Part shown: piece after piece, positions 1 through 64,000 of the stretch
Layout of the letters: the number at the start of each line of letters is the position of its first letter
Numbering within the stretch: position 1 is the stretch's first letter
Assembly (NCBI GenBank): GCA_022821495.1
Contig: JAJEDN010000078.1
Location: 30,612 to 94,611 of the forward strand
Length of the DNA stretch: 64,000 bases
Direction: 5' to 3'
Source of the DNA: Candidatus Poribacteria bacterium
GTDB lineage: Bacteria; Poribacteria; WGA-4E; WGA-3G
The notes under the pieces: model-generated
What the model saw: the letters and a program-made list of their open reading frames with translations, nothing else
Database searches by the model: none
Told to the model about the DNA's origin: nothing
Made by a program: the position numbers and the translations under genes

Positions 1-40
1 CGTATTCCCCCCTGATAAGGGGGGGTAGGGGGGTTATCTT
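1..40. repeat. Partial/variant copy of dispersed R1 repeat (CCCCCTGATAAGGGGG...TAGGGGGTTATCTT)
   Basis: cgtattcccccctgataagggggggtaggggggttatctt matches the core and 3' flank of the repeats at 10423-10470 and 30231-30270; contains a C5/G5 hairpin. Confidence 0.6.
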
Positions 41-83
41 CGTAAAAGTGTTCATTTATTTTTCGATTTTACTATAACTTTCA

Positions 84-113
84 TTGGCAGCGTCATTGAG
101 AATGTGATATAAT
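84..113 (+). promoter_or_regulatory. Putative sigma70 promoter for tRNA-Gly (TTGGCA, 18 nt spacer, TGaTATAAT extended -10)
   Basis: -35 ttggca at 84-89 and -10 tataat at 108-113 with TG at 105-106, 12 nt upstream of the tRNA 5' end. Confidence 0.45.
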
Positions 114-125
114 AATATTAATAAT

Positions 126-197
126 GCGGGTGTAGCTCAGCGGTAGAGCGTCAGCTTCCCAAGCTGAGGGTCACGGGTTCAATTCCCGTCACCCGCT
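126..197 (+). tRNA. tRNA-Gly (anticodon CCC)
   Basis: Cloverleaf: acceptor GCGGGTG/CACCCGC, D-arm GCTC..GAGC, anticodon stem TCAGC/GCTGA with loop TTCCCAA (anticodon CCC), T-arm ACGGG TTCAATT CCCGT. Confidence 0.85.
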
Positions 198-235
198 TGT
201 GCATTGCTTTAAAATTGTGTGAAACTGAGGAAAAC

Positions 236-1795
236 ATGGCACGAAACAAACGACTAACAAAAGAAGAGATCCAAGAAGATAAATTTATTGAAGGGCTTCT
301 GAAAGCCTATGCGTTTTTGAAGGCAAACCTTCAAACGATTATCGTTGCAGCGGTCGTCGTCCTGGTCGCTGTGGGTGGGTATGCCGCGTATTATCAGCAT
401 CAAGCGTCACGTCGCGCGGAAGCTACCGTAACACTGCGCCAAGCCGCTGAGGCATACCAAGAAGCGGAAGAAAGCCTTTTCAACGCAGAAAAATTGGCGG
501 AAAGCGAAGCACTCCTTAAAACGGCACAGACCGAACTTAAAGAAGTCTTTGAGAAATATCCGAATACAACTTTTGCCGACAAAGCGCGTTATCAATACGC
601 CAATACCCTCTATTATCAAGGGAACTATGCCGAGGCGCGTTCGCAATTCCAACAAGTCATTGATGAACACCAACCCGAAAGTCAGATAGATAGCTTATAC
701 GCGCAAAAGGCGATCGGCAACACCTACGAACAGGAACGGAATTATGAAGCAGCTATCGCTGCTTATCAAGCTAAGGCTTTTCCGCCTACACCGCAACTCC
801 CACCAGAAATCCGAAAGTTCGTCCTCGCAGAAGCCAAATCTAACCAAGCACTTGTTTATGAAAAGTCGGGTGATACCGATGCCGCACGGGCTGTGTATAA
901 AGAGATTATAGATGAATTCCGAAGCGCGCTTGAAGTCGGAATCGCACAGAAAAGCCGTGAGCTCCTTGAAGAGGCGAAAGCCGTTATTGCCGCTATTGGC
1001 GAACCGCTGGATACCGATGTCTCAAATCCGCAGAAACTGGAGTTCGAGTTGGCGAAAACGAAATTGAATCAAGCACTCGCTTATGAAAAGGCAGGTGATA
1101 CCGAGTCCGCGCGGAGCTTTTATCAGCAGATCGCTGGTGGATTCGGGCACTCGCTGGAAGTGAAACTTTCAAGGAAAAATATCGAACAGGTTGAAGATGC
1201 GAGAGTGGTTATGACTGCTATTGGCGAACCGCTGGATACCGGTGTCTCAAATTCCCAGAAACTGGAGTTCGAGTTGGCGAAAACGAAATTGAACCAAGCA
1301 CTCGCTTATGAAAAGGCAGGTGATTTCAACGCCGTACATGGCGCGTATCACGAGATCGCTGACGGATTTGGGCGCACGCTGGAATCGGAACTTTCAAAGA
1401 AAAATATCGAACAAGTCAAAGATGCCAAAGTGGTTATTGCTGTTCTTGGTGAACCGTTCGATATTGACATTTCGAGTGCTGAAAAATTGGAAGGCGAAGA
1501 ACGCTACTATGAAGCTTACGTCGCGTATACCCACGCGATTCGGACCTATAAGGTGAAAAAAGATATTCAAGGCGGGCTTTCCTCGGAACTCCGAAAGCAG
1601 CTCGGTAGTTTTGAAAAAGGAGCGGTGCAAGTCATAAACAGTATTCAGAACGCACGGCGCGCTGAAAATGAGGGGAGAGAAAGCTCGGCACTGTTGGGGT
1701 ACGATGCAGTTGTTGAACTTGACACATTGGGGTTAAATCGCAAACTCTACGAGAACGCGATTTTCCACCGTAAAAGGCTTGAATCTATTCAATAA
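236..1795 (+). CDS. YfgM-like membrane-anchored TPR/repeat protein (N-terminal TM helix, periplasmic TPR-like region with 3 internal ~80-aa repeats)
   Basis: ATG at 236 (MARNKRLTKEEIQEDKF) preferred over the TTG at 197 that overlaps the tRNA. TM segment IIVAAVVVLVAVGGYAAYY. Tandem repeats of AIGEPLDT.VSN.QKLEFELAKTKLNQALAYEKAGD. Confidence 0.7.
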   Translation: MARNKRLTKEEIQEDKFIEGLLKAYAFLKANLQTIIVAAVVVLVAVGGYAAYYQHQASRRAEATVTLRQAAEAYQEAEESLFNAEKLAESEALLKTAQTELKEVFEKYPNTTFADKARYQYANTLYYQGNYAEARSQFQQVIDEHQPESQIDSLYAQKAIGNTYEQERNYEAAIAAYQAKAFPPTPQLPPEIRKFVLAEAKSNQALVYEKSGDTDAARAVYKEIIDEFRSALEVGIAQKSRELLEEAKAVIAAIGEPLDTDVSNPQKLEFELAKTKLNQALAYEKAGDTESARSFYQQIAGGFGHSLEVKLSRKNIEQVEDARVVMTAIGEPLDTGVSNSQKLEFELAKTKLNQALAYEKAGDFNAVHGAYHEIADGFGRTLESELSKKNIEQVKDAKVVIAVLGEPFDIDISSAEKLEGEERYYEAYVAYTHAIRTYKVKKDIQGGLSSELRKQLGSFEKGAVQVINSIQNARRAENEGRESSALLGYDAVVELDTLGLNRKLYENAIFHRKRLESIQ

Positions 1796-1816
1796 CTTTA
1801 TTTCTAAGGAGTTGTA

Positions 1817-2842
1817 ATGGAAGATAAATATAGTGTTATATGCCTTTATACCACTAAAGTCGGTAGGATCGCTTTTTGCTGCGCGCTGATCTTAACCCTT
1901 TTCTCACGCTCCTTGATTAGTGAAGCCGCACCGAGTGGACAACTCGCTTACGCCGTCAACGGGTTCGACGAGAATTTAGGACGTTTCGATTGGAATCTCT
2001 ATACCACCGCGATTAGAGGCACTAAGGATTTAAAAGCGATACCTTTGAACCATAAAGGTGTGTATCCAGCGTGGGGACGGGAAGGCGAATTACTTTATTT
2101 TATACAATGGCATGGCGGGCAAGCGGACGTCTACTCCATTGACCCCGAAAGCCCTAAAAATAAGAAGCGGGTTACACAGATCTCTGGCACATATCGGTTT
2201 CTCGCTGTTTCTCCGAATGGCAAAAAACTCGCTTTCAACGGTTGGACAATGGAACAACTCCCGCAAGACAATCAGATATGGTTGCTGGATACCGAAACTG
2301 GGGAAATGGAGGCTATGACCCAGATCCCGCATTTCGGATGGCCCTACTCTTTCTGGGGGATTTCTTGGGCACCTAATGGAAAGAAACTCGTCTTTTCTCT
2401 CTCCAGACCTGGCTGGTTAGAACACCTCTACATTTTGGACATTGAAACAAAAGAGATAGAAATCTTAACCGAACTCAATAAAGATTTTTATCCTGTCTGG
2501 TCACCTGATGGACAACGCATCCTCTTCTTCAGGTGGAATAGAGAATTTGATACCTTCTGTACGATTGATATTGAAACTAAGGCGATTACTACCTTATTTG
2601 ATGTTGACAAAGCAACAGGATATTGGGCGGATTGGTCCCCTGAAGGAGACTATATGATCTATTCTCGGTGGGGTACGGTCTACCTATATGATTTCGAGAG
2701 TGAAGACACCGAAGAACTCGTCGAAATTGAGGGCAGTGTCTTTGTCATATCGTGGTTACGCGATATTCGGATACTACCTGTTGAACCGCGCAAAAAATTG
2801 GTCACAACTTGGGGCGATATTAAACAGGGAAGCACGCAGTAA
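1817..2842 (+). CDS. TolB-like PD40 beta-propeller repeat protein with signal peptide
   Basis: Repeated SPNGKKLAF / WAPNGKKLVF / WSPDGQRILF / WSPEGDYMIY blades. Hydrophobic N-terminus. Confidence 0.7.
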   Translation: MEDKYSVICLYTTKVGRIAFCCALILTLFSRSLISEAAPSGQLAYAVNGFDENLGRFDWNLYTTAIRGTKDLKAIPLNHKGVYPAWGREGELLYFIQWHGGQADVYSIDPESPKNKKRVTQISGTYRFLAVSPNGKKLAFNGWTMEQLPQDNQIWLLDTETGEMEAMTQIPHFGWPYSFWGISWAPNGKKLVFSLSRPGWLEHLYILDIETKEIEILTELNKDFYPVWSPDGQRILFFRWNREFDTFCTIDIETKAITTLFDVDKATGYWADWSPEGDYMIYSRWGTVYLYDFESEDTEELVEIEGSVFVISWLRDIRILPVEPRKKLVTTWGDIKQGSTQ

Positions 2843-2911
2843 TAGTATTTGCCATCTTACTATTTCACTGTATCTGCTTAAATTCCAAGCGTACCTGAAA
2901 AGGACGAACCT

Positions 2912-5338
2912 GTGTTATCCAACGTTGAAAAAGCGTTAGAATACGATAAAATCAAAGCACTTCTAAAAAATTACACCGCTTCTCAACTCGGGACAGCGAG
3001 GGTCGACACCCTTACGCCGTTTTATGACGTTGATAAGGTTCGCTACTTACAAGCGTTGTGTAGTGAAACGAAGTGTTTTCATCAACTCTACGGCGGGATC
3101 CCGTTAAATGGATTAAGAGACATCCGCGGTTCGCTAAAGCGTGCTGCCAAAACCGGTTCAATTTTGGACGCTGAGGAACTCCTTGAAGTCCGAAAAGTCG
3201 CGAAAATTCCGAGCGACATTCACCGCACCTTTGAAAAACGCGAGCGCGAGGAATTTCCGAACCTCTTTTCCATTGTGGACGTACTGCCCGATTTTCCTGA
3301 ATTAGTTGAGGCAATTGATTATTGCATCAATCCTGAAGGGGTCCTACTGGACAGGGCAAGCCCCGAATTGCGTAATATCCGGCGCAAGTTGTCGCGGCTC
3401 CGTGAAAATATACAACAAAAACTCGAAGCCACCCTCCGATCACCAGAACATCAAAAAGCGATTCAAGAATCCGTCATCACCTCGCGAAATAACCGGTACG
3501 TCATCCCAATTAAACAGGAAGCGCGGTCATTTTTTCCGGGCGTCGTTCAAGGACAATCCACAAGCGGGGCAACCTTCTTCGTCGAACCTTTGGGCGTTGT
3601 GCAGATGAACAATGAACTGCACGAAACCGCTGAAGCCGAACACCGCGAAATTCAACGCATCCTCCTTGACCTCACCGACCGCGTCCGTGCCTATCTGTCA
3701 GCGCTGGAATTGTCCCTTGATTTGTTAGCTGAACTCGATTTTCTGAACGCAAAGGCACGTTTCAGCCTCGAATTGAGTGCTGTTGAACCGAAACTGAATA
3801 CCCGGGGTATCATCAAATTGATTGACGCACGGCATCCGTTGTTGGAATTCCATCTTCGGCATGCACAGAAGGCTGATACAGATCCTGAAGAGGACGCGAA
3901 CCTACCAGACCAGATCGTACCGACAAATGTTCATATCGGTAAAGACTTCAAGACGTTGGTCATCACCGGGCCGAATACTGGCGGCAAAACAGTCGTCCTT
4001 AAAACAGTCGGACTATTGGTGCTGATGGCGCAGTCCGGTCTACATATCCCGGCGGAACACGGGAGTAAAATCGGTATCTTTGAACATGTGTTTGCTGACA
4101 TTGGAGACGACCAAGGCATAGAACAGAATCTGAGTACTTTCTCTTCACACATTACTAAAATCGCGGAGATGCTTAAAACGATTGAGACTTCCGATTATTC
4201 GTTAATTCTATTAGATGAGATTGGTGCTGGTACGGATCCCAGCGAAGGAACAGCACTCGGTATGGCACTCCTCGATTGGCTCGGAAGCCGGCAGGTGAAT
4301 ACCATTGTCACAACACACTATGGAGCTCTTAAAGCGTACGCGCATACCCAGCAATCTATGGAAAATGCCTCAATGGAGTTTGACTGGACGACCCTACGAC
4401 CCACATACCGGTTACAGGTTGGCGTGCCGGGGAGTAGTAACGCATTGAAGATTGCAGCGCAATTAGGGATTCCATCCGAAATCCTTGATGAAGCAGAGAC
4501 GCATATCGGAAACAACAACGTCGCTGTCGAAGATTTACTTGTGCGCTTACAGGAAACGCAAAGCGAATTGGATACCGAACGTGAACGCCTTGAAGATAAA
4601 ATTCGAGAAGCTGACACAGCGTACCAGAAACATACAGAACTCCTTCAGACCTTGGAAGCTGACCAGCAGACGCTGAAACAGCAGGCGGAGAACGAAGCAC
4701 GGAACATCGTTGCGGGTGCAAGGCGCACCGTAGAGAACCTCGTTGCTGATATACGTAAAGAGCAAGCCTCTAAACCGAGCATCCGAAACGCTTTCTCAAA
4801 AATAGAAACCGCCAAAAAATCACTGCAACAAGAAAAGCCTAAGAAACAACCCGAACCATCAAAGAAGGTCAAGATCGAGGTCGGTATTGGTGATAAGGTG
4901 CGAGTCAAGAGACTGAACCGATTCGGGGAGGTTATCGCTATTAAGACCAGCGGAAAAGTGCCACTACAAGTGCTTATGGGGGACATGAAAATGCAAGTCG
5001 CCTACGACGACATTGATTCAGTTCACCCGAAACAGAAAAGCGCGCACCTTTCGACTTCTGTGCTTGATATTCAGTATAACAAAGCCAGTGCCATTAGTGA
5101 TGAACTTGATATGCATGGGATGAGAGCGCAAGAGGCATCGGAGCGCATTAATAAGTACCTTGATGACGCAATCCTCGCGGGATTTCCATCGGTGCGTATT
5201 CTCCACGGGAAAGGAACCGGTGCCTTGCGCCAAGTGGTTCATGCGGCTTTAAAAGAATATCCATACGTCGCTAATTATAAACCTGCGTCCTTTGATGAGG
5301 GCGGCGAAGGTGTAACCGTCGCTACATTCAAAGAGTAA
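2912..5338 (+). CDS. mutS2: Endonuclease MutS2 (MutS domain ATPase + C-terminal Smr)
   Basis: GTG start with aaaagga RBS. Walker A GPNTGGKTVVLKT, LLDEIGAGTDPSEG, C-terminal Smr motif LDMHGMRAQEA...ILHGKGTGALR. Confidence 0.9.
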   Translation: MLSNVEKALEYDKIKALLKNYTASQLGTARVDTLTPFYDVDKVRYLQALCSETKCFHQLYGGIPLNGLRDIRGSLKRAAKTGSILDAEELLEVRKVAKIPSDIHRTFEKREREEFPNLFSIVDVLPDFPELVEAIDYCINPEGVLLDRASPELRNIRRKLSRLRENIQQKLEATLRSPEHQKAIQESVITSRNNRYVIPIKQEARSFFPGVVQGQSTSGATFFVEPLGVVQMNNELHETAEAEHREIQRILLDLTDRVRAYLSALELSLDLLAELDFLNAKARFSLELSAVEPKLNTRGIIKLIDARHPLLEFHLRHAQKADTDPEEDANLPDQIVPTNVHIGKDFKTLVITGPNTGGKTVVLKTVGLLVLMAQSGLHIPAEHGSKIGIFEHVFADIGDDQGIEQNLSTFSSHITKIAEMLKTIETSDYSLILLDEIGAGTDPSEGTALGMALLDWLGSRQVNTIVTTHYGALKAYAHTQQSMENASMEFDWTTLRPTYRLQVGVPGSSNALKIAAQLGIPSEILDEAETHIGNNNVAVEDLLVRLQETQSELDTERERLEDKIREADTAYQKHTELLQTLEADQQTLKQQAENEARNIVAGARRTVENLVADIRKEQASKPSIRNAFSKIETAKKSLQQEKPKKQPEPSKKVKIEVGIGDKVRVKRLNRFGEVIAIKTSGKVPLQVLMGDMKMQVAYDDIDSVHPKQKSAHLSTSVLDIQYNKASAISDELDMHGMRAQEASERINKYLDDAILAGFPSVRILHGKGTGALRQVVHAALKEYPYVANYKPASFDEGGEGVTVATFKE

Positions 5339-5385
5339 CATCGTCAAGACTTACGTATTTTTCCATGATAACTACGTATTATGCA

Positions 5386-5412
5386 CTGCAGGCGGGGTTT
5401 GAAACCCTGCAG
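5386..5412. repeat. Hairpin element ctgcaggcggggtttgaaaccctgcag downstream of mutS2 (member of GGGGTTTG[AT]AACCCC hairpin family)
   Basis: Inverted repeat CTGCAGG...CCTGCAG around GGGGTTTGAAACCC. No U-tract follows, so REP-like rather than a classic terminator. Confidence 0.5.
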
Positions 5413-5494
5413 AAATACCCAAGCAAAAACCCTGCGAGGGGGCTGCGTAAGTCCTAACAGTTAGAGAACTTTGACACAAAGAGGTAGATCCATT

Positions 5495-7342
5495 GTGAAC
5501 CGTTCTCCTAAAAGAAACCACGTGCCACGCGAAACGATCGACGAAATTCGGAGTCGAAGCGATATTGTTGAAGTGATCTCCGAATGCGGTATCGCGCTGC
5601 GTCCTGCTGGTCGCGATTACAAAGCGCTGTGTCCGTTTCATAATGAGAAAACACCTTCTTTTACCGTCTCGATCGAAAAGCAGATTTTTTACTGTTTCGG
5701 GTGCCAAACGGGTGGCAATGTTATCTCGTTTGTACAAAAGCATGAGGGTAAATCGTTCATAGAGACAATAGAGTGGTTAGCGGAACGCCAGAATATCATA
5801 CTCCCGACGCAGGACGGCCGCGAAAGTGCTGCACGCAAACGGTTCACAACTCTGGAAGAACTCAATCGCTTTGCAGTAGAACACTATCACCGTCAACTTC
5901 TCACCGAACGCGCGAGCGTACCTGCGATGCAATATCTCAAACGGCGCGGTGTCCAGCCGAAAACACTGCGATCCTTCCAACTCGGATATGCAACGTCTGG
6001 ACGACGGGAATTTGTGAAAATTGCGACGGCGAAAGGTTTTACGATCCAACAGTTGGTGGATGCCGGTTTAATTAAGGACGAGGACAAGGGACCTCAGGAT
6101 CGGTTTTGGAATAGAATCCTTTTTCCTATTCAGAATGAACGGGGTGTACCCGTCGGCTTTGGTGGACGTGCACTCTCTGAAGATCATCAACCTAAATACT
6201 TAAATTCGCCCGCAACGGACCTTTATGATAAAAGCAATATCCTTTACAATCTCGACAAAGCACGTCAATCCGTTTACAAACAACAGCGTGTATTGCTCGT
6301 AGAAGGTTATATGGATGTTTTGATGCTTTATCAGTCTGGGATTGAGAATGTTATAGCATCTTCAGGGACTTCTCTGAGTGAGAACCATGCGCGTTTATTA
6401 AAACGGTTTGTTCCGGAAGTCGTCATCGTTTATGATGGCGATGCTTCTGGTTTTCACGCAGCGCAACGTGGGTTACATCAACTCCTTTCCGAAGATTTAC
6501 GGGTGCGTGTCGCACTGCTGCCGTCAGGCGAAGACCCCGACTCGTTTACACGGCAACACGGGGTTGATGCGTTCACAGAACTCACGGACAAAGCAATAAA
6601 TCTCATAGAATTTCAGATTCAAGCTGCTATTCAAAATCAGGACCTTCACAAGGTTGAGGTAAAAGCGCAAATTGTTAAAGAGGTTACCGAGACACTCTTG
6701 AATCTCAAAAGTCGGGTTGAACGCAGCGAATACATCAAATATGCAGCGAAGGAACTCCATATTGATGAAACCGTCCTTTGGGATCAATTGAAAGACGCAG
6801 GATTCAAAGGGACATCAGTACCTCGTCAAACCAGTCGAGGCAAGGTCGCACCTCAGAAATTGTCCATACGCGCCCAAATTGAACGTCAACTTATTGAAGC
6901 CTTAATTCAGGATCCAACGTTACTTTCGTACGTCAAATCTCAATTTGACTATCAACATTTCACGGAACCACGCTTCGCCAAAATATCGAAATTGCTCTGG
7001 GAGGCGGATATGGATGATGAACGTATGGATATTCAAGCCGTGATCAATGATGACGGTGATGAGGCGTTAAATGCTTTCGTTTCAAGTGTGCTGCTGGGGA
7101 GAAAACCGCCCCCAAACTTACAAGCACGGGTTAATGGATGCCTGAAGAAATTGCGTAACTTCCATTTACAAGATCTTGAGCAGCGCGTCCGATCACACGC
7201 AGTCGCCGAAGGTGCCGATGACAGGGAAACCCTTAAACAGTTAGTGAAACTTTCAAATGAAAGACGTGCCTTACCGAGGCGCGAGGCAGAACGCACTCAC
7301 GATGAAAATTTAAACGAGGAAGGAGTTGATAATGGATTTTAA
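5495..7342 (+). CDS. dnaG: DNA primase DnaG
   Basis: GTG at 5495 with aagaggtag RBS (ORF is open from 5471). CHC2 zinc finger [11 protein letters not shown]...YCFGCQTGG. Toprim [10 protein letters not shown]...VYDGD. The stop overlaps the rpoD start. Confidence 0.85.
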
Positions 7343-8870
7343 AGACCATCCTGCACTTGATTATCTTGACACCGAGGGTACTGATGAACTCGGATATGAC
7401 GATGAATTGGCTGAGATAGCCGCAGTCAGCACCGGTTATACTGATGATTCAGTGAAAGTGTACATGCGCGAGATGGGAAAATTTCAGCTACTCGATAAGA
7501 CGCAAGAGGTTGAACTCGCTAAACGGATTGAGGCGGGGCATCGCACTGCCCATGAAGCCACTTTCAGCACTGCACTCGCAATTACCGAGATTCGGAAGCT
7601 GCTCTATAAAATCGCTACGGCTAAAAAGCGGGCTTCTGATATTATTGATATGCACGTTTCCAGCACTTCGACGCAGAATAAAGAAAAGAAACTCCGTGAG
7701 CAAGTCAAGAAGGCGTTGGGTGTTCTTGAAAACCTTGAGATGGAGCGTCTCTCTACCGACACGCCTGCATCCACTAAAAATGGGAAACGGTCTCCGAAGA
7801 AATCGAAGAACCGCGTGAATCTTATTAAGACCCTTGAAGCCCTTAAAATTGATCGGGAAGAGATTAGTAAAATCTCTGACCTCGTTAAACAGGCAGAGTA
7901 CCAGATCAGTACCTGGGAAATTGAAATCCAGCAGCTACAGCAGAAATATGATATTCCGGATGAGTGGCTTAACGGAAGTAACGGCACGGAGCGGAAGTTT
8001 GAAACGGATGCCGTGAGAGAGGCTTATGTAAATATTGTCCGCTTACAGCGCAGCATCCGCCAACACATGAACGAAATTGGTATCCCTCGCGACCAACTCA
8101 AATCTCTCACCCAGCAAATTGATAAAGGCGAATCCGAAGCGCAAGACGCGAAGATGGCTATCGTTGAAGCCAATCTCCGACTCGTCGTGAGTATCGCTAA
8201 AAGGCACAAAAACCGCGCATCAGGACTCGAATTCCTTGATTTGATTCAGGAAGGGAATATCGGATTAATGCGGGCGGTTGACAAGTTTGATTACCAACGC
8301 GGGTATAAGTTTAGCACCTATGCAACATGGTGGATTCGACAGGGGATCACACGCGCGATTGCCGACCAAGGACGAACCATTCGCATACCTGTACACATGC
8401 ATGAGCGAATTAACAAAATTCGGCGCGTGCAGCGTTCGCTGCTACAAGAATTGGGGAACGAACCGACGGCTGAGCAGATTGCTGAAGATCTTAAAATCTC
8501 AACGAACAAAGTCAACGAGGCTTTAGCGGTCGCACCTGAAACCGCCTCCTTAGACACGCCGATCGGTGAAGAGGATGAGAATCCGCTCGGTGCTTTTATT
8601 ATGGATATTGACTCTCCTTCCCCAGTACAAGAGGCAGAATTGAATATCCTCAAAGAGCAGATTCAAGAGGTCCTTTCCGATTTAAACGAACGCGAAAGAA
8701 GAGTGATTTCTCTCCGTTTCGGGATTGAGGATGGTTACCCAAGGACACTTGAAGAAGTTGGTAATATCTTCGATGTCACACGCGAACGGATCCGCCAAAT
8801 TGAAGCGAAAGCGCTCCGTAAATTACGGCACCCCAGACGGAGTCGTAAACTACGAGACTTCGTCCACTAA
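7332..8870 (+). CDS. rpoD: RNA polymerase primary-type sigma factor (RpoD / sigma-70 group 1)
   Basis: ATG at 7332 after gaggaaggag RBS. Region 2 [35 protein letters not shown]. Region 4 and C-terminal [15 protein letters not shown]. Confidence 0.9.
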
Positions 8871-8902
8871 TGTGCTGTCACCTTTCAAATGAATGGTAAA
8901 GT

Positions 8903-8930
8903 GTCCGTAGGGGCGTGGTTTCCCCGCCCG
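8903..8930 (+). terminator. Weak hairpin downstream of rpoD (gtccgtaggggcgtggtttccccgcccg), related to the CCGTAGGGGCG motif of the R4 repeats
   Basis: GGGCG...CGCCC stem. Shares ccgtaggggcg with the repeats at 25897-25915 and 59943-59963. Confidence 0.3.
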
Positions 8931-8980
8931 ATATCCCCATCAGTTTAGATGTGACAGACTACTAACCTATCATAAAAAAT

Positions 8981-9009
8981 TTGATTTTAAATCCCAAATA
9001 TAGTATAAT
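8981..9009 (+). promoter_or_regulatory. Near-consensus sigma70 promoter for the tRNA pair (TTGATT, 17 nt spacer, TATAAT)
   Basis: ttgatt 8981-8986, tataat 9004-9009, tRNA begins 9029. Confidence 0.6.
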
Positions 9010-9028
9010 TCCTATATCAAAACACGAA

Positions 9029-9101
9029 GGGCCCATAGCTCAGTGGTCAGAGCCACCGGCTCATAACCGGTTGGTCCTAGGTTCGAGTCCTAGTGGGCCC
9101 A
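9029..9101 (+). tRNA. tRNA with anticodon CAT (elongator Met or Ile2/lysidine type. G1-C72 pair argues against initiator)
   Basis: Acceptor GGGCCCA/TGGGCCC, anticodon arm ACCGG CTCATAA CCGGT, T-arm CTAGG TTCGAGT CCTAG. Confidence 0.85.
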
Positions 9102-9112
9102 TATCCCTACGT

Positions 9113-9185
9113 GGGGCGTTAGCTCAGGGGTACGAGCGCTACCTTCACACGGTAGAAGTCACTGGTTCAAATCCAGTACGCCCCA
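9113..9185 (+). tRNA. tRNA-Val (anticodon CAC)
   Basis: Acceptor GGGGCGT/ACGCCCC, anticodon arm CTACC TTCACAC GGTAG, T-arm ACTGG TTCAAAT CCAGT. Confidence 0.8.
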
Positions 9186-9211
9186 TCGGTTGCTGAATCA
9201 AGGAGACCGAG

Positions 9212-10333
9212 ATGGAAAGTTGGGAAACCCCGCATTTCGTAGAGGCTGGGGTGAAAGCTATAGACTGCGACATCCATAACGAAGTCCCAACCTTGCAGAC
9301 ACTCTATCCATACATGTCTGATTTCTGGTGCGACTATTGTCAGAACTCAGGATTTAGAGGACCTGATGCCAACGATTATCCGAGAGGCGCGCCGCTGACG
9401 ACGCATCCAGACGCAATTTCCCCTTGGGACATCGATCTCGCACATATACGTGAACGGCTCCTTGAGGGATGGAACCTTGAATACGGTGTTCTCAATTGTT
9501 CCTATCGGGTCCAAAGCATTCACAACCCAGACCTTGCCGCCGCAATCGCGCAAGCCGTAAACGACTGGCAGATAGAACACTGGCTCGACCCAGAACCTCG
9601 ACTCCGTGCTTCTCTTGTGATACCCAGCCAGATGCCAGACCTCGCTGCAAAGGAAATAGAGCGGGTCGGCGCGCATCCAGGGTTCGTCCAAGTTGTCCTA
9701 CCTGTTAGGTCTCGGACACCTTATGGGAATCGATGCCACCATCCGATTTATGAGGCAGCAGTCCGGCATAATCTCGCTATAGGTATCCAGTACGGTGGCG
9801 CGCCCGGTACCCAACCTTCACCAACAGGTTGGCCATCGACGTTTTTAGAGGAGTATAGCGGCATGACGCAGGTCTTCCAAGCACAGGTGATTAGCCTCGT
9901 CGCGGAAGGGATTTTCGACCAGTTTCCTGAGCTTCGGGTTGTGCTCATTGAGAGTGGATTTACATGGCTGCCCGCAATGATGTGGCGAATTGACAAAGAG
10001 TGGCGCGGCCTCCGAAACAATACGCCGTGGGTCAAACGTCCGCCATCTGAGTACATGCGAGAACATATCCGGTTTACCTTACAACCGATTGATGCACCGC
10101 CGACACGCGAGCAGCTCCTTCAGATCATCGGGCAATTGGAATCCGATGAAATGTTAATGTTTTCAACGGATTACCCACATTGGCAGTTCAACACGCCGAA
10201 TGAGGCACTACCATCAGAGTTACCGGGTGCACTCGCCCGTAAAATTCTGCACGAGAACGCAAGTAACTTCTATCAGTTGGAACCTACGCATCCGACTTCA
10301 AAGTCCCCTGATAAGGGGGATTTAGGGGGTTAG
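9212..10333 (+). CDS. Amidohydrolase-2 family metal-dependent hydrolase (TIM barrel, ACMSD-like), paralog 1. Last ~11 codons lie inside an R1 repeat
   Basis: aaggagacc RBS. CDIHNEVP N-terminal metal-binding motif, HPGFVQVVLP, STDYPHWQF C-terminal motif. The stop codon falls inside repeat copy 10299-10333. Confidence 0.75.
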   Translation: MESWETPHFVEAGVKAIDCDIHNEVPTLQTLYPYMSDFWCDYCQNSGFRGPDANDYPRGAPLTTHPDAISPWDIDLAHIRERLLEGWNLEYGVLNCSYRVQSIHNPDLAAAIAQAVNDWQIEHWLDPEPRLRASLVIPSQMPDLAAKEIERVGAHPGFVQVVLPVRSRTPYGNRCHHPIYEAAVRHNLAIGIQYGGAPGTQPSPTGWPSTFLEEYSGMTQVFQAQVISLVAEGIFDQFPELRVVLIESGFTWLPAMMWRIDKEWRGLRNNTPWVKRPPSEYMREHIRFTLQPIDAPPTREQLLQIIGQLESDEMLMFSTDYPHWQFNTPNEALPSELPGALARKILHENASNFYQLEPTHPTSKSPDKGDLGG

Positions 10334-10555
10334 GGATTTAGGCTCAAAGTCCCCCTGATAAGGGGGATTTAGGGGGTTAGATTTTATAGCGTTCAGAAAA
10401 GTCCTCTGATGAGGTTCCACTTCAAAGTCCCCCTGATAAGGGGGATTTAGGGGGTTATCTTCAGGACTTAGGCCTCCGACTTCAAAGTCCCCCTGATAAG
10501 GGGGATTTAGGGGGTTAGATTTTATAGCGTTCAGAGATGCTATGGATTTCACAAG
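10299..10555. repeat. R1 repeat array: 4 copies of CAAAGTCCCCCTGATAAGGGGGATTTAGGGGGTTAG with interspersed attttatagcgttcaga units
   Basis: Copies at 10299-10333, 10345-10380, 10423-10458, 10483-10518. Spacing 46/78/60 bp is irregular and the spacers resemble each other. Confidence 0.85.
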
Positions 10556-10580
10556 AAAACGGTCTACCACAAGATATTAA

Positions 10581-10616
10581 CTGACAACTGACAACTGACA
10601 ACTTATAACTGATAAC
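10581..10616. repeat. Heptamer tandem repeat (CTGAYAA)x5 just upstream of amidohydrolase paralog 2
   Basis: ctgacaa ctgacaa ctgacaa cttataa ctgataa. Confidence 0.8.
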
Positions 10617-10633
10617 CCATAGGGATCAACGCC

Positions 10634-11710
10634 ATGGAAAACACAAAAACGAAACGTTTGAAATATCCAGTAATTGATTGCGATATCCATAACTCTGTTC
10701 CACCCGGCGGGTTGTCCCCTTATCTATCCCAGCGGTGGCAGGATCATCACACGACTTTCGGTCTCCGTGGTCAAATCGGCGGATACTATCCGCGAGCACT
10801 CCTGAATGCTGCACGCCACGACGCATGGCCCCCCTCAGGTCTCTCTCCCGGTGCAGATTTGGGGTTCATGCAGGAGCAACTACTGGATGCGTGGGATATT
10901 GAATACGGTGTGCTTAACCCGTTAATCCCTGTCGGTGAACAGCTGAATCTTGAGTATAGTGATGCGCTCGCAAGTGCCGTCAACGACTGGCAGGTTGCCG
11001 ATTGGGTAGAACCTGAACCCCGTCTACGCGCCTCCATTGTCCTTCCGTATGAAAACGGGGATCTCGCCGCTGCGGAAATCCATCGGTGCGGTCCAAATCC
11101 AGCGTTTGTTCAGATCTTGCTCCTCGCGCGCACGCGGGAACCCCTTGGCAACCGAAAATATTGGAAAATCTACGAGGCAGCCGTTGAATACGATCTACCC
11201 ATCGGTATCCATTTCGGCGGCAATCAGGGACCCATTACAGGTGCCGGGTGGCCCTCCTACTACATAGAGGACCACGGCGGTATGCCGCAAGCCTTCCACA
11301 CCCAAGTTATTAGTTATGTGTGTGAAGGGATATTTGACCGTTTTCCGACGCTCAAGGTTGTGCTAATTGAGGGCGGCTTTGCATGGCTCCCACCGCTCAT
11401 CTGGCGACTGGATGCCACTTGGGAAAAACTCCGATCCGAAATCCCGGACCTCAAACGGAAACCCTCGGAATACATCCGCGACCATTTCTGGCTCAGCACA
11501 CAACCGATGGAAGAACCACCGAAACGTGAGTATTTCGAGCAGCTGCTTGAACAGATGGACATGAACGACAAACTCATGTTCGCAACGGATTACCCACACT
11601 GGGATTTTGATGCCCCTGACCGTGCGCTTCCGAGTTTCCTCGCACCCGATCTGCGTAAAAAAATCTTATCAGAAAACGCCCGTGAACTTTACGCATTCGA
11701 TAAACTGTAG
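10634..11710 (+). CDS. Amidohydrolase-2 family metal-dependent hydrolase, paralog 2
   Basis: VIDCDIHNSVP, ATDYPHWDFD. Clearly paralogous to 9212..10333. Confidence 0.75.
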   Translation: MENTKTKRLKYPVIDCDIHNSVPPGGLSPYLSQRWQDHHTTFGLRGQIGGYYPRALLNAARHDAWPPSGLSPGADLGFMQEQLLDAWDIEYGVLNPLIPVGEQLNLEYSDALASAVNDWQVADWVEPEPRLRASIVLPYENGDLAAAEIHRCGPNPAFVQILLLARTREPLGNRKYWKIYEAAVEYDLPIGIHFGGNQGPITGAGWPSYYIEDHGGMPQAFHTQVISYVCEGIFDRFPTLKVVLIEGGFAWLPPLIWRLDATWEKLRSEIPDLKRKPSEYIRDHFWLSTQPMEEPPKREYFEQLLEQMDMNDKLMFATDYPHWDFDAPDRALPSFLAPDLRKKILSENARELYAFDKL

Positions 11711-11724
11711 TAGCGATTTCCCTT

Positions 11725-11760
11725 GTAGCATAGTTTCCTGTTAGGCTGTGCCTACTATCA
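11725..11760. repeat. R5 dispersed element (ttgtagcatag...ctgttaggctgtgcct), second copy at 36547-36590
   Basis: Shared ttgtagcatag and ctgttag[gc]ctgtgcct strings. Both copies lie downstream of genes and contain a GGCTGT..AGCC-type hairpin. Confidence 0.5.
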
Positions 11761-11791
11761 ACCAATAACCAACAACCAATAACCAATAACC
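11761..11791. repeat. Heptamer tandem repeat (CCAAYAA)x4 upstream of the Rieske gene
   Basis: accaataaccaacaaccaataaccaataacc. Confidence 0.8.
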
Positions 11792-11794
11792 TAA

Positions 11795-12232
11795 ATGCCC
11801 AAATACGTTGTAGCAACCCCAGACGAAATACCTCCCGGTGAACGCAAGATCGTCGAAATCGGCGGACGTTCCATCGGTATCTTCAACATTGACGGTGAAT
11901 ACTTTGCCATCCGTAACAGTTGTCCGCACCAAGGCGGACCGCTCTGCAAAGGCATCGTCACCGGATTCTTAGCGTCACCGACACCAGGCACCTATCACTA
12001 CACCCGCAAAGGCGAAATCCTCCGATGCCCGTGGCACAGTTGGGAATTCGACATCAAAACCGGGCAATCGTGGTGGAGTCCTGCCCAACGTCGCGTCAGA
12101 AAATACGAAGTCCAAGTCGAAAGCGGCGAGGAGATTGAAGCATCCAGTGCCGAACGCGAAAAAGGACCCTACGTCGCCGACACCTTCCCAGTCACCATCG
12201 AACAACAATACGTCGTCATCGAAGTCGATTAG
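11795..12232 (+). CDS. Rieske [2Fe-2S] domain protein
   Basis: CPHQGGPL (CxH) and CPWHSWEF (CxxH) boxes ~20 aa apart. Confidence 0.8.
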   Translation: MPKYVVATPDEIPPGERKIVEIGGRSIGIFNIDGEYFAIRNSCPHQGGPLCKGIVTGFLASPTPGTYHYTRKGEILRCPWHSWEFDIKTGQSWWSPAQRRVRKYEVQVESGEEIEASSAEREKGPYVADTFPVTIEQQYVVIEVD

Positions 12233-12269
12233 CACATAGTTCTCAGAACTTATGCACAACGCACCCATA

Positions 12270-12322
12270 CTTCCAATCCTCCAATCTTCCAGTCTTCCAC
12301 CCTTCCAATCTCTAATCCTCCG
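12270..12322. repeat. Degenerate 7-8 bp tandem repeat (CTTCCAAT-like) in convergent spacer, overlapping the PhyH stop
   Basis: cttccaatcctccaatcttccagtcttccacccttccaatctctaatcc. Confidence 0.6.
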
Positions 12323-13112
12323 CTTCGCCACCAATTAATTTCTCCTGATCCCCCGGAGAATAAAAATACGACCCCGGTTTCCAATCCCCGATATCCCCGA
12401 TCAATCGCCGTTGCCGCGGCGTACACCGCGCCATAAGTTCAGGCGAAGCCTTCTCATAATCAAACGGACGAAAACACTGATGGCTATAGCAATAGATAAG
12501 CGTCTTCCGAGCCTGTTCCGAACGATTCGCGACAACACCGTGCCAGAGTGCATGCGGAAAAACAGCAGCATCCCCCGCCTTCACGCACAACTGCACCGCT
12601 TCCGGGATATAGGGACCGTCCTTAACACCCGTCTCAGGAAAAGTACGGTTATGACTCCCTGGCACAATCGTGAAGTTACCGCTATCGGGTTTCTCAAGAT
12701 CCGTCAAAAAATAATGGATTTTCACTTGCAAAGGCGAACTTGATCGACTGACTCGAATCGTCCGCATTGCCTGCCCACCATCCGTATGCAGATACCCTTG
12801 ATCTTTCGGATTCGGCGGACGGACAATCACCTCCGACATACTCAGTTGGATAAAGTCCCCAATCAACTCACGCACAATCGGGAACGTCACCGGATGATCC
12901 ATCAGGTCGACGAAAATATCGTTATCTTCCATCACATTCCGCCGATCTAAAACAGAATCCGCAGTGACATTCTCACCTGTCCGAAACTCAGCATCCATCT
13001 CATCAACTGTCGCCGTCAGTGTTTCCACCTCTTCAGGAGAAAGCACCCCTCTCAGCACAATGTACCCCTCCGTCTTCCACTGCTTACGCTGCTCCTTCGT
13101 TAAGATTCCCAT
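12312..13112 (-). CDS. Phytanoyl-CoA dioxygenase (PhyH) family Fe(II)/2-oxoglutarate oxygenase
   Basis: N-terminal EGYIVLRGVLSPEEV, HTDGGQ (HxD), C-terminal HALWHGVVANRS. Confidence 0.8.
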   Translation of the reverse strand: MGILTKEQRKQWKTEGYIVLRGVLSPEEVETLTATVDEMDAEFRTGENVTADSVLDRRNVMEDNDIFVDLMDHPVTFPIVRELIGDFIQLSMSEVIVRPPNPKDQGYLHTDGGQAMRTIRVSRSSSPLQVKIHYFLTDLEKPDSGNFTIVPGSHNRTFPETGVKDGPYIPEAVQLCVKAGDAAVFPHALWHGVVANRSEQARKTLIYCYSHQCFRPFDYEKASPELMARCTPRQRRLIGDIGDWKPGSYFYSPGDQEKLIGGEAED

Positions 13113-13411
13113 CTGTACATCACCTCGCGCATCTGGGCATGTTTATTGGTGAAGTTTTACCTCCGATTTTATTACACACTAAATTAAATCAGAAATCAAT
13201 TCGTGTCAAGGAAAATAGCTGCTGGTCTCTATTTTTACCTTGGCTTTTTTCTGCCAATATTGCTATACTATTCTCAGTATTGTTGGGTAGTGATTGTTAG
13301 TTGTCTCACTTGAGGGAGTTCCTACCATCGCCTAACATCGGAAAGCAATGCTTATGAACAATGCAAATCCATAAGGAGAAAACAATGTTTATCCGATTAA
13401 GGAGTAAATCC

Positions 13412-13786
13412 ATGCGTTTAATAATGTTGATTTTAATAGTCGGAGTTATATTTAGCAGTTGTGATGATGCCGATATAGCCAATAGGAACTTGTCAAAAGC
13501 CGCCGACAATTTTGAAGTCGTCCGTCGCATAGTTTTTTATAATGGCATAACTGACACCTATATCTTAACGATAGAGGGACGGTGCAGTATACATGATGAC
13601 GGACTTGGGCAATTAGAGGTTGTCTGTAAAACAGGCGATAACACTTACAAAAAACACTTTCTCGGCTTATCAGACAACGTTACTTACTTTGCCGAGCAGT
13701 TGGAAAGTAAGAACGTAAGTGTGAATCATTATCGTGTTACGTTCAAACCCCGTGCTATCCTTCCCGATATTGATGTTCGCAACTAA
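13412..13786 (+). CDS. Small lipoprotein of unknown function
   Basis: aaggag RBS 7 nt before the ATG at 13412. Signal peptide plus lipobox LIVGVIFSSC. ORF is open from 13361. Confidence 0.55.
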   Translation: MRLIMLILIVGVIFSSCDDADIANRNLSKAADNFEVVRRIVFYNGITDTYILTIEGRCSIHDDGLGQLEVVCKTGDNTYKKHFLGLSDNVTYFAEQLESKNVSVNHYRVTFKPRAILPDIDVRN

Positions 13787-14001
13787 CTTTGGATACACTT
13801 TCCCGTTTGAAGGGAATGTAACGGTTGTCAGTCGTCAGTGCGGTTTTTCTGCGAAAAACCTTTCAGTTATCAGTTAAAGAGAGATGTTGTGGAGGGGCTA
13901 TAAAGTAACTGCCACAAAAAATTAACTGAAAACCGATAACTGATAACTCATCCCGGACACCTTCAACAATTGAAAGCCTCTGAGATAATCCCAAAAAAAG
14001 A

Positions 14002-14031
14002 TTGACATCCCCCTCCCTACAAAGGTATAAT
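14002..14031 (+). promoter_or_regulatory. Consensus-like sigma70 promoter (TTGACA, 18 nt spacer, TATAAT) for the Uma2 gene
   Basis: ttgacatccccctccctacaaaggtataat. aaggagaaa RBS before the ATG at 14087. Confidence 0.55.
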
Positions 14032-14086
14032 CTTACCAAGACCTTAATCTTGTTTTTCACGCATCACACGGCAAGGAGAAACACCG

Positions 14087-14833
14087 ATGGATACATACAA
14101 GAATGGGACCAACATACCTTACGCACCCACAGATACCGCAGACCTCTACCCCGAAACGGACGGTAAACCTATGGCAGCAAGCGACCTCCACCTCGAAATC
14201 CTTATTTGGCTTTTGCAAACGCTGAAGGCACATTTCGCACAAATGCCTGAGGTCTATGTCTCCGGGGATATTCTCACATATTACACCGAGGGCGACCCGC
14301 GCGCAGTCGTCGCACCGGATGTCCTCGTCGCTTTCGGTATCGCCCGAAAGAGACGACATACTTACAAGGTATGGGAAGAGGGGAAGGTTCCAGATTTTGT
14401 GATGGAGTTCTCAAGCAAAACCACCTATCAAAACGACCTAACAGACAAGATGGCACTTTACGCTGCACTCGGCATATCGAACTATCTCCTCTATGATGCC
14501 GAGGCACTTTATCTGCCTTCGCCCCTGATGGGATTTCAGTTGGTAAAGGGTGTTTATGTCTCTGTCCCGCCAGGCGTTGATGGCGGTATTCATTCAGATG
14601 TTCTTGGCTTAGATTTCCATATACGGGAGAGGCGTTTAGCGGTTTACGATCCGGTTACCGAGCAATGGCTCCAAACCCCCGCGGAGCAGCACGCCGCACG
14701 CGCCGAAAATGCCGAGACACGCGCCGAAAATGCCGAGACACGCGCGGCACAAGAAACCATTGCCCGACAGAAAGTTGAAGAAGAACTCAAACGCCTTCAA
14801 GAACAACTTGCACATTTACAAGCACGCACTTAA
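14087..14833 (+). CDS. Uma2-family (DUF820) putative restriction-endonuclease-like protein with C-terminal coiled-coil tail
   Basis: PETDGKPMAASDLH, VAPDVLVAFG, WEEGKVPDFVMEFSS, YAALGISNYLLYD are hallmark Uma2 motifs. The tail contains a perfect 21-bp tandem duplication (14700-14741) encoding RAENAET twice. Confidence 0.8.
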   Translation: MDTYKNGTNIPYAPTDTADLYPETDGKPMAASDLHLEILIWLLQTLKAHFAQMPEVYVSGDILTYYTEGDPRAVVAPDVLVAFGIARKRRHTYKVWEEGKVPDFVMEFSSKTTYQNDLTDKMALYAALGISNYLLYDAEALYLPSPLMGFQLVKGVYVSVPPGVDGGIHSDVLGLDFHIRERRLAVYDPVTEQWLQTPAEQHAARAENAETRAENAETRAAQETIARQKVEEELKRLQEQLAHLQART

Positions 14834-14853
14834 ATATGCTAATGTCCTGATTG

Positions 14854-14892
14854 CTGACGGAAACCGATGGCTGAAAACTGATAACTGACAAC
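14854..14892. repeat. Heptamer tandem repeat (CTGAYAA-like) upstream of the PhyH-HEAT gene
   Basis: ctgacgg aaaccga tgg ctgaaaa ctgataa ctgacaa. Confidence 0.7.
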
Positions 14893-14913
14893 CCCTAAAA
14901 GGGAGATTTAAGC

Positions 14914-16422
14914 ATGCAACCCAATTCACAACTAAAGGAAAGCCATAAACTCACCGACGCGCAGATGCGTGATTTTATTGTGAATGGATATATCACGATA
15001 AAAACGGAGCTGCCGCGCAGTGTTCATGAGACGATCTATCGCAAAACGCAGGAACTCACGGCAAAAGAAGGAAATTTAGGGAACAACATCTTGCCGCGTG
15101 TCCCCGAACTGCAAGCCGTTTTTGAGGATCCCACTGTCCGTGGCGCGTTCACGAGCATTTTGGGCGAGAATTACGTCATGCATTCGCATCGACATCCGCA
15201 TCAAAACCGTCCACACAGTGATGGACAGGGATTCCATAAGGATAGTTACTGGGGCTATCAGAAGGTGCGTCACCATTGCCCGCGCTGGGCGATGGCGTTC
15301 TACTACCCACAAGATTCGCCGCTCGAAATCGGTCCCTCAGCAGTCTTACCGGGCACGCAGTACTACAACACCCGAATCACCGAAGGGAACGATGGCGAAT
15401 TGGCACTCAGCGGCGAGGCTGGCACGATAGCTGTCATTCACTTCGACCTCTGGCACCGCGCCATGGCAAACCTGACCGATAAGACACGCTACATGATGAA
15501 GTTCCAATTCATCCGATTGGACGCACCAGAAGCGCCGGAGTGGAATGTGACGGATCCGCATTGGCAATCTGAAGACATCAATCCAGCAACACCCGCGCAT
15601 CAGGGAACCTGGCGACACGTCTGGAACTGGATGGCAGGTGAATCTAACGGGCGTTCGACATCGCCGACCAACGGAAACCTGACGAAGCACATTGAATCAT
15701 TAAGTGACCATGATCCATCTATCCGTTCCCACGCCGCTGATGAACTCGGCACGTTAGGTGAATCCGCTGCAGAGGCGGTGCCGCATCTCATCAAAGCGTT
15801 GCATGATGATTATGAACCCGTCTGTTTGAACGCCGCGTACGCACTCGGCGCAATTGGCGAACCGTCTGTTTCGCAACTGATTGAGGTGCTGAGTGATGAA
15901 AACGGAGCGACGCGACGGATGGCTGCCTACGCACTCGCTGCAGTCGGTACGCCAGCAGTCTCTGCTTTGAGTGAAGCGTTACAGCACACAGTGGATGCTG
16001 TGCGTGTTGAAGCCGCTTACGCTTTGGCACAAATAGGGGAGGCAGCGGAGCCTGCCATTCCAGCGTTGATGGAACGGACGAAAGATGATAATGTAGAAGT
16101 CCGCCGTTATCTGCCTGAAGCTTTTGGCAGCATCGGTCCCGCTGCAGCGCCCGCTGTGCCTGATCTAATTGATAGCATCGAGAACGACGATGATAAACAA
16201 GTGCGCTTTGAATCCGCATTGGCATTAGCACAAATTGGACCCGCTGCAAATGATGCTGTTCCGGTTCTGGCGAACGCGCTGAGAGATGAAGATCGTTATG
16301 TCCGGGATAATTCGATCCATGCACTAAAACGCATTGGCACCCGCGAAGCGGAATCGGCACTTTTTGATTATCTGCTCATGGCACGCTGGTGCCCGATCAC
16401 CCATCGCGAAAGCACACATTAA
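14914..16422 (+). CDS. PhyH-family dioxygenase domain fused to C-terminal PBS-lyase-type HEAT repeats
   Basis: N-terminal half with HRHPHQNRPHSDGQGFHKD and WHRAMAN (oxygenase-like). C-terminal half has ~7 repeats of the AA.ALG.IG pattern (E-Z type HEAT). Confidence 0.7.
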   Translation: MQPNSQLKESHKLTDAQMRDFIVNGYITIKTELPRSVHETIYRKTQELTAKEGNLGNNILPRVPELQAVFEDPTVRGAFTSILGENYVMHSHRHPHQNRPHSDGQGFHKDSYWGYQKVRHHCPRWAMAFYYPQDSPLEIGPSAVLPGTQYYNTRITEGNDGELALSGEAGTIAVIHFDLWHRAMANLTDKTRYMMKFQFIRLDAPEAPEWNVTDPHWQSEDINPATPAHQGTWRHVWNWMAGESNGRSTSPTNGNLTKHIESLSDHDPSIRSHAADELGTLGESAAEAVPHLIKALHDDYEPVCLNAAYALGAIGEPSVSQLIEVLSDENGATRRMAAYALAAVGTPAVSALSEALQHTVDAVRVEAAYALAQIGEAAEPAIPALMERTKDDNVEVRRYLPEAFGSIGPAAAPAVPDLIDSIENDDDKQVRFESALALAQIGPAANDAVPVLANALRDEDRYVRDNSIHALKRIGTREAESALFDYLLMARWCPITHRESTH

Positions 16423-16450
16423 CAAACTCGCATATTCGCCACCATTGTTG

Positions 16451-16475
16451 CAGGCGGGGTTTGTAACCCCGCCTG
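16451..16475 (+). terminator. Perfect hairpin caggcggggtttgtaaccccgcctg downstream of the PhyH-HEAT gene
   Basis: 11-bp stem with tgt loop, followed by tatcaatatttcat. Same GGGGTTTGTAACCCC core as 5386, 23323 and 30185. Confidence 0.5.
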
Positions 16476-16512
16476 TATCAATATTTCATAAGACATCACA
16501 TTAGGACCCAAT

Positions 16513-17664
16513 ATGAACTATCAACTTCTCATTAAAAACGGAACCGTCATCGATCCCGCACAGGGCATCCATGCCCGCAAAGATGTGGCATTCGCGAACG
16601 GACGCGTCTCAGCAATCAGTGATGAGATACCGACATCCGATGCGCGCGAAGTGCTAAATGCTGAAGGGTGTTTCGTTACACCGGGACTAATTGACTTACA
16701 CGTCCATGTTTTCTACGGCGTAAGCCACTTTGGGATTGAACCCGATCCTACCTGCTTGGCACGTGGCGCGACGACGGTCGTGGATGCCGGGTCAGCAGGC
16801 GCGGACACGTTCCCGGGGTTCCGTAAATACGTCATTGATGTCAGCGATACGCGCATCCTCGCACAATTAAATATCTCGTCGCAAGGTATGCTGACACAGG
16901 AGATCGGGGAGTTGGAAAATCCTGACTATGCAGACATCGGGAAGGCGTGTCAGATGATAGAGCAACATCGCGATATCATCTTGGGAGTCAAGGTACGATT
17001 GACGCGTGAGAGCATTGTTGGTGAGAGGGCACAGATGTTGCCGTTGCACAGCGCGCGTGAAGCCGCCGATGCTGCCGGACTCCCCATAATGGTGCATCCA
17101 CAAGACGCTTGGTGTGAATCTATTGACGATATATTGGCATTTATGGGTGAACGCGATATTTTAACCCACTGCTTCCACGATATGGAATGCGGCATCTTAG
17201 ATGAGCACGGCAAAGTTCGGGATGCTGTCCACGCAGCGATTGAACGCGGTGTTATCTTCGATGTAGGACACGGCGCGGGTTCCTTCAGCTGGGATGTCGT
17301 CCAGAAAGCGATGGTGCAAGGCGTTGAACCGACGACAATCTCTTCTGATCTGCATGTCTACAACGTTAACGGTCCCGTCTACGATCTCGTGAATGTCGTC
17401 AACAAATTCCTATATCTTGGTATGTCGCTTGACGATGCGCTTGCTAAGGTCACAAGTATCCCTGCCGAAACTATATTAATGCCCGGACAGGTCGGGACAT
17501 TAGCAGTTGATGCGTGGGGGGATGCAGTGATTTTTGAACTTCGCGAAGGTGAATTCCCGTTGATAGATGCGCGGGATCAAGTGAGGGTAGGCAAACAGAA
17601 ATTGGAACCGATTGCCGTTGTAAAAGGTGGACAAGTCTATCGCCAACACCACACACACGGCTAA
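16513..17664 (+). CDS. Amidohydrolase-1 superfamily protein (dihydroorotase / D-aminoacylase-like)
   Basis: VTPGLIDLHVHVF metal-binding motif, VVDAGSAG, IMVHPQD, FDVGHGAG. Confidence 0.75.
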   Translation: MNYQLLIKNGTVIDPAQGIHARKDVAFANGRVSAISDEIPTSDAREVLNAEGCFVTPGLIDLHVHVFYGVSHFGIEPDPTCLARGATTVVDAGSAGADTFPGFRKYVIDVSDTRILAQLNISSQGMLTQEIGELENPDYADIGKACQMIEQHRDIILGVKVRLTRESIVGERAQMLPLHSAREAADAAGLPIMVHPQDAWCESIDDILAFMGERDILTHCFHDMECGILDEHGKVRDAVHAAIERGVIFDVGHGAGSFSWDVVQKAMVQGVEPTTISSDLHVYNVNGPVYDLVNVVNKFLYLGMSLDDALAKVTSIPAETILMPGQVGTLAVDAWGDAVIFELREGEFPLIDARDQVRVGKQKLEPIAVVKGGQVYRQHHTHG

Positions 17665-17724
17665 AATTTCACTGGTGCGGTTTCTATTCTTGCACAAGGT
17701 TAATTTGCGAACGTGCGATGAATC

Positions 17725-17758
17725 GCCCTACTACAAACACACGCGTTCGTAGTAGGGC
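17725..17758. terminator. 10-bp stem hairpin (gccctactac...gtagtagggc) between convergent genes
   Basis: Perfect inverted repeat with a 14-nt loop. No clear U-tract. Confidence 0.4.
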
Positions 17759-17776
17759 AATTCTGCGGCGTACTCG

Positions 17777-17818
17777 CCCCGGGGAATGCCATAAGGCATT
17801 CATACCGTTGATTCATGC
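17777..17818. repeat. R3 dispersed element (CCCCGGGGAATGCCATAAGGCATTCATACCGTTGATTCATGC), second copy at 25677-25722
   Basis: Shares ataccgttgattcat 15-mer plus cc[ac]gggaatg[ct]cata[ac]gg with 25677-25722. Contains the GAATGCC/GGCATTC hairpin. Confidence 0.55.
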
Positions 17819-17875
17819 GAAGTGCATTATTGCCCGTCAATTGCCCAATTATTTTTCTCAGCCTCACTTTTCTCA

Positions 17876-19507
17876 TTACGGATGTTGTTCTCCCGCCTTC
17901 GGTTTCGCCTTTGGCGCGTTGGCATCCGCCCCGAAACGGATGTGAAGTGCCGCACCGCCGGCATGTTCTTTTCCGTAGAGTAGGTGCTTAATACCCCAGA
18001 AAAGGACAGTCGTCCCTACCAGCGTGACGATACCCCAGATGGATGTCTGCCAAATCCAGTCATTGAAATTAAAGAGACTGCCGGTCTGTTTCGGTACCAT
18101 CTGTGGACCCAATGCCATCAGTACGGTACAAATAATCGCATTGAGCGTAATCATACCTTCTGTCGTCAGACGATGTGGACTGAAACCGACCAAAGCACGT
18201 TCAAAGTTGAAAATAACCATCCACCAGATAAATACAAAAAAGAGCAGTTGTCCCTTCCCTAACCAGCTCGTTGGAATGAAAGCGAGAGGTTCGCGGAAAT
18301 GTGCTGACAAAAGCCAGACACAGGCGATACCAATGCCGATATAGAAAAGCTCAAACCACCCGATCCATCCCCTTGAGTTTCGGAGCCAACCGACGACGGG
18401 CAACCCAAAAAACCGCTCCGGTAAACCTTCAACCAGATCCACCCACGTCCCCGCTGCCTTCCGATAATTGACATAAGTCAGGAGGATTAGCACAGTGAAC
18501 ACAGCGAATATCTCTGTCCATTGCGGGAAATTTGGACTTGTTTCTAAAAGTGGTGTTTTATTTAAAAGGAGACCGAAAGGGATTGCAATCCCAATACCGA
18601 ATAAAAAACCTTGGGTTTGCTCCATGACACTGTGCCAATTCGTGTGCAAATTTGTTCGGTTCCCGATCCAGATGAAGACAATCTTCAGTAGTTGTCCAAA
18701 TGAAAACGCAACGCCACCGCCGAAGCCTGTCATCAGCGTAGCGAAAGCGACACCACTGAGGTCATAACGCCAGCAGTATACCAAAATGCCAATAACCATA
18801 CCGACACAGCCTGACCAGTTATCGCCACGCGGCGGGGTCATTCGCAACCTACAGACGTTTACCAACAACAGGAATCCAACGAACCAACCGGCACCCATGT
18901 AAAGAACGAGCGAGGTACCTATGTCCAAACCACCTCGGAAGAGCACGACAATCAGAGCTGCGACGATCGCTACCAATGCTGCGACCCAATCTGTATCGTA
19001 CCAATAGAGCGGACTTTCGTGCCGTTGCATCCGTTTCGGTGCCAGCACCCAATCAATGATCGCTGCTTGGAGCGACCAACCGATGAACACAGCAGCGATA
19101 GGCACAAACAATAAAGAGAGTTGCGTATGCGTCAGAAACATAGGGAGCGCAGTGCCCGCACCACCCAAGGCTGCCCATAAGAAACCGATGGCGAATAGAT
19201 TCGCGAATCCATAAAATACGGTCAGCGATTGCGGCGAATGGCTGTACCCGACAACCATCATATAGGACATACTCCCACCGAACGACCAACCAATCGCGCC
19301 AAACAACGCAAAGTAGTGGACATGCCGCCACCAGTCTTCTCGTCCTGAAAGTAGGACGATTGCCATTGCAGCGAGTCCACCTGCGAGTGCTGCACCATAT
19401 TCATGCCCGAAGTTTCCACGTATTCCCCATCCGACACATACAGATAACCCACACAGAAGTACCATTTCCCACGGAATAATTGCCAGATCCATATCTATAG
19501 CCTCCAT
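17876..19507 (-). CDS. Large polytopic integral membrane protein of unknown function (>=12 predicted TM segments, Trp/Gly-rich)
   Basis: Long ORF with alternating hydrophobic stretches. No motif recognised. Confidence 0.6.
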   Translation of the reverse strand: MEAIDMDLAIIPWEMVLLCGLSVCVGWGIRGNFGHEYGAALAGGLAAMAIVLLSGREDWWRHVHYFALFGAIGWSFGGSMSYMMVVGYSHSPQSLTVFYGFANLFAIGFLWAALGGAGTALPMFLTHTQLSLLFVPIAAVFIGWSLQAAIIDWVLAPKRMQRHESPLYWYDTDWVAALVAIVAALIVVLFRGGLDIGTSLVLYMGAGWFVGFLLLVNVCRLRMTPPRGDNWSGCVGMVIGILVYCWRYDLSGVAFATLMTGFGGGVAFSFGQLLKIVFIWIGNRTNLHTNWHSVMEQTQGFLFGIGIAIPFGLLLNKTPLLETSPNFPQWTEIFAVFTVLILLTYVNYRKAAGTWVDLVEGLPERFFGLPVVGWLRNSRGWIGWFELFYIGIGIACVWLLSAHFREPLAFIPTSWLGKGQLLFFVFIWWMVIFNFERALVGFSPHRLTTEGMITLNAIICTVLMALGPQMVPKQTGSLFNFNDWIWQTSIWGIVTLVGTTVLFWGIKHLLYGKEHAGGAALHIRFGADANAPKAKPKAGEQHP

Positions 19508-19588
19508 CTTACCGCTGATTTTGTTGCCCTATTATGTAGGTTTTCGCGTTTATTGTCAAATTCTCCATAACACAAACCGCTACACCGA

Positions 19589-19640
19589 CCTTCCACCCTT
19601 CCCCTCTTCCACCCTTCCACCCTTCCCCTCCTACCCTTCC
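19589..19640. repeat. Octamer-like tandem repeat (CCCTTCCA)n in divergent promoter region
   Basis: ccttccacccttcccctcttccacccttccacccttcccctcctacccttcc. Confidence 0.75.
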
Positions 19641-19671
19641 TGTACGCACGATCTTCCGAGCGCGACGCTTA

Positions 19672-19700
19672 CTGACAACCGATAACTGAAAACTAAAAAT
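19672..19700. repeat. Heptamer repeat (CTGAYAA-like) upstream of the Gfo/Idh/MocA gene
   Basis: ctgacaa ccgataa ctgaaaa ctaaaaa. Confidence 0.65.
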
Positions 19701-19768
19701 TGCATCTATTTCGTGTCCGTGATACGATAATATATATAGAAAGCGTTAGCTATTGGAGGTTAGAATTT

Positions 19769-20893
19769 ATGAGCCGTGTACGAATAGGTGTTATCGGGTG
19801 TGGCGCGATTGCGCAGGTACATCATCTCCCCAATCTTACCGCACTTCATCGAGAATTTGAAGTGCCGATTGTCTGTGATCTTTCTCAGGGTGCTGCACAA
19901 GCCGTCGCAAAGCGTTTCCATGTCCCACAATTCGTAACAGATTATACTGAATTGTTAGCGTCAGATGTGGATGCTGTGCTATTGTGTCACGGTGACCCCA
20001 AAACAGAAGTTGCACTCGCCGCTTTTGAAGCCGAGAAGCACGTCTTTATTGAGAAACCGGTCTGCTTTTCACGCCAAGAAATGGATGCGATGCTCGCAGC
20101 GCAACGTGAGGCTGGCACCGTCGCGCAAGCCGGTTATATGAAGGTGCATGACCCTGCTTTCCAACTCGCCAAACGCGAAGTGGACACAATGGAAAGTTAC
20201 CGATTCGTCCAGATTAACCATCTCCATCCAAATAATAGTCTACACCTCAGCCAATTCGATGTCCAACGGTTCAACGATGTTCCGCCGGACGCGTTTAAGC
20301 CCGCCAGTGCAGCCCGTGAAAAAGCACAGGCAGAAGCCATCGGTGATGTCCTATCACAAGTGAGCCGCGAAAGTGATATCTACGGCAAAGCAGCGCGGGT
20401 GTTCTATCTGCTCGCTGGCAGCATGATTCACGACATCTACACGCTGCGCGTGATGCTCGGTTCGCCGAGTGAGGTGATAAGCGCGGAGGTCTGGTCCGAA
20501 GGACGCGGCGTGACGATTGTGTTCGGCTATCCGAATGGCGCGCGCTGTGTCGCGACTTGGGTAGACTTACCCGATCTGTGGGACTTTAAAGAGACTTTGG
20601 AGATCTACGGTGATAACAAACGGGTACTCGTCTCCTATCCTACCGGCTTTTCACGCGGTATCCTGTCAGAGGTAACGATACACGGGATAGATGCCGATGG
20701 CACGACCTATAGCAAAACCCCTGCTGTCGAATGGGAAAGCGCGTTTGTTCGGGAGTTACGTCATTTCCATGCATGTATCACGGAAGATGAAACGTGCTAC
20801 ACGTCACTCGCATCTGCCAGAGATGATATTGCCCTGATTATTGATATAGTGCGGTGTTATGTGCAACGGGAAACGGTTATATGTGAAAAGTGA
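19769..20893 (+). CDS. Gfo/Idh/MocA family NAD(P)-dependent oxidoreductase
   Basis: ATG at 19769 after ggagg RBS. Rossmann motif RIGVIGCGAIAQ. EKP motif FIEKPV. Confidence 0.8.
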   Translation: MSRVRIGVIGCGAIAQVHHLPNLTALHREFEVPIVCDLSQGAAQAVAKRFHVPQFVTDYTELLASDVDAVLLCHGDPKTEVALAAFEAEKHVFIEKPVCFSRQEMDAMLAAQREAGTVAQAGYMKVHDPAFQLAKREVDTMESYRFVQINHLHPNNSLHLSQFDVQRFNDVPPDAFKPASAAREKAQAEAIGDVLSQVSRESDIYGKAARVFYLLAGSMIHDIYTLRVMLGSPSEVISAEVWSEGRGVTIVFGYPNGARCVATWVDLPDLWDFKETLEIYGDNKRVLVSYPTGFSRGILSEVTIHGIDADGTTYSKTPAVEWESAFVRELRHFHACITEDETCYTSLASARDDIALIIDIVRCYVQRETVICEK

Positions 20894-20897
20894 GAAG

Positions 20898-20956
20898 TCT
20901 GGGCAGGCATGTAGACCTGCCCAGATGAATTGAAATAAGACAGGCACTGGGGCCTG
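20898..20956. terminator. Bidirectional terminator region between convergent genes
   Basis: tctgggcaggcatgtagacctgcccaga has a 10-bp perfect stem at 20898-20926. caggcactggggcctg at 20941-20956 is followed on the minus strand by ttatttcaatt. Confidence 0.55.
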
Positions 20957-20977
20957 CCTTTACAGTCGGATTCGGAA

Positions 20978-23227
20978 TTATTCCTCTTCCGCGGGTTCTT
21001 CAGGTTCTGCGGGTTCTACCGGTTCCACGGGTTCCCCAATATCTTCTGGCAGCATACCATCAACCATATCTTCTGGCAGCATACCATCAGCCATTTCTGG
21101 CGGTGTGAACAAAAGAACGGCATCTTTGAGACCTACCACAATAAACCCGTCAATGTTAATTGTGATTTCGACAGTCGGTGGGGGTCCGAAATCCGGTGGG
21201 AATGGTAATTCATCTAATGGTGGAAAACCTTCAGGAAGTAGTAAATCTGGTGGCATCTCGCCATCTTCAGGCATTTCACCGTCTTCAGGCATCTCACCAT
21301 CTTCGGGCATTTCGCCGTCTTCAGGTGCTTCATCGCCTTCAGGTATCTCACCGTCTTCAGGCATTTCGCCGTCTTCAGGTGCTTCATCGCCTTCAGGCAT
21401 CTCACCGTCTTCAGGCATCTCACCGTCTTCAGGTAGTGGGAAGCCTTCTGGTGGTAGAAGTGCGTCTGGAGGGAGGAATGCATCTGGCGGTAATGCATCT
21501 GGCGGAAATGCGCCTGGCGGAGGTCCTAACGACTCAAGCGTTATTGTAATCAAACTTGGGTCAATCTGCTCATCTTCCATCTTTTTGATGAGTTCGTCCA
21601 GATTCTCAGGCAACGGTTTTGGCTCTTCGTTGGGGCCACCAAAAAAGAAAACGTCCCCAAAGAATGGATCAGGAGGACCGAATGGGTTCTCAGAAGCAAC
21701 GCTGAGAAGCGCAGGACCAACAGGGAAATCCTCAGGGACCTCAAGCGTAACGTCTCTCTGAATCGTCCGCTCGTCTCCAGCTGCGCTCCAGTGTGGAAGT
21801 AACACGACTGAAACCGTGATATCTTCACCCGGCGTGATTCCCTCTTCAGGGACAATAACCTCATGCAGCTCCGCTAACATAATTTGCGGTTTGTCCTGGA
21901 TGGAAATTGACACATCTGATAGTGTGGCTTGCCCGGCACTGTTTGAGAGTATGTCCGCAAAAGAGTGCACAATCCGATCGACGTTTAGCAGCACATCGAA
22001 AAACGGATCTGGAGACGCGCTCTGAAATGATTCTGTATAAACAGTTTCAGTTTCTTTGAATTGGAGCGTGATAGTCCCGTCTACTGTTGCTGAACTTATT
22101 TCTTGTCGGATTGAATCTATCGTAACAGCTGCAACGATCGGCAAGAACGATTCCAGACCGTAGGCTACTTTGTGATTCTTTTCCACTACAGGACCATTAC
22201 CTGCTTGATAAGCGACTTTCACCGGAATCATTGACGGTACTTCACCAAGCACTCCCACAACTGCGGGTCTGAGATCCTTGGTGATTGTCCCAATTGGATT
22301 CCCGTAGGCTGATGAAGATTTATAAGGTATCTGTAAGTTGGCAACAATACCATTGGTAACGGCTCTATAGACCGGTAATGCCGATTTGCCAGCACCAACC
22401 ATCGGATGTCCAAACGCTACAAATGTGCCATCATCGTAGACCTGTGTCACCGTTCCGAAACCGATAGAATTGACGACATCGCCTGTTGATACAGCGACAC
22501 CAATCATATCCCCAGCGGAAAGTCTGGTTGTTGTCGTTGGGGGTGCTGCCGGTGCATCACCAATGTCGGCAAACAATTGGACAAAGTCGAAGTGAGAATC
22601 TGCCAAATGTGATGAGAGTTGTTCAAGCCTATGCGGTTGTATACCCGAAATCGTTAGCGGGGTTTTTACCGGCGTATATGCCGCTTGGATACCACCCGGG
22701 GCTGCGGCGGCACGTTCTGCTTCAAGCATCTCCCCAAATGTTTGGTGGTGAATTGCGTTTTCCATCGCATCAATCGATGTTGCCCAGAACCGACTCGGTG
22801 CTCTCGCAAAGGCGTCGCCATAAGCGAGCGCGCCCATAATACGTCCCGGAGGACCGACTGGACTGCCCGACATACCTTGTGCGATGCCACCCATCGCCTC
22901 AGCCATTTCATCCGTGAGTTCAAATTCGTAGAGCGGAAACCCAAATCCGAAGTCTCGAACGCCACGGAATTGAGCCTCAAGTATAACTCTGTTTGTGCCT
23001 TCAAGCACAGTAACGAGTTGAACGGGTGTCTTATCCACCAGTTGTCGCGCTTCGTCCTCATACATGTTTTCGAGAACTACATCGCCTAAGAGCGGCGCGC
23101 CACTAAATGCGGATGCTTCGTCTATTGCCGTAGGGTTCTCAAGTTGGGTCTGCTCTTCATCAGAAGAACACCCCCATTGACTGAGAACCACAACAGCGAT
23201 ACCTATTAGCACAAAAAATTTTTTCAT
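20978..23227 (-). CDS. Secreted lipoprotein, SpoIVB/peptidase-S55-like domain with acidic Pro/Glu/Asp-rich C-terminal tandem repeats
   Basis: GGAGG RBS. Signal peptide with lipobox LSQWGCSS. FGTVTQVYDDGTFVAFGHPMVG resembles the SpoIVB GT(L/V)T..DP..G.F.ALGH motif. C-terminus is (PEDGEM)n. Confidence 0.6.
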   Translation of the reverse strand: MKKFFVLIGIAVVVLSQWGCSSDEEQTQLENPTAIDEASAFSGAPLLGDVVLENMYEDEARQLVDKTPVQLVTVLEGTNRVILEAQFRGVRDFGFGFPLYEFELTDEMAEAMGGIAQGMSGSPVGPPGRIMGALAYGDAFARAPSRFWATSIDAMENAIHHQTFGEMLEAERAAAAPGGIQAAYTPVKTPLTISGIQPHRLEQLSSHLADSHFDFVQLFADIGDAPAAPPTTTTRLSAGDMIGVAVSTGDVVNSIGFGTVTQVYDDGTFVAFGHPMVGAGKSALPVYRAVTNGIVANLQIPYKSSSAYGNPIGTITKDLRPAVVGVLGEVPSMIPVKVAYQAGNGPVVEKNHKVAYGLESFLPIVAAVTIDSIRQEISSATVDGTITLQFKETETVYTESFQSASPDPFFDVLLNVDRIVHSFADILSNSAGQATLSDVSISIQDKPQIMLAELHEVIVPEEGITPGEDITVSVVLLPHWSAAGDERTIQRDVTLEVPEDFPVGPALLSVASENPFGPPDPFFGDVFFFGGPNEEPKPLPENLDELIKKMEDEQIDPSLITITLESLGPPPGAFPPDALPPDAFLPPDALLPPEGFPLPEDGEMPEDGEMPEGDEAPEDGEMPEDGEIPEGDEAPEDGEMPEDGEMPEDGEMPEDGEMPPDLLLPEGFPPLDELPFPPDFGPPPTVEITINIDGFIVVGLKDAVLLFTPPEMADGMLPEDMVDGMLPEDIGEPVEPVEPAEPEEPAEEE
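21252..21433. repeat. 18-bp tandem repeat (GGCATCTCACCGTCTTCA, ~10 units) encoding the PEDGEM hexapeptide on the minus strand
   Basis: Near-perfect head-to-tail copies with A/G and C/T third-position variants. Confidence 0.85.
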
Positions 23228-23628
23228 TTATTCCTCCAGAATAGAGTCGCCTCTATCTGTTTCGGTTGGTTTATCGTGAATTCTAAAATAATTTACAATA
23301 AACTGTTAGTTTGGACTGTGGGAGGGGTTTGTAACCCCGATTGAACACTTTCAGAAAAGTTGTACATGCAATATTGACTTTCTGATATTAGATTAGTATG
23401 CTCTAACGCAGCTTCTCTTTGAAAAAAGTTGAGATTGCTTATTGCGATCAAGATGTGTCACCTTGTCGTCAAAAGTGTGCGCTTCATTTTCGAGACACTT
23501 GTGGTAACGCTCTGTAAAAGCAGAAAGATTACACAAAACCATAGAACATCGTACGATATAAGTTTTGCACAAAAGCGGCGCGGTCAGAAACCCGCGCCTA
23601 CAGTTCAGGGTGAGAAAGGTTCAGTCAG

Positions 23629-24393
23629 TTACCACGCAACCCAGCCACCATCAACTGCAATCGTTTGCCCTGTCACCCAGTTCGCGGCATCTGATGCTAA
23701 AAACAGCACCGCGCCGACGACTTCGTCCACTTCACCGACACGTCCCATCGGAATACGGCGGACAACATCTTCATAAAACTCTTTACGTTGCAAGAGGACA
23801 TCTGCAAGAGGGGTCCGGGTAAACGCAGGCGCCACAGCATTTACCGTAACGTTATGGGGTGCCCATTCAACAGCGAGTCCTTTGGTTAACAACACAACGC
23901 CTCCCTTGCTCCCGGAATAGGCTGTACGTAGCGGACCACCGACCAACCCCATCGTCGAAGAGATGTTGATAATCTTACCACTTTCTCTTTCGATCATCGG
24001 TTTCACAAGCGTCTGTGTTAAAAAGAACAGACCTTTGAGATTAAGATCATAGATCGCGTCCCAATCCTCTTCGGTTAACTCAAGTGCAGGTTTCGGACGG
24101 TTCGTACCTGCATTATTAACGAGTACATCCACCCTACCCCAGATATCAATCGCTTCTTGCGCGCCTTTGGCAACCGCTGCCATATCGCTAACGTCAAATA
24201 CAACCGATGCCGCTTCACCGCCATTGTCGCGAATCTCGTTTGCGACTTCCTCAAGGTCAGACGGTGTACGGCTATTCAAAATAACCTTGGCACCCATCTG
24301 CGATGCGGCGAGAGCTATGCCTCTACCGATACCTTTGCCGGAACCCGTAATTAACATGACTTTGTCATTCAACTCAAATCCTGGAAATGCCAT
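23629..24393 (-). CDS. SDR family oxidoreductase (FabG-like)
   Basis: GGAGG RBS. TGSGKGIGRGIA glycine motif, NNAG, catalytic YSGSKGGV. Confidence 0.85.
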   Translation of the reverse strand: MAFPGFELNDKVMLITGSGKGIGRGIALAASQMGAKVILNSRTPSDLEEVANEIRDNGGEAASVVFDVSDMAAVAKGAQEAIDIWGRVDVLVNNAGTNRPKPALELTEEDWDAIYDLNLKGLFFLTQTLVKPMIERESGKIINISSTMGLVGGPLRTAYSGSKGGVVLLTKGLAVEWAPHNVTVNAVAPAFTRTPLADVLLQRKEFYEDVVRRIPMGRVGEVDEVVGAVLFLASDAANWVTGQTIAVDGGWVAW

Positions 24394-24396
24394 ACT

Positions 24397-25230
24397 TTAG
24401 CCTCCAATCGCTAATTTCAAGGTATTTTCTAACAACATTGCGCGCGTCATAGGACCTACGCCACCCGGAACCGGCGTGATAAACCCCGCTACCTCTTTAA
24501 CTTCCTCAAATTTTACATCTCCCACGGCACGTCCATCTATGTGATTAATGCCGACATCAATGACTGTTGCCCCAGGTTTCACCATATCCGCAGTGATAAA
24601 CTCAGATCTGCCGATTGCGACGACAAGAATATCGGCTTTTCGGGCTTCTGCTTTCAGATCAGCAGTGCGGGAATGGCAATAGGTTACGGTGGCATTCCGG
24701 TTTAAGAGCATCAATCCAACCGGTTTACCGACAAGCGGACTCCTACCAATACAAACCGCATGTTTCCCCGCTATTGTTTCTTCTGTCAGTTCAATAAGGC
24801 GGATTATGCCTGTCGGTGTACAAGGTGTCACACCTTCTCGGTTGATCAGAAGATTTCCTAAATTAACAGGATTTAACCCGTCTGCATCTTTATGCGGAGC
24901 GATCGTATCAATAACCGCCTCTTTATCTATATGATCCGGCAACGGCATTTGAACCAACATCCCGTGGATATCTGATCGGGTGTTCAGGGTTTCAATCTGC
25001 TGGATAAGAGATGCTTGGCTGATGTCTGCAGGTAGGCGATGGACTTCGGAATGAAAATGTACCTTCTCACAATCACGTTGTTTATGTTTGATGTAGAGCG
25101 TCGATGCAGGGTCTTCGCCGACTTGAACAACTGCGAGGCCAGGGGTGAACGTAAGTTTCTTTAACTTTCGCCGGATCTGGCTCCGGACACGCTGCGCAAG
25201 GCGGCTACCATTAAGGAGTTCGGCTGACAA
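24397..25230 (-). CDS. folD: Bifunctional methylenetetrahydrofolate dehydrogenase / cyclohydrolase FolD
   Basis: TTG start with ggaggaaaagg RBS. GRSPLVGKPVGLML and cyclohydrolase region. 3 nt gap to the downstream SDR gene. Confidence 0.85.
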   Translation of the reverse strand: MSAELLNGSRLAQRVRSQIRRKLKKLTFTPGLAVVQVGEDPASTLYIKHKQRDCEKVHFHSEVHRLPADISQASLIQQIETLNTRSDIHGMLVQMPLPDHIDKEAVIDTIAPHKDADGLNPVNLGNLLINREGVTPCTPTGIIRLIELTEETIAGKHAVCIGRSPLVGKPVGLMLLNRNATVTYCHSRTADLKAEARKADILVVAIGRSEFITADMVKPGATVIDVGINHIDGRAVGDVKFEEVKEVAGFITPVPGGVGPMTRAMLLENTLKLAIGG

Positions 25231-25649
25231 ATTCCTTTTCCTCCAGATTACGCTTCTTTTAACTTAAATAGATTCAGCATAGTACAATATGCCACGTGAT
25301 GATTAGTATACCATACATTCCTGATTTCACGCACTATTTTTTCAATTTTGCGTGAGTCGGTCGCTTGGATGCTAATATAACTTAAATTCGAGTGAGGTTC
25401 CAGCGCGCAAACGTTGGCAGCTTGGAGACCATTAAAATCGGATGAAATTACTTTTCTCGGCAAATTTTGTGCCGATTTATCTAATAAGGTGCTGCTAAGA
25501 CAGAACAATATCAGATAAATCATATAAATTCAATAAATTATTAATAAATCCAACGTTTTTAATGTATTAATTATGACTATATTAACATAATTCCAAAATA
25601 AATTCCAATATATAGTGAATCGGGAAAATAAAGAGACACTTTCATCTCC

Positions 25650-26035
25650 CGATAGGTTCGGTTTTGCGGTGTACACACCCCAGGGAATGTCATACGGAAA
25701 CCTTTATACCGTTGATTCATACAATCTGTATTCCCAACCAAACCAGATACGACGTGGAAACCTTGAAGACTTCAAAAACCTCCTGAATCCGGTAGGGTTT
25801 ATTTTCTTGGGTGTTTCTTCAGTATCTCTGTAGAGTTCAACCTCCTGAATCCCGTAGGGATGGTATCTCTGTAGAAAAACGCGCCGTCACCGACCTAAGC
25901 CCCGTAGGGGCGATATCTATAGAGGTCTACAGCGAAAAATTAACAGAACGGGACTGAAGACGGGACCTCCACCTTATAGTGTGATGTTTTTCAAACCTCT
26001 CTTGAATCCCGTAGGGATGGTATCTCTGTAAAGAA
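25650..26035. repeat. Composite R3/R4 repeat cluster
   Basis: taggttcggtttt at 25653. R3 copy at 25677-25722. ggaaaccttgaaga at 25757. Copies of CCTCCTGAATCCCGTAGGGATGGTATCTCTGTAGA at 25777, 25841 and 25995, plus the variant AAGCCCCGTAGGGGCGATATCTATAGAGG at 25897. Confidence 0.75.
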
Positions 26036-26057
26036 ACTTGGGTTAAAATATAAGAGG

Positions 26058-26086
26058 TTGACGTTTTCTGATAGATGCGGTATCAT
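26058..26086 (+). promoter_or_regulatory. Putative sigma70 promoter (TTGACG, 17 nt spacer, TATCAT) for the FIST gene
   Basis: ttgacgttttctgatagatgcggtatcat, 27 nt upstream of the ATG at 26113. Confidence 0.45.
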
Positions 26087-26112
26087 AAAAAATAAAAAGG
26101 CGGGAAGAAGAA

Positions 26113-27285
26113 ATGATTCGTGTAGGTGTAGGACATTCACAGGACCTTTCTACCGCTGATGCAGCGGAACGGGCGACACTCACGGCAATGGGAAACGCCG
26201 GAATTGCCAAAGCGGACCTCGCCATCGTATTTGCAACCATTAACTATCAAATGGAATATGAGCAGTTATACCAAGCAGTTCAAGCCAATTCCAGTTGTGA
26301 CGCGCTTATCGGGTGTAGTGGAATGACCATCTTGACCTCAGGCGGTGAGTTTGAAGAAGAACCTGCGATTGCCGTGATGGTGCTCCGAAGTGAACAACTT
26401 TCTGCCGTCCCTTTTAGCACACAAGGCACGGAAGTCGAGATTAGTGAACAGATACAGGACAGCATTCAATCCGCATTGCGAGATGACTCACTCCTCATAA
26501 TTTTCCCTGATATTCGGACTGTGAATCCGGCTGAACTTGTGAAACAGATTGGTGGTGATGGTACGACCCTGCCTATTGTGGGAGCTGCTGTCTCTGGGGA
26601 TGCGACTGGCGCGCAAATGTACCACTGGAAAGACGCTCAGGCGACAGAGGGCGGTGCTGCAGGTGTACTCTTGAGTGGAAACTTCAACACGGAGATCGGT
26701 GTCGCACAAGGGTGCCAACCTATTGGTAAGCCGCGTGAGGTCACAAAAGCGGATGGCCAGATTATTTTTGAATTAGATGGTGAGCCTGCATTGGAGAACT
26801 TTAAAGGGACATTGCAATTGCTAACGCAAGATGATATTCGACGGTCAGGTGGCACGGTCTTCGTCGGAATTGCGATGGACGATACGAATAAAAATCCGAC
26901 CCGCGGTGATTTCCTCATTCGCAATCTCGTCGGAATTAATGAGGAACACGCTGCGCTGGCTATATCCGAAGAGGTGGAAGTGGGACAGTTGGTGCAGTTT
27001 CATCTACGGAACCCTGCTGCAGCCGCTGCGGAAATTCAGGCGATTGTAGCACAGTTGGCTGAAAAAACACGGGAACAAGTGCCCGCATTCGGGCTCTATT
27101 TCAACTGCTTGGGGCGTGGTAAGGGACTCTACGGTGTGACAAATCACGATATCAACATCATTCAAGAACAGTTTCCAGGTTTACCTGTAATTGGGTTCTT
27201 TGGGAATTCGGAGTTCGCACCGATTGGGGGGCGGAACTTCGCACATGCTTATACCGGGGTGTTTGTACTTTGCACCGAGAACTAA
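26113..27285 (+). CDS. FIST (N + C) domain-containing sensor-like protein
   Basis: N-terminal DLAIVFATINY / GCSGMTIL pattern. C-terminal FGLYFNCLGRGKGLYG...PVIGFFGNSEFAPIGGRNFAHAYTGVFVLC is typical of FIST_C. Confidence 0.7.
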   Translation: MIRVGVGHSQDLSTADAAERATLTAMGNAGIAKADLAIVFATINYQMEYEQLYQAVQANSSCDALIGCSGMTILTSGGEFEEEPAIAVMVLRSEQLSAVPFSTQGTEVEISEQIQDSIQSALRDDSLLIIFPDIRTVNPAELVKQIGGDGTTLPIVGAAVSGDATGAQMYHWKDAQATEGGAAGVLLSGNFNTEIGVAQGCQPIGKPREVTKADGQIIFELDGEPALENFKGTLQLLTQDDIRRSGGTVFVGIAMDDTNKNPTRGDFLIRNLVGINEEHAALAISEEVEVGQLVQFHLRNPAAAAAEIQAIVAQLAEKTREQVPAFGLYFNCLGRGKGLYGVTNHDINIIQEQFPGLPVIGFFGNSEFAPIGGRNFAHAYTGVFVLCTEN

Positions 27286-27296
27286 AGGAGTAAAAA

Positions 27297-28133
27297 ATGA
27301 ACGAAGAACTATTTGTCGCACAAGAATTTACACCTGTCGACGGGTTTACTTCCGGAATTGAGGGACCCGCTTGTGATGCAGATGGCAATCTATATGCTGT
27401 CAATTACGAGCGGCAACACACTATTGGGAAAGTGACACCGGATGGTACTGCGAGCGTTTTCGTTGAACTACCGACAGGAAGCATCGGCAACGGCATCCGT
27501 TTTAATAGCGAAGGCTTCATGTTCATCGCAGACTATACGAATCACAATGTCCTCAAGGTTGACATGGACACACGAGAAATCAGCGTCCATGCACACGAAC
27601 CGACAATGAACCAACCTAATGATATTGCTATCGGTGCGAACGATATCCTCTACGCCAGTGATCCAAATTGGAACGCATCAACCGGGCAAATCTGGCGCGT
27701 GGATACCGATGGCAAGGTGACCCGCCTGGAAGCGGACATGGGGACTACGAACGGTATTGAAGTGAGTCCTGATGAAAAGGTTTTGTATGTCAATGAATCA
27801 GCACAGCGCAACGTCTGGGCTTACGATTTGTCGCCTGACGGAGTGATTAGCAACAAACGGCTGCTCATCCAATTCGCTGATTTCAATATGGACGGGATGC
27901 GGTGCGATGTTGAAGGCAATCTTTACATTACTCGGCACGGCAAAGGTACCGTCGCGAAACTTTCTCCTGCCGGCGAAGTGTTGCTGGAAGTGGCATTAAC
28001 AGGTAAGCTTTGCTCCAATATCGCTTTTGGTGGACCTGATGGATGTACCTGCTACGTTACAATGGCTGACCGTGGAAATGTAGAGGTATTTCGTGTCGAT
28101 ATTCCCGGTAGAAGTTGGCAGCTATTTCAATAG
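27297..28133 (+). CDS. SMP-30 / gluconolactonase / LRE-like (SGL) beta-propeller protein
   Basis: EGPACDADGNLYAV, NDIAIGANDILYASD, GMRCDVEGNLYIT repeat signatures. Confidence 0.7.
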   Translation: MNEELFVAQEFTPVDGFTSGIEGPACDADGNLYAVNYERQHTIGKVTPDGTASVFVELPTGSIGNGIRFNSEGFMFIADYTNHNVLKVDMDTREISVHAHEPTMNQPNDIAIGANDILYASDPNWNASTGQIWRVDTDGKVTRLEADMGTTNGIEVSPDEKVLYVNESAQRNVWAYDLSPDGVISNKRLLIQFADFNMDGMRCDVEGNLYITRHGKGTVAKLSPAGEVLLEVALTGKLCSNIAFGGPDGCTCYVTMADRGNVEVFRVDIPGRSWQLFQ

Positions 28134-28159
28134 GGACGCTTCTACTATAAGTGAACCTC

Positions 28160-28188
28160 TTGACAACTCGCTTGATTTGTGATAATAT
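28160..28188 (+). promoter_or_regulatory. Strong sigma70-like promoter (TTGACA, 17 nt spacer, TAATAT) with downstream GGAGG RBS
   Basis: ttgacaactcgcttgatttgtgataatat. GGAGG at 28215-28219. GTG at 28227. Confidence 0.5.
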
Positions 28189-28226
28189 TGTACATACATT
28201 AATAACTATCTATATGGAGGCAACTT

Positions 28227-28517
28227 GTGAAACAACTGTTTCTTATCTTATTCCTCGTGTCGGTATGTACGACTTTTGCCGCTGCCGATCTGTTAGAGGG
28301 GCTTGTTTTATACATGCCGCTTGACGAAGGTAACGGTAATAAGACCGAGTCGCCTCTCTTTATTCCAAGCCATCAGAATATTGCGCCCTATGGAACAATA
28401 CCAACCCATTTTAAAACGACTCGAAAAAACAGCGAAACACTATACCAATATCGCACCAGAGAACGGGCAGTTTCTCGCTATCCTGATCCGCTCTATTCGA
28501 GCACAAAACGTTCTTGA
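28227..28517 (+). pseudogene. Probable remnant of a secreted LamG/ConA-like protein gene: signal peptide plus GLVLYMPLDEGNGN then unrelated sequence
   Basis: MKQLFLILFLVSVCTTFAAADLLEGLVLYMPLDEGNGNKTE resembles the N-terminus of secreted LamG-jellyroll proteins. The rest of the 96-aa ORF has no features and overlaps the OMT gene in another frame. Confidence 0.35.
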
Positions 28518-28941
28518 AGTCGGAACGAGCAACGGTTATTCCGCAATTTGGATCGCTGCAGCCTTGAAGGAGACAGGCGGTAGACTCATTTCGTTGGAGT
28601 TTGATCCTGCACGCGCCGCTGAAGCACAAACACATCTTCAGGAAGTTGGATTAGACGACATCGTTGAAGTCCGTGTCGGAAATGCTCTCGACGAGATACC
28701 GAAATGTGATGCCACATTTGACCTTGTATTCCTTGACGCACAGAAAGACGAATACCGACGCTATCTGGAGTTGGTATTGCCGAACATCCGTCTGGGAGGT
28801 TTAATCGTTGCTGATGATACTGTAACGATGCGGGACGAAATGCCCGACTATATTGAATTTGTTTTTAACACGCCCATGCTAAACTCTGTTGATATTCCCT
28901 TGGACGATGGTATCATTTTGAGTTATAAAACTGGAGATTAG
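28390..28941 (+). CDS. Class I SAM-dependent O-methyltransferase (family 3, caffeoyl-CoA OMT-like)
   Basis: VLEVGTSNGYSAIWIA SAM motif I, LISLEFDP, FDLVFLDAQKDEY, GGLIVADD. Start placed at the ATG 28390 (ORF open from 28303). No obvious RBS. Confidence 0.7.
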   Translation: MEQYQPILKRLEKTAKHYTNIAPENGQFLAILIRSIRAQNVLEVGTSNGYSAIWIAAALKETGGRLISLEFDPARAAEAQTHLQEVGLDDIVEVRVGNALDEIPKCDATFDLVFLDAQKDEYRRYLELVLPNIRLGGLIVADDTVTMRDEMPDYIEFVFNTPMLNSVDIPLDDGIILSYKTGD

Positions 28942-29042
28942 CGTATTATTTTGACATTGATATAACGAGGATATTCAAAATTTCGCTCCAATCTAAACTC
29001 TCAGAAAAATCCACTCGCTTCAGTGAATCCGTCATTCGTGGC

Positions 29043-30173
29043 ATGACGCAGCTCTGTCTACGCCATAATGCGATTAACCTCTCCCAAGGCACGCCAGCAT
29101 ACCAACCACCCCCTGAAGTCAAAGCTGCTGCAATTGAAGCAATCCAAGAGGGATATAATCAGTATAGCATCACGTGGGGGGCACCGTCGTTTCGCGAAGC
29201 AATCGCCCAGAAAATGACGACATTTAACGACATCCCTACAGACCCCAACAGAAACGTCACTGTAACCTGTGGTTCAACCGAAGGCATGCTCTCCGCACTC
29301 CTCGCGATTATCAACCCGGGCGACGAGATTATCATCTTTGAACCCTTTTATGAAAACTATGGACCCGATACGATCATCTCTGGCGCGAAACCTGTCTATG
29401 TCGCGTTACAAGAGACACCGGGGGCCGATGGCACTATCCACTTTACCTACGATACGACTGAACTCCGAGAGGCTTTCTCTGCCAACACAAAGGCGATTGT
29501 CATAAATACCCCGAACAACCCGCTCGGTAAGGTGTTTACGCACAATGAACTGCAAGAAATTGCCGATCTCTGTTGTGAATACGACTGCCTCGCAATCACG
29601 GATGAAATCTACGAGCACATGATCTACGATGAAAAATCGCATATCAGCATCGGCGCGTTACCGCAGATGCGGGATCGGACGATTACCGTGTCAGGGTTGA
29701 GCAAAGCCTATTCTATGACAGGATGGCGGCTCGGTTATGTTGTCGCACCGGAAACACTCACCAATGCGATCCGAAAAATGCACGACTTTCTCACAGTCGG
29801 CGCACCACATCCCTTGCAACGTGCTGGAGTTGTCGCACTTAATTTGCCATCAAGTTATCATAAGGCGTTGGTCGCGAAGTATGATAAGAATCGCAAGTTT
29901 CTTGTAAATAACCTCACAAAAGCCGGGTTCCATTGCCATGAGCCGGAGGGCGCGTATTACATCATGACAGACATCACCGATTTCGGATTTCCTGATGATA
30001 CCGCTTTTGCGCACTGGTTAGTAAAGGAGATTGGTGTAGGCGGTGTACCGGGATCCAGTTTCTACAGTCGCTCACAGCTCGGTAAGACAAAATTCAGATT
30101 TATGTTCAGCATGGCGGATGACATCCTCGCTGAAGCCAGTGAACGATTAATGCAAATCAAATCCAAGATTTAA
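29043..30173 (+). CDS. Class I/II PLP-dependent aminotransferase (aromatic/aspartate aminotransferase-like)
   Basis: AINLSQGTPAYQPP, PLP-lysine region LSKAYSMTGWRLGY. The conserved N-terminal LSEKSTRFSESVIRGM motif is encoded in-frame upstream of the first ATG (frame open from 28929), so a non-canonical start (e.g. ATT 28980 after gagg) is possible. Confidence 0.8.
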   Translation: MTQLCLRHNAINLSQGTPAYQPPPEVKAAAIEAIQEGYNQYSITWGAPSFREAIAQKMTTFNDIPTDPNRNVTVTCGSTEGMLSALLAIINPGDEIIIFEPFYENYGPDTIISGAKPVYVALQETPGADGTIHFTYDTTELREAFSANTKAIVINTPNNPLGKVFTHNELQEIADLCCEYDCLAITDEIYEHMIYDEKSHISIGALPQMRDRTITVSGLSKAYSMTGWRLGYVVAPETLTNAIRKMHDFLTVGAPHPLQRAGVVALNLPSSYHKALVAKYDKNRKFLVNNLTKAGFHCHEPEGAYYIMTDITDFGFPDDTAFAHWLVKEIGVGGVPGSSFYSRSQLGKTKFRFMFSMADDILAEASERLMQIKSKI

Positions 30174-30184
30174 CTGTAGGAAGG

Positions 30185-30200
30185 GTTTCTAACCCCGATG
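30185..30200. repeat. Degenerate copy of the GGGGTTT[GC]TAACCCC hairpin core, downstream of the aminotransferase gene
   Basis: ggaagggtttctaaccccg. Confidence 0.3.
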
Positions 30201-30210
30201 CTAAATTGGA

Positions 30211-30410
30211 TAGGACTTACGCCCGGTCTCTTAAAGTCCCCCTGATAAGGGGGATTTAGGGGGTTTCTTACATGCGATCTTAGGACTTACGCATGGTCTC
30301 TTAAAGTCCCCCGGATAAGGGGGATTTAGGGGGTTTCTTACATACGACGACTTACGCCCGGTCTCTTAAAGTCCCCCTGATAAGGGGGATTTAGGGGGTT
30401 TCTTACATGC
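30211..30410. repeat. R1 tandem array: 3 units (~66-70 bp) of taggacttacgcccggtctcttaaaGTCCCCCTGATAAGGGGGATTTAGGGGGtttcttacatgc
   Basis: Units at 30211-30280, 30281-30346, 30347-30410. The core is identical to the R1 copies at 10345 etc. Confidence 0.85.
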
Positions 30411-30443
30411 AACATTTTATTCCACAATACTGTCAAACTATTT

Positions 30444-30677
30444 ATGAGACGCGCTATTGGAGACACCAACATGGACATTTCCCTCGAAAACGAAACACTG
30501 AATATCTATAGAAGAGAAATTGAGACACTTATTCAGCGCGATGAGAAGTATAAAGACTTAGGTCCCGCTGAACTTGAGGCAATTGTGCGCGCCTTTGAAT
30601 TTACTTTAACAAACGGTCGTGAGCAAGTCAGAGCGCAAATGCTTTACGACCTCGTTCATGAGAAAAGGGACGGCTAA
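30444..30677 (+). CDS. Small hypothetical protein (77 aa, or 68 aa from the ATG at 30471), translationally coupled to the downstream ATPase
   Basis: The TAA stop overlaps the downstream ATG in TAATATG. No recognisable domain. Confidence 0.45.
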   Translation: MRRAIGDTNMDISLENETLNIYRREIETLIQRDEKYKDLGPAELEAIVRAFEFTLTNGREQVRAQMLYDLVHEKRDG

Positions 30678-30678
30678 T

Positions 30679-32553
30679 ATGCTGCTTGAGCAGATCCGCC
30701 TGAGGGATTTCGGCTGTTTCCAACAGCAAAATTTTGATCTTCATGACGGGATCAACCTCATTTTCGGTCCCAATTTCAGTGGAAAAAGCACGCTTGTCAA
30801 CGCCATCTTCTTTACACTCACTGGGAAACCGATCGTCCCCCGCGTAGATCCTTCTGCCATAAAAAACGCTAAAGCCTATACCGGTACTGCTGGACTCCAA
30901 TTTCTTGTAGATGACGAGCGTTATCAGCTCCACCGAGCCACAGGAAAACGGATCCAACTCCGCACTGAAAAGAACGCTACGTGGCAGGTACTTTTCGATG
31001 AAAAGCGTGTCAAAGTAACAGAGTCGCTGTTGCAAGAACGATTTGGCGTTATGCACGAGCAACTCGCCCTCACGACATTCCTCCGCGAAGGTGAGATTTT
31101 TGAATTTCTCGCGCGTCAATCTGCCACTCGACGTGATATTCTCCATACGCTCCTCGGTATTGATAGATTAATAGAGGTCCGACAACGGTTCATTGAAGCG
31201 CGGCGTATCGCTAAACGTGAACAGGGCAGATTACGCTCTCACCAGAACAGTCTCCGGTTCAATGCACAGAATGTAAACGAAGCCGAGATCTCGCGAATTG
31301 AAGCGAAGTTGAAAGACTTGGAAGCCGCTTACGGTGCCCAAACAGGTGATACAGCACTCATCGCAGAGTGGGTGCAGCACCAGAACCGCTTACAAAAACA
31401 GTTGACTTCCCTCACGCAACAACAAGATGACGCCTTAAGCGGTTTCAACGATATTGCACATCTACGAGAGATGATCGCTACAATCGAAACGGCGATTCAA
31501 GAAGCCGCTGGATTAGAAGGCAAACGCGAGAAACTCATACAACAGATCGGTCGTTTGGAGTCTGAAATCGAAGCATTGACGAAGGTCTGTACCACCCTCC
31601 AAACACTGCTTGAGAGCGGCGAACAGCACTGTCCAACCTGTTCCCAAGAAGTTGAACGAGAGGTGGTGCAAAAGATTGTTGACGAGAAAGCGGAAGAGAA
31701 ATCACAGCGATGCACCGAACTTGATACCCATAAACAGTCGTTAGAGACAGAAACGACTAATTTAAAAAATCGGCAAGCACTTGAACAACGTCTCCAGACG
31801 TTGCAAACACTCTCAACACAGTATCAGCAGCGCGCCCAAGACCTTGACAAAACGCAAACTGAACTCGACGCACTCGCATCTCGGTTAAGTGAGAGAGGCA
31901 TCCAACAGAACGAACAGGTGCCTTCGGATACGCTCGCGACCTTGGACAAACCGAAGTTAAAAGCCCAAATTGATAGCGAGCGTGAGCGACTTGGCAAACT
32001 CAAGCAGGAAGAAGCCGTCCGTCTGGATAGACTCGGCGCGCTCCAACGCGTAAACAGAGACGCAGCGAAAGTTGAAAAGACACTCCTAAGTATAGAACTC
32101 GCCTGTGCTGGGATTGACAGAACCATTGAAGCACTCCAACGGCAAATCCTCAAGCCCGCTGAAGGGGAACTGCATCACTGGCTCGACAAGATGCAACTCT
32201 TTTCTACTTCTCGCGGGAGCGGGGCACAAACGCGCGTTGACTTACAACGCGAACACCTGCTCCCTTCCTTGAACATAGATGGTGCAGATCGGAGCCTGAT
32301 GTTACTCAGCGGTAGTGAAAAAATGTTCTTATATCTCTGCTTCAAAGTTGCCCTCGCCAAAGTTTTAGGCAACCCCGGCTTCTTTGTATTCGATGACCCG
32401 ACGCTCCATTTAGATGGCGAGCGAAAGGCGTTGATGGTAGATTTTATCCGTGAAGTCGCCGAAGAACACCAAGTCATCGTAACAAGTTATGATGAGGATG
32501 TGCGCGCGGGGCTCGAAAGCGCGCATCTCATTGAAATGACCAGAGAAGCATAG
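30679..32553 (+). CDS. Rad50/SbcC-like SMC-family ATPase with central CxxC zinc hook (624 aa)
   Basis: Walker A GPNFSGKSTLVNAIFFTLTG. Long coiled coil with HCPTCSQEV hook near the middle. ABC signature LSGSEKMFLYL and Walker B FFVFDDPTLHLD plus D-loop at the C-terminus. aaaaggga RBS. Confidence 0.8.
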   Translation: MLLEQIRLRDFGCFQQQNFDLHDGINLIFGPNFSGKSTLVNAIFFTLTGKPIVPRVDPSAIKNAKAYTGTAGLQFLVDDERYQLHRATGKRIQLRTEKNATWQVLFDEKRVKVTESLLQERFGVMHEQLALTTFLREGEIFEFLARQSATRRDILHTLLGIDRLIEVRQRFIEARRIAKREQGRLRSHQNSLRFNAQNVNEAEISRIEAKLKDLEAAYGAQTGDTALIAEWVQHQNRLQKQLTSLTQQQDDALSGFNDIAHLREMIATIETAIQEAAGLEGKREKLIQQIGRLESEIEALTKVCTTLQTLLESGEQHCPTCSQEVEREVVQKIVDEKAEEKSQRCTELDTHKQSLETETTNLKNRQALEQRLQTLQTLSTQYQQRAQDLDKTQTELDALASRLSERGIQQNEQVPSDTLATLDKPKLKAQIDSERERLGKLKQEEAVRLDRLGALQRVNRDAAKVEKTLLSIELACAGIDRTIEALQRQILKPAEGELHHWLDKMQLFSTSRGSGAQTRVDLQREHLLPSLNIDGADRSLMLLSGSEKMFLYLCFKVALAKVLGNPGFFVFDDPTLHLDGERKALMVDFIREVAEEHQVIVTSYDEDVRAGLESAHLIEMTREA

Positions 32554-32663
32554 AGAGATGGGAAGTTGACTTTCTGTGTCTTAATAGGACACGTTATTGG
32601 GCGCGGCAGGATGGGTCTGCTTATTCTTCACAACGCCCGTAAGTATGTGGTTGAAACGAAAAT

Positions 32664-32876
32664 TTGGAAGGCGATCTGCTTTACGAAGCCGGTAAAGAGC
32701 AACTCGCGAAGTATCTCAGCATAGAAAATGCGAACGAAGGCTATTACGTAGTCTTCGATCATCACAAAAATCCCGAACCTCAAGTAGAAACACAAACCTT
32801 ACAGGATTTAACGATTCGGAGCTACGTCATCCCCGTCCTACAAGAACGTCCTTCCACTTCTGCTCTTCAAGCTTAA
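32664..32876 (+). CDS. Orphan 70-aa ORF (TTG start), unknown. Possibly a gene fragment
   Basis: Preceded by an in-frame stop. No RBS or domain seen. Reported with low confidence. Confidence 0.2.
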   Translation: MEGDLLYEAGKEQLAKYLSIENANEGYYVVFDHHKNPEPQVETQTLQDLTIRSYVIPVLQERPSTSALQA

Positions 32877-32905
32877 ACACAACCTAAAAATCCAAAAGGA
32901 GAAAA

Positions 32906-35428
32906 ATGAAAACACTATATCTTACGATTACACTATTCATTTTTTTTACACTCGTTTTTTTACCATGCAGTTTCGCACAAGAACCAACATTTCTTGATCA
33001 TGGAGGTGGTGTGCGAGCGGTGGAATTTTCTCCTGTAGATGCATCACTTGTTGTGAGTGCTGGTGAGAGCAGTATTATCAAACTATGGAATCTGCAGACC
33101 AATACCGTGAAAACACTCGTCGGGCATACTGGTAGGGTCAATTCCGTTGCCTTTTCTCCTGATGGAGAGTTGCTTGCAAGTGTGAGCGATGATAAGACAA
33201 TCAAACTGTGGAATGTTCATGATCAACAAAACGTCATAACACTTCAAGATGAAACGAGGTTTCGCTCTGTTGACTTTTCTGCCAATGGACAACTCCTTGC
33301 CACAGGTGGTGGGATGCATGTAAAATTATGGGATGTTCCTAATCGGGTGGAGATTGCGCCACTTCAACACGACAAAGATGTAAGGGCAGTAGTTTTTTCA
33401 CCTGATGGTCAATTCCTTGCCGCTGGAGATGGTTCCGGAGATGGTCCCGGCACTGTGAAAGTCTGGAATGTTCAGGAACGGCAAGTTATCACTACACTAA
33501 GAGGGGATCCGAAAAATATCAAGACTGTCACATTTTCGCAGGATAACCGCTACTTGGCGAGTTCTGGGTGGGATGGACAACTCAAAGTGTGGAATGTCTC
33601 TGATTGGACGCTCTTTCGCACGATTCCGCATACAGGTTACTATGATATTTCATTTGCACCTGATGGGAAAATGCTCGTCAGTACAAATAACGGGTACGTG
33701 AGCCTTTGGTGGGTTGAGGATGGATCCAGGATTGTTCGGTTGAATGGACCTACCAATTGGATTCATCCTGTTGATTTTTCGCATGACGGCACCTCGCTTG
33801 CTGTTGGTGGTGAAGATGGGTTAGTGCGGATATGGCGTATTGATACGGGTAATGGTAATCAAAAGGGCGCTGTCCGTATTTTACATGTCAGCAATTATTT
33901 GGCACAGCTCCCCGATGTGAATACGGAGAACGGCATCCATATTCCTGATCCTGTTTCACCGCCACGTATTGTTAGCGACTATTTTCAACTTGATCCGTTT
34001 TATGAACAGTGGATTGATGTAGAAGGGTTGCCTGTCTTGGCATCGGTGAAGGTTAATCCGTATGCGCTAAAGGAAGCAGCATGGCTTATCAGGAAGATGG
34101 TCGGACATCGACCAGAAATACTGCAAGCAATGGCAGGGAAAAAGGCGAAATTATCTGTAATCGCACATAACGAGATTATAACAGAAATACCTGAGTATCG
34201 CAACGATGCACCTCCTGATTTTCTTATTTCCCGAGAACGTGGATGGGGCGGTAGTCGACAAGCAACAGTCAGTTCTTCTGAAGAAAACATCTTGAGTTAT
34301 GAAGGACCTCATAGCAGAAACTATAATGTGCTGATTCATGAATTTGCACATGGTATACACAGGTTTGGAGCGGATGCTGTCAATCCTTCGTTTGATGACG
34401 ATCTTCGCATTGTATATGAAGATGCAATGAGAAAAGGTTTATGGAAGGGAACTTATGCTTCTTCAGACAGAAAAGAATATTGGGCGGAAGGGACGCAAGC
34501 ATGGTTTAATCCAAAAGGGGATGGCAGCTTCAGGCATTTTGGCGATACGCGAAAAGCATTGAAAAATTATGATCCAGGACTTGCTGCGTTGCTTGCCGAA
34601 ATCTATGGCGATAACGCATGGCGGTATACGTCACCGCTCACACGAACCGATCAACCGCATCTTCAAGGTTATAATCCGCAAGAGTCACCTGTCTTTGAAG
34701 GGTGGAATGAGTTAGAAGCCTTATATCACCAACTCCGTGATCCCAACAGCGATGGGGGCGGTGAGTGGGTTAACTTAAAATCCTTTAATCCGAATCAGCT
34801 TTCAAGGTTGGTTGAGTCAAGTGTCGGTGGCAACAGGACTACAATGATTTTCGTCAATCTCAGTCAAGATGATGTTTTGACATACCGGGTTTCTTCTAAT
34901 GATGCGGAGGCACTTTGGACAAGAATTTATCCAGGACGTGCTCGCTGGACACATACTTCAGCGAATCAAATATGGCTTATTAAGGACACGCGTGGGAAAA
35001 ATATCGCGGTATTCAAAGCGAGTGAAAAAACAGGACGCGCCGTAATTGGCGTTAAAGATGGGCAGGTATTGCCTGTTACCCTGTCCCGTTTCCGTGCCGA
35101 ACTCACCGATGCAGGTGTTATTCTTAGATGGATAACCGAATCAGAATTGAACAACGCGGGCTTCAATATCCTCCGCAGTGAAGCAAAGAATGGTGAGTTC
35201 AAGGTCGTTAATCCCCAACTCATCCAAGGCGCAGGCACAACAAGTGAACGGCACACTTACACATGGAAAGATACCACTGCCAAACCCAATGTCGTCTATT
35301 ACTATCGGATAGAGGACATCTCACATGCCGGTATTTGCAAGCAGTTAGCAACCGTCCGACTGAGAGGATATGTCTCCGCAGCGGGTAAACTTACGACGAA
35401 GTGGGGCGATTTGAAAAGGCAAGAGTAA
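32906..35428 (+). CDS. Secreted WD40 beta-propeller fused to a putative HExxH zinc-metallopeptidase-like domain and a C-terminal beta-rich domain
   Basis: Signal peptide LYLTITLFIFFTLVFLPCSFA. Seven WD40-like blades (VKLWNV, WD motifs). NVLIHEFAHGIH HExxH motif. C-terminal GTTSE...YYYRIEDISHAG domain. Confidence 0.75.
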   Translation: MKTLYLTITLFIFFTLVFLPCSFAQEPTFLDHGGGVRAVEFSPVDASLVVSAGESSIIKLWNLQTNTVKTLVGHTGRVNSVAFSPDGELLASVSDDKTIKLWNVHDQQNVITLQDETRFRSVDFSANGQLLATGGGMHVKLWDVPNRVEIAPLQHDKDVRAVVFSPDGQFLAAGDGSGDGPGTVKVWNVQERQVITTLRGDPKNIKTVTFSQDNRYLASSGWDGQLKVWNVSDWTLFRTIPHTGYYDISFAPDGKMLVSTNNGYVSLWWVEDGSRIVRLNGPTNWIHPVDFSHDGTSLAVGGEDGLVRIWRIDTGNGNQKGAVRILHVSNYLAQLPDVNTENGIHIPDPVSPPRIVSDYFQLDPFYEQWIDVEGLPVLASVKVNPYALKEAAWLIRKMVGHRPEILQAMAGKKAKLSVIAHNEIITEIPEYRNDAPPDFLISRERGWGGSRQATVSSSEENILSYEGPHSRNYNVLIHEFAHGIHRFGADAVNPSFDDDLRIVYEDAMRKGLWKGTYASSDRKEYWAEGTQAWFNPKGDGSFRHFGDTRKALKNYDPGLAALLAEIYGDNAWRYTSPLTRTDQPHLQGYNPQESPVFEGWNELEALYHQLRDPNSDGGGEWVNLKSFNPNQLSRLVESSVGGNRTTMIFVNLSQDDVLTYRVSSNDAEALWTRIYPGRARWTHTSANQIWLIKDTRGKNIAVFKASEKTGRAVIGVKDGQVLPVTLSRFRAELTDAGVILRWITESELNNAGFNILRSEAKNGEFKVVNPQLIQGAGTTSERHTYTWKDTTAKPNVVYYYRIEDISHAGICKQLATVRLRGYVSAAGKLTTKWGDLKRQE
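35363..35428. repeat. Left copy of a ~66-bp direct repeat flanking the Rpn gene (3' end of the WD40 gene)
   Basis: gagaggatatgtctccgcagcgggtaaacttacgacgaagtggggcgatttgaaaaggcaagagtaa vs 36414-36480, ~85% identical. Confidence 0.8.
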
Positions 35429-35532
35429 GTATCGCCAACCAAGCATTTTCTGTGCCTCTCCGTTTTCTTTAAAATTGGGTATAGACTCAAAAAATCTTGA
35501 CTTTTCTCCATAAAGGCAGATATAATACTTAC

Positions 35533-36408
35533 ATGCCATACTACGATGAAATCTTCAAGCATGTTACCGGGGAGTTCCCGCATGCGTTGGCAGTGTTAGC
35601 ACTCAAAGCACCAGAGGTGGAAGTCGGAGATCGTCTGGCGACAGAACACACCACGGTTCGGATACACCACAGCGATATGACGTTTCATATCCGATTGCCC
35701 GACGAGGAAGCGATCCTACATATAGAGGCACAAACCGACGATAGCACCTATAAACCGATGTCGCTACGAATGCTGGCATATTCGAGTTTCCTATCTCTTG
35801 AGCATGAGAAAAACGTCTATTCAACGGTGTTGTATTTCCGCCCCCCGGCGGGACAAAACGACCCCGGTTTCTATAGGTATGGCAACGAGCAACGTGGTGG
35901 CGGGTGGTTTCAGTATAATGTCGTCCGGATATATGAGTTGGAGGGTGAAGCGTTTTTGGATCCTAAAGCCGTTGGTTTACTGCCATTCACAGCTTTGATG
36001 AAACATCCGCCGGACATGACACCTCAAGCCTGGATTGAGAAGTGTATAGAGACGACCCAGGCAACCGATGTTGACAGAGAGATGCGGGCAACGCTTTTAT
36101 TTGCGCTTTCGCTTTTCGGAAGTTTAGCACATCCGTCTGAGTTTTTTCAGGACCCTATATTGGAGGGAATCATGCAAGAATCTCCTTTTTACGAACGCGT
36201 GATCCAGCGCGGCATAGAACAAGGGGCACGCCAAATGAGTATTGAAAGCACCTTGGCTACTCTTAACCAGCGCTTTCCAAACGCCGATGTCAATGCCCTC
36301 AAGCCGATCCTTGAAGCTGTTGACGATCTCAACAGGCTCCGGGAGTTGAACCTAAACGCTTCCGTAGCAGAAAGTTTCAACGTTTTCCGAGAAGACTTAG
36401 ACGCGTAA
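35533..36408 (+). mobile_element. Rpn-family (YhgA-like, PD-(D/E)XK) recombination-promoting nuclease / putative transposase gene
   Basis: N-terminal DEIFKHVTGEFPHALAVLAL, core HIEAQTDD...RMLAY, C-terminal SPFYERVIQRGIEQGARQ half-repeat typical of the family. ATG at 35533 (ORF open from the TTG at 35497). Flanked by a 66-bp direct repeat. Confidence 0.7.
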
Positions 36409-36413
36409 TCTAT

Positions 36414-36480
36414 GAGAGGTTATGTGTCCATAGCTGGTAAACTTACGACGAAGTGGGGCGATTTGAAACTGCAGGAGTAA
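36414..36480. repeat. Right copy of the direct repeat. Encodes an alternative WD40-protein tail (RGYVSIAGKLTTKWGDLKLQE-stop)
   Basis: gagaggttatgtgtccatagctggtaaacttacgacgaagtggggcgatttgaaactgcaggagtaa. Confidence 0.8.
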
Positions 36481-36546
36481 TGGGAGTGTTTCATTATTCA
36501 TGGTGGAAACTTCGTATCGTCGAAAATTCAGTTGCCGGAAACGCTG

Positions 36547-36590
36547 CATTGTAGCATAGGCTGTTAGCCTGTGCCTCCGTGGGCATAGGA
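36547..36590. repeat. R5 dispersed element, copy 2
   Basis: gcattgtagcataggctgttagcctgtgcctccgtgggcatagg. See 11725-11760. Confidence 0.5.
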
Positions 36591-36619
36591 AACCGTTGGT
36601 CTCCTGTGCCTCTAATTAC

Positions 36620-38002
36620 CTAAAACCGCTTAAGATAAATATCGCCGTTGTCTTCCTGTGTGTTACTCCAAACAACCACCCACCCCCCTTGCCCGACAGA
36701 TACCACAAACGGTGGATAGTGCTCACCTTGGCTCGTAGAGATAGCCACCCCGTCTTTATCCCACAACAGTTTACCTTCTAAATCAATAAGCTGCCCATAG
36801 ATAGCATCGCTGCTCTCCTCACCGAAGTCTTCTCGGTAATCCAACCACGCTACAAAAAATTGACTGTTCTCGGTTTTAACGATAAACGGCTTATCCTGAT
36901 GTCCGCCTGCTGTACAAAGCGGGATACCATCCTGTTCCCAGACCGGCGTACCATCTGCACCGATGTGCTGCATATACAGGTCAGAATAGATATCGCGTTC
37001 ATCTCGCCACACTGCGATGAATCCACCGTTGCCGTCCCCGGTGACCGAGGCGTGCTTCTGAATACCTGAAGCCGTACAGATTGGAACACCCGTCCCTTCC
37101 CATAACTTGCTACCGTCCGCGGCGATCCGTTGTGCATAGAGTTGATCGTTAATAAAATTTTCATAAACCTGCCATAGGACAATAATGCCACCTTCACCAT
37201 CAACAATCACGCGAGGTTCACCTTGCATGCCATTTGCTGGGGAGATGAGAAGCGGTGTATCCCACAACGGTTTCGCGTCTAAACGCAACCGATACGCCAT
37301 GATATGCCACGCATCATAGCCGATAACATCCCACCAAACCACATAGAACCCGCCCAAGCCATCGGCGACCAGAATCGGATCGCTCTGTAGCGATTCCGAT
37401 GGGAAAACAGGAATACCGTTGGATTCCCACATCGGTTCACCTTCCGCAGTAATCCGTTGGATATAGAGGTCTTGGAATTCAGAACTCCGGCGTTCATCTT
37501 CCCAGACGCAGATAGCACCCCCTTCGCCATCGCTCATAAGTGCCTGTGTGGACTGATCTGCTGTATTTATACAAACCGGAATACCATCTGTTTGCCATAG
37601 AATTTTACCATCAAGATCTACTGCTTGAGCATAGATGTCCCAATTGCTTCTGTCGCGTCTGTCGTTCCATACAACAATCGCGTGCTTATCGTGTCGAACC
37701 ATCCGTAAACGGCGTTGATTTCTATCTGCTTGGCATATGACTACACCATTCTCTTCCCAACGTGCTTTTCCAGTGCTATCAACGCGCTGCGCGTAAACGT
37801 CCCAATCTTTCCCGGTACGGTAATCCTCCCACATAATGACAACACCTGCCTCACCATCGTTGACCACCCATGGCAGGAATTGCCCATCTATAGCCGTCGA
37901 AACAGGGATTTCAGATGCTGCGGTACTATAGAACGTGCAGAAAGATACAAGCAAGAGCGCGAACCGGTTGATTAATCTGTGAAAAGTGTTTTTGGCGTCC
38001 AT
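36620..38002 (-). CDS. Secreted tandem-repeat (beta-propeller-like) protein, ~8 repeats of a ~55-aa unit with a W..DG.P.C signature
   Basis: Signal peptide LLLVSFCTFYSTAASE. Repeats such as LWQTDGIPVC, MWESNGIPVF, LWEGTGVPIC, VWEQDGIPLC. Start at 38002 (ORF open to 38047). Confidence 0.6.
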   Translation of the reverse strand: MDAKNTFHRLINRFALLLVSFCTFYSTAASEIPVSTAIDGQFLPWVVNDGEAGVVIMWEDYRTGKDWDVYAQRVDSTGKARWEENGVVICQADRNQRRLRMVRHDKHAIVVWNDRRDRSNWDIYAQAVDLDGKILWQTDGIPVCINTADQSTQALMSDGEGGAICVWEDERRSSEFQDLYIQRITAEGEPMWESNGIPVFPSESLQSDPILVADGLGGFYVVWWDVIGYDAWHIMAYRLRLDAKPLWDTPLLISPANGMQGEPRVIVDGEGGIIVLWQVYENFINDQLYAQRIAADGSKLWEGTGVPICTASGIQKHASVTGDGNGGFIAVWRDERDIYSDLYMQHIGADGTPVWEQDGIPLCTAGGHQDKPFIVKTENSQFFVAWLDYREDFGEESSDAIYGQLIDLEGKLLWDKDGVAISTSQGEHYPPFVVSVGQGGWVVVWSNTQEDNGDIYLKRF

Positions 38003-38469
38003 AAATTGACTAAAGTTCCTTTTGTATACAGATCGAGAGCGTCCCACTGTTGAATCGGAAGTTCAATCTGCGCCAGTGCCGCTGTCGGCATCTGTTCTAT
38101 TTCTCCCGTCAAATGATTCACGAGTTGTTCCATCGTTGGATTGTGCCCAACGACCATGACGCGTTGATATTTATCCGACAGTGCTTGTAATGTTTTGAAA
38201 AAGACACCGGGGACGGTATCATAAAACGCCTCTAACTTTTTCACTTTTCCGGTATAACCGCAGGATTTTGCCACTTTATTCGCTGTTTTCCGAGCACGTT
38301 TTGCCGACGAGGTAAGAATCCGGTCAGGGATCAACCCTTCTTGGCGTAGATGTTTCCCCATCCGTGGCGCATCCCGTTTACCTCGCGAATTGAGCGGACG
38401 ATCATAATCAGAGAGTTCGGGGTGATTCCAACTGGATTTCGCGTGTCGTAGAATAAGAACGGTTTTCAT
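37972..38469 (-). CDS. sixA: Phosphohistidine phosphatase SixA (histidine phosphatase family)
   Basis: VLILRHAKS catalytic RHG-type motif, VMVVGHNPT. Confidence 0.75.
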   Translation of the reverse strand: MKTVLILRHAKSSWNHPELSDYDRPLNSRGKRDAPRMGKHLRQEGLIPDRILTSSAKRARKTANKVAKSCGYTGKVKKLEAFYDTVPGVFFKTLQALSDKYQRVMVVGHNPTMEQLVNHLTGEIEQMPTAALAQIELPIQQWDALDLYTKGTLVNLWTPKTLFTD

Positions 38470-38814
38470 AGTGCCTCCGGCTGTGTTCCTTGTTCTTTCT
38501 CATATCCTATCACAATAGCGTTGGGATGTCAATTCAGGACTATCTAATTTTTCATCCCGATTTGATCATATATCACGCCCGCAGTCAATGTTGACTTCAC
38601 AACAAGCCCCAAATCCGCGCAATCCGTGTGATCCGTGATTCAGAAAAAAGGAACAACCCATCATAGAACACGCCTCAATTCAAACTTTTGAAAAATTTTG
38701 TCTTGCATTCTCAAGGCTTTTGTGATAATATTTTAACGAAGGGTTTGTCAACGCTTTTGGCGATGTATCCGTTACAGAGTCTAAATGCAATTTAAACTCT
38801 GGAGGGCCAGATAC

Positions 38815-39609
38815 ATGTTATCCAAAATTGACAAAATTCTCGCTATACTCTTAGCTGCACTGTTATTCGGTGGGATCAGCGGGTGTTATATTGATGGTGA
38901 TGATACCGATGAAGAGCCACCTGCCGTGCCTCGCGGGGTCAGAACAATTACAGGTGATGAGCAGGTTATTATTGAATGGTATCCTAACGGTGAATACGAC
39001 TTAGCAGGTTATCAGGTGTGGCGCGGACAAGATGACACCAATTTTGACCTGCTGGCAGAGATATCAGAAAACACAACCCGCTATGTAGATAAAACTGTCC
39101 GAAACGGTGAAACCTACTATTACGCCGTTTCCGCGTATGACGTTGACGGAAATGAAAGCGAACTGAGTCCCGAAGACGCTTGGGATACGCCGCGACCAGA
39201 AGGACGGAATATTACCCTTGATGACTACGCACTTGCGCCGGGAAGAAGCGGGTTTGATTTTTCGAGACCCGAAAAGGGCAGTGTCCCCTGGGACAGTCCG
39301 GCAACTGATATCTATTTTGGGCTTGATACTGAAATCGGCGTTACCTATCTTTATTCCGATAACGAAACGTTCATGCAGGATTTAGGGTATCACGAGCATT
39401 TCGATGCCGTTGATGTTGTGCCAGATATGGGGTATACAACGCTGTTTGTTGAACTCCTTGAAGGGCATGTCTATGCCATCAATACACCCGATAACAACTA
39501 CGCAAAGATTCATGTGCGCGAACTTTATGATGATGCTGTTGTTTTCGATTGGGCATATCAGACCGATCCCGAAAACGTACAATTAGCACCATCGCTCAAG
39601 CGTCCTTGA
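38815..39609 (+). CDS. Lipoprotein with fibronectin type III domain
   Basis: ggaggg RBS. Lipobox LFGGISGC. FN3-like EWYPNGEYDLAGYQVWRG...YYYAVSAYDVDGNES. Confidence 0.65.
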   Translation: MLSKIDKILAILLAALLFGGISGCYIDGDDTDEEPPAVPRGVRTITGDEQVIIEWYPNGEYDLAGYQVWRGQDDTNFDLLAEISENTTRYVDKTVRNGETYYYAVSAYDVDGNESELSPEDAWDTPRPEGRNITLDDYALAPGRSGFDFSRPEKGSVPWDSPATDIYFGLDTEIGVTYLYSDNETFMQDLGYHEHFDAVDVVPDMGYTTLFVELLEGHVYAINTPDNNYAKIHVRELYDDAVVFDWAYQTDPENVQLAPSLKRP

Positions 39610-39626
39610 TCACAGGAGTGAACTTC

Positions 39627-40343
39627 ATGAAAAAAAATAATGAGGCACCACAGATGTCGCCTCTGTTTTACATGCTTCTTACGTTTATACTCTTTCTCAG
39701 CATTGGGTTCGTTGGCGTAACCGCCGAAACCACAACGGAGGAGACGCATACGGCTACTGAGACGGAATCTGATACTGCGAATCAGAAACCTCAGCCACTT
39801 GCTTCCCGTTATACGGAACCTAATGCTGCGAATCAGAACGCCCGACTATTTGTTCCCGGTTATATAGATGAACCTGAGATAGAACCTAATTACCCACTAT
39901 ATCGATCGCATCCAGAGCGGTACTACCCGGAACTTGATAGCCAAAAAGCACAGCGTCTATCGACTTTTATGCCCGGATTAGGACAGGCTTACGCTGGTAA
40001 TTACACAAAGGCAACCGTCTTCCTCACCGTTGAATTGGGCACTTTCGCGCTCGCTGGATATAATATCGCGCGCGCACTGCATTACAACGAACAAAGCGTG
40101 TTTGAGACGGGATTCCAAGATGCCCGAACTGGTGAATTCTTGACATACGACCAAGGGCGAACCCGCATGAAAAATCATGTCTTCTTTAGTGGTCTTTTCC
40201 TCGCAACAGGCATCGGGATCCATATCTGGAATATCCTTGACGCACCTAAGACCGCCGAAGCGTATAATAATCGAAGATTCTCGCTGCAGGTGCAACAAAC
40301 AGATAGTGGCTTTCAATCTCTGGTTTTCACGCATAGATTTTAA
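39627..40343 (+). CDS. Secreted/membrane protein of unknown function (possible DUF5683-like)
   Basis: caggag RBS. N-terminal hydrophobic segment. MPGLGQAYAGNYTKATVFL motif. Confidence 0.5.
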   Translation: MKKNNEAPQMSPLFYMLLTFILFLSIGFVGVTAETTTEETHTATETESDTANQKPQPLASRYTEPNAANQNARLFVPGYIDEPEIEPNYPLYRSHPERYYPELDSQKAQRLSTFMPGLGQAYAGNYTKATVFLTVELGTFALAGYNIARALHYNEQSVFETGFQDARTGEFLTYDQGRTRMKNHVFFSGLFLATGIGIHIWNILDAPKTAEAYNNRRFSLQVQQTDSGFQSLVFTHRF

Positions 40344-40393
40344 AACGGTTGTGGAAAATTTTTCATATCAACGCCAATTGCGAGGACAAAAGC

Positions 40394-41161
40394 GTGCGTT
40401 ATGCAAAATACCTGATTTTTACACTGCTCTTAGTTGGGAACATTGCTTTCAGCGATGATTCCATATCTCTTGTCGATGTAGAGGATATCGTTCCGAACCC
40501 CCTCCGAGTTGGTGAAAAATTAACCTATGATATTCGTTGGAAAAAATTGCCCGCAGGGAAACGAACAGACTCGATTCTAAAAAAAGAAGTCGTGAACGGA
40601 AAGGATGTTTATCATATCCAATCTGAAATGAAAACCCGATCGCTTTTCAGAGTCTATAGCTTCCGAAATCAGCAAGAAATGTATTTTGATCCAATGACGC
40701 TTTCGCCTGTCCGTTTTGAGAACCATGTGCAGGATCGAAAATATCGAGCTACCGTCAAAATTGATTTCCGTGAAGGTGAAGCGGGATATGAAAAAATCTC
40801 TCGTTTGAAACCCAAATCGCCGCAGAAGCGTGAAGCAAAAGTGATAGAGATACCTGTTGGCACACAGGATGAGTTATCAACGATCTACTTTCTACGTTCT
40901 AAGCAACTTACACTTGGTGGAATTTATTTTTTTCCCGTACTTGCGAAGGGAAAAGTGCATAAGGCGACGTTAACTGTTGAACGGATGGAGTTCGTTAAGA
41001 ATAAGGTATTGGGTCGTGTTAAGACGCTTGTATTGAGATCCTCAAGAGGGGGTCGTTTCTGGATCACAGACGATGCACGGCGGTTACCCGTTAAACTTGA
41101 GTTTGACAGCAAAATGGGAACAGTAAAAGCCACTTTATCAGAGATTGAACCTGAAAATTAA
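40394..41161 (+). CDS. DUF3108-like secreted protein
   Basis: GTG start after gagga. GEKLTYDIRWKKLPAG start of the conserved region. Signal peptide. Confidence 0.5.
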   Translation: MRYAKYLIFTLLLVGNIAFSDDSISLVDVEDIVPNPLRVGEKLTYDIRWKKLPAGKRTDSILKKEVVNGKDVYHIQSEMKTRSLFRVYSFRNQQEMYFDPMTLSPVRFENHVQDRKYRATVKIDFREGEAGYEKISRLKPKSPQKREAKVIEIPVGTQDELSTIYFLRSKQLTLGGIYFFPVLAKGKVHKATLTVERMEFVKNKVLGRVKTLVLRSSRGGRFWITDDARRLPVKLEFDSKMGTVKATLSEIEPEN

Positions 41162-41219
41162 AACAATAATAAACATTTTGTGGTCTTAGAACCCCCAGTA
41201 ATAGGTCAAGGAAGAAGTA

Positions 41220-44200
41220 GTGATAGAGCTTTTACGTAAAACGGAAAATTATCAAACACTCGTGGCGCGCCTCAAAGACGGCAAGAAGCTTCCTTGGATC
41301 AGAGGATTGGCAAACGCATCGACTGCGTATTTTTTGGCGACCCTGATTGATGACTTCCCGAAAAAATCCTTTCTAATTGTCCTACCCTCACAGCGTGAAG
41401 CCGAACAGGTGATGGCGGAAATCTGTACATATCGCGCCTACCCGACTTTAGAAACGGCACCCACTACTGACGCACAGTCAGAAATTAATCTGTTTCCCGG
41501 TTGGAACCGAAAAATTTTCGATGGCATTGCGCCACTCAAGAGCACGGTCGTGGATCGGATTCGGTGTCTGGAGCACCTAATCCAAGGAGAACGAAGTGTC
41601 GTTGTAACCACAAGCCAGGCGATGCTTTACAAGCTGCCGCGACCGCAGCGTTTTGCCGCCGCTTGTTGTCAACTTAATCTTGGCGGTGAGGCGGACCCAG
41701 ACGATGTCGCTGCGATGCTGATCCGTGGCGGGTACCAGAGCGTCGAATTAGTAGAGGTTAAAGGTGAGTTCGCACGTCGAGGGGACATCCTTGATGTCTA
41801 TCCACTCACAGCTGAGGTCCCCGTGCGAATTGAATTTTTCGGAGATGAAATCGATACAATCCGCACTTTTGATCCAATATCACAACGCTCAACAAAATCG
41901 CTTGAATCCGTCACTTTTACACCCCTGCGAGAAATCCTTTTCGATGACATATCAGTTGAGCATTGGCAGGCCCAGGTAGATACACTTACGCAGGCACACG
42001 CAACGCCACAACTCGTAAATGCTGTTCGGAAAATAACGGATAGTTTGACAAAAGCAGCAACCTCCCAATACCCGCTTCAAGAATCTCCGATTAATGATGC
42101 AATAAAGGCATTCTTTCCAATGCTTGTTCCGGAAACCGGGACGCTTACTGATTATCTATCGGAAGATACACTTGTCTGTTTAATAGAGCCGCAATGGCAA
42201 AAACGAGAAGCGTCACAGATGTACGAACAGATGCAAGAGTTACATGAAAAAAAGCTCACAGAATCAACGCTGATGGTGCCACCAGAGCAGCTCTTAACAC
42301 CCTATGAGACGCTTAGCACCGAGTTAGAGAGGTATCCTGTTGTATCATTGTCTTTGGCACCCCCGCGTGAGGTCGTAGACAGTAAATTGACGCTATTGGA
42401 TTTCGGGATGAAACCGCTCGCACTGCCAGCAGGGAACTATCAAACTGTCATTGATCAGGTTAAAACATGGGCAGAGAAAGGAAATCAAGTTCATCTCTTC
42501 TGTGAAACACCACAGCAATCGAAGCGAGTGACTGAAATTTTAACCGAGCGCGAATTGTCGCCCACAGATATTGACATCAGTGTCGGCGCAATCAGTAGTG
42601 GATTTCACAACGAAGCACTAAATCTCATTGTTATTTCTGAGGATGAACTCTTCGGGAACCGCCAGCACCGCCCAACCCGACGCCGTCCACCTGCAGACGG
42701 GACACCCATCCTAAGCCTGATTGATCTGAAAGCTGGGGACTATGTCGTCCATGTTTCTCACGGTATCGCTGTTTATGAAGGGATACGTCGGTTGGATCTT
42801 GATGGCAAATCTCAGGATTTTCTTGTGCTCAAATACAGTCATGATAATACCCTCTACGTACCGACGTATCAAGTAGATCTCGTTCAGAAATACGTGGGGA
42901 GCAAAGACAACGCATATAAACCTCGCGTGGACCGGCTCGGTGGCGCATCCTGGCAACGACGAAAGGAACGGGCCAAGCAGTCGGTTGAACAGATGGCAGA
43001 TGAACTCCTCAATTTATACGCGCTTCGGCAGGCGCGAAAAGGATACGGTTTTCCGTCGGAGGTGCCGTGGCAAACTGAATTTGAAGCACTCTTCCCTTAT
43101 CAGGAGACCGATGACCAACTCCAAGCAATTGAGGACGTTAAAGCGGATATGGAAAATGAACGTCCAATGGATAGACTTATCTGTGGAGATGTCGGGTACG
43201 GCAAAACAGAGGTCGCTTTGCGGGCTACCTTCAAAGCCGTTATGTCCGAAAAACAGGTAGCAGTGCTTGTCCCTACAACGATTCTCGCACTCCAGCACTA
43301 TGACACCTTTGAAAAACGGTTTCAGTCTTTCCCAGTCCATGTTGAGATGTTGAACCGATTCCGTACACCGAAAGAAATAAAACAGATTAAAGAAGGATTG
43401 GCGGATGGGACGGTTGATGTCGTTATAGGGACGCATAGCCTACTTTCTAAGACTGTGAAATTTGACAATCTGGGGCTTTTGGTCGTTGATGAAGAGCATC
43501 GCTTCGGCGTTAAGCATAAGGAGAAGATTAAACAGTTCAAAGAGACTATTGACGTGCTTACATTGACGGCTACACCGATTCCTCGGACACTCCACATGTC
43601 GCTTGTCGGTATCCGAGATTTTAGTATTATCAATACACCACCAGCAGATCGATTGCCGATTCAGACGCATGTTATGCCTTATGATAGTGATGTCGTCCGG
43701 GAAGCGATCACAACAGAATTAGCCCGCGATGGACAGATCTTTTTCGTTCATAACCGCGTTGAAAATATCCAGAATATTGCGTTAACGCTTCAACAACTCC
43801 TACCGGATGCGCGAATTGCTGTCGCACATGGGCAGATGCCGGAACGCGAATTAGAGACCGTTATGTTGGAGTTCGTCCGCCATAAACACGACATCCTCGT
43901 TTGTACGATGATTATTGAATCAGGTCTGGATATCCCGAACGTTAATACGATCCTGATTAATCGAGCGGATGCGCTCGGTTTAGCGCAACTTTATCAGTTG
44001 CGCGGGCGCGTCGGACGCGCGACTACGCAAGCTTACGGTTATCTATTCTATCCGCAAGACCGAGCGATTACTGAAGGTGCTCAAAAACGGCTGCGGGTCA
44101 TCGAGGAATTCACAGATCTCGGTTCAGGTTTTAAAATAGCACTCCGGGATTTGGAAATTCGCGGGACAGGGAACATACTCGGCGCGGAACAGCATGGACA

Positions 44201-44729
44201 TATTGTTACTGTCGGTTATGAACTTTACTGCCAACTCCTTGAGGAAGCAGTGATGGCACTGAAAGGCGAGAAAATTGAGGAAACCTTTGAAACACGGATC
44301 AGTCTACCTGTTGAAGCCTATTTGCCAGACGACTATGTTCCAGATAGCCGTCAGAAAGTTTCCATCTATAAAAAAATTGCCGGTTTGAAGAACAACGAGG
44401 CACTGAAGGAACTCCGTGAAGAACTTCGGGACCGGTACGGTACGATTCCAGAACCTGCTGAGATGTTACTTGAGATTGCCAATGTGAAGCAACTCAGCCA
44501 AAACCTCGGCATAACTGCTATTGTCGCCGGGAAGGAACAGGTAAAGGTTACCTTTAATGAGCAGAAACCTCGAATTAATGTGAAGAAATTCATTGATATA
44601 ATCCACCAAAACGATAACCTCCAGCTCCAACCACCGGCGCAACTTAAAATTCAGATGCCCGGAATAACGGGGGTAAATGTATTAACCGAATTACAACGGA
44701 CCCTTAAATTGTTTGTTGCCTCATCGTAA
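41220..44729 (+). CDS. mfd: Transcription-repair coupling factor Mfd
   Basis: 1169 aa. UvrB-homology N-terminus. RID region. DEAD/DEAH helicase motifs GDVGYGKTEVALRA, DEEHRFGV, TATPIPRT. TRG motif. C-terminal D7 domain. Confidence 0.9.
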   Translation: MIELLRKTENYQTLVARLKDGKKLPWIRGLANASTAYFLATLIDDFPKKSFLIVLPSQREAEQVMAEICTYRAYPTLETAPTTDAQSEINLFPGWNRKIFDGIAPLKSTVVDRIRCLEHLIQGERSVVVTTSQAMLYKLPRPQRFAAACCQLNLGGEADPDDVAAMLIRGGYQSVELVEVKGEFARRGDILDVYPLTAEVPVRIEFFGDEIDTIRTFDPISQRSTKSLESVTFTPLREILFDDISVEHWQAQVDTLTQAHATPQLVNAVRKITDSLTKAATSQYPLQESPINDAIKAFFPMLVPETGTLTDYLSEDTLVCLIEPQWQKREASQMYEQMQELHEKKLTESTLMVPPEQLLTPYETLSTELERYPVVSLSLAPPREVVDSKLTLLDFGMKPLALPAGNYQTVIDQVKTWAEKGNQVHLFCETPQQSKRVTEILTERELSPTDIDISVGAISSGFHNEALNLIVISEDELFGNRQHRPTRRRPPADGTPILSLIDLKAGDYVVHVSHGIAVYEGIRRLDLDGKSQDFLVLKYSHDNTLYVPTYQVDLVQKYVGSKDNAYKPRVDRLGGASWQRRKERAKQSVEQMADELLNLYALRQARKGYGFPSEVPWQTEFEALFPYQETDDQLQAIEDVKADMENERPMDRLICGDVGYGKTEVALRATFKAVMSEKQVAVLVPTTILALQHYDTFEKRFQSFPVHVEMLNRFRTPKEIKQIKEGLADGTVDVVIGTHSLLSKTVKFDNLGLLVVDEEHRFGVKHKEKIKQFKETIDVLTLTATPIPRTLHMSLVGIRDFSIINTPPADRLPIQTHVMPYDSDVVREAITTELARDGQIFFVHNRVENIQNIALTLQQLLPDARIAVAHGQMPERELETVMLEFVRHKHDILVCTMIIESGLDIPNVNTILINRADALGLAQLYQLRGRVGRATTQAYGYLFYPQDRAITEGAQKRLRVIEEFTDLGSGFKIALRDLEIRGTGNILGAEQHGHIVTVGYELYCQLLEEAVMALKGEKIEETFETRISLPVEAYLPDDYVPDSRQKVSIYKKIAGLKNNEALKELREELRDRYGTIPEPAEMLLEIANVKQLSQNLGITAIVAGKEQVKVTFNEQKPRINVKKFIDIIHQNDNLQLQPPAQLKIQMPGITGVNVLTELQRTLKLFVASS

Positions 44730-44751
44730 AAAACGAAAGGCCAACTCAAAA

Positions 44752-44985
44752 AGACGTGCTACGCGCGTTGTCTAAAGCGCGTAAGCCCAACCAACGGGCG
44801 GGCTGGATATACGGAGATGCACTTTATTTCCGAAACCGTCCTGACTGAACCGCAAGGAACATTAAAAGTATGCTGCGCGCGTTGTCCAAAGCGCGTAAGC
44901 CCAACCAACGGGCGGGCTGGATATACGGAGATGCACTTTATTTCCGAAACCGACCTGACCGAACCGCAAGGAACATTAAAAGTAT
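44752..44985. repeat. 117-bp near-perfect tandem duplication (2 units) covering the RBS and start codon of the first SurA-like gene
   Basis: Units 44752-44868 and 44869-44985 differ at ~5 positions. Each contains GCGCGCGTTGTC[CT]AAAGCGCG and GCCCAACCAACGGGCGGGC hairpins and ends with aaggaacattaaaagtATG. Confidence 0.85.
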
Positions 44986-45952
44986 GAAAAAAGCGATTAC
45001 TCTTTTTTTAATTGTCGCTGTGACTTGCCTATTAACTTGGAAATTCGTTCAATCTGATAGCCACGAGCAGCCCGCGCCTGCTATGGACGAAAGCCAGGTA
45101 ATTTTAGCCGAGTATAAATGGAACGGCGAGTCACATCAAATCTCGTTGGCGGACCTGAACGCCGCAATCGCAGAATTACCTGTTTACCGCCAGCAGAATT
45201 ATGAAGCACGCGCCGACAAAGCCGAGTATCTTGAAGAATTGATAGACGAACGGCTCAAACTGCTTCGCGCAACTGACGATGGGTTTGATAAATCCCTTGA
45301 GCACCTCAAGAAACTTGAAGACTATACGCACCAGCTCATGGTTGAAAAATTAACTGAAGCAGAAGTTGATGCCAAGGTCGTCTACACAGATGAGGATCTT
45401 ATGGCACATTATCAGGCGAACCTGAGTGAATACATTGAGGACGCAAAAGTCCGAGCGATCTGTATCACGCTTGATGATGAAGACCTCGCTAACGAAACAC
45501 TTGATGCTATTAAAGCAGGGAAAGACATTGTTGAGATGGCGAAGGAACTCTCTGAAGCAGGGAAACTCGCTAACGGACCCGGCACTAACCAAGATGATCC
45601 AGGCAATACCTACCTCTTCACAAAAGCCGCCTCTGCACGCTGGACGGAATTCATTGAAACTGTTTTTGACCAAGAAGTCGGCGAAATGACGGATGCTGTC
45701 TTTGAAACCGATGTCAACGACGAAACCTTCTATCTCATCTTCCGTAAGGAGGAGCATCAACCCGAACGACAGCAGGAATTCGATGAAGTTAAAGACGATA
45801 TTCAAAGAACCGTTGAACGCGCAAAGAAACGTGAGCGCATCAATGAATGGGTTACCGAAATCACTGAAAAAGGCAAACTGAAAACCTATCCTGAGAATAT
45901 TCCGGAGCCGCCGAAACCCGAAGAAGCGGAGACCGAAGAATCAGAACAGTAG
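44984..45952 (+). CDS. SurA-N-domain / degenerate parvulin chaperone-like protein (paralog A)
   Basis: Signal/TM ITLFLIVAVTCLLTW. SurA-like N-terminal helical region. Weak PPIase-like C-terminus. Acidic tail. Confidence 0.55.
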   Translation: MKKAITLFLIVAVTCLLTWKFVQSDSHEQPAPAMDESQVILAEYKWNGESHQISLADLNAAIAELPVYRQQNYEARADKAEYLEELIDERLKLLRATDDGFDKSLEHLKKLEDYTHQLMVEKLTEAEVDAKVVYTDEDLMAHYQANLSEYIEDAKVRAICITLDDEDLANETLDAIKAGKDIVEMAKELSEAGKLANGPGTNQDDPGNTYLFTKAASARWTEFIETVFDQEVGEMTDAVFETDVNDETFYLIFRKEEHQPERQQEFDEVKDDIQRTVERAKKRERINEWVTEITEKGKLKTYPENIPEPPKPEEAETEESEQ

Positions 45953-46022
45953 CCTATTCCGATTTTTGGAAGCAACATCTGTGACCATAACGATAGGTCG
46001 AGAAAAGGAGTTAGAATTGAAA

Positions 46023-47033
46023 ATGTTTAAAAGAATTGCCTTATTCATGCATAGAATGGATAGCAAGTCCCGAATTCCAGTGATCTCTTTACTTTTAATC
46101 GGGGTTCTCGCCACACATCCCGTCTTTTATAGCTGCAGCGACAAAGCAATCGGTGCTGATGGAACAGTTATCGCTGAATTTGAATGGAACGGTAAACACC
46201 ACATCACTCTTGAAGAGATGATGCAAGAGATTAGCGAACTCCCGGAATACAAGCAACGGCAATATCAGGACAAGTCAGGGCTCGAAACCTACATGCTCCT
46301 TATGGCTGAGAGTCGCTTAATTCTCAATCTCGCGCGCGAGCAGAAGCTCAACGAAGATGCCGAAATCCTCAAGAAAGTTCAGGACTATCTTCATGAGTTG
46401 ATGGTTAAGAAAATTACCACCCAAGAAGTTGATGACAAACTCTCCTTGAGTGAAGATGACTATATGGCACACTATGAAGCACACAAGGAGGACTACGTCC
46501 GCCCGGCACAAGTGCGACTTTTATGTATTACCTTGATCAACAAAGAACGTGCCTATGAAGTTTCCGCAGAGATTAAAGCCGGTAAAGACATCGCTGATGC
46601 TGCCCAAGAACTTTCTGATCGTGGTGAACTCGTCGGTCCTGGCGCAAATGCAGCCTCTCCTGGCGACACCGACTATTTCAGCCGGGATTCCTATCCAGCC
46701 GGAACGGAACCGTTCTTAGATGCAGCATTTACTGCTGAAATAGGGACACTTCACGATGATGTTATCGAAGTTGATGTCCAAGGACAGAAATACTACATGA
46801 TGTTCCGTAAGGACGAAGCACGCGATGAATATCAAAAACCCTTTGAGGACGAAGATGTTCGTAAGAGTGTGGAGCGGAAGGCTGAACGTGAAAAGCGGGA
46901 AGCCCTTATGATGGAATGGATTAAGCAGCTCCGCGAGCGCGCCGAAGTCAAAACCTATATTGATCGGATTCCAGAGGCGGAACCCGAAGAACCAGCGGAA
47001 GAGGCGACGGAAGAACCGGAGCCAGAGGAATAG
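46023..47033 (+). CDS. SurA-N-domain / degenerate parvulin chaperone-like protein (paralog B)
   Basis: Same architecture, with sequence similarity to paralog A (EFEWNGKHHITLEEMMQEISELPEYKQRQYQDK vs EYKWNGESHQISLADLNAAIAELPVYRQQNYEAR). Confidence 0.55.
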   Translation: MFKRIALFMHRMDSKSRIPVISLLLIGVLATHPVFYSCSDKAIGADGTVIAEFEWNGKHHITLEEMMQEISELPEYKQRQYQDKSGLETYMLLMAESRLILNLAREQKLNEDAEILKKVQDYLHELMVKKITTQEVDDKLSLSEDDYMAHYEAHKEDYVRPAQVRLLCITLINKERAYEVSAEIKAGKDIADAAQELSDRGELVGPGANAASPGDTDYFSRDSYPAGTEPFLDAAFTAEIGTLHDDVIEVDVQGQKYYMMFRKDEARDEYQKPFEDEDVRKSVERKAEREKREALMMEWIKQLRERAEVKTYIDRIPEAEPEEPAEEATEEPEPEE

Positions 47034-47091
47034 CCTTATATCCGTAAGTGTGGCGCGGTTACGGATCGCGCCACATCCTCCATAAAGGAAC

Positions 47092-48390
47092 ATGCGCATG
47101 ACTTACAAAAAAACGGTCTATCTCACGTTGATTGCCCTACTTATCGGTGGTGGATTCTCAAGCGTTTCTGCTCGCACTTTTGATAGAATCATTGCTTATG
47201 TCAACGATGACGTTGTTACCAAGCGTGAACTTGATGTCTTGGTAAAGCAGCGCGCCATGGAGCTCCAGCAGGTCTATCGCTTTAGCGAGCGTGAGGCGCT
47301 CAACGAGGCTGAACGACAGCGGCGCGAACTCTTGGACAGACTGATCCGACAAATGTTGCTTTTGGAAGCGGCGTTAACTTTAAAAGTCACCGTCACTGAG
47401 GCAGAGATCGAGCAGTACGTAAAAGACTTCAAAGACAGATACCAGATGGAGACCGATGAGGAATTTAAGAAACAGTTGAATCGTGAAGGCATGACACTCG
47501 TAGCATTTCGGGAGCAGTCGGAGCGGAATCTTAAAACCGAAAAACTTGTCATGGGCAGAATCGTTCCAAGATTGCAGGTCCGGGACAGTGAAATCCAAAA
47601 ATTTTTTGATGAGAATCGGGACCAATTGTCAACAAAAGTGGATAAAGTACATTTACGACACATTTTTATCGCCTTTAAACCCAACCAAGCCGATCGCGAT
47701 GCCGCTCATGAAAATGTCAGAAAAGCGCGTGATGAGATTCAGGCTGATGGCGCGAAATTTGAAGAATTCGCACGGCGTTACGATACTTCTAAACAGGCAG
47801 GCGTTCTCGTAGAGGCTTCCACCGAAGAATTTAGTAAATTCCCGAAACTCTTTCAGGATGCACTCGCAGATCTAACGATAGGTACACTCAGTGAACCGGT
47901 TGAAGCTGACAAAGGACTCTATGTCTTCAGAATCGAAAAGAAGACCGATGAGATGGTCGCATTCCGATATTTCATCGTTCCGCTGACTCCGAGCCCAGCG
48001 GCGATACAGGAAGCGCGCGAACAGGCTACCGATGTTTTTACAAAATTAGAAGCAGGCGAGGATTTTAGTAAACTCGCATTACTACATTCTGATGATACTG
48101 AGACGCAAGAAAATGGCGGGGACCTCGGAATCCGTTCTTTATCGGAACTCAATCCTAAAACGCGAGCAGTTGTTGAACCTTTGGCGCCGAATGCCTACAG
48201 TCAACCCTATGAAACTGAATCTGGACTCCACATCTTTAGAGTGGACGAACGAGATAGCCCAGGTTTGACTGAAGCCGAGAAGGCACAGATTACATCAATA
48301 CTTCGTCAACAGCGGTTCCAAGAAGAATGGGATGCATACACCAATAAACTTCTTGAAAACGCTTATGTTAAAATTAATCTGAAAGAGTAA
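47092..48390 (+). CDS. surA: Peptidyl-prolyl cis-trans isomerase / chaperone SurA
   Basis: RIIAYVNDDVVTKRELD SurA N-domain. Two parvulin modules, the second with GGDLGIRSLSELNPKTRAVVEPLAPNAYSQPYETESGLHIFRV. Confidence 0.8.
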   Translation: MRMTYKKTVYLTLIALLIGGGFSSVSARTFDRIIAYVNDDVVTKRELDVLVKQRAMELQQVYRFSEREALNEAERQRRELLDRLIRQMLLLEAALTLKVTVTEAEIEQYVKDFKDRYQMETDEEFKKQLNREGMTLVAFREQSERNLKTEKLVMGRIVPRLQVRDSEIQKFFDENRDQLSTKVDKVHLRHIFIAFKPNQADRDAAHENVRKARDEIQADGAKFEEFARRYDTSKQAGVLVEASTEEFSKFPKLFQDALADLTIGTLSEPVEADKGLYVFRIEKKTDEMVAFRYFIVPLTPSPAAIQEAREQATDVFTKLEAGEDFSKLALLHSDDTETQENGGDLGIRSLSELNPKTRAVVEPLAPNAYSQPYETESGLHIFRVDERDSPGLTEAEKAQITSILRQQRFQEEWDAYTNKLLENAYVKINLKE

Positions 48391-48396
48391 AAATCT

Positions 48397-51300
48397 GTGA
48401 AGAAGCGCGCGTTCGATGTGCCTACCAATCATCTACATCAAGACTCCAATATAATGCGTCCTCATAAAACTGACCTTCCGTCGTTGTCATTCCTGTCGTT
48501 CGCATCAACGTTCAGGTATGCATGTATAGCGACAACGCTATTCGTCGTTTTATGCTTTCTGGGTCCAATCCAGATGGCTATCGCGCAAGATGCGCAACCT
48601 GCTGAACCGCCAACTGTTGAGACGGAGCCATCCGAGTCCACACCTACGGATCAGCCCCCAGAAGCAGAATCCACACCTGAACAGTTGACCCCAGAGACAG
48701 ATACGCCTGAAGAAGGTGAGGAAGAACCTACACCTGAACAGTTGACTCCAGAGACAGATACACCTGAAGAAGGCGAGGCGGAATCTGCACCTGAACGGTT
48801 GAACCCAGAGACGGATACACCTGAAGAAGGCATGGTCATTGGCGATGGCGATGATATGTCTATTGTCGATAATTTCGTTCAAATCCACGGCAATGCCCTC
48901 ATCAAGTTTGAAGATGTTATTTTGCGAGCAGACCATGTCTGGGCTGACTTTGATGACAATTTGATGCGCGCAACAGGCAACGTCCATCTCATAGTCGGTA
49001 ACGAGGAAACCTATTCTGATGAGCTGATCTTCAATCTCGAAAATAAGAAAGGGATTGCACGCAACGGGTTCACATACAGCGATCCATGGTACTTCGGCGG
49101 TAGTGAAATCTTTAAAATAGAGGAGGATCGTTCCTATATCCGAGGCGCGACACTCACCACCTGTTCACTAAAACACCCACACTACTATTTCAGTGTCACT
49201 GAAGTTATCGTCCGAATGAATCAGGAGTTGATCGCCAAGAACATCGTTTTGCGTATCGGTGGATTTCCGCTCTTCTATTTTCCTGCTATGCGGCGGGATC
49301 TCCGTAAAGGGAAGGTCGCAAAGATAATCGTCAAACTTGGAACGGATAGTTACCAGGGACCCTACATTAGTATCATTCAACCGCTTGTCCGTAAACGCCG
49401 CTACGACGCTGCACTGCTCTATGATAGAAGCGCGCGGCGCGGGCAAGGCTACGGTTTTGAAGGGAAATATAGATTTTCAGATACGAAATTCCAAGAAATT
49501 TATCTCCCGATTCCGCCGGATGCAACACCAAATCAGCGCACTAAGTTAAAAGAGAAAGCCGAGGAATTACAAGAGCGACTTGAGGGTGAATACGATCGCT
49601 ATTGGTTAGAGCAGATTTTTCTGGAATATAAAATTACCGATGAGGATGTTGCGCGTGCTAAAGAGGAAGCAGAAGAACTCTTCGAGCAACTCCAAGAGGA
49701 GGACGCGGACTTTGCTGCACTCGCTCAGCAGAATTCTGATCACTCGGATACCCGTTATGACGGCGGTGATCTCGGATTCCTCGCGCGCGGTGAAACCGAT
49801 GAGGAAGGGAACCCTAAACTTGATCCCGTTCTGGAAGAAGCTGTTTTCGCACTCAATGAAGGTGAGATTACCCCTGTCGTCCAAACCGAATCCGCATTCC
49901 ATATTCTTAAAGCCGATCAGATCGTTGACGTCTATGGCGAGCGCGAGATTAAACTCCGCCGCATTGATATTGCTATTACGCCGAGTGATGACTCAAAGGA
50001 TGCACTCCGCGTATTAGCGGATGACATACTCCAACGCGCCCAGCAAGGAGAACCCTTTGAGCAACTCATTCAACTGCCCGATGGATTTACTGGGACAGCG
50101 CAGCCTGTCCTGTCCGAAATCAATGAGGGGGAAGGCTTGCCATTAAATGAGATGCAGTCTTCATGGCAATCTGCTGTTAGACGCTTGGAAGTACCAGGGG
50201 ATGTCATTGAACGCCGACCGATTACGACACCTGAGGGACTCTATATTTTTAAGTTAATCGAAAAAGAGGAAACACCCTCTTTTGAAACGATCGCGGCGCA
50301 ATTTGAGGCGGAATGGGACACATTTTTTGAGGATTTAATGAATCCTGCCCCTGAAGAAACCGAGGAAGGGGCAAATGGAACGAAACCAGGCACAACCGAT
50401 GCCACGCAATCGCAAAAGATCGATACCGCGCCAGTTGTAGAAAAGCCTATGTCAGCGTCTGAGACGACTGATACTGATGATACGCAGAGCACCGAGCAGA
50501 ATGAAAGCGAAACGGTGGAAGATGAACAGCAGAGCGTTACGCCTAATCAGACCGAAGACGTTGAAAAACTTGACCCGGAGCCTGATGCTGATGATACACA
50601 GAACGCCGAGCAGAACGAACGGGAAGAGGATAAACAAGACGACGCAGTGCCGAATCCAAACGAAGCCGATGCGCAAGACTTAGCCGCCGAAGAGAACCCT
50701 GAAGGCGGGGTGGTAGGTGAGGCAACAGCGGAAGACGAAGAAGAACTTGAAATCTATCGGAGACACGGATTTCGTGGACGCTGGGAAGATCCGAGTCCCG
50801 TCGCATCGGAGGCACAAAGTTTATATGCCGGGGATTTAGGGAGACGCCCCATTCAAACGAAAAAATCTTTTCGTCTCATCAAAGTTGATAAAAAACGGAC
50901 CTATCGGGGTGAACTCTATATCTACGGCAACGATGTGTATTCCGCCCAGCGACAGAGTGCGATCCGAACAGGAAACCGTTGGATGATGCGATGGGCGCAC
51001 ACACATTCCATCTATACACCTTGGGATAACCGCCAAGAAGGGAGACGTCCCATCAGCTTCACTGGCAGGAGCGAGCTTCGCTCCGAAAGTTATAAAGAGG
51101 AATACCAACTCCCCAATAAAGCCTCGCTCTACTCTTTCGCAATCCTTACTTATGGGACAGGTTTATCAACCTTTGATCTCGAAGATCTTGATGAAAATGG
51201 GAACCTGAAGTTTTCACGAGAGACGATTGGAGACATCACAGGTAGACTTGAGGTGCGGCACATCCACGATTTTACTGATGAAGGGTCGAGATCTCTACAG

Positions 51301-52578
51301 AAACTGCCACAATTAACGCTGAACTTTTCACGGATGCGGCTCAGCGCGTTCCCTCTTTTTGATGCCCTCAACGATAGGATGCTAACGGTTGCCGAAACAC
51401 TCGGAACGGAGACGCCTTTCCTCTCGATGTTCACATTTCCAACGCTCGAAAGCACAAGTGTTGACCTTGATATTGAGCTCGGCAACTTCTTTAGAGAAGT
51501 TTTTCGCGGTAAAGCGGGTGAGGAGCGAGATGTTTATCTCAAGACGATGGACTTGGGTTTTGATGTCCGAAAACAATCCACGCTTCTAATTACACCCTTG
51601 CGAGAACTGCAACTTAGCCTTAACCTCAACTCAAATACGATTTGGCATGACCGAGACCAGGATCAAAACAAAAACATTTTTCGCGGCGTTTTCAGTTTTA
51701 ACGGATCTGCCACAAATACGCTCTTCCGTATCTACAATGTCAGTTATATCCCTGGGCTACGGAAATTGCGCCACGAAATTCAATCCTCACTCCGATATGA
51801 TTATCAACCTGCTGTTGATAGAGATGATAACCTGTATCCGTTCGGTCCGAGTACCTATTTCTATGAACGGAAGCGGCTCACCTATAGTTTCAACACGGCT
51901 TTTGAGATTAAAACGCGACGGAGCCAGTCACCGCACCGTATCATGTATTTTGATACACGTCTCACTGCCGATTTTACAGAGTTCGACCCTTTATATGAGC
52001 GTCAGTTCGAGCCTATTGAAAGTGATTTTACAATCGTCCCGCTTCCGAGCCGAAACCTTAACATGACCTTTCGCGTCACGCATGACCCGAATCCGCATCC
52101 CGATAGTGGAGAGCAATTCAAGGTGGTCGGATTCCGTTCCAACATCCGCTACACACGAAAGGCTTGGAACGTCAGCGTCGGAAGTTCCTTTAGCAAGAGA
52201 CACACCGCGCGGCGTGCCTCCCGTTCTATTACCGCTACGGGACGTTACCGCGTGAGTCGAAATCTGGAGTTTAACGCCAGTGTTATCTACTATCCGATTG
52301 ATGGGCAGTTTTATCAACAACGTTTAAGTATGACGCGGAACCTACACGATTGGAATCTTCGGATTTCTTGGAGTCGGATCGGTATTAAACGTGAACCGCC
52401 TTACGACAATGTGCGTCAGGACTTCACGTTCCAAGTGAATCTCATCCAAGAACCGGCAGTTTCAATGGGGGTCGGCTATGACGCAACAACTGAAACGTGG
52501 GGGATCCGGACTGTACCCGCAGGCGTGCCATATAACGCATTCGGAGCCGGTAACTCACTCCGTAGGTCTTACTTCTAA
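48397..52578 (+). CDS. lptD: LPS-assembly protein LptD (OstA family) with unusual insertions: acidic PE-rich tandem repeats and two embedded parvulin-like PPIase modules
   Basis: GTG start. OstA N-domain (ADHVWADFDDNLMRATGNVHL) and TTCSLKHPHYYF LptD motif. Parvulin signature DGGDLGFLARGE...TESAFHILKA at aa ~460-520. Long C-terminal beta-barrel-like region. 57-bp x3 repeat at 48672-48838. Confidence 0.75.
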   Translation: MKKRAFDVPTNHLHQDSNIMRPHKTDLPSLSFLSFASTFRYACIATTLFVVLCFLGPIQMAIAQDAQPAEPPTVETEPSESTPTDQPPEAESTPEQLTPETDTPEEGEEEPTPEQLTPETDTPEEGEAESAPERLNPETDTPEEGMVIGDGDDMSIVDNFVQIHGNALIKFEDVILRADHVWADFDDNLMRATGNVHLIVGNEETYSDELIFNLENKKGIARNGFTYSDPWYFGGSEIFKIEEDRSYIRGATLTTCSLKHPHYYFSVTEVIVRMNQELIAKNIVLRIGGFPLFYFPAMRRDLRKGKVAKIIVKLGTDSYQGPYISIIQPLVRKRRYDAALLYDRSARRGQGYGFEGKYRFSDTKFQEIYLPIPPDATPNQRTKLKEKAEELQERLEGEYDRYWLEQIFLEYKITDEDVARAKEEAEELFEQLQEEDADFAALAQQNSDHSDTRYDGGDLGFLARGETDEEGNPKLDPVLEEAVFALNEGEITPVVQTESAFHILKADQIVDVYGEREIKLRRIDIAITPSDDSKDALRVLADDILQRAQQGEPFEQLIQLPDGFTGTAQPVLSEINEGEGLPLNEMQSSWQSAVRRLEVPGDVIERRPITTPEGLYIFKLIEKEETPSFETIAAQFEAEWDTFFEDLMNPAPEETEEGANGTKPGTTDATQSQKIDTAPVVEKPMSASETTDTDDTQSTEQNESETVEDEQQSVTPNQTEDVEKLDPEPDADDTQNAEQNEREEDKQDDAVPNPNEADAQDLAAEENPEGGVVGEATAEDEEELEIYRRHGFRGRWEDPSPVASEAQSLYAGDLGRRPIQTKKSFRLIKVDKKRTYRGELYIYGNDVYSAQRQSAIRTGNRWMMRWAHTHSIYTPWDNRQEGRRPISFTGRSELRSESYKEEYQLPNKASLYSFAILTYGTGLSTFDLEDLDENGNLKFSRETIGDITGRLEVRHIHDFTDEGSRSLQKLPQLTLNFSRMRLSAFPLFDALNDRMLTVAETLGTETPFLSMFTFPTLESTSVDLDIELGNFFREVFRGKAGEERDVYLKTMDLGFDVRKQSTLLITPLRELQLSLNLNSNTIWHDRDQDQNKNIFRGVFSFNGSATNTLFRIYNVSYIPGLRKLRHEIQSSLRYDYQPAVDRDDNLYPFGPSTYFYERKRLTYSFNTAFEIKTRRSQSPHRIMYFDTRLTADFTEFDPLYERQFEPIESDFTIVPLPSRNLNMTFRVTHDPNPHPDSGEQFKVVGFRSNIRYTRKAWNVSVGSSFSKRHTARRASRSITATGRYRVSRNLEFNASVIYYPIDGQFYQQRLSMTRNLHDWNLRISWSRIGIKREPPYDNVRQDFTFQVNLIQEPAVSMGVGYDATTETWGIRTVPAGVPYNAFGAGNSLRRSYF

Positions 52579-52784
52579 TATCCCTTTGTTCTTATCGAAC
52601 CCACCACTGAAAATGTTGCAAGGATTTGGGAAGATACGGTATAATGTCAAAGAGGTAGAAGTTTGAAAATAGCGCGAGAGATGGAGGCAAAAGTTGAAAT
52701 TCATATTAAGCCTTCGGACAAAACAGTCAATCACCAGCGAGTTTTTGTTACGTAACGATGTTTGTTTTCCGGAGAAAGACGCTA

Positions 52785-53558
52785 ATGCTACTCAAGGATC
52801 GTGTTTGCATTGTAACCGGTGGAAGTTCCGGTATCGGACGTGGCATAGCACTTGAATTCGCCCGTGAGGGCGCGTGTGTTGCTGTCGTAGATAAACGAGA
52901 AACACCCCTTCGCGGTAGATATCACGAAACCGAGGTCACAACCCCAACCGTTGTAGAGATCAAAAAACTTGGCGCGCAGGGTATATTCCTTCAAACCGAT
53001 GTCGCCGATGACTCTCAGATTGCGAACGCAATTCAGCAAACCGTCGAACACTTCGGTGGACTTGATATTCTCGTCAATAACGCCGGTATCCACATCCCTG
53101 GGGGTTCGCAAGAAATCTCGATTGCCGATTGGGATAGTGTCGTTGGCGTTAACCTCCGCGGCGTTTTCGTCGCTACGAAACTCGCAATCCCACATCTAAA
53201 GCAGTCAAAATTTGGACGAATTATCCAAATTGCCTCTGTTCACGCCTATGGCGGCGGAGCAGGACCTGCGTATGCACCCGCGAAAGCTGCTGTCGTTAAC
53301 ATGGTACGAGATACTGCCTTAGAAATCGGTCAATTCGGCATAACCGTCAACGCCATTTGCCCGGGTTATATTGAAACGGCAATTCAAGACTACCTCACCC
53401 CCGAACAGATTGAAGAAGCATTGGAAAAAACCGCCCTACCGCGTTTCGGTCTACCGAGAGACATCGGACGTGCCGCTGTTTTCCTCGCTTCCGACGACGC
53501 AGAGTGGGTCACCGGTGCGTCCCTACTCGTTGACGGTGGCTTCGCCGCAGGCGTATAG
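52785..53558 (+). CDS. SDR family oxidoreductase
   Basis: TGGSSGIGRGIA, NNAG, Y..AK catalytic pair (YAPAKAA). Confidence 0.85.
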   Translation: MLLKDRVCIVTGGSSGIGRGIALEFAREGACVAVVDKRETPLRGRYHETEVTTPTVVEIKKLGAQGIFLQTDVADDSQIANAIQQTVEHFGGLDILVNNAGIHIPGGSQEISIADWDSVVGVNLRGVFVATKLAIPHLKQSKFGRIIQIASVHAYGGGAGPAYAPAKAAVVNMVRDTALEIGQFGITVNAICPGYIETAIQDYLTPEQIEEALEKTALPRFGLPRDIGRAAVFLASDDAEWVTGASLLVDGGFAAGV

Positions 53559-53600
53559 TAGTAGGCACGTTCCGCGTGCCGTCCACAAGGGAAACAACAC

Positions 53601-54398
53601 ATGCAAACAAATCCATGGGGAACAATCCGTTTTACAGATAAAGTCGCGTTAATAACAGGAGGTGCCTCTGGCATCGGTAGAGCAACAGCGAACCGCCTCG
53701 CAGCCGAAGGCGCGCATGTTATCATCGCCGACAACAACGCCGAAATGGCGCGCACGACAGTCGCTAAAATCGAGGAGACAGGCGGTAAAGCGACCTACAT
53801 AGAAGTGGATCTTGCTGATGACGAAAGCGTCACCACCGCCGCGCAAACTGTCGCCGAAAAGTTTTCTGCACTCCACGTGCTCGTCAATAACGCTGCTATC
53901 TTGAGAAGCGGTAAAATTGAAGACGGCGCGTGGATACCCAATTGGGAACCCGAAACCGCAATCGGGCTCCGAGGTTGGGTCCTGATTACGCAGCATCTTT
54001 TACCGCTTATGAAAAAAGAGGGTGCCGCGATTGTTAACCTCTCATCGGAAGGCGGGTTTCTCGGTAGACCCGGACAGTGGATCTACGATGCCATTAAAGC
54101 CGGACTCGTCTCTCTCACCAAAACGATGGCGCAGGAATTTGTCGAATACGGTATTCGGGTTAACGCCATTGCACCGGGTTGGATCGTTACAGAGATGCAC
54201 TTCGGTAAAGCAACCGACCCTGAGGCTCAGAAGAAGGCGTTAGAGGAATTAACGATCTCCTCGTGTATCATGAAACGTCTTGCCAAACCTGAAGAGGTCG
54301 CCGCCGCTATCGCTTTTCTCCTCAGTGACGATGCCTCCTACATTACAGGTCAGACTTTACACGTTGATGGTGGTCGTTGGGGAATGTCTGTCGGTTGA
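53601..54398 (+). CDS. SDR family oxidoreductase
   Basis: TGGASGIGRATA, NNAA, Y..IK (YDAIKAG). Confidence 0.85.
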   Translation: MQTNPWGTIRFTDKVALITGGASGIGRATANRLAAEGAHVIIADNNAEMARTTVAKIEETGGKATYIEVDLADDESVTTAAQTVAEKFSALHVLVNNAAILRSGKIEDGAWIPNWEPETAIGLRGWVLITQHLLPLMKKEGAAIVNLSSEGGFLGRPGQWIYDAIKAGLVSLTKTMAQEFVEYGIRVNAIAPGWIVTEMHFGKATDPEAQKKALEELTISSCIMKRLAKPEEVAAAIAFLLSDDASYITGQTLHVDGGRWGMSVG

Positions 54399-54426
54399 TT
54401 TTCCTTTAATCTCGTCTATTTACACT

Positions 54427-54972
54427 ATGCCAAACAAAACCCACACCACAGCGGTTGTTCTGATCCCGCCAGAAAACGTACAACCCCCCATCCAAGCCAT
54501 CCGCCGGATTCATGATCGCAACTTCGAGCGTTGGATGCCCCATATAACGCTGCTCTACCCATTCGCAGCGCGTCGTGATTTCACAGAGATTACGCCCGCG
54601 CTCACAAAAGCCGCACAACAGATAACATCCTTTTCCATTGAACTCACACGTTTTAACGCTTTCAAACATCGCAAATCTTGTACGATGTTTCTTGTTCCAG
54701 AACCCGAAGACGAAATCGGTCAGTTACACAGCACGCTATTACAACACCTTCCAGACTACGACGACACCGCACAATTTGCCGGTGGGTTCCATCCTCACCT
54801 CTCCGTCGGACAATTCCAGCATCGATCTCTGCAGACCGAGCAGCAGCGTCTCCAAACCGAATGGCAGCCGATAGCGTGTGAAATGAAATCGCTCAGTCTT
54901 ATCTACCGCTCACCTCAAACAGATGACAGGTTCGTCATAGCGGAACAATTTCCGTTTCAGAAAAGGAACTAA
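54427..54972 (+). CDS. 2H phosphoesterase superfamily protein (LigT / 2'-5' RNA ligase-like)
   Basis: Two HxT/Sx motifs: HITLLYPF and HLSVGQF. Confidence 0.65.
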   Translation: MPNKTHTTAVVLIPPENVQPPIQAIRRIHDRNFERWMPHITLLYPFAARRDFTEITPALTKAAQQITSFSIELTRFNAFKHRKSCTMFLVPEPEDEIGQLHSTLLQHLPDYDDTAQFAGGFHPHLSVGQFQHRSLQTEQQRLQTEWQPIACEMKSLSLIYRSPQTDDRFVIAEQFPFQKRN

Positions 54973-54974
54973 CA

Positions 54975-56147
54975 ATGAAAACAAATATTTTCCTAACCCT
55001 AATCGCAATCTTAATTATATCTCTTGCAGGATGCGAACGCATACAACAAATCGTTGCCCGTGATGCACCCACATCGGACACGACATCTACCATCAAAATC
55101 GGCGTGATCCAACCCTCGGGACTTGCCCCCAACTTCACCAGAGGCGCGGAACTCGCCAGAACCCAAATTAACGATGCTGGCGGTCTACTCGGCATGCAAG
55201 TCGAATTTATTGTCATGGACAATCAAGGCGATCGCGAATTCCCAAACGCAGCCGAAAGCGTCCGTATTGCTAAAGTTCTCATTGAAAAGATAAACGTTGT
55301 CGCAATCTTAGGTCCCCTACTCTCAACGAATTCCATGCAAGTTGGACCCGTTGTTTCTGAGCTTCGGCGACCCATAATTACCGGTTCGTCCGGTGAGAAG
55401 GTAACCTCGACAGGCGAATTCGTCTTTATTACGGTTGTTCCGTCCTCAGTTCAAGGTATGACAACGGCACAATTCGCATTAGATCCCACCGAACTGAACG
55501 CCAAAACCGCCGCGACAATCCGTCAAGCTGGAGATGTGTACTCCGGTGCTGTCGCTGACGCTTTTGAGGCGAATTTTCAGGAACTCGGTGGAAAACTCGT
55601 CGCAAGTGAAGTCTATCAACACGGCGATAGAGATTTTGCCGCGCAGTTGACAAAAATTAAAGCCGCAGCCCCGGATGTTTTCTTAATAGCCGGTTTTAAC
55701 CCAGAGATCCCTTTATTGGCAGCACAGGCGAGGGATATAGGGATTACGGCAACCTTTATCGGTACCAATGGTTGGGATGAGTCTGACAAACTTCTTGGCA
55801 CTTTAGATGACAACGCACCTCTCGAAGGAGCTTACTTCACCAGAGGTTTCAATGTCGAGTCCGTCAGTGCTCCTGCCTTTGTTGCGGCGTACACAGCGAT
55901 GTATATCGAACCGCCGGATGGTCCCGCCGCATGGGGCTACGATGCGATGTCGCTACTCGCACTCGCCATCAAAAACGCTGGAACGCTTGATCCTGATGCC
56001 ATTCGCGATACCTTGGCAAACACAACCGACTACCAAGGCGCGACCGCTATCTCCCATTTTGATGAGAATCGCCATCCCATCAAATACCATGAACTTTACA
56101 CAATCCGCAACGGGCAGATAGAACTCTACAAGGTTGTAAGTCCATAA
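54975..56147 (+). CDS. ABC-transporter substrate-binding lipoprotein (LivJ/K branched-chain amino-acid-binding family), paralog 1
   Basis: Lipobox LAGCE. Type-I periplasmic binding fold signatures. Confidence 0.75.
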   Translation: MKTNIFLTLIAILIISLAGCERIQQIVARDAPTSDTTSTIKIGVIQPSGLAPNFTRGAELARTQINDAGGLLGMQVEFIVMDNQGDREFPNAAESVRIAKVLIEKINVVAILGPLLSTNSMQVGPVVSELRRPIITGSSGEKVTSTGEFVFITVVPSSVQGMTTAQFALDPTELNAKTAATIRQAGDVYSGAVADAFEANFQELGGKLVASEVYQHGDRDFAAQLTKIKAAAPDVFLIAGFNPEIPLLAAQARDIGITATFIGTNGWDESDKLLGTLDDNAPLEGAYFTRGFNVESVSAPAFVAAYTAMYIEPPDGPAAWGYDAMSLLALAIKNAGTLDPDAIRDTLANTTDYQGATAISHFDENRHPIKYHELYTIRNGQIELYKVVSP

Positions 56148-56173
56148 GCAATCCGCCAGACAAGGAGGTAACA

Positions 56174-57346
56174 GTGAAACTAAAAATTTTCTTAACCCTC
56201 ATTACAATTATAGTTATATCCTTTACCGGATGCGAACGCGTAAAACAGGTGATTGCACCTGATGCTCCCGCTCCCGATGCCGTTTCTACTGTTAAAATCG
56301 GTGTGATTCAACCCTCGGGATACTACACCGGGTTTGCCCAAGGTGCCGAACTCGCTCGCACCCAAATCAATGCGCGCGGTGGTGTGCTCGGCAAGCAAAT
56401 TGAATTTATCGTCAGGGATAACCAAGGAACGCGTTCCGTCCCGGATGCAGCCGAAAGTGTTCGTATTGCAAAAACACTCATTGAGCAGGAGGAGGTTGTT
56501 GCAATTCTCGGTCCCATTTTCTCTAACAATTCCATAGAGGTCGGACCTGTTGTTCAGCAACTTCAGCGTCCGATCATTCCCGGCTCCGCTGGCGATCATG
56601 TGACCGCTGCAGGGGATTTTGTCTTTCTCGTCGTCCCTACGACATCAGCCCATGGCGCGGTAATAGCACAATTCGCAAGCGATCCGTCCGAACTCGGCGC
56701 AACAACCGCCGCGACGATCCGTCAAACTGAGAGTGCTTACACAGAGAGCCTAACCCAAGCGTTTGAAGAGAATTTTCGGGAACTCGGTGGCAAAATCGTT
56801 GCCAGTGAAGTTTATCAAGTTGGCGATAACACCTTTGATGCACAACTGACAAACATCAAAGCCGCAGCACCCGATGTGATATATATTGCAGGTATTATTC
56901 CAGATATTCACTTCGTGATGGCGCGAGCCAGAGAAATCGGTATTCAAGCCACTTTTCTTGGGCCCGGAAGTTGGGATGAGGTTCAGAAGCTTTTCAGTAC
57001 CTTAAATGATAACGCACCGTTAGAGGGGGCTTATTTTACCGCAGATTTTAGTCCAGAGGTACCGAGTGCCGAACCCTTTGTTCAAGCTTATACGGCGCTG
57101 TCTATGACACCGCCAGATAGCGCAGCTGCTTCAGGTTATGATGCCATGTTACTCTTAGCGACTGCAATTGAAGAGGCGCAGACGCTCAATCCTGCTGCCG
57201 TTCGCGATGCCCTTTCAAATATCACCAACCACAAAGGCGCGACGTTTATTTCCCATTACAGTGTCAATCGCCACCCGATTAAAAGCGTTGTCATTAACAC
57301 AATCCGCAATGGGCAGATCGAACTCTACAAGGTTGTGAACCCATAA
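56174..57346 (+). CDS. ABC-transporter substrate-binding lipoprotein (LivJ/K family), paralog 2
   Basis: aggagg RBS then GTG. Lipobox FTGCE. ~55% identical to paralog 1 by eye. Confidence 0.75.
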
Positions 57347-57392
57347 GCAACCGAATATCGGAAGTATCGTTTACCTCAGGAAAACAGACATT

Positions 57393-58958
57393 ATGAATAC
57401 CAATCTCGCCGATATCGAAAATAGGCTCTGGAGTGCCGCCGATGAACTCAGAGCCAATTCACGCCTTAAGGCGTCCGAATACTCAACACCTGTCCTCGGG
57501 CTTATCTTTTTACGATACGCCGATCACAAGTTTACACAGGCTGAACAAGACATCAGCAGCGAAGCCGATCCAAACAGCCGCAGGCAGCCCGACCTGAGAA
57601 TGGAATGTCAAGCCCGCGGTGTACTTTATCTGCCAGCGCATTCGCGGTTTCAATACATACTCAGTTTGCCAGAAGGTGAAAATATCGGGCAAGCTATCAC
57701 TGATGCTATGAAGGCAATAGAGGCGGAAAACTCACAAATAGAGGGTGTCCTTCCCAAAACTTACAATCGACTTGAAAAGAACACGCTCCTCGAACTCCTC
57801 CGTATCATGGAACAGATCCCTATGGACATTGAAGGAGATGCTTTCGGGAAGGTTTATGAGTACTTCCTCGGCAATTTCGCCATGAGCGAGGGGCAACGCG
57901 GCGGTGAATTCTTCACACCAACCTCGCTCGTGAAACTCATCGTTGAGATTATCCAACCCTTTCACGGACGCATCCTTGATCCTGCCTGCGGATCCGGTGG
58001 AATGTTTGTCCAGAGTGCAGCGTTCATTAGCAACCACAAGAAAAATGGCAACCCCGGAGACATCAGCATTTACGGCGTTGAACGCGTCGTTGAAACGATC
58101 AGGCTGTGCAAAATGAATCTCGCCGTTCATGCCCTTGAAGGCGATATTAAACAAGCCAGCAGTTACTACGAGGATCCGCACAACTGCCTCGACAGATTTG
58201 ATTTCGTCATGGCAAATCCACCTTTCAACGTCGATCGCGTGGACAGAGAACGGATCAAAGACGATCCGCGATTCCCGTTCGGCATGCCCCGTGTCGATAA
58301 TGCCAACTACCTTTGGATACAATTGTTCTATAGTTCGCTTTCCGAATCCGGGCGTGCAGGTTTCGTCATGGCGAACTCCGCCGCCGATGCCCGTGCCTCT
58401 GAACTCGACATCCGCCGCCAGATTATCGAATCCGGCGCAGTCGATGTCATCGTCAGCATCGCCTCGAATTTCTTTTATACCGTTACCTTACCCTGTACCC
58501 TCTGGTTCTTCGATAAGCCCAAACGGAACAGCGATAGACACGATAAAGTCTTGTTCATTGACGCACGCCATCTCTATCAACAGGTGAGCCGCGCCCATCG
58601 GGAATTCACACCCGGACAACTTGAATTCCTTGCAAACATCGTCAGACTTTATCGCGGAGAAGCACCAGAGAACCAACACGACAGTGCAGATTTCCTCACC
58701 TCAAAATTCCCCGATACAGAATACATTGATGTCCCTGGACTTTGCAAGGTCGCCACGATTGCCGAGATTGAGACACAAGGCTGGAGTCTGAACCCCGGAC
58801 GCTATGTCGGCGTTGACGAACAGACAACCGACGATTTCGACTTCACCGAACGATTTACGCAGCTCAACGAGGAGTTAGCAGTCCTAAACGCCGAAGCACA
58901 TCAACTCGAAGAACGCATCGCCGAGAACGTTGCAAAGATTTTGGAGGATACGGTATAA
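57393..58958 (+). CDS. hsdM: Type I restriction-modification system methyltransferase subunit HsdM (N6-adenine)
   Basis: N-terminal HsdM_N (LWSAADELR). Motif [12 protein letters not shown]. Motif IV ANPPFN. Confidence 0.9.
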
Positions 58959-58976
58959 TGTTGATGGAGGGAAAAA

Positions 58977-59303
58977 ATGAGTGAAGAAGTCAAAATTGAG
59001 GAAAGTTCTGGAAATGTGTTTCTGGACATCGGTTTCTCCAAAGAAGAGGCGGAATATCACCAGTTAAGGGTAGACTTGGCGATTAAAATTTATCGACTTT
59101 TTGAGGAACTAAAACTGACTCCGGCGAAAGCAAAGGCAGACTTTGGAATCAATCCATCTGATGTGTCCCGAATACAGAACGGAGATTTTAGTTTTACTAT
59201 GGACAAACTCTTTACAATCCTGAGCCAGTTGAACTGCAATGTTGAAATCCGCATTACACTTTCGGAAGATACCCAGGGGCACCTGCGACTCGTTACAACT
59301 TAG
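58977..59303 (+). CDS. XRE-family HTH protein (HigA-antitoxin-like / possible controller) inserted in the R-M operon
   Basis: SGNVFLDIGF..EEAEYHQLRVDLAIKIYRLFEELKLTPAKAKADFGINPSDVSRIQNG...FTMDKLFTILSQLNCNVEIRI matches the HigA/XRE antitoxin pattern. No upstream toxin ORF. Confidence 0.65.
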   Translation: MSEEVKIEESSGNVFLDIGFSKEEAEYHQLRVDLAIKIYRLFEELKLTPAKAKADFGINPSDVSRIQNGDFSFTMDKLFTILSQLNCNVEIRITLSEDTQGHLRLVTT

Positions 59304-59336
59304 TTATTGTTTTCCGTAGAGATGGCATCCGTATAA

Positions 59337-59392
59337 GAACAAAAAATCTGGTAACACTCTGAAGAATGTGGCATAATATTACAGAGGCAGGT
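59337..59392 (+). promoter_or_regulatory. Promoter-like 50-bp repeat copy 1 (extended -10 TGGCATAAT), oriented antisense to the HNH gene
   Basis: aaaaaatctggtaacactctgaagaatgtggcataatattacagag is ~80% identical to 60159-60212. Confidence 0.4.
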
Positions 59393-59450
59393 TTTGAATA
59401 ATAAGATAAAAGGACGAAGGCTATTTTCCGTCGCCCATTTGTGTAAGCGT

Positions 59451-59711
59451 TTACCTTTTTTTGTACGGATATTTCGTCCCTTTACGGCGGTTCTCCTTCG
59501 TTTGAAGTGCCTGAAGGTTGCGAGGATTGTCGGTTCCCCCCTTTGACTTAGGGCGTTTATGATCTACTTGCCAACTTTGTTTGCCCTCTTTACCATACGC
59601 AGGCTTGTAGATTTTATTGCCGCTTGAGTCACGTCGCCAGAGATTCGGGTTTTTACCTCGAATTGGTTTGGCTTTTTTCCAAGCGATTTCTTTTTGTTTT
59701 CGCGTTGCCAT
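59451..59711 (-). CDS. Small basic HNH nuclease-domain protein (86 aa)
   Basis: WQVDHKRPKSKGGTDNPRNLQALQTKENRRKG HNH motif. aagaggtg RBS. Own TTGACA, 17 nt spacer, TAATAT promoter. Confidence 0.7.
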   Translation of the reverse strand: MATRKQKEIAWKKAKPIRGKNPNLWRRDSSGNKIYKPAYGKEGKQSWQVDHKRPKSKGGTDNPRNLQALQTKENRRKGTKYPYKKR

Positions 59712-59747
59712 TTTTATTTCACCTCTTTTCTTTCGGTTATAGTTTAT

Positions 59748-59776
59748 ATATTAACATGTGTTGCGATATTTGTCAA
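59748..59776 (-). promoter_or_regulatory. Consensus sigma70 promoter of the HNH gene (minus strand)
   Basis: Reverse complement of 59748-59776 reads ttgacaaatatcgcaacacatgttaatat. Confidence 0.55.
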
Positions 59777-59820
59777 CCATAAGCGTCAATTTTAGAAACA
59801 ATAACCGCCTCCGCCCCAGA

Positions 59821-60100
59821 CCCGGTAGGTTCGGTTTCCTAACCGAACCGGATACTACGCGGAAACCTTGGATATGCCAGAACCCCTCTTTAGCCCCGTA
59901 GAGGCGGCATCTGTGTAGAACGCGTTCACCCCTAAAAAATCAAGCCCCGTAGGGGCGGCATCTATTAAGTAAGGCCCTACAAAATACCGTGAAAAAAATC
60001 TAAATCGACCCTTATGGGGCGGCATCTACAAAGACCTGTCAAAAATGTCGTGGAAAATCGCTAAATTGACACCTATGGTTCGGTTTCCTAACCGCACCGG
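59821..60100. repeat. Composite R4 repeat cluster
   Basis: Bracketed by direct copies of ggttcggtttcctaaccg[ac]accgg (59829-59851, 60077-60100). Contains ggaaaccttggata and 3 units of AGCCCCGTAGGGGCGGCATCT + ...gtgaaaaaatc (59892, 59943, 60007). Homologous to 25650-26035. Confidence 0.75.
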
Positions 60101-60158
60101 ATTGTCGAAAAGCGGCGTGAAATTCAAGATTTTCTTAAAACTAAATGGTCCTGATATC

Positions 60159-60212
60159 ACACTAAAAAATCTGGCAATTCTCTGATGCGTATGCTATAAT
60201 ATCGTAGAGAAA
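60159..60212 (+). promoter_or_regulatory. Promoter-like 50-bp repeat copy 2 (extended -10 TGCTATAAT) upstream of the 380-aa unknown gene
   Basis: aaaaaatctggcaattctctgatgcgtatgctataatatcgtagag. Gene start at 60281 with aaaagga RBS. Confidence 0.5.
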
Positions 60213-60280
60213 ACAACCGGAAAAATAGGGTGCTCACTTACCATCCAGCCCGAACAACAGTTGATCAAAAGGATTCCATA

Positions 60281-61423
60281 ATGTCTGACGAAACGAAACC
60301 GGATCTACCCACGACAACTGAAGATGAAACAAACACAGATCTTGATGTTGTTCCCAAGGATACAGCGGGAAACATGCTTGATGCTGTCACCGATTTTATA
60401 TCAAAATTGGATCTTTCTACTTGGTTAGGGCGAAACGCGTCTAAGGCTTTTGGCAAATTATGTTCTGCGCCAAGTAAGTGGTATAACGCGTATTTTGAAG
60501 GGAAAGCTGCTGAAACTCGTGCAGAATCAGAGGCACGAGTCAAAATTATAGAGGTAGGGACTGATCAAATTATCCAACAAATGAAAGTCCCTCCAGAATA
60601 TGCTCAGATAGCACTAAACAAGAACATGGAAAAGATAATTGGAGAGCAAATCAACCTTGATAAAATCTCCGCTATTGCTGCAAGTGAACTTAATAACGGC
60701 GAATCGGATAACCCAGCAAATCAAGGCACAAATCAACCTAATGAAGCACAATCTGATAATTCGACAAATCAGGATGCAAACGGTGGTGAGGAAAAGACGA
60801 TAAGTGATGTCTGGCTTAACATTTTTGAGACGGAAGCGCGCCCACAGAGTACTGAGGAGGGGCAGATCCTTTTCGGTCGCATCTTGGCTGGAGAAATTAA
60901 AAATCCAGGATCGTATTCAACGCGAACATTAAAAACCCTCGGTGAATTGGATCAAAATATTGCAGCCTTGTTTAAAAAATTGTGTTCGGTATGCATAGTT
61001 CTTAATAATCCGATTGATGACGCCCTTATTGATATTAGGATTCCCTCACTAGGTGGCAATCCCGGAAGGAATGTCCTCAGAAAATACGGTTTGCCTTTTA
61101 GTAAACTCAATACATTAAATGAATATGGGCTTGTTATTTCAGATTATAATTCTGGTGTTGATTATCAAGTGTCTATAGTGGATAAAAATCATCGAGTCCT
61201 TGCTCCATTTCTGCACCAAGGACAATATTGGGCTTTACAGTCTACATTAGAGCGAGAGCACGATGAAGAGTTTAGAATATGGGGAGTCGCACTTTCTCAG
61301 GTTGGCCGCGAATTGTTTCAAATAGTCGAGCAAGATTCCATACCGGAATACACTGAAGATCTAAAGAAATTCCTTATGGGGCAGAACCTACAAATGATTG
61401 AAGTTCAATCTCAATCATTCTAA
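60281..61423 (+). CDS. Hypothetical protein, possibly DUF2806-like, inserted between hsdM and hsdS
   Basis: 380 aa. Two alpha-rich halves separated by a low-complexity linker (NQGTNQPNEAQSDNSTNQDANGGEE). Motif ILAGEIKNPGSYSTRTL recalls the DUF2806 signature (from memory, unverified). Confidence 0.6.
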   Translation: MSDETKPDLPTTTEDETNTDLDVVPKDTAGNMLDAVTDFISKLDLSTWLGRNASKAFGKLCSAPSKWYNAYFEGKAAETRAESEARVKIIEVGTDQIIQQMKVPPEYAQIALNKNMEKIIGEQINLDKISAIAASELNNGESDNPANQGTNQPNEAQSDNSTNQDANGGEEKTISDVWLNIFETEARPQSTEEGQILFGRILAGEIKNPGSYSTRTLKTLGELDQNIAALFKKLCSVCIVLNNPIDDALIDIRIPSLGGNPGRNVLRKYGLPFSKLNTLNEYGLVISDYNSGVDYQVSIVDKNHRVLAPFLHQGQYWALQSTLEREHDEEFRIWGVALSQVGRELFQIVEQDSIPEYTEDLKKFLMGQNLQMIEVQSQSF

Positions 61424-61449
61424 AAAGAGATAGTGGAATAGAAAGTTCT

Positions 61450-62619
61450 ATGCCAAACAGCGAAGTTCTAATTGGGGATTACATTCAAACCCTAAGAAAA
61501 AAACATAAAATAAAAAAATCTGAGTATTTATCCAGCGGTAATATTCCCGTGGTTGACCAAGGTCAAGACTTTATTGCTGGTTACATAGATGATACCAAGC
61601 GAGCTTATGATGGGCAACTTCCTGTCATTGTCTTCGGCGACCACACCTGCACTTTGAAATATGTAGATTTCCCCTTTGCAGTAGGCGCAGATGGTACACA
61701 GCTGATACATCCTACAAAGGACTTTGACATCCGTTACTTCTATTATGCATTACAAAATTTGCCTTTGGAACATTTCGGCTATCAAAGGCATTTTAAGTAT
61801 CTAAAAACGTCAAAAGTTTTTTGCCCACCGATGCACATCCAGCGCAAAATCGCCGCCATCCTCTCCACCTACGATAACCTCATTGAAAACAACACCCGCC
61901 GCATCAAAATCCTTGAAGACATGGCACAAACCCTCTACCAAGAATGGTTCGTCCATTTCCGCTTCCCCGGACATGAGAACGTCCAGATGGTAGAATCGGA
62001 ATTAGGACTGATACCACAGGAATGGAAGGTAGTTCCTGCAAGTGAAGCCATGTTTGTAAATCCAAAAACTTCTGTTCCACGCGATACCATAAAACCATTT
62101 GTCCCAATGAAGTCAGCGACAGAAAATTCAATGCTAATCACCGAAATCGAAGAAAGAACGGGAAATAGTGGGGCGAAGTTTAAAAATGGAGACACGCTAT
62201 TTGCGCGTATCACACCATGTCTTGAAAACGGTAGAACGGGTTTTGTTCAGTTTCTGTCTAATAATGATGAGATCGCTTTTGGATCTACCGAATTTATCGT
62301 CCTCAGGTCCAAAACGTTGAATCCATATTTTGTCTATCTTTTGGCACAGACTCGCGATTTTAGGGAGAATGCTATCAAGAGTATGACAGGTGCAACAGGC
62401 AGACAGCGTGTTCTCAATGAATGTTTCGATGATTATTTTTTACCAAATCCTGATCAAGATGTACTTTGTCAATTTGAATCTACCATTGCCCCTCTGTTCA
62501 GGAAAGTTCAGAGTCTTTCGGAAAGAAATGAGAATCTCCGCCAAACCCGAGACTTCCTTCTCCCTAAACTCATCTCCGGCGAGACTGATGTATCTAAACT
62601 TGACATTAACACCAATTGA
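61450..62619 (+). CDS. hsdS: Type I restriction-modification system specificity subunit HsdS (two TRDs)
   Basis: N-terminal LIGDYIQTLRKKHKIK...IPVVDQGQDFIAGYIDD. Central conserved repeat ILEDMAQTLYQEWFVHFRFPGHE. C-terminal RQTRDFLLPKLISGE. Confidence 0.85.
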   Translation: MPNSEVLIGDYIQTLRKKHKIKKSEYLSSGNIPVVDQGQDFIAGYIDDTKRAYDGQLPVIVFGDHTCTLKYVDFPFAVGADGTQLIHPTKDFDIRYFYYALQNLPLEHFGYQRHFKYLKTSKVFCPPMHIQRKIAAILSTYDNLIENNTRRIKILEDMAQTLYQEWFVHFRFPGHENVQMVESELGLIPQEWKVVPASEAMFVNPKTSVPRDTIKPFVPMKSATENSMLITEIEERTGNSGAKFKNGDTLFARITPCLENGRTGFVQFLSNNDEIAFGSTEFIVLRSKTLNPYFVYLLAQTRDFRENAIKSMTGATGRQRVLNECFDDYFLPNPDQDVLCQFESTIAPLFRKVQSLSERNENLRQTRDFLLPKLISGETDVSKLDINTN

Positions 62620-62633
62620 AACATAGAGGTAAA

Positions 62634-64000
62634 TGATGCTTTCAGGAGTTCTAACAGAAGTTTACAAAGACATTCGTGGAGCAATTAAGAAGAAACGCGA
62701 AGAGTCAGAGGCAGAAAAGGCAGAAATTGAAAATGCCGCCCACCAGTATGAGAAGAAATACAGAGAACACCACGGCCAAGTCAAAGTCTTCTGTGTAGGT
62801 ATGCGTGAACCGATCCCTCTTGATGATGTCTATGTCGCCGTTCAATTCTTAGACAATCAAAGCACATCAAAGTACGGAACCCCTGAAGATGTTGAAAAGG
62901 CATTCCGACAAAGATCTCCAAACCGCTTTATTTCAAGTGCCGATGAGCGAAAAGATGGAACGGTGGTTGCTAACGAAAAACAGTATCTGATGGTACTCGG
63001 CGGGCCCGGTGTCGGTAAATCAACCTTCCTTCGTAAGGTTGGACTTGAAGCATTAAAAGGGGAGAACGGAAACTTTGAACACGCATGTATCCCTGTCTTC
63101 CTTGAACTAAACAGGTTTACTGAAACTCAGATTGAGATTGAAACCGTAATTGCTGACAAATTTAAGACCTACCACTATCCATACCTGGATAAAATGGTTA
63201 GAAGTGCATTAGATTCGGGGAAATTCCTGATACTTTTCGACGGACTTGACGAAGTCCCTGCTGCGAATGTTGACAATGTAGTGCGTAAAATTGGAGATTT
63301 CGTCGATCGATATAGCCAAAACCGCTTTATCGCTTCATGTCGGATAGCGGCATATAAAGGAGGGTTCACGCGGTTTACAGAAGTCGAGATGGCGGAATTT
63401 GACGATGCACAGATTAAGGTGTATATCAAAAATTGGTTTGATTCAACACCTCACCAATACCGGTATCAACTTGACAAGGATATGAAAACTGCCCAAAATT
63501 GCTGGCAGGCGTTAAACTCAATAGGACATCACGCGACCAAGGAGTTGGCGCGGAATCCGTTATTACTCACGCTTCTATGTCTGGTTTACGACAACTCGCA
63601 AAACTTCCCGCGAAATCGGGCAGATCTCTATGAAAAAGCACTCAGCATATTTCTTGAGGAATGGGCGGCTGAAAAGCGGATCAGCCGAGAAGAATCAATC
63701 AGTCAGTACTTGGACATTGCGGCTGAAAAACGGATGCTTTCTGAAATCGCAGCGAAGAATTTCGAGGAAAACCGCCTCTTTTTCAGTAAGGATGAACTCA
63801 TCGATCAGATTCAAAAATTCGGTGACGGGAATGCCAATACACCACCAGAGTTCAATGCCCCCAAGATCTTAGAAACAATTCTTGTTGATCAGGGACTTTT
63901 CATTGAGCAAGTTAGCGGCTCCTACTCTTTCTCTCATTTGACCTTTCAAGAGTATTTGACAGCGAATTATATCGTAAGGGATACGAGGTCAATTCAAGGG
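62634..64000 (+). CDS. NACHT-domain STAND NTPase (partial, continues beyond window end). This ORF is absent from the supplied ORF track
   Basis: agagg RBS then ATGATG. Walker A LMVLGGPGVGKSTFLRKV. Walker B FLILFDGLDEV. NACHT-type NPLLLTLLCLVY. No stop before 64000. Confidence 0.75.

What the first reader, a model, noticed from the sequence alone, without database searches (positions are those of the whole stretch)
48397..52578. LptD homologue with two embedded parvulin PPIase modules and acidic repeat inserts, directly downstream of three SurA-like genes
The N-terminal OstA domain and the TTC...PHYYF motif identify LptD. Between them and the C-terminal barrel-like region lie a clear parvulin signature (DADFAALAQQNSDHSDTRYDGGDLGFLARGE...TESAFHILKA) and a second, degenerate one, plus PE-rich tandem repeats (57 bp x3 at 48672-48838) and a long acidic stretch (~50340-50760). 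A SurA-like chaperone module fused into the LPS translocon subunit is not the textbook architecture. Together with three tandem surA paralogs (44984-48390) it suggests an elaborated outer-membrane-protein/LPS assembly locus.
Basis: partly seen in the sequence, partly recalled or inferred. Interest (0 to 1): 0.55.

Follow-up and report, generated by a model that had tools for sequence, protein, structure and literature searches.

The report
LptD with built-in periplasmic parvulin domains
In the sponge-symbiont phylum Poribacteria, the outer-membrane protein that inserts lipopolysaccharide (LptD) carries three chaperone-like parvulin domains in a periplasmic turn of its barrel, a conserved architecture I found no paper describing.

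Summary
Window 48397-52578 is one intact 1393-aa ORF from a Candidatus Poribacteria genome. It is a true LptD. The family profile aligns with canonical LptD_2 proteins plus E. coli LptD at probability 100%, E = 3e-77. An AlphaFold model of the LptD-only part (pLDDT 83) has LptD structures as its top 38 PDB matches.

There are three tandem modules:
- P1 is a clear Pfam Rotamase match (3e-25).
- P2 is degenerate.
- P3 is degenerate and is split by the 136-aa acidic low-complexity stretch.

The array does not lie between the jellyroll and the barrel. It is an insertion of about 475 residues inside the barrel, between strands β4 and β5. That is periplasmic turn T2, beside the jellyroll.

The fusion is not an assembly artefact. 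It occurs as a single ORF in at least 80 Poribacteria species, including closed chromosomes, and in more distant relatives with three or four intact parvulins. The mfd, 2x Rotamase_2, surA, lptD gene order is conserved.

The function of the insert is inferred only. The most likely role is a built-in SurA-like chaperone or scaffold. I rate it a new variant of a known kind, of moderate-to-good interest.

The parts
48397..52578 (+). Whole gene: LptD_2-type LPS-assembly protein with parvulin insertions (1393 aa). The GTG start is the one listed by the ORF tool; an ATG at 48454 (M20) is a possible alternative start.
48397..48585 (+). N-terminal leader with a hydrophobic signal-peptide-like segment ending ...MAIA|QDAQ (residues 1-63)
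   Evidence: Read from the sequence. The cleavage site is inferred, not predicted with a tool.
48586..48831 (+). Pro/Glu/Thr-rich acidic linker ahead of the jellyroll (residues 64-145; 28 D/E, 1 K/R). It contains the 57-bp x 2.9 tandem repeat at 48666-48831. Its length ranges from 0 to 105 aa among homologues.
48832..49299 (+). Periplasmic β-jellyroll (LptD_N/OstA-like), residues 146-301, including the TTC256...PHYYF motif. C256 corresponds to E. coli C173.
   Evidence: The AF2 model has 12 strands here at pLDDT about 87-91. hhalign aligns it to E. coli LptD residues 49-220. Foldseek also matches LptA 2r1a.
49327..49476 (+). Barrel strands β1-β4 (residues 311-360)
   Evidence: AF2 DSSP strands 171-177, 181-192, 196-205 and 209-220 of the spliced model. 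hhalign aligns them to E. coli residues 224-281.
49477..50898 (+). Insertion of about 475 residues in periplasmic turn T2, between β4 and β5 (residues 361-834). It consists of a conserved lead-in and helix, three parvulin modules and an acidic low-complexity stretch.
   Evidence: hhalign leaves a gap between E. coli Q281 and A282. The AF2 model has four strands before the junction and three strands between the junction and extracellular loop L4. The L4 anchor comes from PMC6887485.
49582..49926 (+). Parvulin module P1 (residues 396-510). The positions of the Pin1 catalytic tetrad hold Q406/H449/S499/H502.
   Evidence: Pfam Rotamase 3.2e-25. PDB PrsA 2jzv 7e-11..
49933..50301 (+). Parvulin module P2, degenerate (residues 513-635). 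It has no catalytic residues.
50257..50343 (+). N-terminal part of parvulin module P3 (residues 621-649)
   Evidence: Alignment to the third parvulin of P0123 and P0128
50344..50751 (+). Acidic low-complexity insert (residues 650-785; 45 D/E, 6 K/R). It replaces the 'S-D-x-S...GGDLG' loop of P3. Its length ranges from 86 to 177 aa and pairwise identity is 42% among homologues.
50752..50898 (+). C-terminal part of parvulin module P3 (residues 786-834)
   Evidence: Family parvulin HMM matches residues 779-827 at E = 3.6e-10. phmmer to P0123 residues 533-604 gives 2.2e-11.
50899..52443 (+). Barrel strands β5-β26 (residues 835-1349). Family-specific periplasmic insertions lie at T3 (873-882), T4 (924-944) and T5 (982-1019).
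   Evidence: Weak Pfam LptD_2 match at residues 1022-1146.
51340..51453 (+). Helical insertion in periplasmic turn T5 (residues 982-1019). The P0128 clade carries a fourth parvulin at this site.
52444..52575 (+). Family-specific, highly conserved C-terminal extension after β26 (residues 1350-1393, ending RSYF)
47092..48390 (+). surA orthologue, ending 6 nt before the lptD start codon
44870..47033 (+). Two paralogous Rotamase_2-type (PpiD/PRK00059-like) chaperone genes: 44870-45952 and 45966-47033
41220..44729 (+). mfd (transcription-repair coupling factor), the conserved upstream neighbour of the block

Best explanation
What it is. The gene encodes the Poribacteria orthologue of LptD, the outer-membrane β-barrel that receives lipopolysaccharide from the periplasmic Lpt bridge and inserts it into the outer leaflet. 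It has the standard parts: a periplasmic β-jellyroll followed by a 26-strand barrel of the LptD_2 type.

What is unusual. About 475 residues are inserted into the short periplasmic turn between barrel strands β4 and β5. The insert holds three tandem parvulin-fold modules. P1 keeps three of the four catalytic-tetrad positions in recognisable form. P2 and P3 have lost them. The loop region of P3 is replaced by a disordered acidic stretch of about 136 aa. Smaller family-specific insertions sit in the next three periplasmic turns (T3-T5). All extra material therefore hangs under the N-terminal half of the barrel, beside the jellyroll.

Shown:
- LptD homology and fold.
- Number and position of the modules.
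- Periplasmic side of the insertion.
- Conservation across the phylum.
- Purifying selection on the degenerate modules.

Inferred:
- The barrel still exports LPS.
- The parvulin array works as a tethered SurA-type chaperone or scaffold. It could hold or template LptD's own N-terminal strands and jellyroll during BAM-dependent assembly. It could also brace the jellyroll-barrel junction in the finished machine. It is unlikely to act mainly as a prolyl isomerase.

My confidence by step: LptD identity about 0.95, periplasmic T2 insertion about 0.8, chaperone/scaffold role about 0.35-0.4.
For: Identity:
- phmmer of the LptD-only part against 1.84 billion representatives gave 2331 hits.
- Hits P0144, P0146 and P0148 (E = 1e-28 to 1e-25) are LptD by Pfam: LptD_2 at 1e-46, plus LptD and LptD_N. 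NCBI names P0144 'LPS assembly protein LptD'.
- P0144 matches solved LptDs at 1e-11.
- hhalign of the family against canonical LptD_2 gives E = 5.9e-85 over 622 columns. With E. coli LptD added it gives probability 100% and E = 2.9e-77, query 4-772 against E. coli 49-770.
- The AF2 model has pLDDT 83.4 and pTM 0.71, with a jellyroll and 26 barrel strands.
- In Foldseek against the PDB, ranks 1-38 are all LptD (E down to 1e-24, TM 0.53-0.68).

Topology:
- Four strands lie between the jellyroll and the junction, and three lie between the junction and the L4 equivalent.
- hhalign places the insertion between E. coli Q281 and A282.
- E. coli L4 starts at D330 and is extracellular (PMC6887485).
- The equivalent of C724/C725 falls in a 3-residue turn, as expected for the periplasmic side.

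Modules.

Conservation:
- More than 120 protein clusters at 68-100% identity.
- More distant relatives at 30-60% identity with three or four intact rotamases.
- 80 Poribacteria species loci, including closed chromosomes.
- The same single ORF in L007.
- The mfd, Rotamase_2 x2, SurA, LptD order is kept in a relative about 28% identical.
- P1-P3 are as conserved as the barrel (78-84% against 82%) and have fixed length. The acidic stretch is 42% conserved with variable length.

Link to SurA:
- lptD and surA are adjacent in E. coli too.
- P1 is 35% identical to the second parvulin of the neighbouring SurA.
- That LptD is a strongly SurA-dependent substrate in E. coli is established knowledge, consistent with the papers listed.
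Against: - No functional data exist for any member.
- Pfam LptD_2 is below its cut-off for this protein, and LptD_N/OstA is not detected.
- A profile of the full-length family alone found no LptD chain in the PDB.
- The first full-length AF2 attempt failed (pLDDT 32.6). The position and packing of the parvulin array itself was therefore never modelled.
- The good model was built with the insert deleted. That forces β4 and β5 together, and the junction has pLDDT below 50.
- The insert lacks SurA's N-terminal chaperone domain.
- The catalytic tetrad is incomplete even in P1: Gln stands at the first His position and His at the Cys/Asp position.
- I could not check whether these genomes also hold a second, canonical lptD, or an lptE.
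Confidence: 0.6

Rival explanations
1. The parvulin array is purely structural. It would be a rigid periplasmic collar or brace that fixes the jellyroll to the barrel, or substitutes for LptE or for the interdomain disulfide. It would have no chaperone or isomerase activity.
For: - P2 and P3 lack all catalytic residues yet are conserved with fixed length.
- All extra insertions cluster in turns T2-T5 next to the jellyroll.
- The sponge clade has lost the barrel cysteine ('LHCW' became 'LHDW'). It keeps only C256, so the E. coli-type C173-C725 staple cannot form.
Against: - P1 keeps Ser and His at two tetrad positions in 108 and 120 of 120 homologues.
- Relatives that still have the Cys pair (the P0128 clade) carry even more parvulins, and intact ones. 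The array therefore did not arise to replace the disulfide.
- The presence or absence of LptE was not tested.
Confidence: 0.25
2. The protein is a neo-functionalised LptD paralogue. A canonical LptD elsewhere in the genome would export LPS. This barrel would anchor a parvulin chaperone hub at the outer membrane for other clients, such as OMPs arriving at BAM.
For: The locus holds three further periplasmic PPIase-chaperone genes. The barrel is divergent enough to fall below Pfam's LptD_2 cut-off.
Against: - The jellyroll and the whole barrel align end to end with LptD, and the jellyroll is 91% conserved.
- surA-lptD linkage is the ancestral arrangement for the genuine lptD.
- Most of the 80 species records gave a single locus. 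One isolate, Plut_88888, gave two (L008 and L015). That search was not designed to find a canonical paralogue.
Confidence: 0.1
3. The parvulin array is displayed on the cell surface in extracellular loop L3 as a host-interaction or adhesin module of the sponge symbiont.
For: By eye, 'KFQEIYLPIPPD' just before the insert resembles E. coli 'LMELDYLPSD' at the end of β5. Acidic low-complexity stretches are common in surface proteins.
Against: - hhalign aligns E. coli β5 and β6 ('GLMELDY...RRWLFYWNH') to 'GELYIYG...NRWMMRWAH' after the insert, not before it.
- The AF2 model has four strands, not five, before the junction.
- The second insertion site (T5) is an even number of strands away, and every extra insertion maps to a periplasmic turn.
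Confidence: 0.04
4. The fusion is an artefact: a frameshift or misassembly joining a surA-like gene to lptD.
For: None beyond the unusual architecture.
Against: - The same uninterrupted ORF occurs in more than 150 independent protein clusters and 80 species genomes, including closed chromosomes.
- The insert lies inside the barrel, with β1-β4 upstream of it. No simple join of two genes could produce that.
Confidence: 0.01

Closest known systems
LptD / LptDE translocon of Proteobacteria (E. coli b0054; PDB 4RHB, 4Q35, 5IV9, 8H1R, 7OMM)
   Same: N-terminal periplasmic β-jellyroll plus a 26-strand barrel. The 'TxC...PHY' motif is shared, with C256 matching E. coli C173. The 'PxFY.P' junction is shared. 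The gene is linked to surA. The alignment runs end to end (E = 3e-77), and LptD structures are the top structural matches.
   Different: A 475-residue parvulin array sits in turn T2, with further inserts in T3-T5. There is an acidic 82-aa N-terminal linker and a conserved 44-aa C-terminal tail. The barrel cysteine that pairs with C173 is absent. Sequence identity is only about 11-14%.
Pfam LptD_2 (PF19838) family of non-proteobacterial LptDs (e.g. P0144, Ca. Edwardsbacteria)
   Same: Closest canonical relatives: phmmer 1e-28 and hhalign 5.9e-85.
   Different: The canonical members are 630-900 aa and have no parvulin. Some instead carry two to four extra N-terminal jellyrolls.
SurA (periplasmic OMP chaperone with two parvulin domains)
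   Same: Tandem parvulin domains, of which only some keep catalytic residues. P1 is 35% identical to the second parvulin of the neighbouring SurA. In E. coli SurA is the chaperone on which LptD assembly depends (established knowledge).
   Different: The insert has no SurA_N domain and no C-terminal tail, which together form SurA's chaperone core. It is tethered covalently to its presumed client instead of being soluble.
Membrane-anchored parvulin chaperones PpiD and PrsA
   Same: Parvulin domains, often catalytically dead, held at a membrane next to a protein-export machine. PrsA is the best solved-structure match of P1 (2jzv, 7e-11).
   Different: Those are anchored to the cytoplasmic membrane by a helix or a lipid, not inserted into an outer-membrane β-barrel.
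BamA POTRA domains
   Same: The same design principle: periplasmic client-handling domains that are part of the same polypeptide as an outer-membrane biogenesis barrel.
   Different: POTRA domains are N-terminal and have a different fold. Here the domains are inserted in an inter-strand turn. This is an analogy only (own knowledge, not tested).

Membership tests
LptD (LPS-assembly outer-membrane protein) | Sequence homology to LptD over both domains | tested here: met
   hhalign probability 100%, E = 2.9e-77, query 4-772 against E. coli LptD 49-770. E = 5.9e-85 against canonical LptD_2. phmmer 1e-28 to Pfam-verified LptDs.
LptD (LPS-assembly outer-membrane protein) | Curated Pfam models (LptD_N/OstA, LptD, LptD_2) above the gathering score | tested here: not met
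   LptD_2 scores 19.5-20.3 bits against a cut-off of 22.5. LptD_N, OstA and LptD are not reported even at E <= 10. Some close homologues and most of the P0128 clade do have PF19838 on record. This is a sensitivity limit of the models, not evidence against homology.
LptD (LPS-assembly outer-membrane protein) | N-terminal periplasmic β-jellyroll followed by a 26-strand β-barrel | tested here: met
   AF2 model with pLDDT 83.4: 12 jellyroll strands and 26 barrel strands. The top 38 Foldseek PDB hits are all LptD. The model was built with the insert deleted.
LptD (LPS-assembly outer-membrane protein) | Interdomain disulfide cysteines (E. coli C31/C173 with C724/C725) | tested here: not met
   Only C256 (matching C173) is present in the mature protein. 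The barrel partner is Asp ('LHDW') in about 122 sponge-clade homologues and Cys in the P0128 clade. This feature is not universal across LptDs.
LptD (LPS-assembly outer-membrane protein) | Partner LptE plug and the other Lpt components (LptA, B, C, F, G) in the genome, and being the sole lptD | not tested
   None of these genes lies in the 64-kb window. Whole genomes could not be scanned with the remaining quota.
LptD (LPS-assembly outer-membrane protein) | LPS translocation activity | not testable with these tools
   Requires experiment.
Parvulin PPIase (Pfam Rotamase PF00639) | Domain model above the gathering score | tested here: met
   P1 scores 89.4 bits against 21.7, E = 3.2e-25. P2 scanned alone scores 19.5-21.1 bits, below the cut-off. 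P3 is found only by a family-tuned HMM and by orthology to the intact third parvulin of relatives.
Parvulin PPIase (Pfam Rotamase PF00639) | Catalytic tetrad (Pin1 H59/C113/S154/H157, with Asp allowed at position 113) | tested here: inconclusive
   P1 has Q406/H449/S499/H502, and the last three are invariant or nearly so in 120 homologues. P2 has I/F/V/M, E and Y at positions 113, 154 and 157. P3 has E/D, K and R there.
Parvulin PPIase (Pfam Rotamase PF00639) | Prolyl isomerase activity | not testable with these tools
   Requires an enzyme assay.
SurA chaperone | SurA N-terminal domain plus C-terminal tail forming the chaperone core | tested here: not met
   No SurA_N, SurA_N_2 or SurA_N_3 hit in the LptD protein. 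The upstream gene 47092-48390 does meet this feature. The insert therefore works like a parvulin array but is not a SurA.

The most novel reading that the evidence does not exclude
Across a whole bacterial phylum, the LPS translocon may have absorbed its own chaperone. A SurA-derived parvulin array built into the periplasmic turns of LptD would make the barrel self-chaperoning. It could also let the barrel do without controls that Proteobacteria rely on, namely soluble SurA delivery, disulfide rearrangement and possibly LptE. That would be a covalent client-chaperone fusion in outer-membrane biogenesis.
Probability: 0.25. Interest if true: 0.75.

Novelty: new variant of a known kind. Interest (0 to 1): 0.6.

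Why it matters
LptD is essential, is a drug target, and is the hardest outer-membrane protein for E. coli to fold. How its huge barrel is chaperoned, closed and coupled to the jellyroll is still being worked out.

A natural LptD with folded chaperone-type domains spliced into a periplasmic turn beside the lateral gate shows three things:
1. These turns tolerate insertions of hundreds of residues.
2. Evolution has repeatedly tied parvulin chaperones to LptD, first as neighbouring genes and here within one polypeptide.
3. There is a graded natural series to work with: four intact parvulins with the Cys pair present, then three parvulins, then one intact plus two degenerate with the Cys lost. This series could be used to dissect what the domains do.

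It also corrects database annotation. These proteins are currently named 'peptidylprolyl isomerase' or 'hypothetical protein', which hides the LptD of the phylum.

Tried and rejected
- Full-length (acidic stretch removed) AF2 with 36 close homologues gave pLDDT 32.6. I discarded the model.
- A profile of the full-length family against PDB sequences returned only parvulins and no LptD. Splitting off the LptD-only part and adding intermediate sequences was needed.
- My by-eye alignment put the insert after β5, in extracellular loop L3. I rejected this after hhalign with the real E. coli sequence and the AF2 strand count.
- MAFFT global alignments (A4) wrongly placed the canonical barrel strands under the parvulin columns. 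I did not use them for mapping.
- A 150-sequence alignment was too large for the structure server.
- Literature searches found no description of this architecture: Poribacteria + LptD, LptD + rotamase, LptD + parvulin + fusion.
- The frameshift or misassembly explanation is rejected.

Full report
**1. What is in the sequence**

Window 48397-52578 (+) is one uninterrupted ORF of 1393 codons. It starts 6 nt after the stop codon of the preceding gene.

- Pfam Rotamase matches residues 410-507 at E = 3.2e-25.
- A weaker second parvulin lies at about residues 513-635. Scanned alone it gives E = 4.7e-4, below Pfam's cut-off.
- A 57-bp tandem repeat of 2.9 copies lies at 48666-48831. It encodes a Pro/Glu/Thr-rich segment.
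- An acidic stretch at residues 650-785 holds 45 D/E and 6 K/R.

Pfam does not report OstA or LptD_N. It gives LptD_2 only 19.5-20.3 bits, below the cut-off of 22.5. The LptD claim therefore needed independent proof.

**2. Organism, and whether the fusion is real**

A search of the 5.8-billion-protein collection returned more than 120 clusters. They are 68-100% identical over the full length. All named ones come from Candidatus Poribacteria, the sponge-symbiont phylum, and many sit on multi-megabase contigs.

A scan of one genome per GTDB species found 154 relatives. The best 80 are all Poribacteria, including closed chromosomes and the single-cell genome WGA-3G. In the closed chromosome OZ253447.1 the gene is again a single 1359-aa ORF behind the same three genes. 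A frameshift or misassembly is excluded.

NCBI and JGI call these proteins 'peptidylprolyl isomerase', 'parvulin-like peptidyl-prolyl isomerase' or 'hypothetical protein'.

**3. It is LptD**

I removed the parvulin region and searched the remaining 843 residues against 1.84 billion cluster representatives. This gave 2331 hits at E <= 1e-3.

Proteins of ordinary LptD size hit at E = 1e-28 to 1e-25 (P0144, P0146, P0148). By Pfam they carry LptD_2 (1e-46), LptD and LptD_N. NCBI names P0144 'LPS assembly protein LptD', and it matches solved LptD chains at 1e-11.

Profile-profile comparison run locally gave:
- the Poribacteria family (insert columns removed) against 56 canonical LptD_2 proteins: E = 5.9e-85 over 622 columns;
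- the same with the E. coli K-12 LptD sequence (b0054, fetched) as master: probability 100%, E = 2.9e-77, query 4-772 against E. coli 49-770.

An AlphaFold2 model of the LptD-only sequence (803 residues, 85-sequence alignment) reached mean pLDDT 83.4 and pTM 0.71. It shows a 12-strand jellyroll followed by 26 barrel strands and a short C-terminal hairpin.

Foldseek against the PDB put LptD structures at ranks 1-38 (4Q35, 8H1R, 5IV9, 9KN3, 7OMM and others). E-values go down to 1e-24 and TM-scores are 0.53-0.68. TonB-dependent receptors follow far behind at E about 1e-3.

**4. Three parvulin modules, not two**

Aligning the protein with more distant relatives found shows what the acidic stretch replaces. 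These relatives are P0123 (48% identical, Ca. Poribacteria), P0124 (40%) and the P0128 clade (about 30%, 1290-1330 aa). In all of them that position is an ordinary third parvulin ('...FEELAKQYSEGDEAANGGDKGYRG...').

In the window protein the flanks of that domain survive (residues 621-649 and 786-834). The loop that normally carries the 'S-D-x-S...GGDLG' motif has become 136 residues of acidic low-complexity sequence. Supporting comparisons:
- phmmer of the rejoined flanks against P0123 gives 2.2e-11 at the position of its third parvulin.
- P2 against the second parvulin of P0123 gives 2e-20.
- A parvulin HMM grown from the family finds P1 at 419-504 (2.5e-30), P2 at 534-618 (2.8e-5) and the C-terminal half of P3 at 779-827 (3.6e-10). 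These E-values come from a small, self-derived data set and are only indicative.

At the positions of the Pin1 catalytic residues C113, S154 and H157 (Pin1 sequence from memory):
- P1 has His, Ser and His, in 120, 108 and 120 of 120 sponge-clade homologues.
- P2 has a hydrophobic residue, Glu and Tyr.
- P3 has Glu/Asp, Lys and Arg.

The first histidine (Pin1 H59) aligns by eye with the invariant Q406. Only P1 could be an enzyme, and even that is doubtful.

P1, P2 and P3 are nevertheless as conserved as the barrel. Their mean pairwise identity is 78-84% against 82% for the barrel, with no length variation. The acidic stretch (42% identity, 86-177 aa) and the N-terminal Pro/Glu linker (0-105 aa) evolve freely. 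The degenerate modules are therefore folded, selected parts of the protein.

**5. Where the array sits**

This was the main open point.

By eye I first matched 'KFQEIYLPIPPD', just before the insert, with E. coli 'LMELDYLPSD'. That would put the array in extracellular loop L3.

The computed evidence says otherwise. hhalign aligns:
- E. coli 224-281 (β1-β4; P231 and P246 lie in β1 and β2, from my knowledge of the LptD structure papers) with the four strands before the insert;
- E. coli 'AGAGLMELDYLPSD...RRWLFYWNHSG' (β5, L3, β6) with 'RGELYIYGNDVYS...NRWMMRWAHTHS' after the insert;
- the insert itself with a gap between Q281 and A282.

The AF2 model independently has exactly four strands between the jellyroll and the junction. 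It has three strands between the junction and the segment aligned to E. coli D330. D330 is the start of extracellular loop 4 (PMC6887485, read).

Four strands from the periplasmic jellyroll and three strands from an extracellular loop both place the insertion on the periplasmic side, in turn T2.

The other family-specific insertions fall in T3 (residues 873-882), T4 (924-944, acidic) and T5 (982-1019, helical). T5 is also where the P0128 clade carries a fourth, intact parvulin. All extra material thus hangs below the N-terminal half of the barrel, next to the jellyroll.

Two caveats apply. The model was built with the insert deleted, and the junction itself is of low confidence. The packing of the parvulins was never modelled, because the only full-length attempt failed at pLDDT 32.6.

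**6. Genomic context**

The order of the block is:
- mfd (41220-44729);
- two Rotamase_2-only genes (44870-45952 and 45966-47033), which are 35% identical to each other and resemble PpiD/PRK00059 in NCBIfam;
- a full SurA (47092-48390);
- lptD.

The same block stands next to the four-parvulin relative P0305, which is only about 28% identical to the window protein. A similar block flanks P0123.

In E. coli, surA is the gene next to lptD. The linkage is therefore old, and Poribacteria have gone a step further. P1 is 35% identical to the second parvulin of the adjacent SurA (E = 1e-10). That is compatible with descent from surA but does not prove it.

No other Lpt gene lies in the window.

**7. 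How it most likely works**

Shown:
- an LptD with an intact jellyroll and barrel;
- a conserved periplasmic parvulin array.

Inferred:
- The barrel still exports LPS.
- The array acts as a tethered SurA-type holdase or scaffold. It could assist folding of LptD's own N-terminal strands and jellyroll at BAM, stabilise the jellyroll-barrel junction, or both.

One observation bears on this. The sponge clade has lost the barrel cysteine that pairs with the jellyroll cysteine in E. coli ('LHCW' became 'LHDW'), and only C256 remains. The P0128 clade keeps that cysteine and has four intact parvulins. The array therefore came first, and the disulfide was lost later.

Rivals, with my estimates:
- a purely structural collar (0.25);
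- a neo-functionalised paralogue alongside an unseen canonical lptD (0.1);
- surface display (0.04);
- an assembly artefact (0.01).

**8. Novelty**

Full-text searches found no description of this architecture: Poribacteria + LptD, LptD + rotamase, LptD + parvulin + fusion.

The kind is known (LptD, parvulin chaperones). The arrangement is not: a multi-domain chaperone-type array inserted in a periplasmic turn of the LptD barrel, conserved across a phylum.

I file it as a new variant of a known kind. Interest is 0.6. It is surprising to people who work on outer-membrane biogenesis and it is testable. It comes from an uncultured phylum, and the function remains inferential.

Noticed in passing
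window 49162-49164 (C256) and 50575-52578 region; residues H727-D728 of the spliced model = residues 1317-1318: The mature protein has a single cysteine (C256, matching E. coli C173). The barrel partner (canonical 'LHCW', E. coli C724/C725) is 'LHDW' in about 122 sponge-clade homologues but is Cys in the P0128 clade. The LptD interdomain disulfide therefore cannot form in the sponge clade.
   Followed up: partly
window 52444-52575 (residues 1350-1393): A 44-aa C-terminal extension after β26, ending ...RSYF, is the most conserved part of the protein (92% pairwise identity). It is family-specific and absent from canonical LptD_2. The AF2 model gives a hairpin followed by a low-confidence tail. 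Its role is unknown.
   Followed up: partly
relatives P0128, P0285, P0292-P0313 (e.g. L001 10001-13921): A deeper-branching clade ('Ca. Poribacteria' or 'bacterium', 1290-1330 aa) has four intact parvulins. The fourth is inserted at a second site, periplasmic turn T5, where the window protein keeps only a helical remnant (residues 982-1019).
   Followed up: partly
proteins P0188, P0199, P0200, P0213, P0242, P0260: Other LptD_2 proteins of 1050-1300 aa carry two to four extra N-terminal OstA/LptC-like jellyrolls. They look like LptA/LptC bridge units fused to LptD.
   Followed up: no
window 44870-47033: The two Rotamase_2 genes are tandem paralogues (35% identity). Each has an N-terminal hydrophobic segment. 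Neither shows detectable similarity to the SurA gene that follows them.
   Followed up: partly
window 57393-62619: A type I restriction-modification cluster: HsdM (57393-58958), a DUF2806 protein (60230-61423) and HsdS (61450-62619). No HsdR was seen within the ORFs scanned.
   Followed up: no
window 32906-35428 and 14914-16422: Eukaryote-like repeat proteins: an 840-aa WD40 protein and a PhyH (dioxygenase) + HEAT-repeat fusion. An SMC/RecF-like ATPase lies at 30619-32553.
   Followed up: no
window 17876-19507 (-), 35497-36408, 38785-40343: ORFs of 543, 303, 274 and 264 aa have no Pfam match at the thresholds used. The last two precede a DUF3108 gene (40349-41161) just upstream of mfd.
   Followed up: no
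window 53601-54398 / 54280-54972: The listed ORF of the LigT-like 2'-5' RNA ligase overlaps the preceding SDR gene by about 120 nt. Its Pfam match starts at residue 63, so the true start is probably further downstream.
   Followed up: no
protein P0134 (MBM3283343.1): A partial member of this LptD-parvulin family is deposited as 'Candidatus Gottesmanbacteria' (CPR). It is probably a mis-binned contig.
   Followed up: no

Follow-up and report, generated by a model that had tools for sequence, protein, structure and literature searches.

Variable putative defence and toxin-antitoxin cargo at both junctions of a type I restriction-modification operon in Candidatus Poribacteria

We analyzed a 64,000-nucleotide stretch of DNA (hereafter, the window) from a metagenome-assembled genome of Candidatus Poribacteria, a sponge symbiont, and consider it highly likely that the locus at its 3′ end is one chromosomal type I restriction-modification (R-M) operon in which both junctions, between hsdM and hsdS (M-S) and between hsdS and hsdR (S-R), are slots for independent defence or toxin-antitoxin modules. 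The locus is a good example of a described pattern, defence nested in type I R-M, and not a new system: such embedding has already been published for type I R-M, BREX, DISARM and Hma operons, with HEC-01 among the embedded defences (Payne et al. 2024, bioRxiv 10.1101/2024.01.29.577857).

Results

Profile searches (Pfam, PADLOC and NCBIfam) recovered the six open reading frames that a sequence-only reading of the region had described, with significant matches to every domain it had named (Table 1). The product of hsdM (N6_Mtase, 1.4e-81, and HsdM_N, 1.9e-22, in Pfam; MTase_I, 3.8e-222, in PADLOC) was 77–97% identical across other Poribacteria loci and 63–78% identical to its counterparts in 80 loci with orthologous hsdM from non-sponge metagenomes of other habitats. 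The product of hsdS (Methylase_S, 1.2e-13; PADLOC Specificity_I, 3.3e-78) was 32–55% identical to relatives and has conserved stretches in its centre and at its C-terminus. The absence of hsdR noted earlier holds within the window but not on the parent contig (L001), where the gene starts 5.1 kb past hsdS (L001 16316, equivalent to window 67765); the contig stops within the gene after the N-terminal part (HSDR_N, 1.8e-25), and orthologous loci carry a full hsdR of 1053–1054 aa followed by PFK. Because hsdR lies beyond the S-R cargo, the operon has two cargo slots. The same set of neighbour genes flanks the operon across relatives, in varying order. GC content falls from ~0.50 in hsdM to 0.40–0.43 from the HTH gene onward. 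Partial copies of the hsdM 3′ end occur at window 52597-52647 and in L004, L014 and L002, remnants of the hsdS 3′ end occur in L011 and L101, and these duplicated gene ends, probable scars of recombination, adjoin cargo.

Table 1 Features of the operon in window coordinates; promoters and terminators are predictions from consensus scans
Feature	Position	Strand	Description
hsdM	57393..58958	+	521 aa, type I R-M methyltransferase subunit
HTH_37 gene	58977..59303	+	108 aa, 18 nt 3′ of hsdM; Pfam HTH_37 3e-14; putative orphan (HigA-like) antitoxin or regulator
Promoter-like element, first copy	59332..59386	+	55 nt, direct repeat D2, 71% identical to DUF2806 promoter
HNH mini-cassette	59390..59790	-	Self-contained: promoter, gene, terminator-like hairpin
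HNH terminator-like hairpin	59432-59413	-	From promoter/terminator scan
HNH gene	59711-59451	-	86 aa; Pfam HNH 2.2e-6
HNH promoter	59776-59748	-	Consensus match, TTGACA-17-TAATAT
Repeat cassette	~59775..60102		Dispersed-repeat element, adjoins HNH cassette
18-nt inverted repeat	59775-59792 / 60063-60080		In repeat cassette
26-nt palindromic element, 2 copies	59828-59853, 60077-60102		0 expected by chance
CCCCGTAGGGGCGGCATCT-like hairpin motif, 3 copies	59892, 59943, 60007		In repeat cassette
DUF2806 module promoter	60155..60209	+	CTGGCA-18-TATAAT, extended -10 TG, 60171-60200
DUF2806 gene	60281..61423	+	380 aa; DUF2806 match 2.5e-22
hsdS	61450..62619	+	389 aa, type I specificity subunit
NACHT-NCH2 STAND NTPase gene, 5′ part	62636..64000	+	455 of 768 codons; ends at L001 13493 (window 64942)

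We compared the operon with 18 further Poribacteria loci, in which hsdM, hsdS and hsdR are conserved and slot contents vary combinatorially. Slot occupants included HTH_37 with or without a Gp49/HigB toxin, the HNH mini-cassette, DUF2806, NACHT, HEC-01, PIN and other toxin-antitoxin pairs, TIR, Schlafen and TnpB; Pfam matches among the relatives' slot genes were to the Gp49 toxin, TIR_2, SLFN_AlbA_2 with 8xMP, PDDEXK_3 and TnpB, and precomputed Pfam annotations of L098, L099 and L101 added PIN, DUF433/DUF5615 and UPF0175/DUF3368. Between hsdM and hsdS, L098 has HTH_37 without HNH or DUF2806, L013 combines HTH_37 with DUF2806, L007 combines HNH with DUF2806, L014 pairs DUF2806 with a toxin-antitoxin pair, and DUF2806 occurs with neither HTH_37 nor HNH in L009, L011, L012 and L014. 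L101, whose hsdM is 97% identical to that of the window, is colinear with the window up to ~60017 (~90% nucleotide identity) and then lacks the 1.4-kb DUF2806 module; it keeps HTH_37 and HNH, and HTH, HNH and DUF2806 are therefore three independent modules. Variation is also evident in the S-R slot, where L012 has NACHT without HEC-01, and L006, L009, L010 and L013 have only small toxin-antitoxin-like genes. The locus can also decay, as L099 shows with its truncated hsdM and fragmented hsdS. None of the window's cargo was found in the 80 non-poribacterial loci, most of which have hsdS directly 3′ of hsdM and a variable S-R gap. The sequence-only reading had treated 58977-61423 as a single 2.5-kb insertion and its genes as a candidate HTH/HNH/DUF2806 system; the interval is indeed variable inside a conserved hsdM–hsdS frame, but its genes occur independently in related loci and the two larger M-S modules each have their own promoter.

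The HTH_37 gene, present in some related loci and absent from others, is preceded in L003, L006 and L010 by a 118-aa gene; the L003 copy matches a Gp49/HigB-like toxin (1.5e-22), and those of L006 and L010 are alike by sequence. The window has no room upstream of HTH_37 for such a toxin gene, and HTH_37 is probably what survives, as antitoxin or regulator, of a Gp49/HigB-HTH_37 pair. The HNH cassette, whose consensus promoter had been correctly recognized on the minus strand, is kept with that promoter in L007 (protein 79% identical, DNA alignable) and also in L101 (98% identical); it is missing from 12 of 13 loci selected by DUF2806 and from the NACHT-selected loci L098 and L099. The core motif of the 55-nt promoter-like element occurs in two copies against 0.01 expected, and the first copy faces the HNH gene at its 3′ end; this copy falls in the stretch colinear with L101 and is not in the HNH locus of L007. 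The repeat cassette likewise proved real, with its inverted repeat, palindromic elements and hairpin motifs. The CCCCGTAGGGGCGGCATCT-like motif forms a second cluster at window 25790-26030 and occurs in L003 and L101, and is therefore a lineage-wide dispersed repeat; a CRISPR array or tandem array was ruled out on checking. The breakpoint for DUF2806 presence or absence relative to L101 falls inside this cassette (~60017-60025).

The DUF2806 protein has a disordered or helical N-terminal half, a low-complexity linker and a C-terminal DUF2806 domain (~171-377), with no ATPase or nuclease signature. Its gene starts at ATG 60281 and not at GTG 60230, since 13 relatives share the MSDE start and the AAAGGAT ribosome-binding site; a 5′ UTR of ~80 nt is predicted downstream of its promoter, whose sequence is kept in L005 and more weakly in L003, L009 and L011. 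The arrangement had been said to match no named system, yet DUF2806 is the domain of Belisama, a validated single-gene anti-phage system with an abortive phenotype from a Vibrio cholerae chromosomal integron (Darracq et al. 2024, bioRxiv 10.1101/2024.07.02.601686). Through this shared Pfam domain, the window gene most likely encodes a Belisama-like single-gene abortive-infection protein, as a candidate. Both are single genes whose DUF2806 domain is a remote relative of Abi_alpha, and relatives of the window protein also turn up singly as cassettes at mobile hotspots, an Aliivibrio cassette array among them. Unlike Belisama, the poribacterial gene sits inside an R-M operon and its product has the long helical/disordered N-terminal half; identity to DUF2806 proteins of enterobacterial IncX4 plasmids is only 27% over the domain. 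Outside Poribacteria, relatives stand alone in P2-like prophage hotspots, an integron-like cassette array, defence islands and plasmids. Because 13 of the compared loci were picked via DUF2806 itself, its frequency in poribacterial R-M operons rests on the small NACHT-picked sample, in which one of four operons carries it.

PrrC, an anticodon nuclease of the ABC-ATPase type, is under the physical control of the R-M enzyme EcoprrI, and Rlo genes are nested in Campylobacter type I R-M loci; the poribacterial operon resembles both in having an abortive-infection-type gene nested among R-M subunits and probably co-transcribed with them. By analogy, DUF2806 could be a functional accessory of this R-M enzyme instead of autonomous cargo, kept inactive by the HsdMS complex and freed when a phage anti-restriction protein attacks that complex. 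DUF2806 is the last gene before hsdS in 11 of 11 Poribacteria loci scorable for both, an order that a functional link could also explain; 27 nt separate the two genes in the window, with no predicted terminator; the protein is fast-evolving (41–71% identity versus 77–95% for hsdM), like a specificity or arms-race component; and PrrC is cargo hardly ever found outside type I R-M (Payne et al. 2024, bioRxiv 10.1101/2024.01.29.577857). We nevertheless regard this guard arrangement as unlikely. L098 and L101 (hsdM 96–97% identical) have intact-looking R-M operons without DUF2806, L002 retains DUF2806 and HEC-01 with no R-M gene within 10 kb on either side of DUF2806, all six sampled non-poribacterial full-length relatives and four plasmid contexts are free of R-M genes, DUF2806 is in none of the 80 orthologous hsdM loci outside Poribacteria, and Belisama acts as a single gene (bioRxiv 10.1101/2024.07.02.601686). 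Judged from gene content, DUF2806 differs from PrrC in being dispensable for the operon and autonomous elsewhere, as well as in lacking an ATPase or nuclease signature.

In the S-R slot, the parent contig carries in order NACHT (768 aa), an ABC ATPase, a DUF4276-like gene, a DUF4276-like paralogue and hsdR. The NACHT gene reported directly after hsdS is thus part of a second cargo slot, together with a HEC-01-like pair. Its ATGATG lies at 62633-62638, one position from that given before, and the start is 62633 or 62636. The protein has a short helical N-terminus, a NACHT match (1.2e-11) and, at full length, an NCH2 helical domain (7e-8) at the end where sensor repeats had been anticipated; it is probably an NLR-like phage sensor. 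It resembles the bacterial NLR-related bNACHT proteins (Kibby et al., bioRxiv 10.1101/2022.07.19.500537) in this architecture, with a C-terminal helical NCH-type domain, and in being a single gene in a defence context. It differs in having no recognisable effector domain, no repeat-type sensor and no match above cutoff among curated antiphage NACHT, bNACHT or Avs models (NCBIfam antiphage_EruA was weak at 5e-14, far under cutoff). In L012, L098, L099 and L101, the operon's S-R slot also holds an orthologue (62–88% identical). It follows hsdS directly in L012, L098 and L099, and in L101 it is preceded by an inserted DUF5615 gene and a remnant of the hsdS 3′ end. One NACHT homologue, P0149, has a TIR fusion. 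The ABC ATPase matches PADLOC HEC-01A (5e-46) and a DUF4276-like (TOPRIM-like) protein matches HEC-01B (8e-7); the two DUF4276 paralogues are 33% identical to each other (E 1e-23).

Discussion

Homology and context suggest defence roles for the poribacterial DUF2806, NACHT, HNH and HEC-01-like genes, and the view of type I R-M operons as hotspots for defence cargo is borne out here. As in the embedded defences of Payne et al. (2024), cargo is nested between type I R-M core genes and varies between relatives, and the S-R slot holds an ABC ATPase and TOPRIM-like partner of the HEC-01 kind. In contrast to those cases, both junctions are in use and the DUF4276 partner in the HEC-01-like pair is present as two tandem paralogues. 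Neither the DUF2806 nor the NACHT-NCH2 cargo is covered by a PADLOC model, and the arrangement is a chromosomal locus in one phylum with the same neighbours in varying order. An embedded module together with a small DNA-binding protein also recalls DarTG2, which is embedded in type I R-M under the small repressor RptR (Zhang et al. 2025, PMC12255303); the window HTH_37, however, is a HigA-type antitoxin homologue 3′ of hsdM and not an RptR homologue at the operon start.

A somewhat less probable alternative than the guard arrangement, and in our view an improbable one, is that selfish or addictive DNA dominates the cargo (toxin-antitoxin remnants, a free-standing homing-type HNH gene, MITE-like repeats and IS605 TnpB), piling up in an intergenic site that tolerates it and playing no part in phage defence. 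Many slot occupants are indeed toxin-antitoxin pairs or remnants, TnpB or dispersed repeats, the HTH_37 gene is an orphan, decay occurs as in L099, and HEC-01 gave no protection when tested in the original study (bioRxiv 10.1101/2024.01.29.577857). Against this, the larger cargo genes are intact and 60–88% identical across many Poribacteria, the best 120 of 677 DUF2806 matches and of 3766 NACHT matches are full length, and both domains are validated in defence elsewhere (Belisama; bNACHT proteins). That HTH_37, HNH and DUF2806 form one new system of regulator, nuclease effector and sensor is very hard to sustain. In its favour are their adjacency in the window, the lack of a PADLOC model for the combination and a Legionella plasmid on which DUF2806 is likewise preceded by a small HTH gene. 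Against it, each gene singly and every pairwise combination is found in related loci, HNH is read from the other strand under a promoter and terminator of its own, and in L003, L006 and L010 HTH_37 is the antitoxin paired with a Gp49 toxin.

Under the preferred reading of one R-M operon with two slots for independent modules, modules may be gained, lost and swapped by homologous recombination anchored in the conserved ends of the R-M genes. The HNH cassette may stop read-through from hsdM, in which case DUF2806, hsdS and NACHT would be transcribed from the DUF2806 promoter. For the symbiont, such cargo could provide layered defence, with R-M acting first and abortive systems second.

Operon layout

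ORF mapping and profile searches confirmed all of the genes that had been named from the sequence alone, and an exact-match look-up of hsdS retrieved the parent contig, L001, a 130.5-kb scaffold of an ENA metagenome assembly (window coordinate = L001 coordinate + 51449). That no hsdR is in view is true of the window itself; further along the parent contig, the operon continues with the NACHT gene (768 aa), an ABC-type ATPase gene (412 aa), a DUF4276-like gene (246 aa), a paralog of the latter (180 aa), and an hsdR N-terminus. In orthologous loci, full-length HsdR (1053-1054 aa) contains ResIII and SWI2_SNF2 domains, and PFK is the next gene. HsdM, HsdS, and HsdR are all encoded in the same operon, and PADLOC Specificity_I matches spanning residues 5-387 identify HsdS as a specificity subunit with two target-recognition domains. 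The operon layout is hsdM-slot 1-hsdS-slot 2-hsdR, where slots 1 and 2 are the M-S and S-R junctions. Because hsdR lies downstream of the NACHT gene and the HEC-01-like genes (an ABC ATPase with putative TOPRIM-like partners), the NACHT gene is embedded cargo rather than an operon neighbor.

Two gene starts were revised. Translation of the DUF2806 gene begins at ATG 60281, and its MSDE start and ribosome-binding site are kept in 13 relatives; the ATGATG reported at the NACHT start is present but sits at 62633-62638, not 62634. GC content falls from ~0.50 in hsdM to 0.40-0.43 downstream. Directly upstream of hsdM, at 54975-57346, are two tandem 390-aa Peripla_BP_6 (PBP) lipoprotein paralogs, ~60% identical; the copy number is one or two in related loci, and in L006 and L013 an HEC-01-like ATPase gene directly follows the PBP gene.

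Features of the restriction-modification (R-M) operon in the window and on its parent contig, and cargo with coordinates in other Poribacteria loci
Locus	Feature	Coordinates	Strand	Evidence or content
Window	hsdM	57393-58958	+	N6_Mtase 1.4e-81, HsdM_N 1.9e-22, PADLOC MTase_I 3.8e-222
Window	HTH_37 gene	58977-59303	+	Pfam HTH_37 3e-14
Window	HNH gene, 86 aa	59451-59711	-	Pfam HNH 2.2e-6
Window	DUF2806 gene	60281-61423	+	DUF2806 (PF10987) 2e-22 to 2.5e-22, over gathering score
Window	hsdS	61450-62619	+	Methylase_S 1.2e-13, PADLOC Specificity_I 3.3e-78
Window	NACHT ORF	62636 onwards, off window end	+	NACHT 1.2e-11 to 1.6e-11
L001	hsdR N-terminus	16316-16738, ends at contig end	same as operon	HSDR_N 1.8e-25, PADLOC REase_I 1e-13
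L009	Between hsdM and DUF2806	8046-9777		8xMP membrane protein and 395-aa SLFN_AlbA_2 protein
L011	Between hsdM and DUF2806	9077-9679		PDDEXK_3 nuclease
L004	Between hsdM and DUF2806	7866-9105		Three small ORFs
L004	Slot 2	13806-15104		IS605-type TnpB (OrfB_IS605, Cas12f1-like TNB domain)

Variable contents of the two slots

We compared the window proteins by tblastn with 18 Poribacteria loci, of which 13 were species representatives chosen through DUF2806 and five were chosen through NACHT. Homologs were numerous (677 for the DUF2806 protein and 3766 for the NACHT protein) and came mostly from Candidatus Poribacteria MAGs. In the Poribacteria loci, identity is 77-97% for hsdM and 63-91% for the hsdR N-terminus, compared with 32-55% for hsdS and 41-71% for DUF2806, a sharp difference in conservation between frame and cargo.

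The contents of both slots vary combinatorially among the 18 loci, the pattern of embedded cargo. Slot 1 holds HTH_37 only in L098, HTH_37 and HNH in L101, HTH_37 and DUF2806 in L013, HNH and DUF2806 in L007, a DUF433/DUF5615-like toxin-antitoxin pair with DUF2806 in L014, and a complete Gp49/HigB toxin and HTH_37 pair in L003, L006, and L010. Slot 2 contains small toxin-antitoxin pairs alone in some loci and NACHT, HEC-01-like genes, PIN toxins, UPF0175/DUF3368, or IS605 TnpB in others. The genes between hsdM and DUF2806 in L009, L011, and L004 are possible defense candidates; none of the three small L004 ORFs matches a Pfam family over gathering score, and one has weak coiled-coil matches.

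A close comparison is with L101, a locus from the same study as the window. Its hsdM is 97% identical, and colinearity with the window, at ~90% nucleotide identity, extends from the SDR genes to ~60017-60025, within the repeat cassette; past this point L101 runs directly into hsdS. The 1.4-kb promoter-plus-DUF2806 module is missing from L101 and is thus a presence/absence polymorphism. The idea of a variable cassette within a conserved hsdM-hsdS frame is borne out with respect to variability, but the cassette comprises three independent modules, not a single insertion or system. HTH_37, HNH, and DUF2806 as one three-gene system was rejected in view of the independent mixing of these genes in L098, L101, L013, and L007. 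DUF2806 as a fixed core of the poribacterial operon, an idea that arose from the 13 DUF2806-selected loci, fails on three NACHT-selected loci that lack it.

Outside this set, we surveyed 80 metagenome loci with hsdM orthologs (63-78% identical) from soil, sediment, and freshwater, as judged from sample names. In these loci hsdS mostly follows hsdM directly, the S-R gap ranges from 0 to 5 kb, and DUF2806, HTH_37, HNH, and the NACHT gene occur in none of the 80.

One NACHT-selected locus, L099, shows a decaying operon (6648-8984) in which a 196-aa piece of hsdM is left and hsdS is broken up as two ORFs; its NACHT, HEC-01-like, and hsdR genes are still intact.

HTH_37, HNH, and the repeat cassette

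The window HTH_37 gene is the orphaned antitoxin of a Gp49/HigB pair; the gap between hsdM and HTH_37 is only 18 nt, and hence the toxin is absent before it. The gene is kept at 65-96% identity, which suggests that some regulatory or anti-addiction role remains. A consensus scan recovered the promoter ascribed to the HNH gene (TTGACA-17-TAATAT) together with a terminator-like hairpin, making HNH a compact cassette with its own predicted promoter and terminator, common to L007 and L101. A first promoter copy (59332-59386) was considered as a conserved antisense-RNA promoter for HNH, and rejected; it is missing from the L007 HNH cassette and so lies outside the module.

The repeat cassette proved real and non-random. 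It consists of a hairpin motif that is also clustered elsewhere in the window, at 25790-26030, and is found in L003 and L101. A search of 841 kb of non-poribacterial loci gave no matches, and the motif is apparently dispersed as a repeat in this lineage. The intergenic 25790-26030 cluster holds three to four copies of the motif CCCGTAGGG(N2)GG(N)ATCT spaced 50-107 nt apart, the same motif as at 59890-60030. Interpretation of the cassette as a mini-CRISPR array or structured RNA was rejected: Tandem Repeats Finder detected no tandem array in the cassette, Rfam searches returned only sub-threshold chance matches (CRISPR-DR31, for example, scored 19.7 bits where the cutoff is 35), and the motif recurs in another intergenic region.

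DUF2806 inside and outside the operon

The window protein shares its DUF2806 domain, and in this sense its type, with Belisama, a single-gene anti-phage cassette of the Vibrio cholerae chromosomal integron that has remote homology to Abi-alpha, is toxic when over-expressed, and causes cultures to lyse when the multiplicity of infection is high (bioRxiv 10.1101/2024.07.02.601686). In the AF2 model, the N-terminal half is low-confidence and helical or disordered, and the C-terminal domain is a confident alpha/beta fold; a search of PDB sequences with the DUF2806 profile found nothing. Proteins of this two-part architecture number 6955 cluster representatives at E<=1e-3. All 100 sampled representatives contained DUF2806, and weak Abi_alpha matches in 5 of them are consistent with the remote Abi-alpha homology of Belisama. 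We infer from this relationship a putative abortive-infection role for the window protein.

Beyond Poribacteria, DUF2806 occurs alone in two P2-like prophages (L103 and L107), within an array of Aliivibrio cassettes that also carries AbiH and HigB (L104), in an island of nSTAND3 and transposase genes (L106), as stand-alone genes (L105 and L108), and on plasmids of Acaryochloris (beside NACHT genes and HicAB), Legionella, Phaeobacter, and enterobacteria (IncX4). In the Poribacteria locus L002, DUF2806 and HEC-01 persist at this same chromosomal position, and the 10 kb on each side contain no R-M genes. These isolated relatives, together with L002, indicate that DUF2806 behaves as an autonomous mobile module; the window's own protein may likewise be autonomous, and residence in the M-S slot is specific to the Poribacteria lineage. 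The closest non-poribacterial DUF2806 (40% identical, 93% coverage) is on L015, the Acaryochloris marina S15 plasmid NZ_CP064926.1, in a region (8983-19029) that also holds transposases, two genes with NACHT domains, and a HicAB pair; DUF2806 and NACHT genes are thus found together a second time.

PrrC and the Rlo genes are defense genes embedded in type I R-M operons, and a comparable partnership can be imagined here: a Belisama-like DUF2806 protein, always encoded directly before hsdS and predicted to be co-transcribed with it from the DUF2806 promoter, would have been recruited as a dedicated R-M partner, a guard that triggers abortive infection once HsdMS is disabled by phage anti-restriction proteins. 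If true, this would be PrrC-like guard logic from an unrelated, structurally unsolved fold. Given the behavior of DUF2806 as an autonomous module, we disfavor the guard hypothesis and consider it improbable.

The DUF2806 gene has its own predicted upstream promoter, found by consensus scan and conserved in relatives. The convergent HNH cassette would probably block read-through from hsdM, in which case DUF2806, hsdS, and NACHT would be transcribed from this promoter.

NACHT-NCH2 and HEC-01-like cargo

The NACHT protein carries Walker A (GPGVGKST) and Walker B (ILFDGLDE) motifs in its translation and a C-terminal NCH2 helical domain (7e-8). C-terminal sensor repeats, which the sequence-only reading had proposed looking for, were not found, the C-terminus being NCH2 only, and a domain search of residues 1-110 was empty, leaving a short helical N-terminus with no recognizable effector. 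No PADLOC NACHT model matched, NCBIfam antiphage_EruA reached 51 bits where its cutoff is 1000, and a search of PDB sequences found nothing. The architecture resembles the NNH-NACHT-NCH type of bNACHT proteins (bioRxiv 10.1101/2022.07.19.500537), and the protein belongs to a large poribacterial family. The gene occupies the S-R slot in all five sampled loci and directly follows hsdS in four; in L101 a remnant of the hsdS 3' end and an inserted DUF5615 gene come before it. Family members are uniform in length (750-830 aa) apart from P0149, a homolog of 1170 aa with TIR domains (PF01582 and PF13676), which hints that the NACHT-NCH2 family may be able to couple to a TIR effector.

The 412-aa ABC ATPase matches PADLOC HEC-01A (5.2e-46), AAA_21 (2.6e-26), and AAA_15 (2.5e-25). 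The 246-aa protein, a putative TOPRIM-like partner, matches HEC-01B (7.9e-7) and, under the Pfam cutoff, DUF4276 (1.7e-5); the 180-aa protein is its paralog (33% identical, E 1e-23), and this short form is the sole HEC-01-type partner in several loci. HEC-01, published as a candidate embedded in Hma, conferred no protection when originally tested (bioRxiv 10.1101/2024.01.29.577857). The two DUF4276/TOPRIM-like paralogs stand in tandem after the ATPase at 15001-16293 of L001, where the real start of the second is ATG 15751 (180 aa, MISVRVWNLQSD...) and the called start, 15775, is wrong. At the LES motif, the 180-aa proteins of the window genome and L014 have Q, and the 246-aa paralog and L003 have E; this position may be that of the catalytic glutamate of TOPRIM.

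Proposed assembly of the island

Cargo in these loci is flanked by partial 3' ends of conserved R-M genes. Upstream of the first SDR gene, at 52597-52775, the window carries a scar left by the R-M operon: a 51-nt stretch copied from the hsdM 3' end, stop codon included (82% identical, E 7e-11), and then short HTH_37 fragments. The SDR-SDR-LigT-PBP-PBP block (52758-57346) therefore has an hsdM remnant on one side and the intact hsdM on the other. Partial hsdM 3' copies also occur in L004, L014, and L002, in the latter two at the equivalent place, and L011 and L101 carry remnants of the hsdS 3' end. High-identity blocks shared between relatives begin and end in the conserved central and C-terminal regions of hsdS, the pattern expected if cassettes were exchanged by homologous recombination at conserved gene ends, and the partial duplications beside cargo suggest a route for such exchange.

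Across Poribacteria, the SDR/LigT/PBP block and the R-M operon are arranged relative to each other in at least four ways. The operon lies between a rotamase gene and the SDR block in L004, L006, and L013, and after the PBP genes in the window, L014, L098, and L101. L003 (2489-12458) is a hybrid in which hsdM-Gp49-HTH_37 is followed by SDR-TIR_2-SDR-LigT-PBP and then DUF2806-hsdS, and the fourth arrangement is that of L002, with DUF2806 and HEC-01 kept and R-M genes missing from the 10 kb on each side.

Precedent and implications

Embedding of defense genes in type I R-M operons has already been described (Payne et al. 2024, bioRxiv 10.1101/2024.01.29.577857), and DarTG2 with RptR is another case (PMC12255303). 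The locus is a further case of this established phenomenon; the HEC-01 pair and the defense role of DUF2806 are likewise published. Specific to it are the use of both junctions, a Belisama-type DUF2806 in the M-S slot, NACHT-NCH2 in the S-R slot, and a chromosomal site in one phylum with the same neighbor-gene set in varying order. Sponge symbionts are reported to be enriched in R-M and other defense genes, and the locus fits this.

The locus offers a natural case of 'guilt by embedding', in which the two slots of one chromosomal R-M operon of sponge-symbiont Poribacteria are reshuffled between relatives, and it puts the Belisama-type DUF2806 family and a large NACHT-NCH2 family, neither with a solved structure, in the defense context of an uncultivated phylum. 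It does not change current understanding; its worth is as a source of candidates, the slot genes that lack annotation forming a catalog of defense candidates to screen.

Follow-up and report, generated by a model that had tools for sequence, protein, structure and literature searches.

In a defence island of Candidatus Poribacteria, two similar promoter-like elements lie on either side of a small HNH nuclease gene on the reverse strand. We propose that they arose by local duplication of a promoter: copy 2 would drive DUF2806 and hsdS, and copy 1 would fire convergently on the 3' end of the HNH gene. We give this explanation, taken as a whole, a probability of about one half. It includes that the two repeats are paralogues, now diverged, of a single promoter element that is specific to this locus and of the extended -10 (TGnTATAAT) type, and that copy 1 is the older one and keeps a physical linkage to HNH in different lineages. 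We infer the activity of either copy, the starts and ends of the transcripts and any effect on HNH from the sequence. All positions are those of the window, which is the whole stretch of 64,000 nucleotides that we analysed (Table 1). Related loci are given by L numbers.

Table 1. Features in and around the HNH locus, in window coordinates.
Feature	Position	Strand	Supporting detail
hsdM, Type I methyltransferase, first gene of the island	57393..58958	+	Pfam N6_Mtase 1.4e-81 and HsdM_N; PADLOC MTase_I 3.8e-222
Promoter-like site inside the hsdM 3' end, upstream of HTH_37	58930..58959	+	TTGCAA-18-TATAAT; scan 10/12
HTH_37 (XRE/HigA-like) DNA-binding protein, 108 aa	58977..59303	+	Pfam HTH_37 3e-14
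Degenerate REP-like unit TTTTCCGTAGAGATGGCATCCGTATAA, adjoining copy 1	59310..59336	+	family D1/D3
Copy 1 (c1), core	59341..59386	+	-35-like CTGGTA 59348-59353, 18-nt spacer, TGG-CATAAT 59369-59377
Putative copy-1 leader (~30 nt) and hairpin (59413-59432)	59378..59450	+	A-run and T-run flank the hairpin
Small stand-alone HNH nuclease gene, 86 aa, Cas9/IscB-type HNH core	59451..59711	-	Pfam HNH
Promoter of the HNH gene	59748..59776	-	TTGACA-17-TAATAT with TG; scan 10/12
"Repeat cassette", a cluster of Poribacteria-wide dispersed repeats	59780..60153	+	hairpins and REP-like units
GGTTCGGTTTCCTAACCG hairpins (GGTTCGG hairpin repeat)	59828-59853, 60077-60102	+	within 59780..60153
REP-like units	59892-59912, 59943-59963, 60007-60027	+	within 59780..60153
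Copy 2 (c2)	60155..60209	+	CTGGCA 60171-60176, 18-nt spacer, TGC-TATAAT 60192-60200
DUF2806 protein, 380 aa	60281..61423	+	Pfam DUF2806 2.1e-22; TIGR03899 sub-threshold
hsdS specificity subunit	61450..62619	+	Pfam Methylase_S; PADLOC Specificity_I 3.3e-78

The host is a sponge symbiont, and the island is a Type I restriction-modification/defence island. Its gene order is hsdM, HTH_37, HNH (reverse), DUF2806, hsdS, NACHT. DUF2806, hsdS and NACHT form a co-directional row (with a 26-nt gap); the NACHT gene extends past the end of the window, and the gene table of L001 lists AAA_15 and DUF4276 genes past it. The HNH gene runs in the opposite direction and interrupts the row made up of hsdM-HTH_37 and DUF2806-hsdS-NACHT.

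The minus-strand open reading frame that had been read as an HNH gene is one: its protein matches PF01844 with 28.1 bits (cut-off 21.4) and falls just below the cut-off for PF13395 (21.2 bits, cut-off 22). The catalytic residues D50-H51, N65 and N74 are invariant in 35 homologues and are retained in five lineages, and the dN/dS of 0.06–0.17 indicates purifying selection. An AF2 model reached a pLDDT of 81.8 (the other four models, 55–64). Its top Foldseek matches in the PDB were HNH cores (colicin E7, the Gme HNH nickase 4h9d, ScoMcrA and the Cas9 HNH domain), all with E > 1, and a PDB sequence search with the protein gave no match. The gene's own promoter is kept in all lineages, and the conserved HNH block ends with it on the right. 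As the earlier note stated, the open reading frame listing has no plus-strand frame of at least 60 aa between the two copies. A plus-strand antisense frame of 50 aa (59394–59546) was rejected as unconserved: in L003 and L156 it ends after 9 codons, and in the window it lacks an ATG.

The two copies form a genuine direct repeat. A repeat search aligned 59332–59386 with 60155–60209 over 55 nt at an ungapped identity of 39/55 (71%), and a manual count over the common core (59341–59386 and 60164–60209) gave 34/46 (74%), so the identity of ~80% that was first given for the pair is too high. Both copies do carry the extended -10 that had been described for them, and both fit TGn+(C/T)ATAAT. In the window, the 22-nt core pattern is matched twice, versus 0.01 matches expected. 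When 954 kb of Poribacteria DNA was searched with copy 1 on both strands (~1.9 Mb), the best non-self match was copy 2 (score 23), and the runner-up (score 18) was within a coding region. Shuffled versions of copy 1 were 54.7 ± 5.4% identical to copy 2, with a maximum of 69.6%. With a profile of the element (nhmmer), both copies are found in the window at E ~1e-13, and apart from a weak site at the hsdM 3' end (discussed below), no remaining promoter in the window did better than E = 0.15.

The profile had no match in 890 kb of other Poribacteria DNA (loci sampled around the dispersed repeats, with 137 repeat instances). Thus the element does not behave like a generic promoter that stands ahead of many unrelated genes, which is what would have undone the earlier note's reading: neither the profile nor single-sequence searches found further copies in the window or in the 890 kb. 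An Rfam search with the region and with its best-preserved relative gave nothing near the thresholds. Three other resemblances were dropped. A sigma-54 reading of CTGGCA has an unsuitable GG-to-GC spacing (by our own inspection). The likeness just upstream of the copies (AGATGGCATCC... versus AAATGGTCCTG...) stems from two different repeat families. And the hsdS promoter AAGAATGTTGTGATAAT, from alleles in which hsdS abuts HNH, resembles copy 1 by eye, but the profile gives no support for this.

Copy 2 is likely the promoter of DUF2806-hsdS-NACHT, judging from its motifs and its placement. A consensus scan, using sigma-70-like rules that we assume for Poribacteria (a -35 hexamer with at least 4/6 matches at a spacing of 16–18 nt), called it as a sigma-70-like promoter: CTGGCA-18-TATAAT, 10/12, with TG. 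The 380-aa gene that was said to follow it is indeed there, as DUF2806, and begins 72 nt past the copy. Copy 2 is limited to the window, L001 and L002, and is missing from L003–L018, L141–L146 and L156, which are most of the HNH-bearing alleles. Its nearest relative is copy 1 of the same genome (74%).

Between the HNH promoter and copy 2 lie the dispersed repeats. An 18-mer from this cluster was found in 118 or more stretches, and every one of them belongs to a Poribacteria MAG. The REP-like family (D1/D3) also occurs at 25852, 25902 and 26009, and the unit that adjoins copy 1 is 67–77% identical to the units at 59892, 59943 and 60007. The copies themselves are not part of a dispersed repeat: the repeat subfamily terminates at ...AAACTRAATGAYCCTG (...AATGAYCCTG), directly before copy 2, and the flanks then diverge. 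We also rejected a CRISPR-like reading of the REP-like arrays, as the "spacers" are ~20 nt, some of them recur, and the same units are found at 25.85–26.03 kb beside unrelated genes.

Copy 1 points toward the 3' end of the HNH gene and is 74 nt from its stop. The scan, under the same assumed rules, did not call it, as its -35 (CTGGTA) matches at 3/6; its orthologues in L156 and L143 (with a 19-nt spacer) were not called either. In these three loci the -35 is weak (3–4/6) and the spacer is 18–19 nt. A promoter with an extended -10 can be active even if it lacks a -35. Orthologues of copy 1 are found at the 3' flank of HNH in L003/4/6, L013/15/17/18, L141/143/144/146 and L156, so that copy 1 accompanies the HNH gene in four or five diverged lineages of Poribacteria. 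All of the orthologues keep the motif TGn(C/T)AT(A/G)AT, and the best-kept columns of their alignment are the extended -10 and a TTG-like -35. In lineages A, B, D and E, copy 1 stays at HNH despite differing left neighbours (HTH_37 of type 1, HTH_37 of type 2, or REP arrays beside a binding-protein gene).

From copy 1 to the hairpin, lineages A, D and E are 70–81% identical, versus a neutral expectation of 40–57% (from an HNH dS of 0.64–1.19). Between lineages A and B there is no excess conservation in the copy-1 region (66% versus 65% neutral). Two things limit these values: with 86 codons the dS estimate is noisy, and identities from gapped global alignment are too high (baseline ~55%). Copy 1 is also split by a MITE in L002, L014 and L016 and by an IS in L142 and L145, and HNH is intact in these loci, so copy 1 is dispensable. 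L137 (lineage F) has hsdM, HNH and DUF2806 and neither copy. Ten more distant HNH loci have no convergent extended -10 promoter, and a scan of JGI metagenomes found only distant relatives of HNH, all without the element.

A hairpin lies between copy 1 and the HNH gene, where a terminator-like match for HNH runs on the minus strand (59432–59413). In the relatives that we compared, copy 1 is always ~35 nt before this hairpin, whose position is constant and whose flanks are an A-run and a T-run. The fold energies are -22.6 kcal/mol in L156 (z = -5.0), -23.7 in L143 (z = -4.0) and -18.5 in L013 (z = -3.0). In the relatives, the hairpin looks like a bidirectional terminator. The window's copy of it, at a predicted -9.5 kcal/mol (z = +0.8), is decayed.

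Some alleles of the same locus lack HNH altogether (L161–L164), and in these the next gene begins 28–30 nt after HTH_37. The 28-nt spacer of L163 contains one TGGTATAAT and the spacer of L162 has none; neither scores against the element profile. HNH therefore belongs to a block that is present or absent. By comparison of the alleles, the block comprises copy 1, the terminator, HNH and the HNH promoter (~440–460 bp, ~59.32–59.78 kb) and comes or goes as a unit. Copy 2 is not one of its boundaries.

We propose that these features work together as follows. HNH would be transcribed from its own strong promoter up to its hairpin terminator. Copy 2, ahead of DUF2806, would restart transcription after HNH and ~370 nt of hairpin-rich dispersed repeats, and would be a local duplicate of copy 1, present in the window's lineage only. 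Copy 1 would fire convergently into the 3' end of HNH and give a short RNA or an antisense one. Where a relative still has an intact terminator, this would be an RNA of ~60 nt that overlaps the terminator of the HNH mRNA. In the window, the hairpin is decayed, so we would expect more antisense read-through over HNH and on toward DUF2806-hsdS. The expected outcome is that HNH is dampened, by transcriptional interference or by RNA pairing. Cis-antisense control of HNH is plausible. The suggestion of such a regulator in the earlier note fits the geometry, as copy 1 does face the 3' end of HNH, and the comparison of lineages strengthens it. The dedicated, toxin/antitoxin-like dependence that went with it is unsupported, because copy 1 is split at some loci with an intact HNH and is absent from the ten more distant HNH loci.

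In its full form, that suggestion would be a type I toxin-antitoxin-like pair, with HNH as a toxic nuclease and the copy-1 RNA as a cis-antisense antitoxin that acts via the shared bidirectional terminator. We consider this unlikely. It would account for the convergent promoter-like element and shared hairpin terminator in four or five lineages, for the strong promoter of HNH and the purifying selection on it, and for the all-or-none presence of the block, as is seen in selfish modules. Nuclease-type toxins with RNA antitoxins are also known (SymE/SymR and RalR/RalA). However, where a MITE or IS splits copy 1, the HNH protein is not only intact but identical, and L137 and the ten distant loci have no convergent extended -10. 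If termination is efficient, then the overlap of the two RNAs would be limited to the terminator.

It is equally unlikely, in our estimate, that copy 1 is a functionless relic: a former internal promoter of an hsdM-HTH_37-hsdS operon that was stranded when the reverse HNH block came between, and that was replaced by copy 2 or, in other lineages, by a TGTGATAAT site. This would explain why copy 1 has the same orientation as the operon, why it tolerates disruption and why conservation between lineages A and B is about neutral. The HNH-less alleles, with their short spacers after HTH_37 and the single TGGTATAAT of L163, also fit. But that spacer has no score on the element profile. Furthermore, in lineages B and D copy 1 stays by HNH with HTH_37 5 kb away, and its conservation among A, D and E is above the neutral expectation.

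A bolder idea, to which we give slightly less weight, is that the block is a self-contained RNA-controlled module. The ~60-nt convergent RNA would silence HNH, and the loss of this control, for example when a phage shuts off host transcription or blocks restriction, would release HNH as an abortive-infection effector. This would amount to a type I toxin-antitoxin-like system with HNH as its toxin.

We also considered that the shared sequence might be an operator. HTH_37 would then act like a controller (C) protein or a HigA-type repressor that binds sites overlapping the -10 and co-regulates the island, with predicted sites at its own promoter, copy 1 and copy 2. Controller (C) proteins are a known mode of control in restriction-modification systems (PMC12707154). 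At the window's locus HTH_37 has no toxin partner; in L003 and L013, paralogues of it have Gp49/HigB as a partner. An exact-sequence look-up of the window's protein gave no match. The HTH gene is directly upstream of copy 1, and L137, which has no HTH_37, also lacks both copies. The site at the hsdM 3' end, ahead of HTH_37, is a third, marginal relative of the element (nhmmer E = 1.3e-3), and the orthologous sites in L013, L014, L161 and L163 also match. There are also imperfect palindromes centred on the -10, and the palindrome in copy 2 of L002 is perfect (CTATGATAT-A-ATATCATAG). However, the palindromes are mostly a by-product of TATAATAT, which they overlap, and are not distinctive. The core of the hsdM 3'-end site is 53–71% identical to the copies, near the shuffled baseline. 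HTH_37 itself exists as two alleles that are only 58–66% identical, and copy 1 persists with both. We consider an operator improbable.

The earlier note also offered the two repeats as recombination scars at the ends of an ~820-bp mobile HNH cassette. They could also be target duplications, and the cassette a free-standing homing-endonuclease element. HNH is indeed present or absent at a single intergenic site, and the HNH family is spread over phyla and mobile contexts, such as the end of a Vibrio prophage. The breakpoints between the window and L002 even lie beside -10 boxes (58949/58950 and 59377), but the right-hand one is accounted for by the MITE insertion. What fails is the role of the copies as ends. 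Copy 2 is lacking from most HNH alleles, the conserved block stops at the HNH promoter (~59780), short of copy 2, and what lies between (59780–60153) is dispersed repeats. Also, there is no other copy of the element in 954 kb, and the 86-aa protein is too small to have a specificity domain. This makes scars quite improbable.

Finally, a chance or generic resemblance between two AT-rich promoters is barely credible: 8 or 9 of the common bases are the extended -10 consensus itself and the baseline identity of global alignment is already ~55%, but outside the -10 the copies also have the 11-mer AAAAAATCTGG and CTCTGA in common, and the counts of the core pattern, the top rank of copy 2 in ~1.9 Mb and the profile scores of the other promoters in the window (see above) all go against it.

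If copy 1 is active, then an accessory nuclease in a Type I restriction-modification island would be restrained by convergent transcription, and the promoter responsible would have been copied locally and rescued an operon that the nuclease gene interrupted. Antisense control of restriction genes, so far known from Type II systems, would then apply to embedded defence genes as well, here in a sponge symbiont that is uncultivated, and the locus would show how small indels and the copying of promoters rewire a defence island. With an inactive copy 1, the locus would have an ordinary duplicated promoter beside a repeat-rich intergenic region. Whether copy 1 is active or not, the comparison documents that the link of a small HNH gene to hsd loci is conserved in Poribacteria, and it documents two abundant families of Poribacteria repeats.

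Several known systems resemble parts of this locus. Convergent transcription with a shared bidirectional terminator is found in the type I toxin-antitoxin pairs par/Fst (RNA I-RNA II) and txpA/RatA. Judged by its motifs, the Poribacteria locus likewise has a small, strongly promoted gene, a convergent promoter just past its 3' end, an A/T-flanked hairpin between them and a short predicted RNA. A difference is that several alleles do without an intact copy 1 and that other HNH homologues lack it. We know of no type I toxin-antitoxin-like system with an HNH toxin. T4-like phages carry free-standing HNH homing endonuclease genes (mob genes), which are also small, have their own promoter and terminator, sit between conserved genes and are present or absent by allele. 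Here, however, the gene is on a bacterial chromosome, its flanks are mosaic rather than cleanly cut, and the 86-aa product is a catalytic core without a DNA-recognition domain. The stretches 59780–60153 and 59310–59336 are abundant hairpin repeats of Poribacteria, of the REP/MITE type of intergenic repeat. The promoter-like copies are not members of those families, as they lie just outside the repeat ends and are absent elsewhere in the 890 kb that was sampled.

Among restriction-modification systems, PrrC in EcoprrI is a co-directional accessory gene in a Type I hsd locus with a demonstrated connection to the restriction enzyme (PMC12707154). Similarly, the Poribacteria island has extra defence-type genes (HNH, DUF2806, NACHT and AAA_15/DUF4276) interleaved with hsdM, hsdS and hsdR, although its HNH gene is on the opposite strand. 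EcoRI and Eco29kI have reverse promoters (Mruk et al. 2011, Nagornykh et al. 2011, as cited in the review PMC12707154), for which the account in that review gives polymerase collision and antisense pairing as the proposed means of lowering nuclease expression. As in our proposal, a promoter in or beside a restriction-modification locus fires against a nuclease gene. But those systems are Type II, and their reverse promoters, as described in that account, are inside the restriction gene and target the restriction enzyme. The Poribacteria system is Type I, the target would be an accessory 86-aa HNH on the opposite strand, and the predicted promoter is beyond its 3' end. The locus is a local case of a known promoter and antisense architecture, rather than a new kind of mobile element.

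The two promoter-like elements are a genuine direct repeat. A repeat search of the window aligned 59332-59386 with 60155-60209 (55 nt, 71% ungapped identity). Copy 1 (c1) points at the 3' end of an HNH gene, and copy 2 (c2) lies 72 nt before a DUF2806 gene of 380 amino acids. Their common core (59341-59386 and 60164-60209) is identical at 34 of 46 positions (74%), so the ~80% identity claimed in the earlier note was an overestimate. Other points of that description held: both copies have an extended -10, ORF and Pfam analysis placed the HNH ORF as described, the 380-aa gene was located, and an ORF scan found no plus-strand ORF of 60 amino acids or more between the copies. In a sigma-70 consensus scan, c2 scored 10/12 (CTGGCA-18-TATAAT, with TG); c1 was not called, and its -35 matches at 3/6.

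Features of the gene row around the direct repeat, in order (positions within the window)
Feature	Position	Remarks
hsdM	57393-58958	
HTH_37	58977-59303	
c1	59341-59386 (core)	extended -10 TGG-CATAAT, 59369-59377
HNH	59451-59711	minus strand
dispersed repeats	59780-60153	
c2	60155-60209	extended -10 TGC-TATAAT, 60192-60200
DUF2806	60281-61423	
hsdS		
NACHT		in L001, AAA_15 and DUF4276 come next

The locus is a Type I R-M defence island. (L numbers denote other stretches compared with the window; many are Poribacteria alleles of the locus, which were recovered by exact-protein look-ups.) The window is 99.5% identical to ENA scaffold KELL22-1 scaffold_162. hsdR lies downstream in related alleles only (L013, L014, L156, L161); neither the window nor the portion of L001 examined showed one. 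We also noticed that the island is densely packed and highly variable. Its region 3' of hsdS (window 62636-64000 and L001 1-5553) has a NACHT NTPase (768 aa), followed by an AAA_15/AAA_21 ATPase whose DUF4276 partner is faint, and related alleles also have PIN, DUF5615/DUF433, UPF0175, and ParE genes ahead of hsdR. The terminal ~100 nt of hsdM, with the TATAAT that overlaps its stop codon, moves with HTH_37 as a duplicated or relocated unit (L161/L162, 3900-3975; L163, 3392-3982). The two HTH_37 alleles are 58-66% identical, and one matches a Gp49/HigB-linked paralogue. A BrnA-like N-terminal module of ~60 amino acids (K-R-D-P-M-P-P-P-D-A-T-P-E-E-I-G-E-F-W-D-T-H) is free-standing, DUF2806-fused, or hsdS-fused; it is found in L013-L016 (upstream of the HNH side) and in L161-L164 (4355-4460), and some alleles have a truncated BrnT-like remnant upstream of it.

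The position and orientation of HNH are constant in all recovered alleles of the locus, and the gene is under purifying selection (dN/dS 0.06-0.17; dS 0.5-1.2 between lineages). The protein matches Pfam HNH above the cut-off, and 35 homologues all retain D50-H51, N65, and N74. Its best NCBIfam matches, to the IscB and Cas9d HNH domains, are both sub-threshold. The top Foldseek matches of its AF2 model (pLDDT 81.8) are HNH cores, none with E <1, and a sequence search found no relative in PDB. In several Poribacteria lineages (L137-L140, L141-L146, L156) the small HNH gene stands between hsdM and hsdS (or DUF2806) and is encoded on the opposite strand, in L137 within a different chromosomal neighbourhood (Mrr, AP_endonuc_2). 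Homologues outside the phylum (55-71% identical) have unrelated surroundings, for example the end of a Vibrio cholerae prophage or a neighbouring Bro-N gene.

c1 is conserved and physically linked to HNH. An orthologue is found at the HNH 3' flank in lineages A (window, L013, L015, L017, L018), B (L003-L012), D (L141, L143, L144, L146), and E (L156). The left neighbour varies among these lineages, and c1 is retained regardless. Its most conserved columns are TGn(C/T)AT(A/G)AT and, at the -35 position, T(C/T)TG. About 35 nt 3' of c1 there is always a hairpin between an A-run and a T-run. Strong forms of this terminator hairpin occur in L156 (-22.6 kcal/mol, z=-5), L143 (-23.7, z=-4), and L013 (-18.5, z=-3); that of the window is decayed (-9.5, z=+0.8). 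The 110-nt c1-to-hairpin segment shows identities of 81% for A-E, 70% for A-D, and 75% for D-E, versus 49%, 40%, and 57% predicted from HNH synonymous divergence; A-B shows no excess (66% versus 65%). A 9-codon plus-strand mini-ORF overlaps the hairpin (window 59409-59441; equivalents in L013, L156, L003, and L006), with peptides MAIFHRPFV (L156), MDIFRRPFV (L013), and MNDFHGSFT (L003). It has no ATG in the window and no stop in L143 or L014, and probably just follows from the hairpin being conserved.

The earlier note had also suggested that the repeats are scars bracketing an ~820-bp mobile cassette. Part of this stands: c1, terminator, HNH, and HNH promoter (about 59.32-59.78 kb) are a present/absent block, because HNH-less alleles exist in which HTH_37 is followed after 30 nt by DUF2806 and hsdS (L161/L162) or after 28 nt by hsdS and NACHT (L163/L164). 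Either insertion or deletion may have produced the difference; with respect to the presence of HNH, the HTH_37 alleles form a mosaic. But c2 is confined to the window, L001, and L002; its nearest relative is its own genome's c1 (74%); and L002 has a third copy, almost identical to D-type c1. Therefore, the repeats do not delimit a unit, and the idea of a scar-flanked cassette of ~820 bp lacks support. In all other HNH-bearing alleles, the HNH promoter is followed either by hsdS, whose start lies 122-130 nt away from that of HNH, or by a stretch made up of a different repeat and BrnT/BrnA remnants.

c1 is a clade-specific, dispensable companion of HNH, because it is split right at the -10 by a ~170-nt MITE (L002, L014, L016) or by an IS (L142, L145) with the HNH protein intact in each; because hsdM, convergent HNH, and DUF2806 occur in lineage F (L137) with neither c1 nor c2; and because no convergent extended -10 lies within 220 nt at ten more distant HNH loci, including the Vibrio prophage end. 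An obligatory antitoxin, or an essential toxin-antitoxin pair, is thus rejected.

Nor did the element prove, in the window and the sampled DNA of the phylum, to be a generic promoter found before dozens of genes, the outcome that the earlier note had named as refuting its reading. The window contains two matches to a 22-nt core pattern (0.01 expected), and a profile of all copies strongly matches only c1 and c2 there. A weak third match (58918-58963, E=1.3e-3) is TTGCAA-18-TATAAT within the hsdM 3' end, ahead of HTH_37; the window's remaining promoters have E of 0.15 or worse. The profile had no matches in 890 kb of other same-phylum DNA (best E about 1). With c1 alone as query, c2 was the top non-self match in about 1.9 Mb (score 23), followed by a site in a TPR coding region (score 18). 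c1 and c2 are locus-specific paralogues.

The repeats between HNH and c2 belong wholly to two Poribacteria dispersed families, a GGTTCGG hairpin and a REP-like unit (CCCCGTAGGGGCGGCATCT...) that recurs at 25.85-26.03 kb. The hairpin GGTTCGGTTTCCTAACCG(A/C)ACCGGAT (59828-59853, 60077-60102; loci L019-L136) is a phylum-wide dispersed repeat: its 18-mer GGTTCGGTTTCCTAACCG is in at least 118 stretches, all Candidatus Poribacteria MAGs among the matches listed. The hairpin is often combined with ...AACCATAGGCGTCAATTTAG... modules, in tandem or inverted composites. The GGTTCGG repeat does not include c2, because the adjoining subfamily terminates at ...AATGGTCCTG, directly before c2. A second repeat-rich intergenic region (25640-26040) lies between a folD-like gene (24397-25230, minus) and a FIST gene (26113-27285); it shares REP-like units CCCGTAGGGATGGTATCTCTGTAGAAA with 59310-59336 and 59892-60027. 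Long variants have GGGTGTTTCTTC inserts in the loop, and in relatives the REP-like units are arrayed with ~20-nt spacers. L002 has two MITE-like insertions (~1440-1610 and ~1615-1775; equivalent site in L014/L016): one (~170 nt, directly after the c1 -10) has terminal inverted repeats CCTAAGTTGCCACC / GGTAGCAAGTTGGG, and the other is bounded by GTAGGTTGGGTAGAG ... CTACCCAACCTGC. The IS (HTH_Tnp_4) in L142 and L145 split the same -10 box independently.

Between hsdM-HTH_37 and the DUF2806-hsdS-NACHT row lie HNH with its terminator and a stretch of hairpin repeats (~370 nt). c2 is lineage-specific and lies ahead of this co-directional row, and we propose that it is a promoter that would restore the row's expression. 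Transcription from c1 would run toward the HNH 3' end, giving a ~60-nt RNA that overlaps the HNH terminator where the terminator is intact or, with a decayed terminator such as the window's, a read-through antisense RNA. HNH expression would then be expected to fall via polymerase collision or RNA pairing. This cis-antisense reading is plausible, if unproven, with support from comparing alleles. The repeat is real, and the earlier note somewhat overstated it. The instance is new, but the regulatory architecture is known: it would be a further case of the convergent or antisense arrangement documented for the EcoRI and Eco29kI restriction genes and for many toxin-antitoxin systems (PMC12707154).
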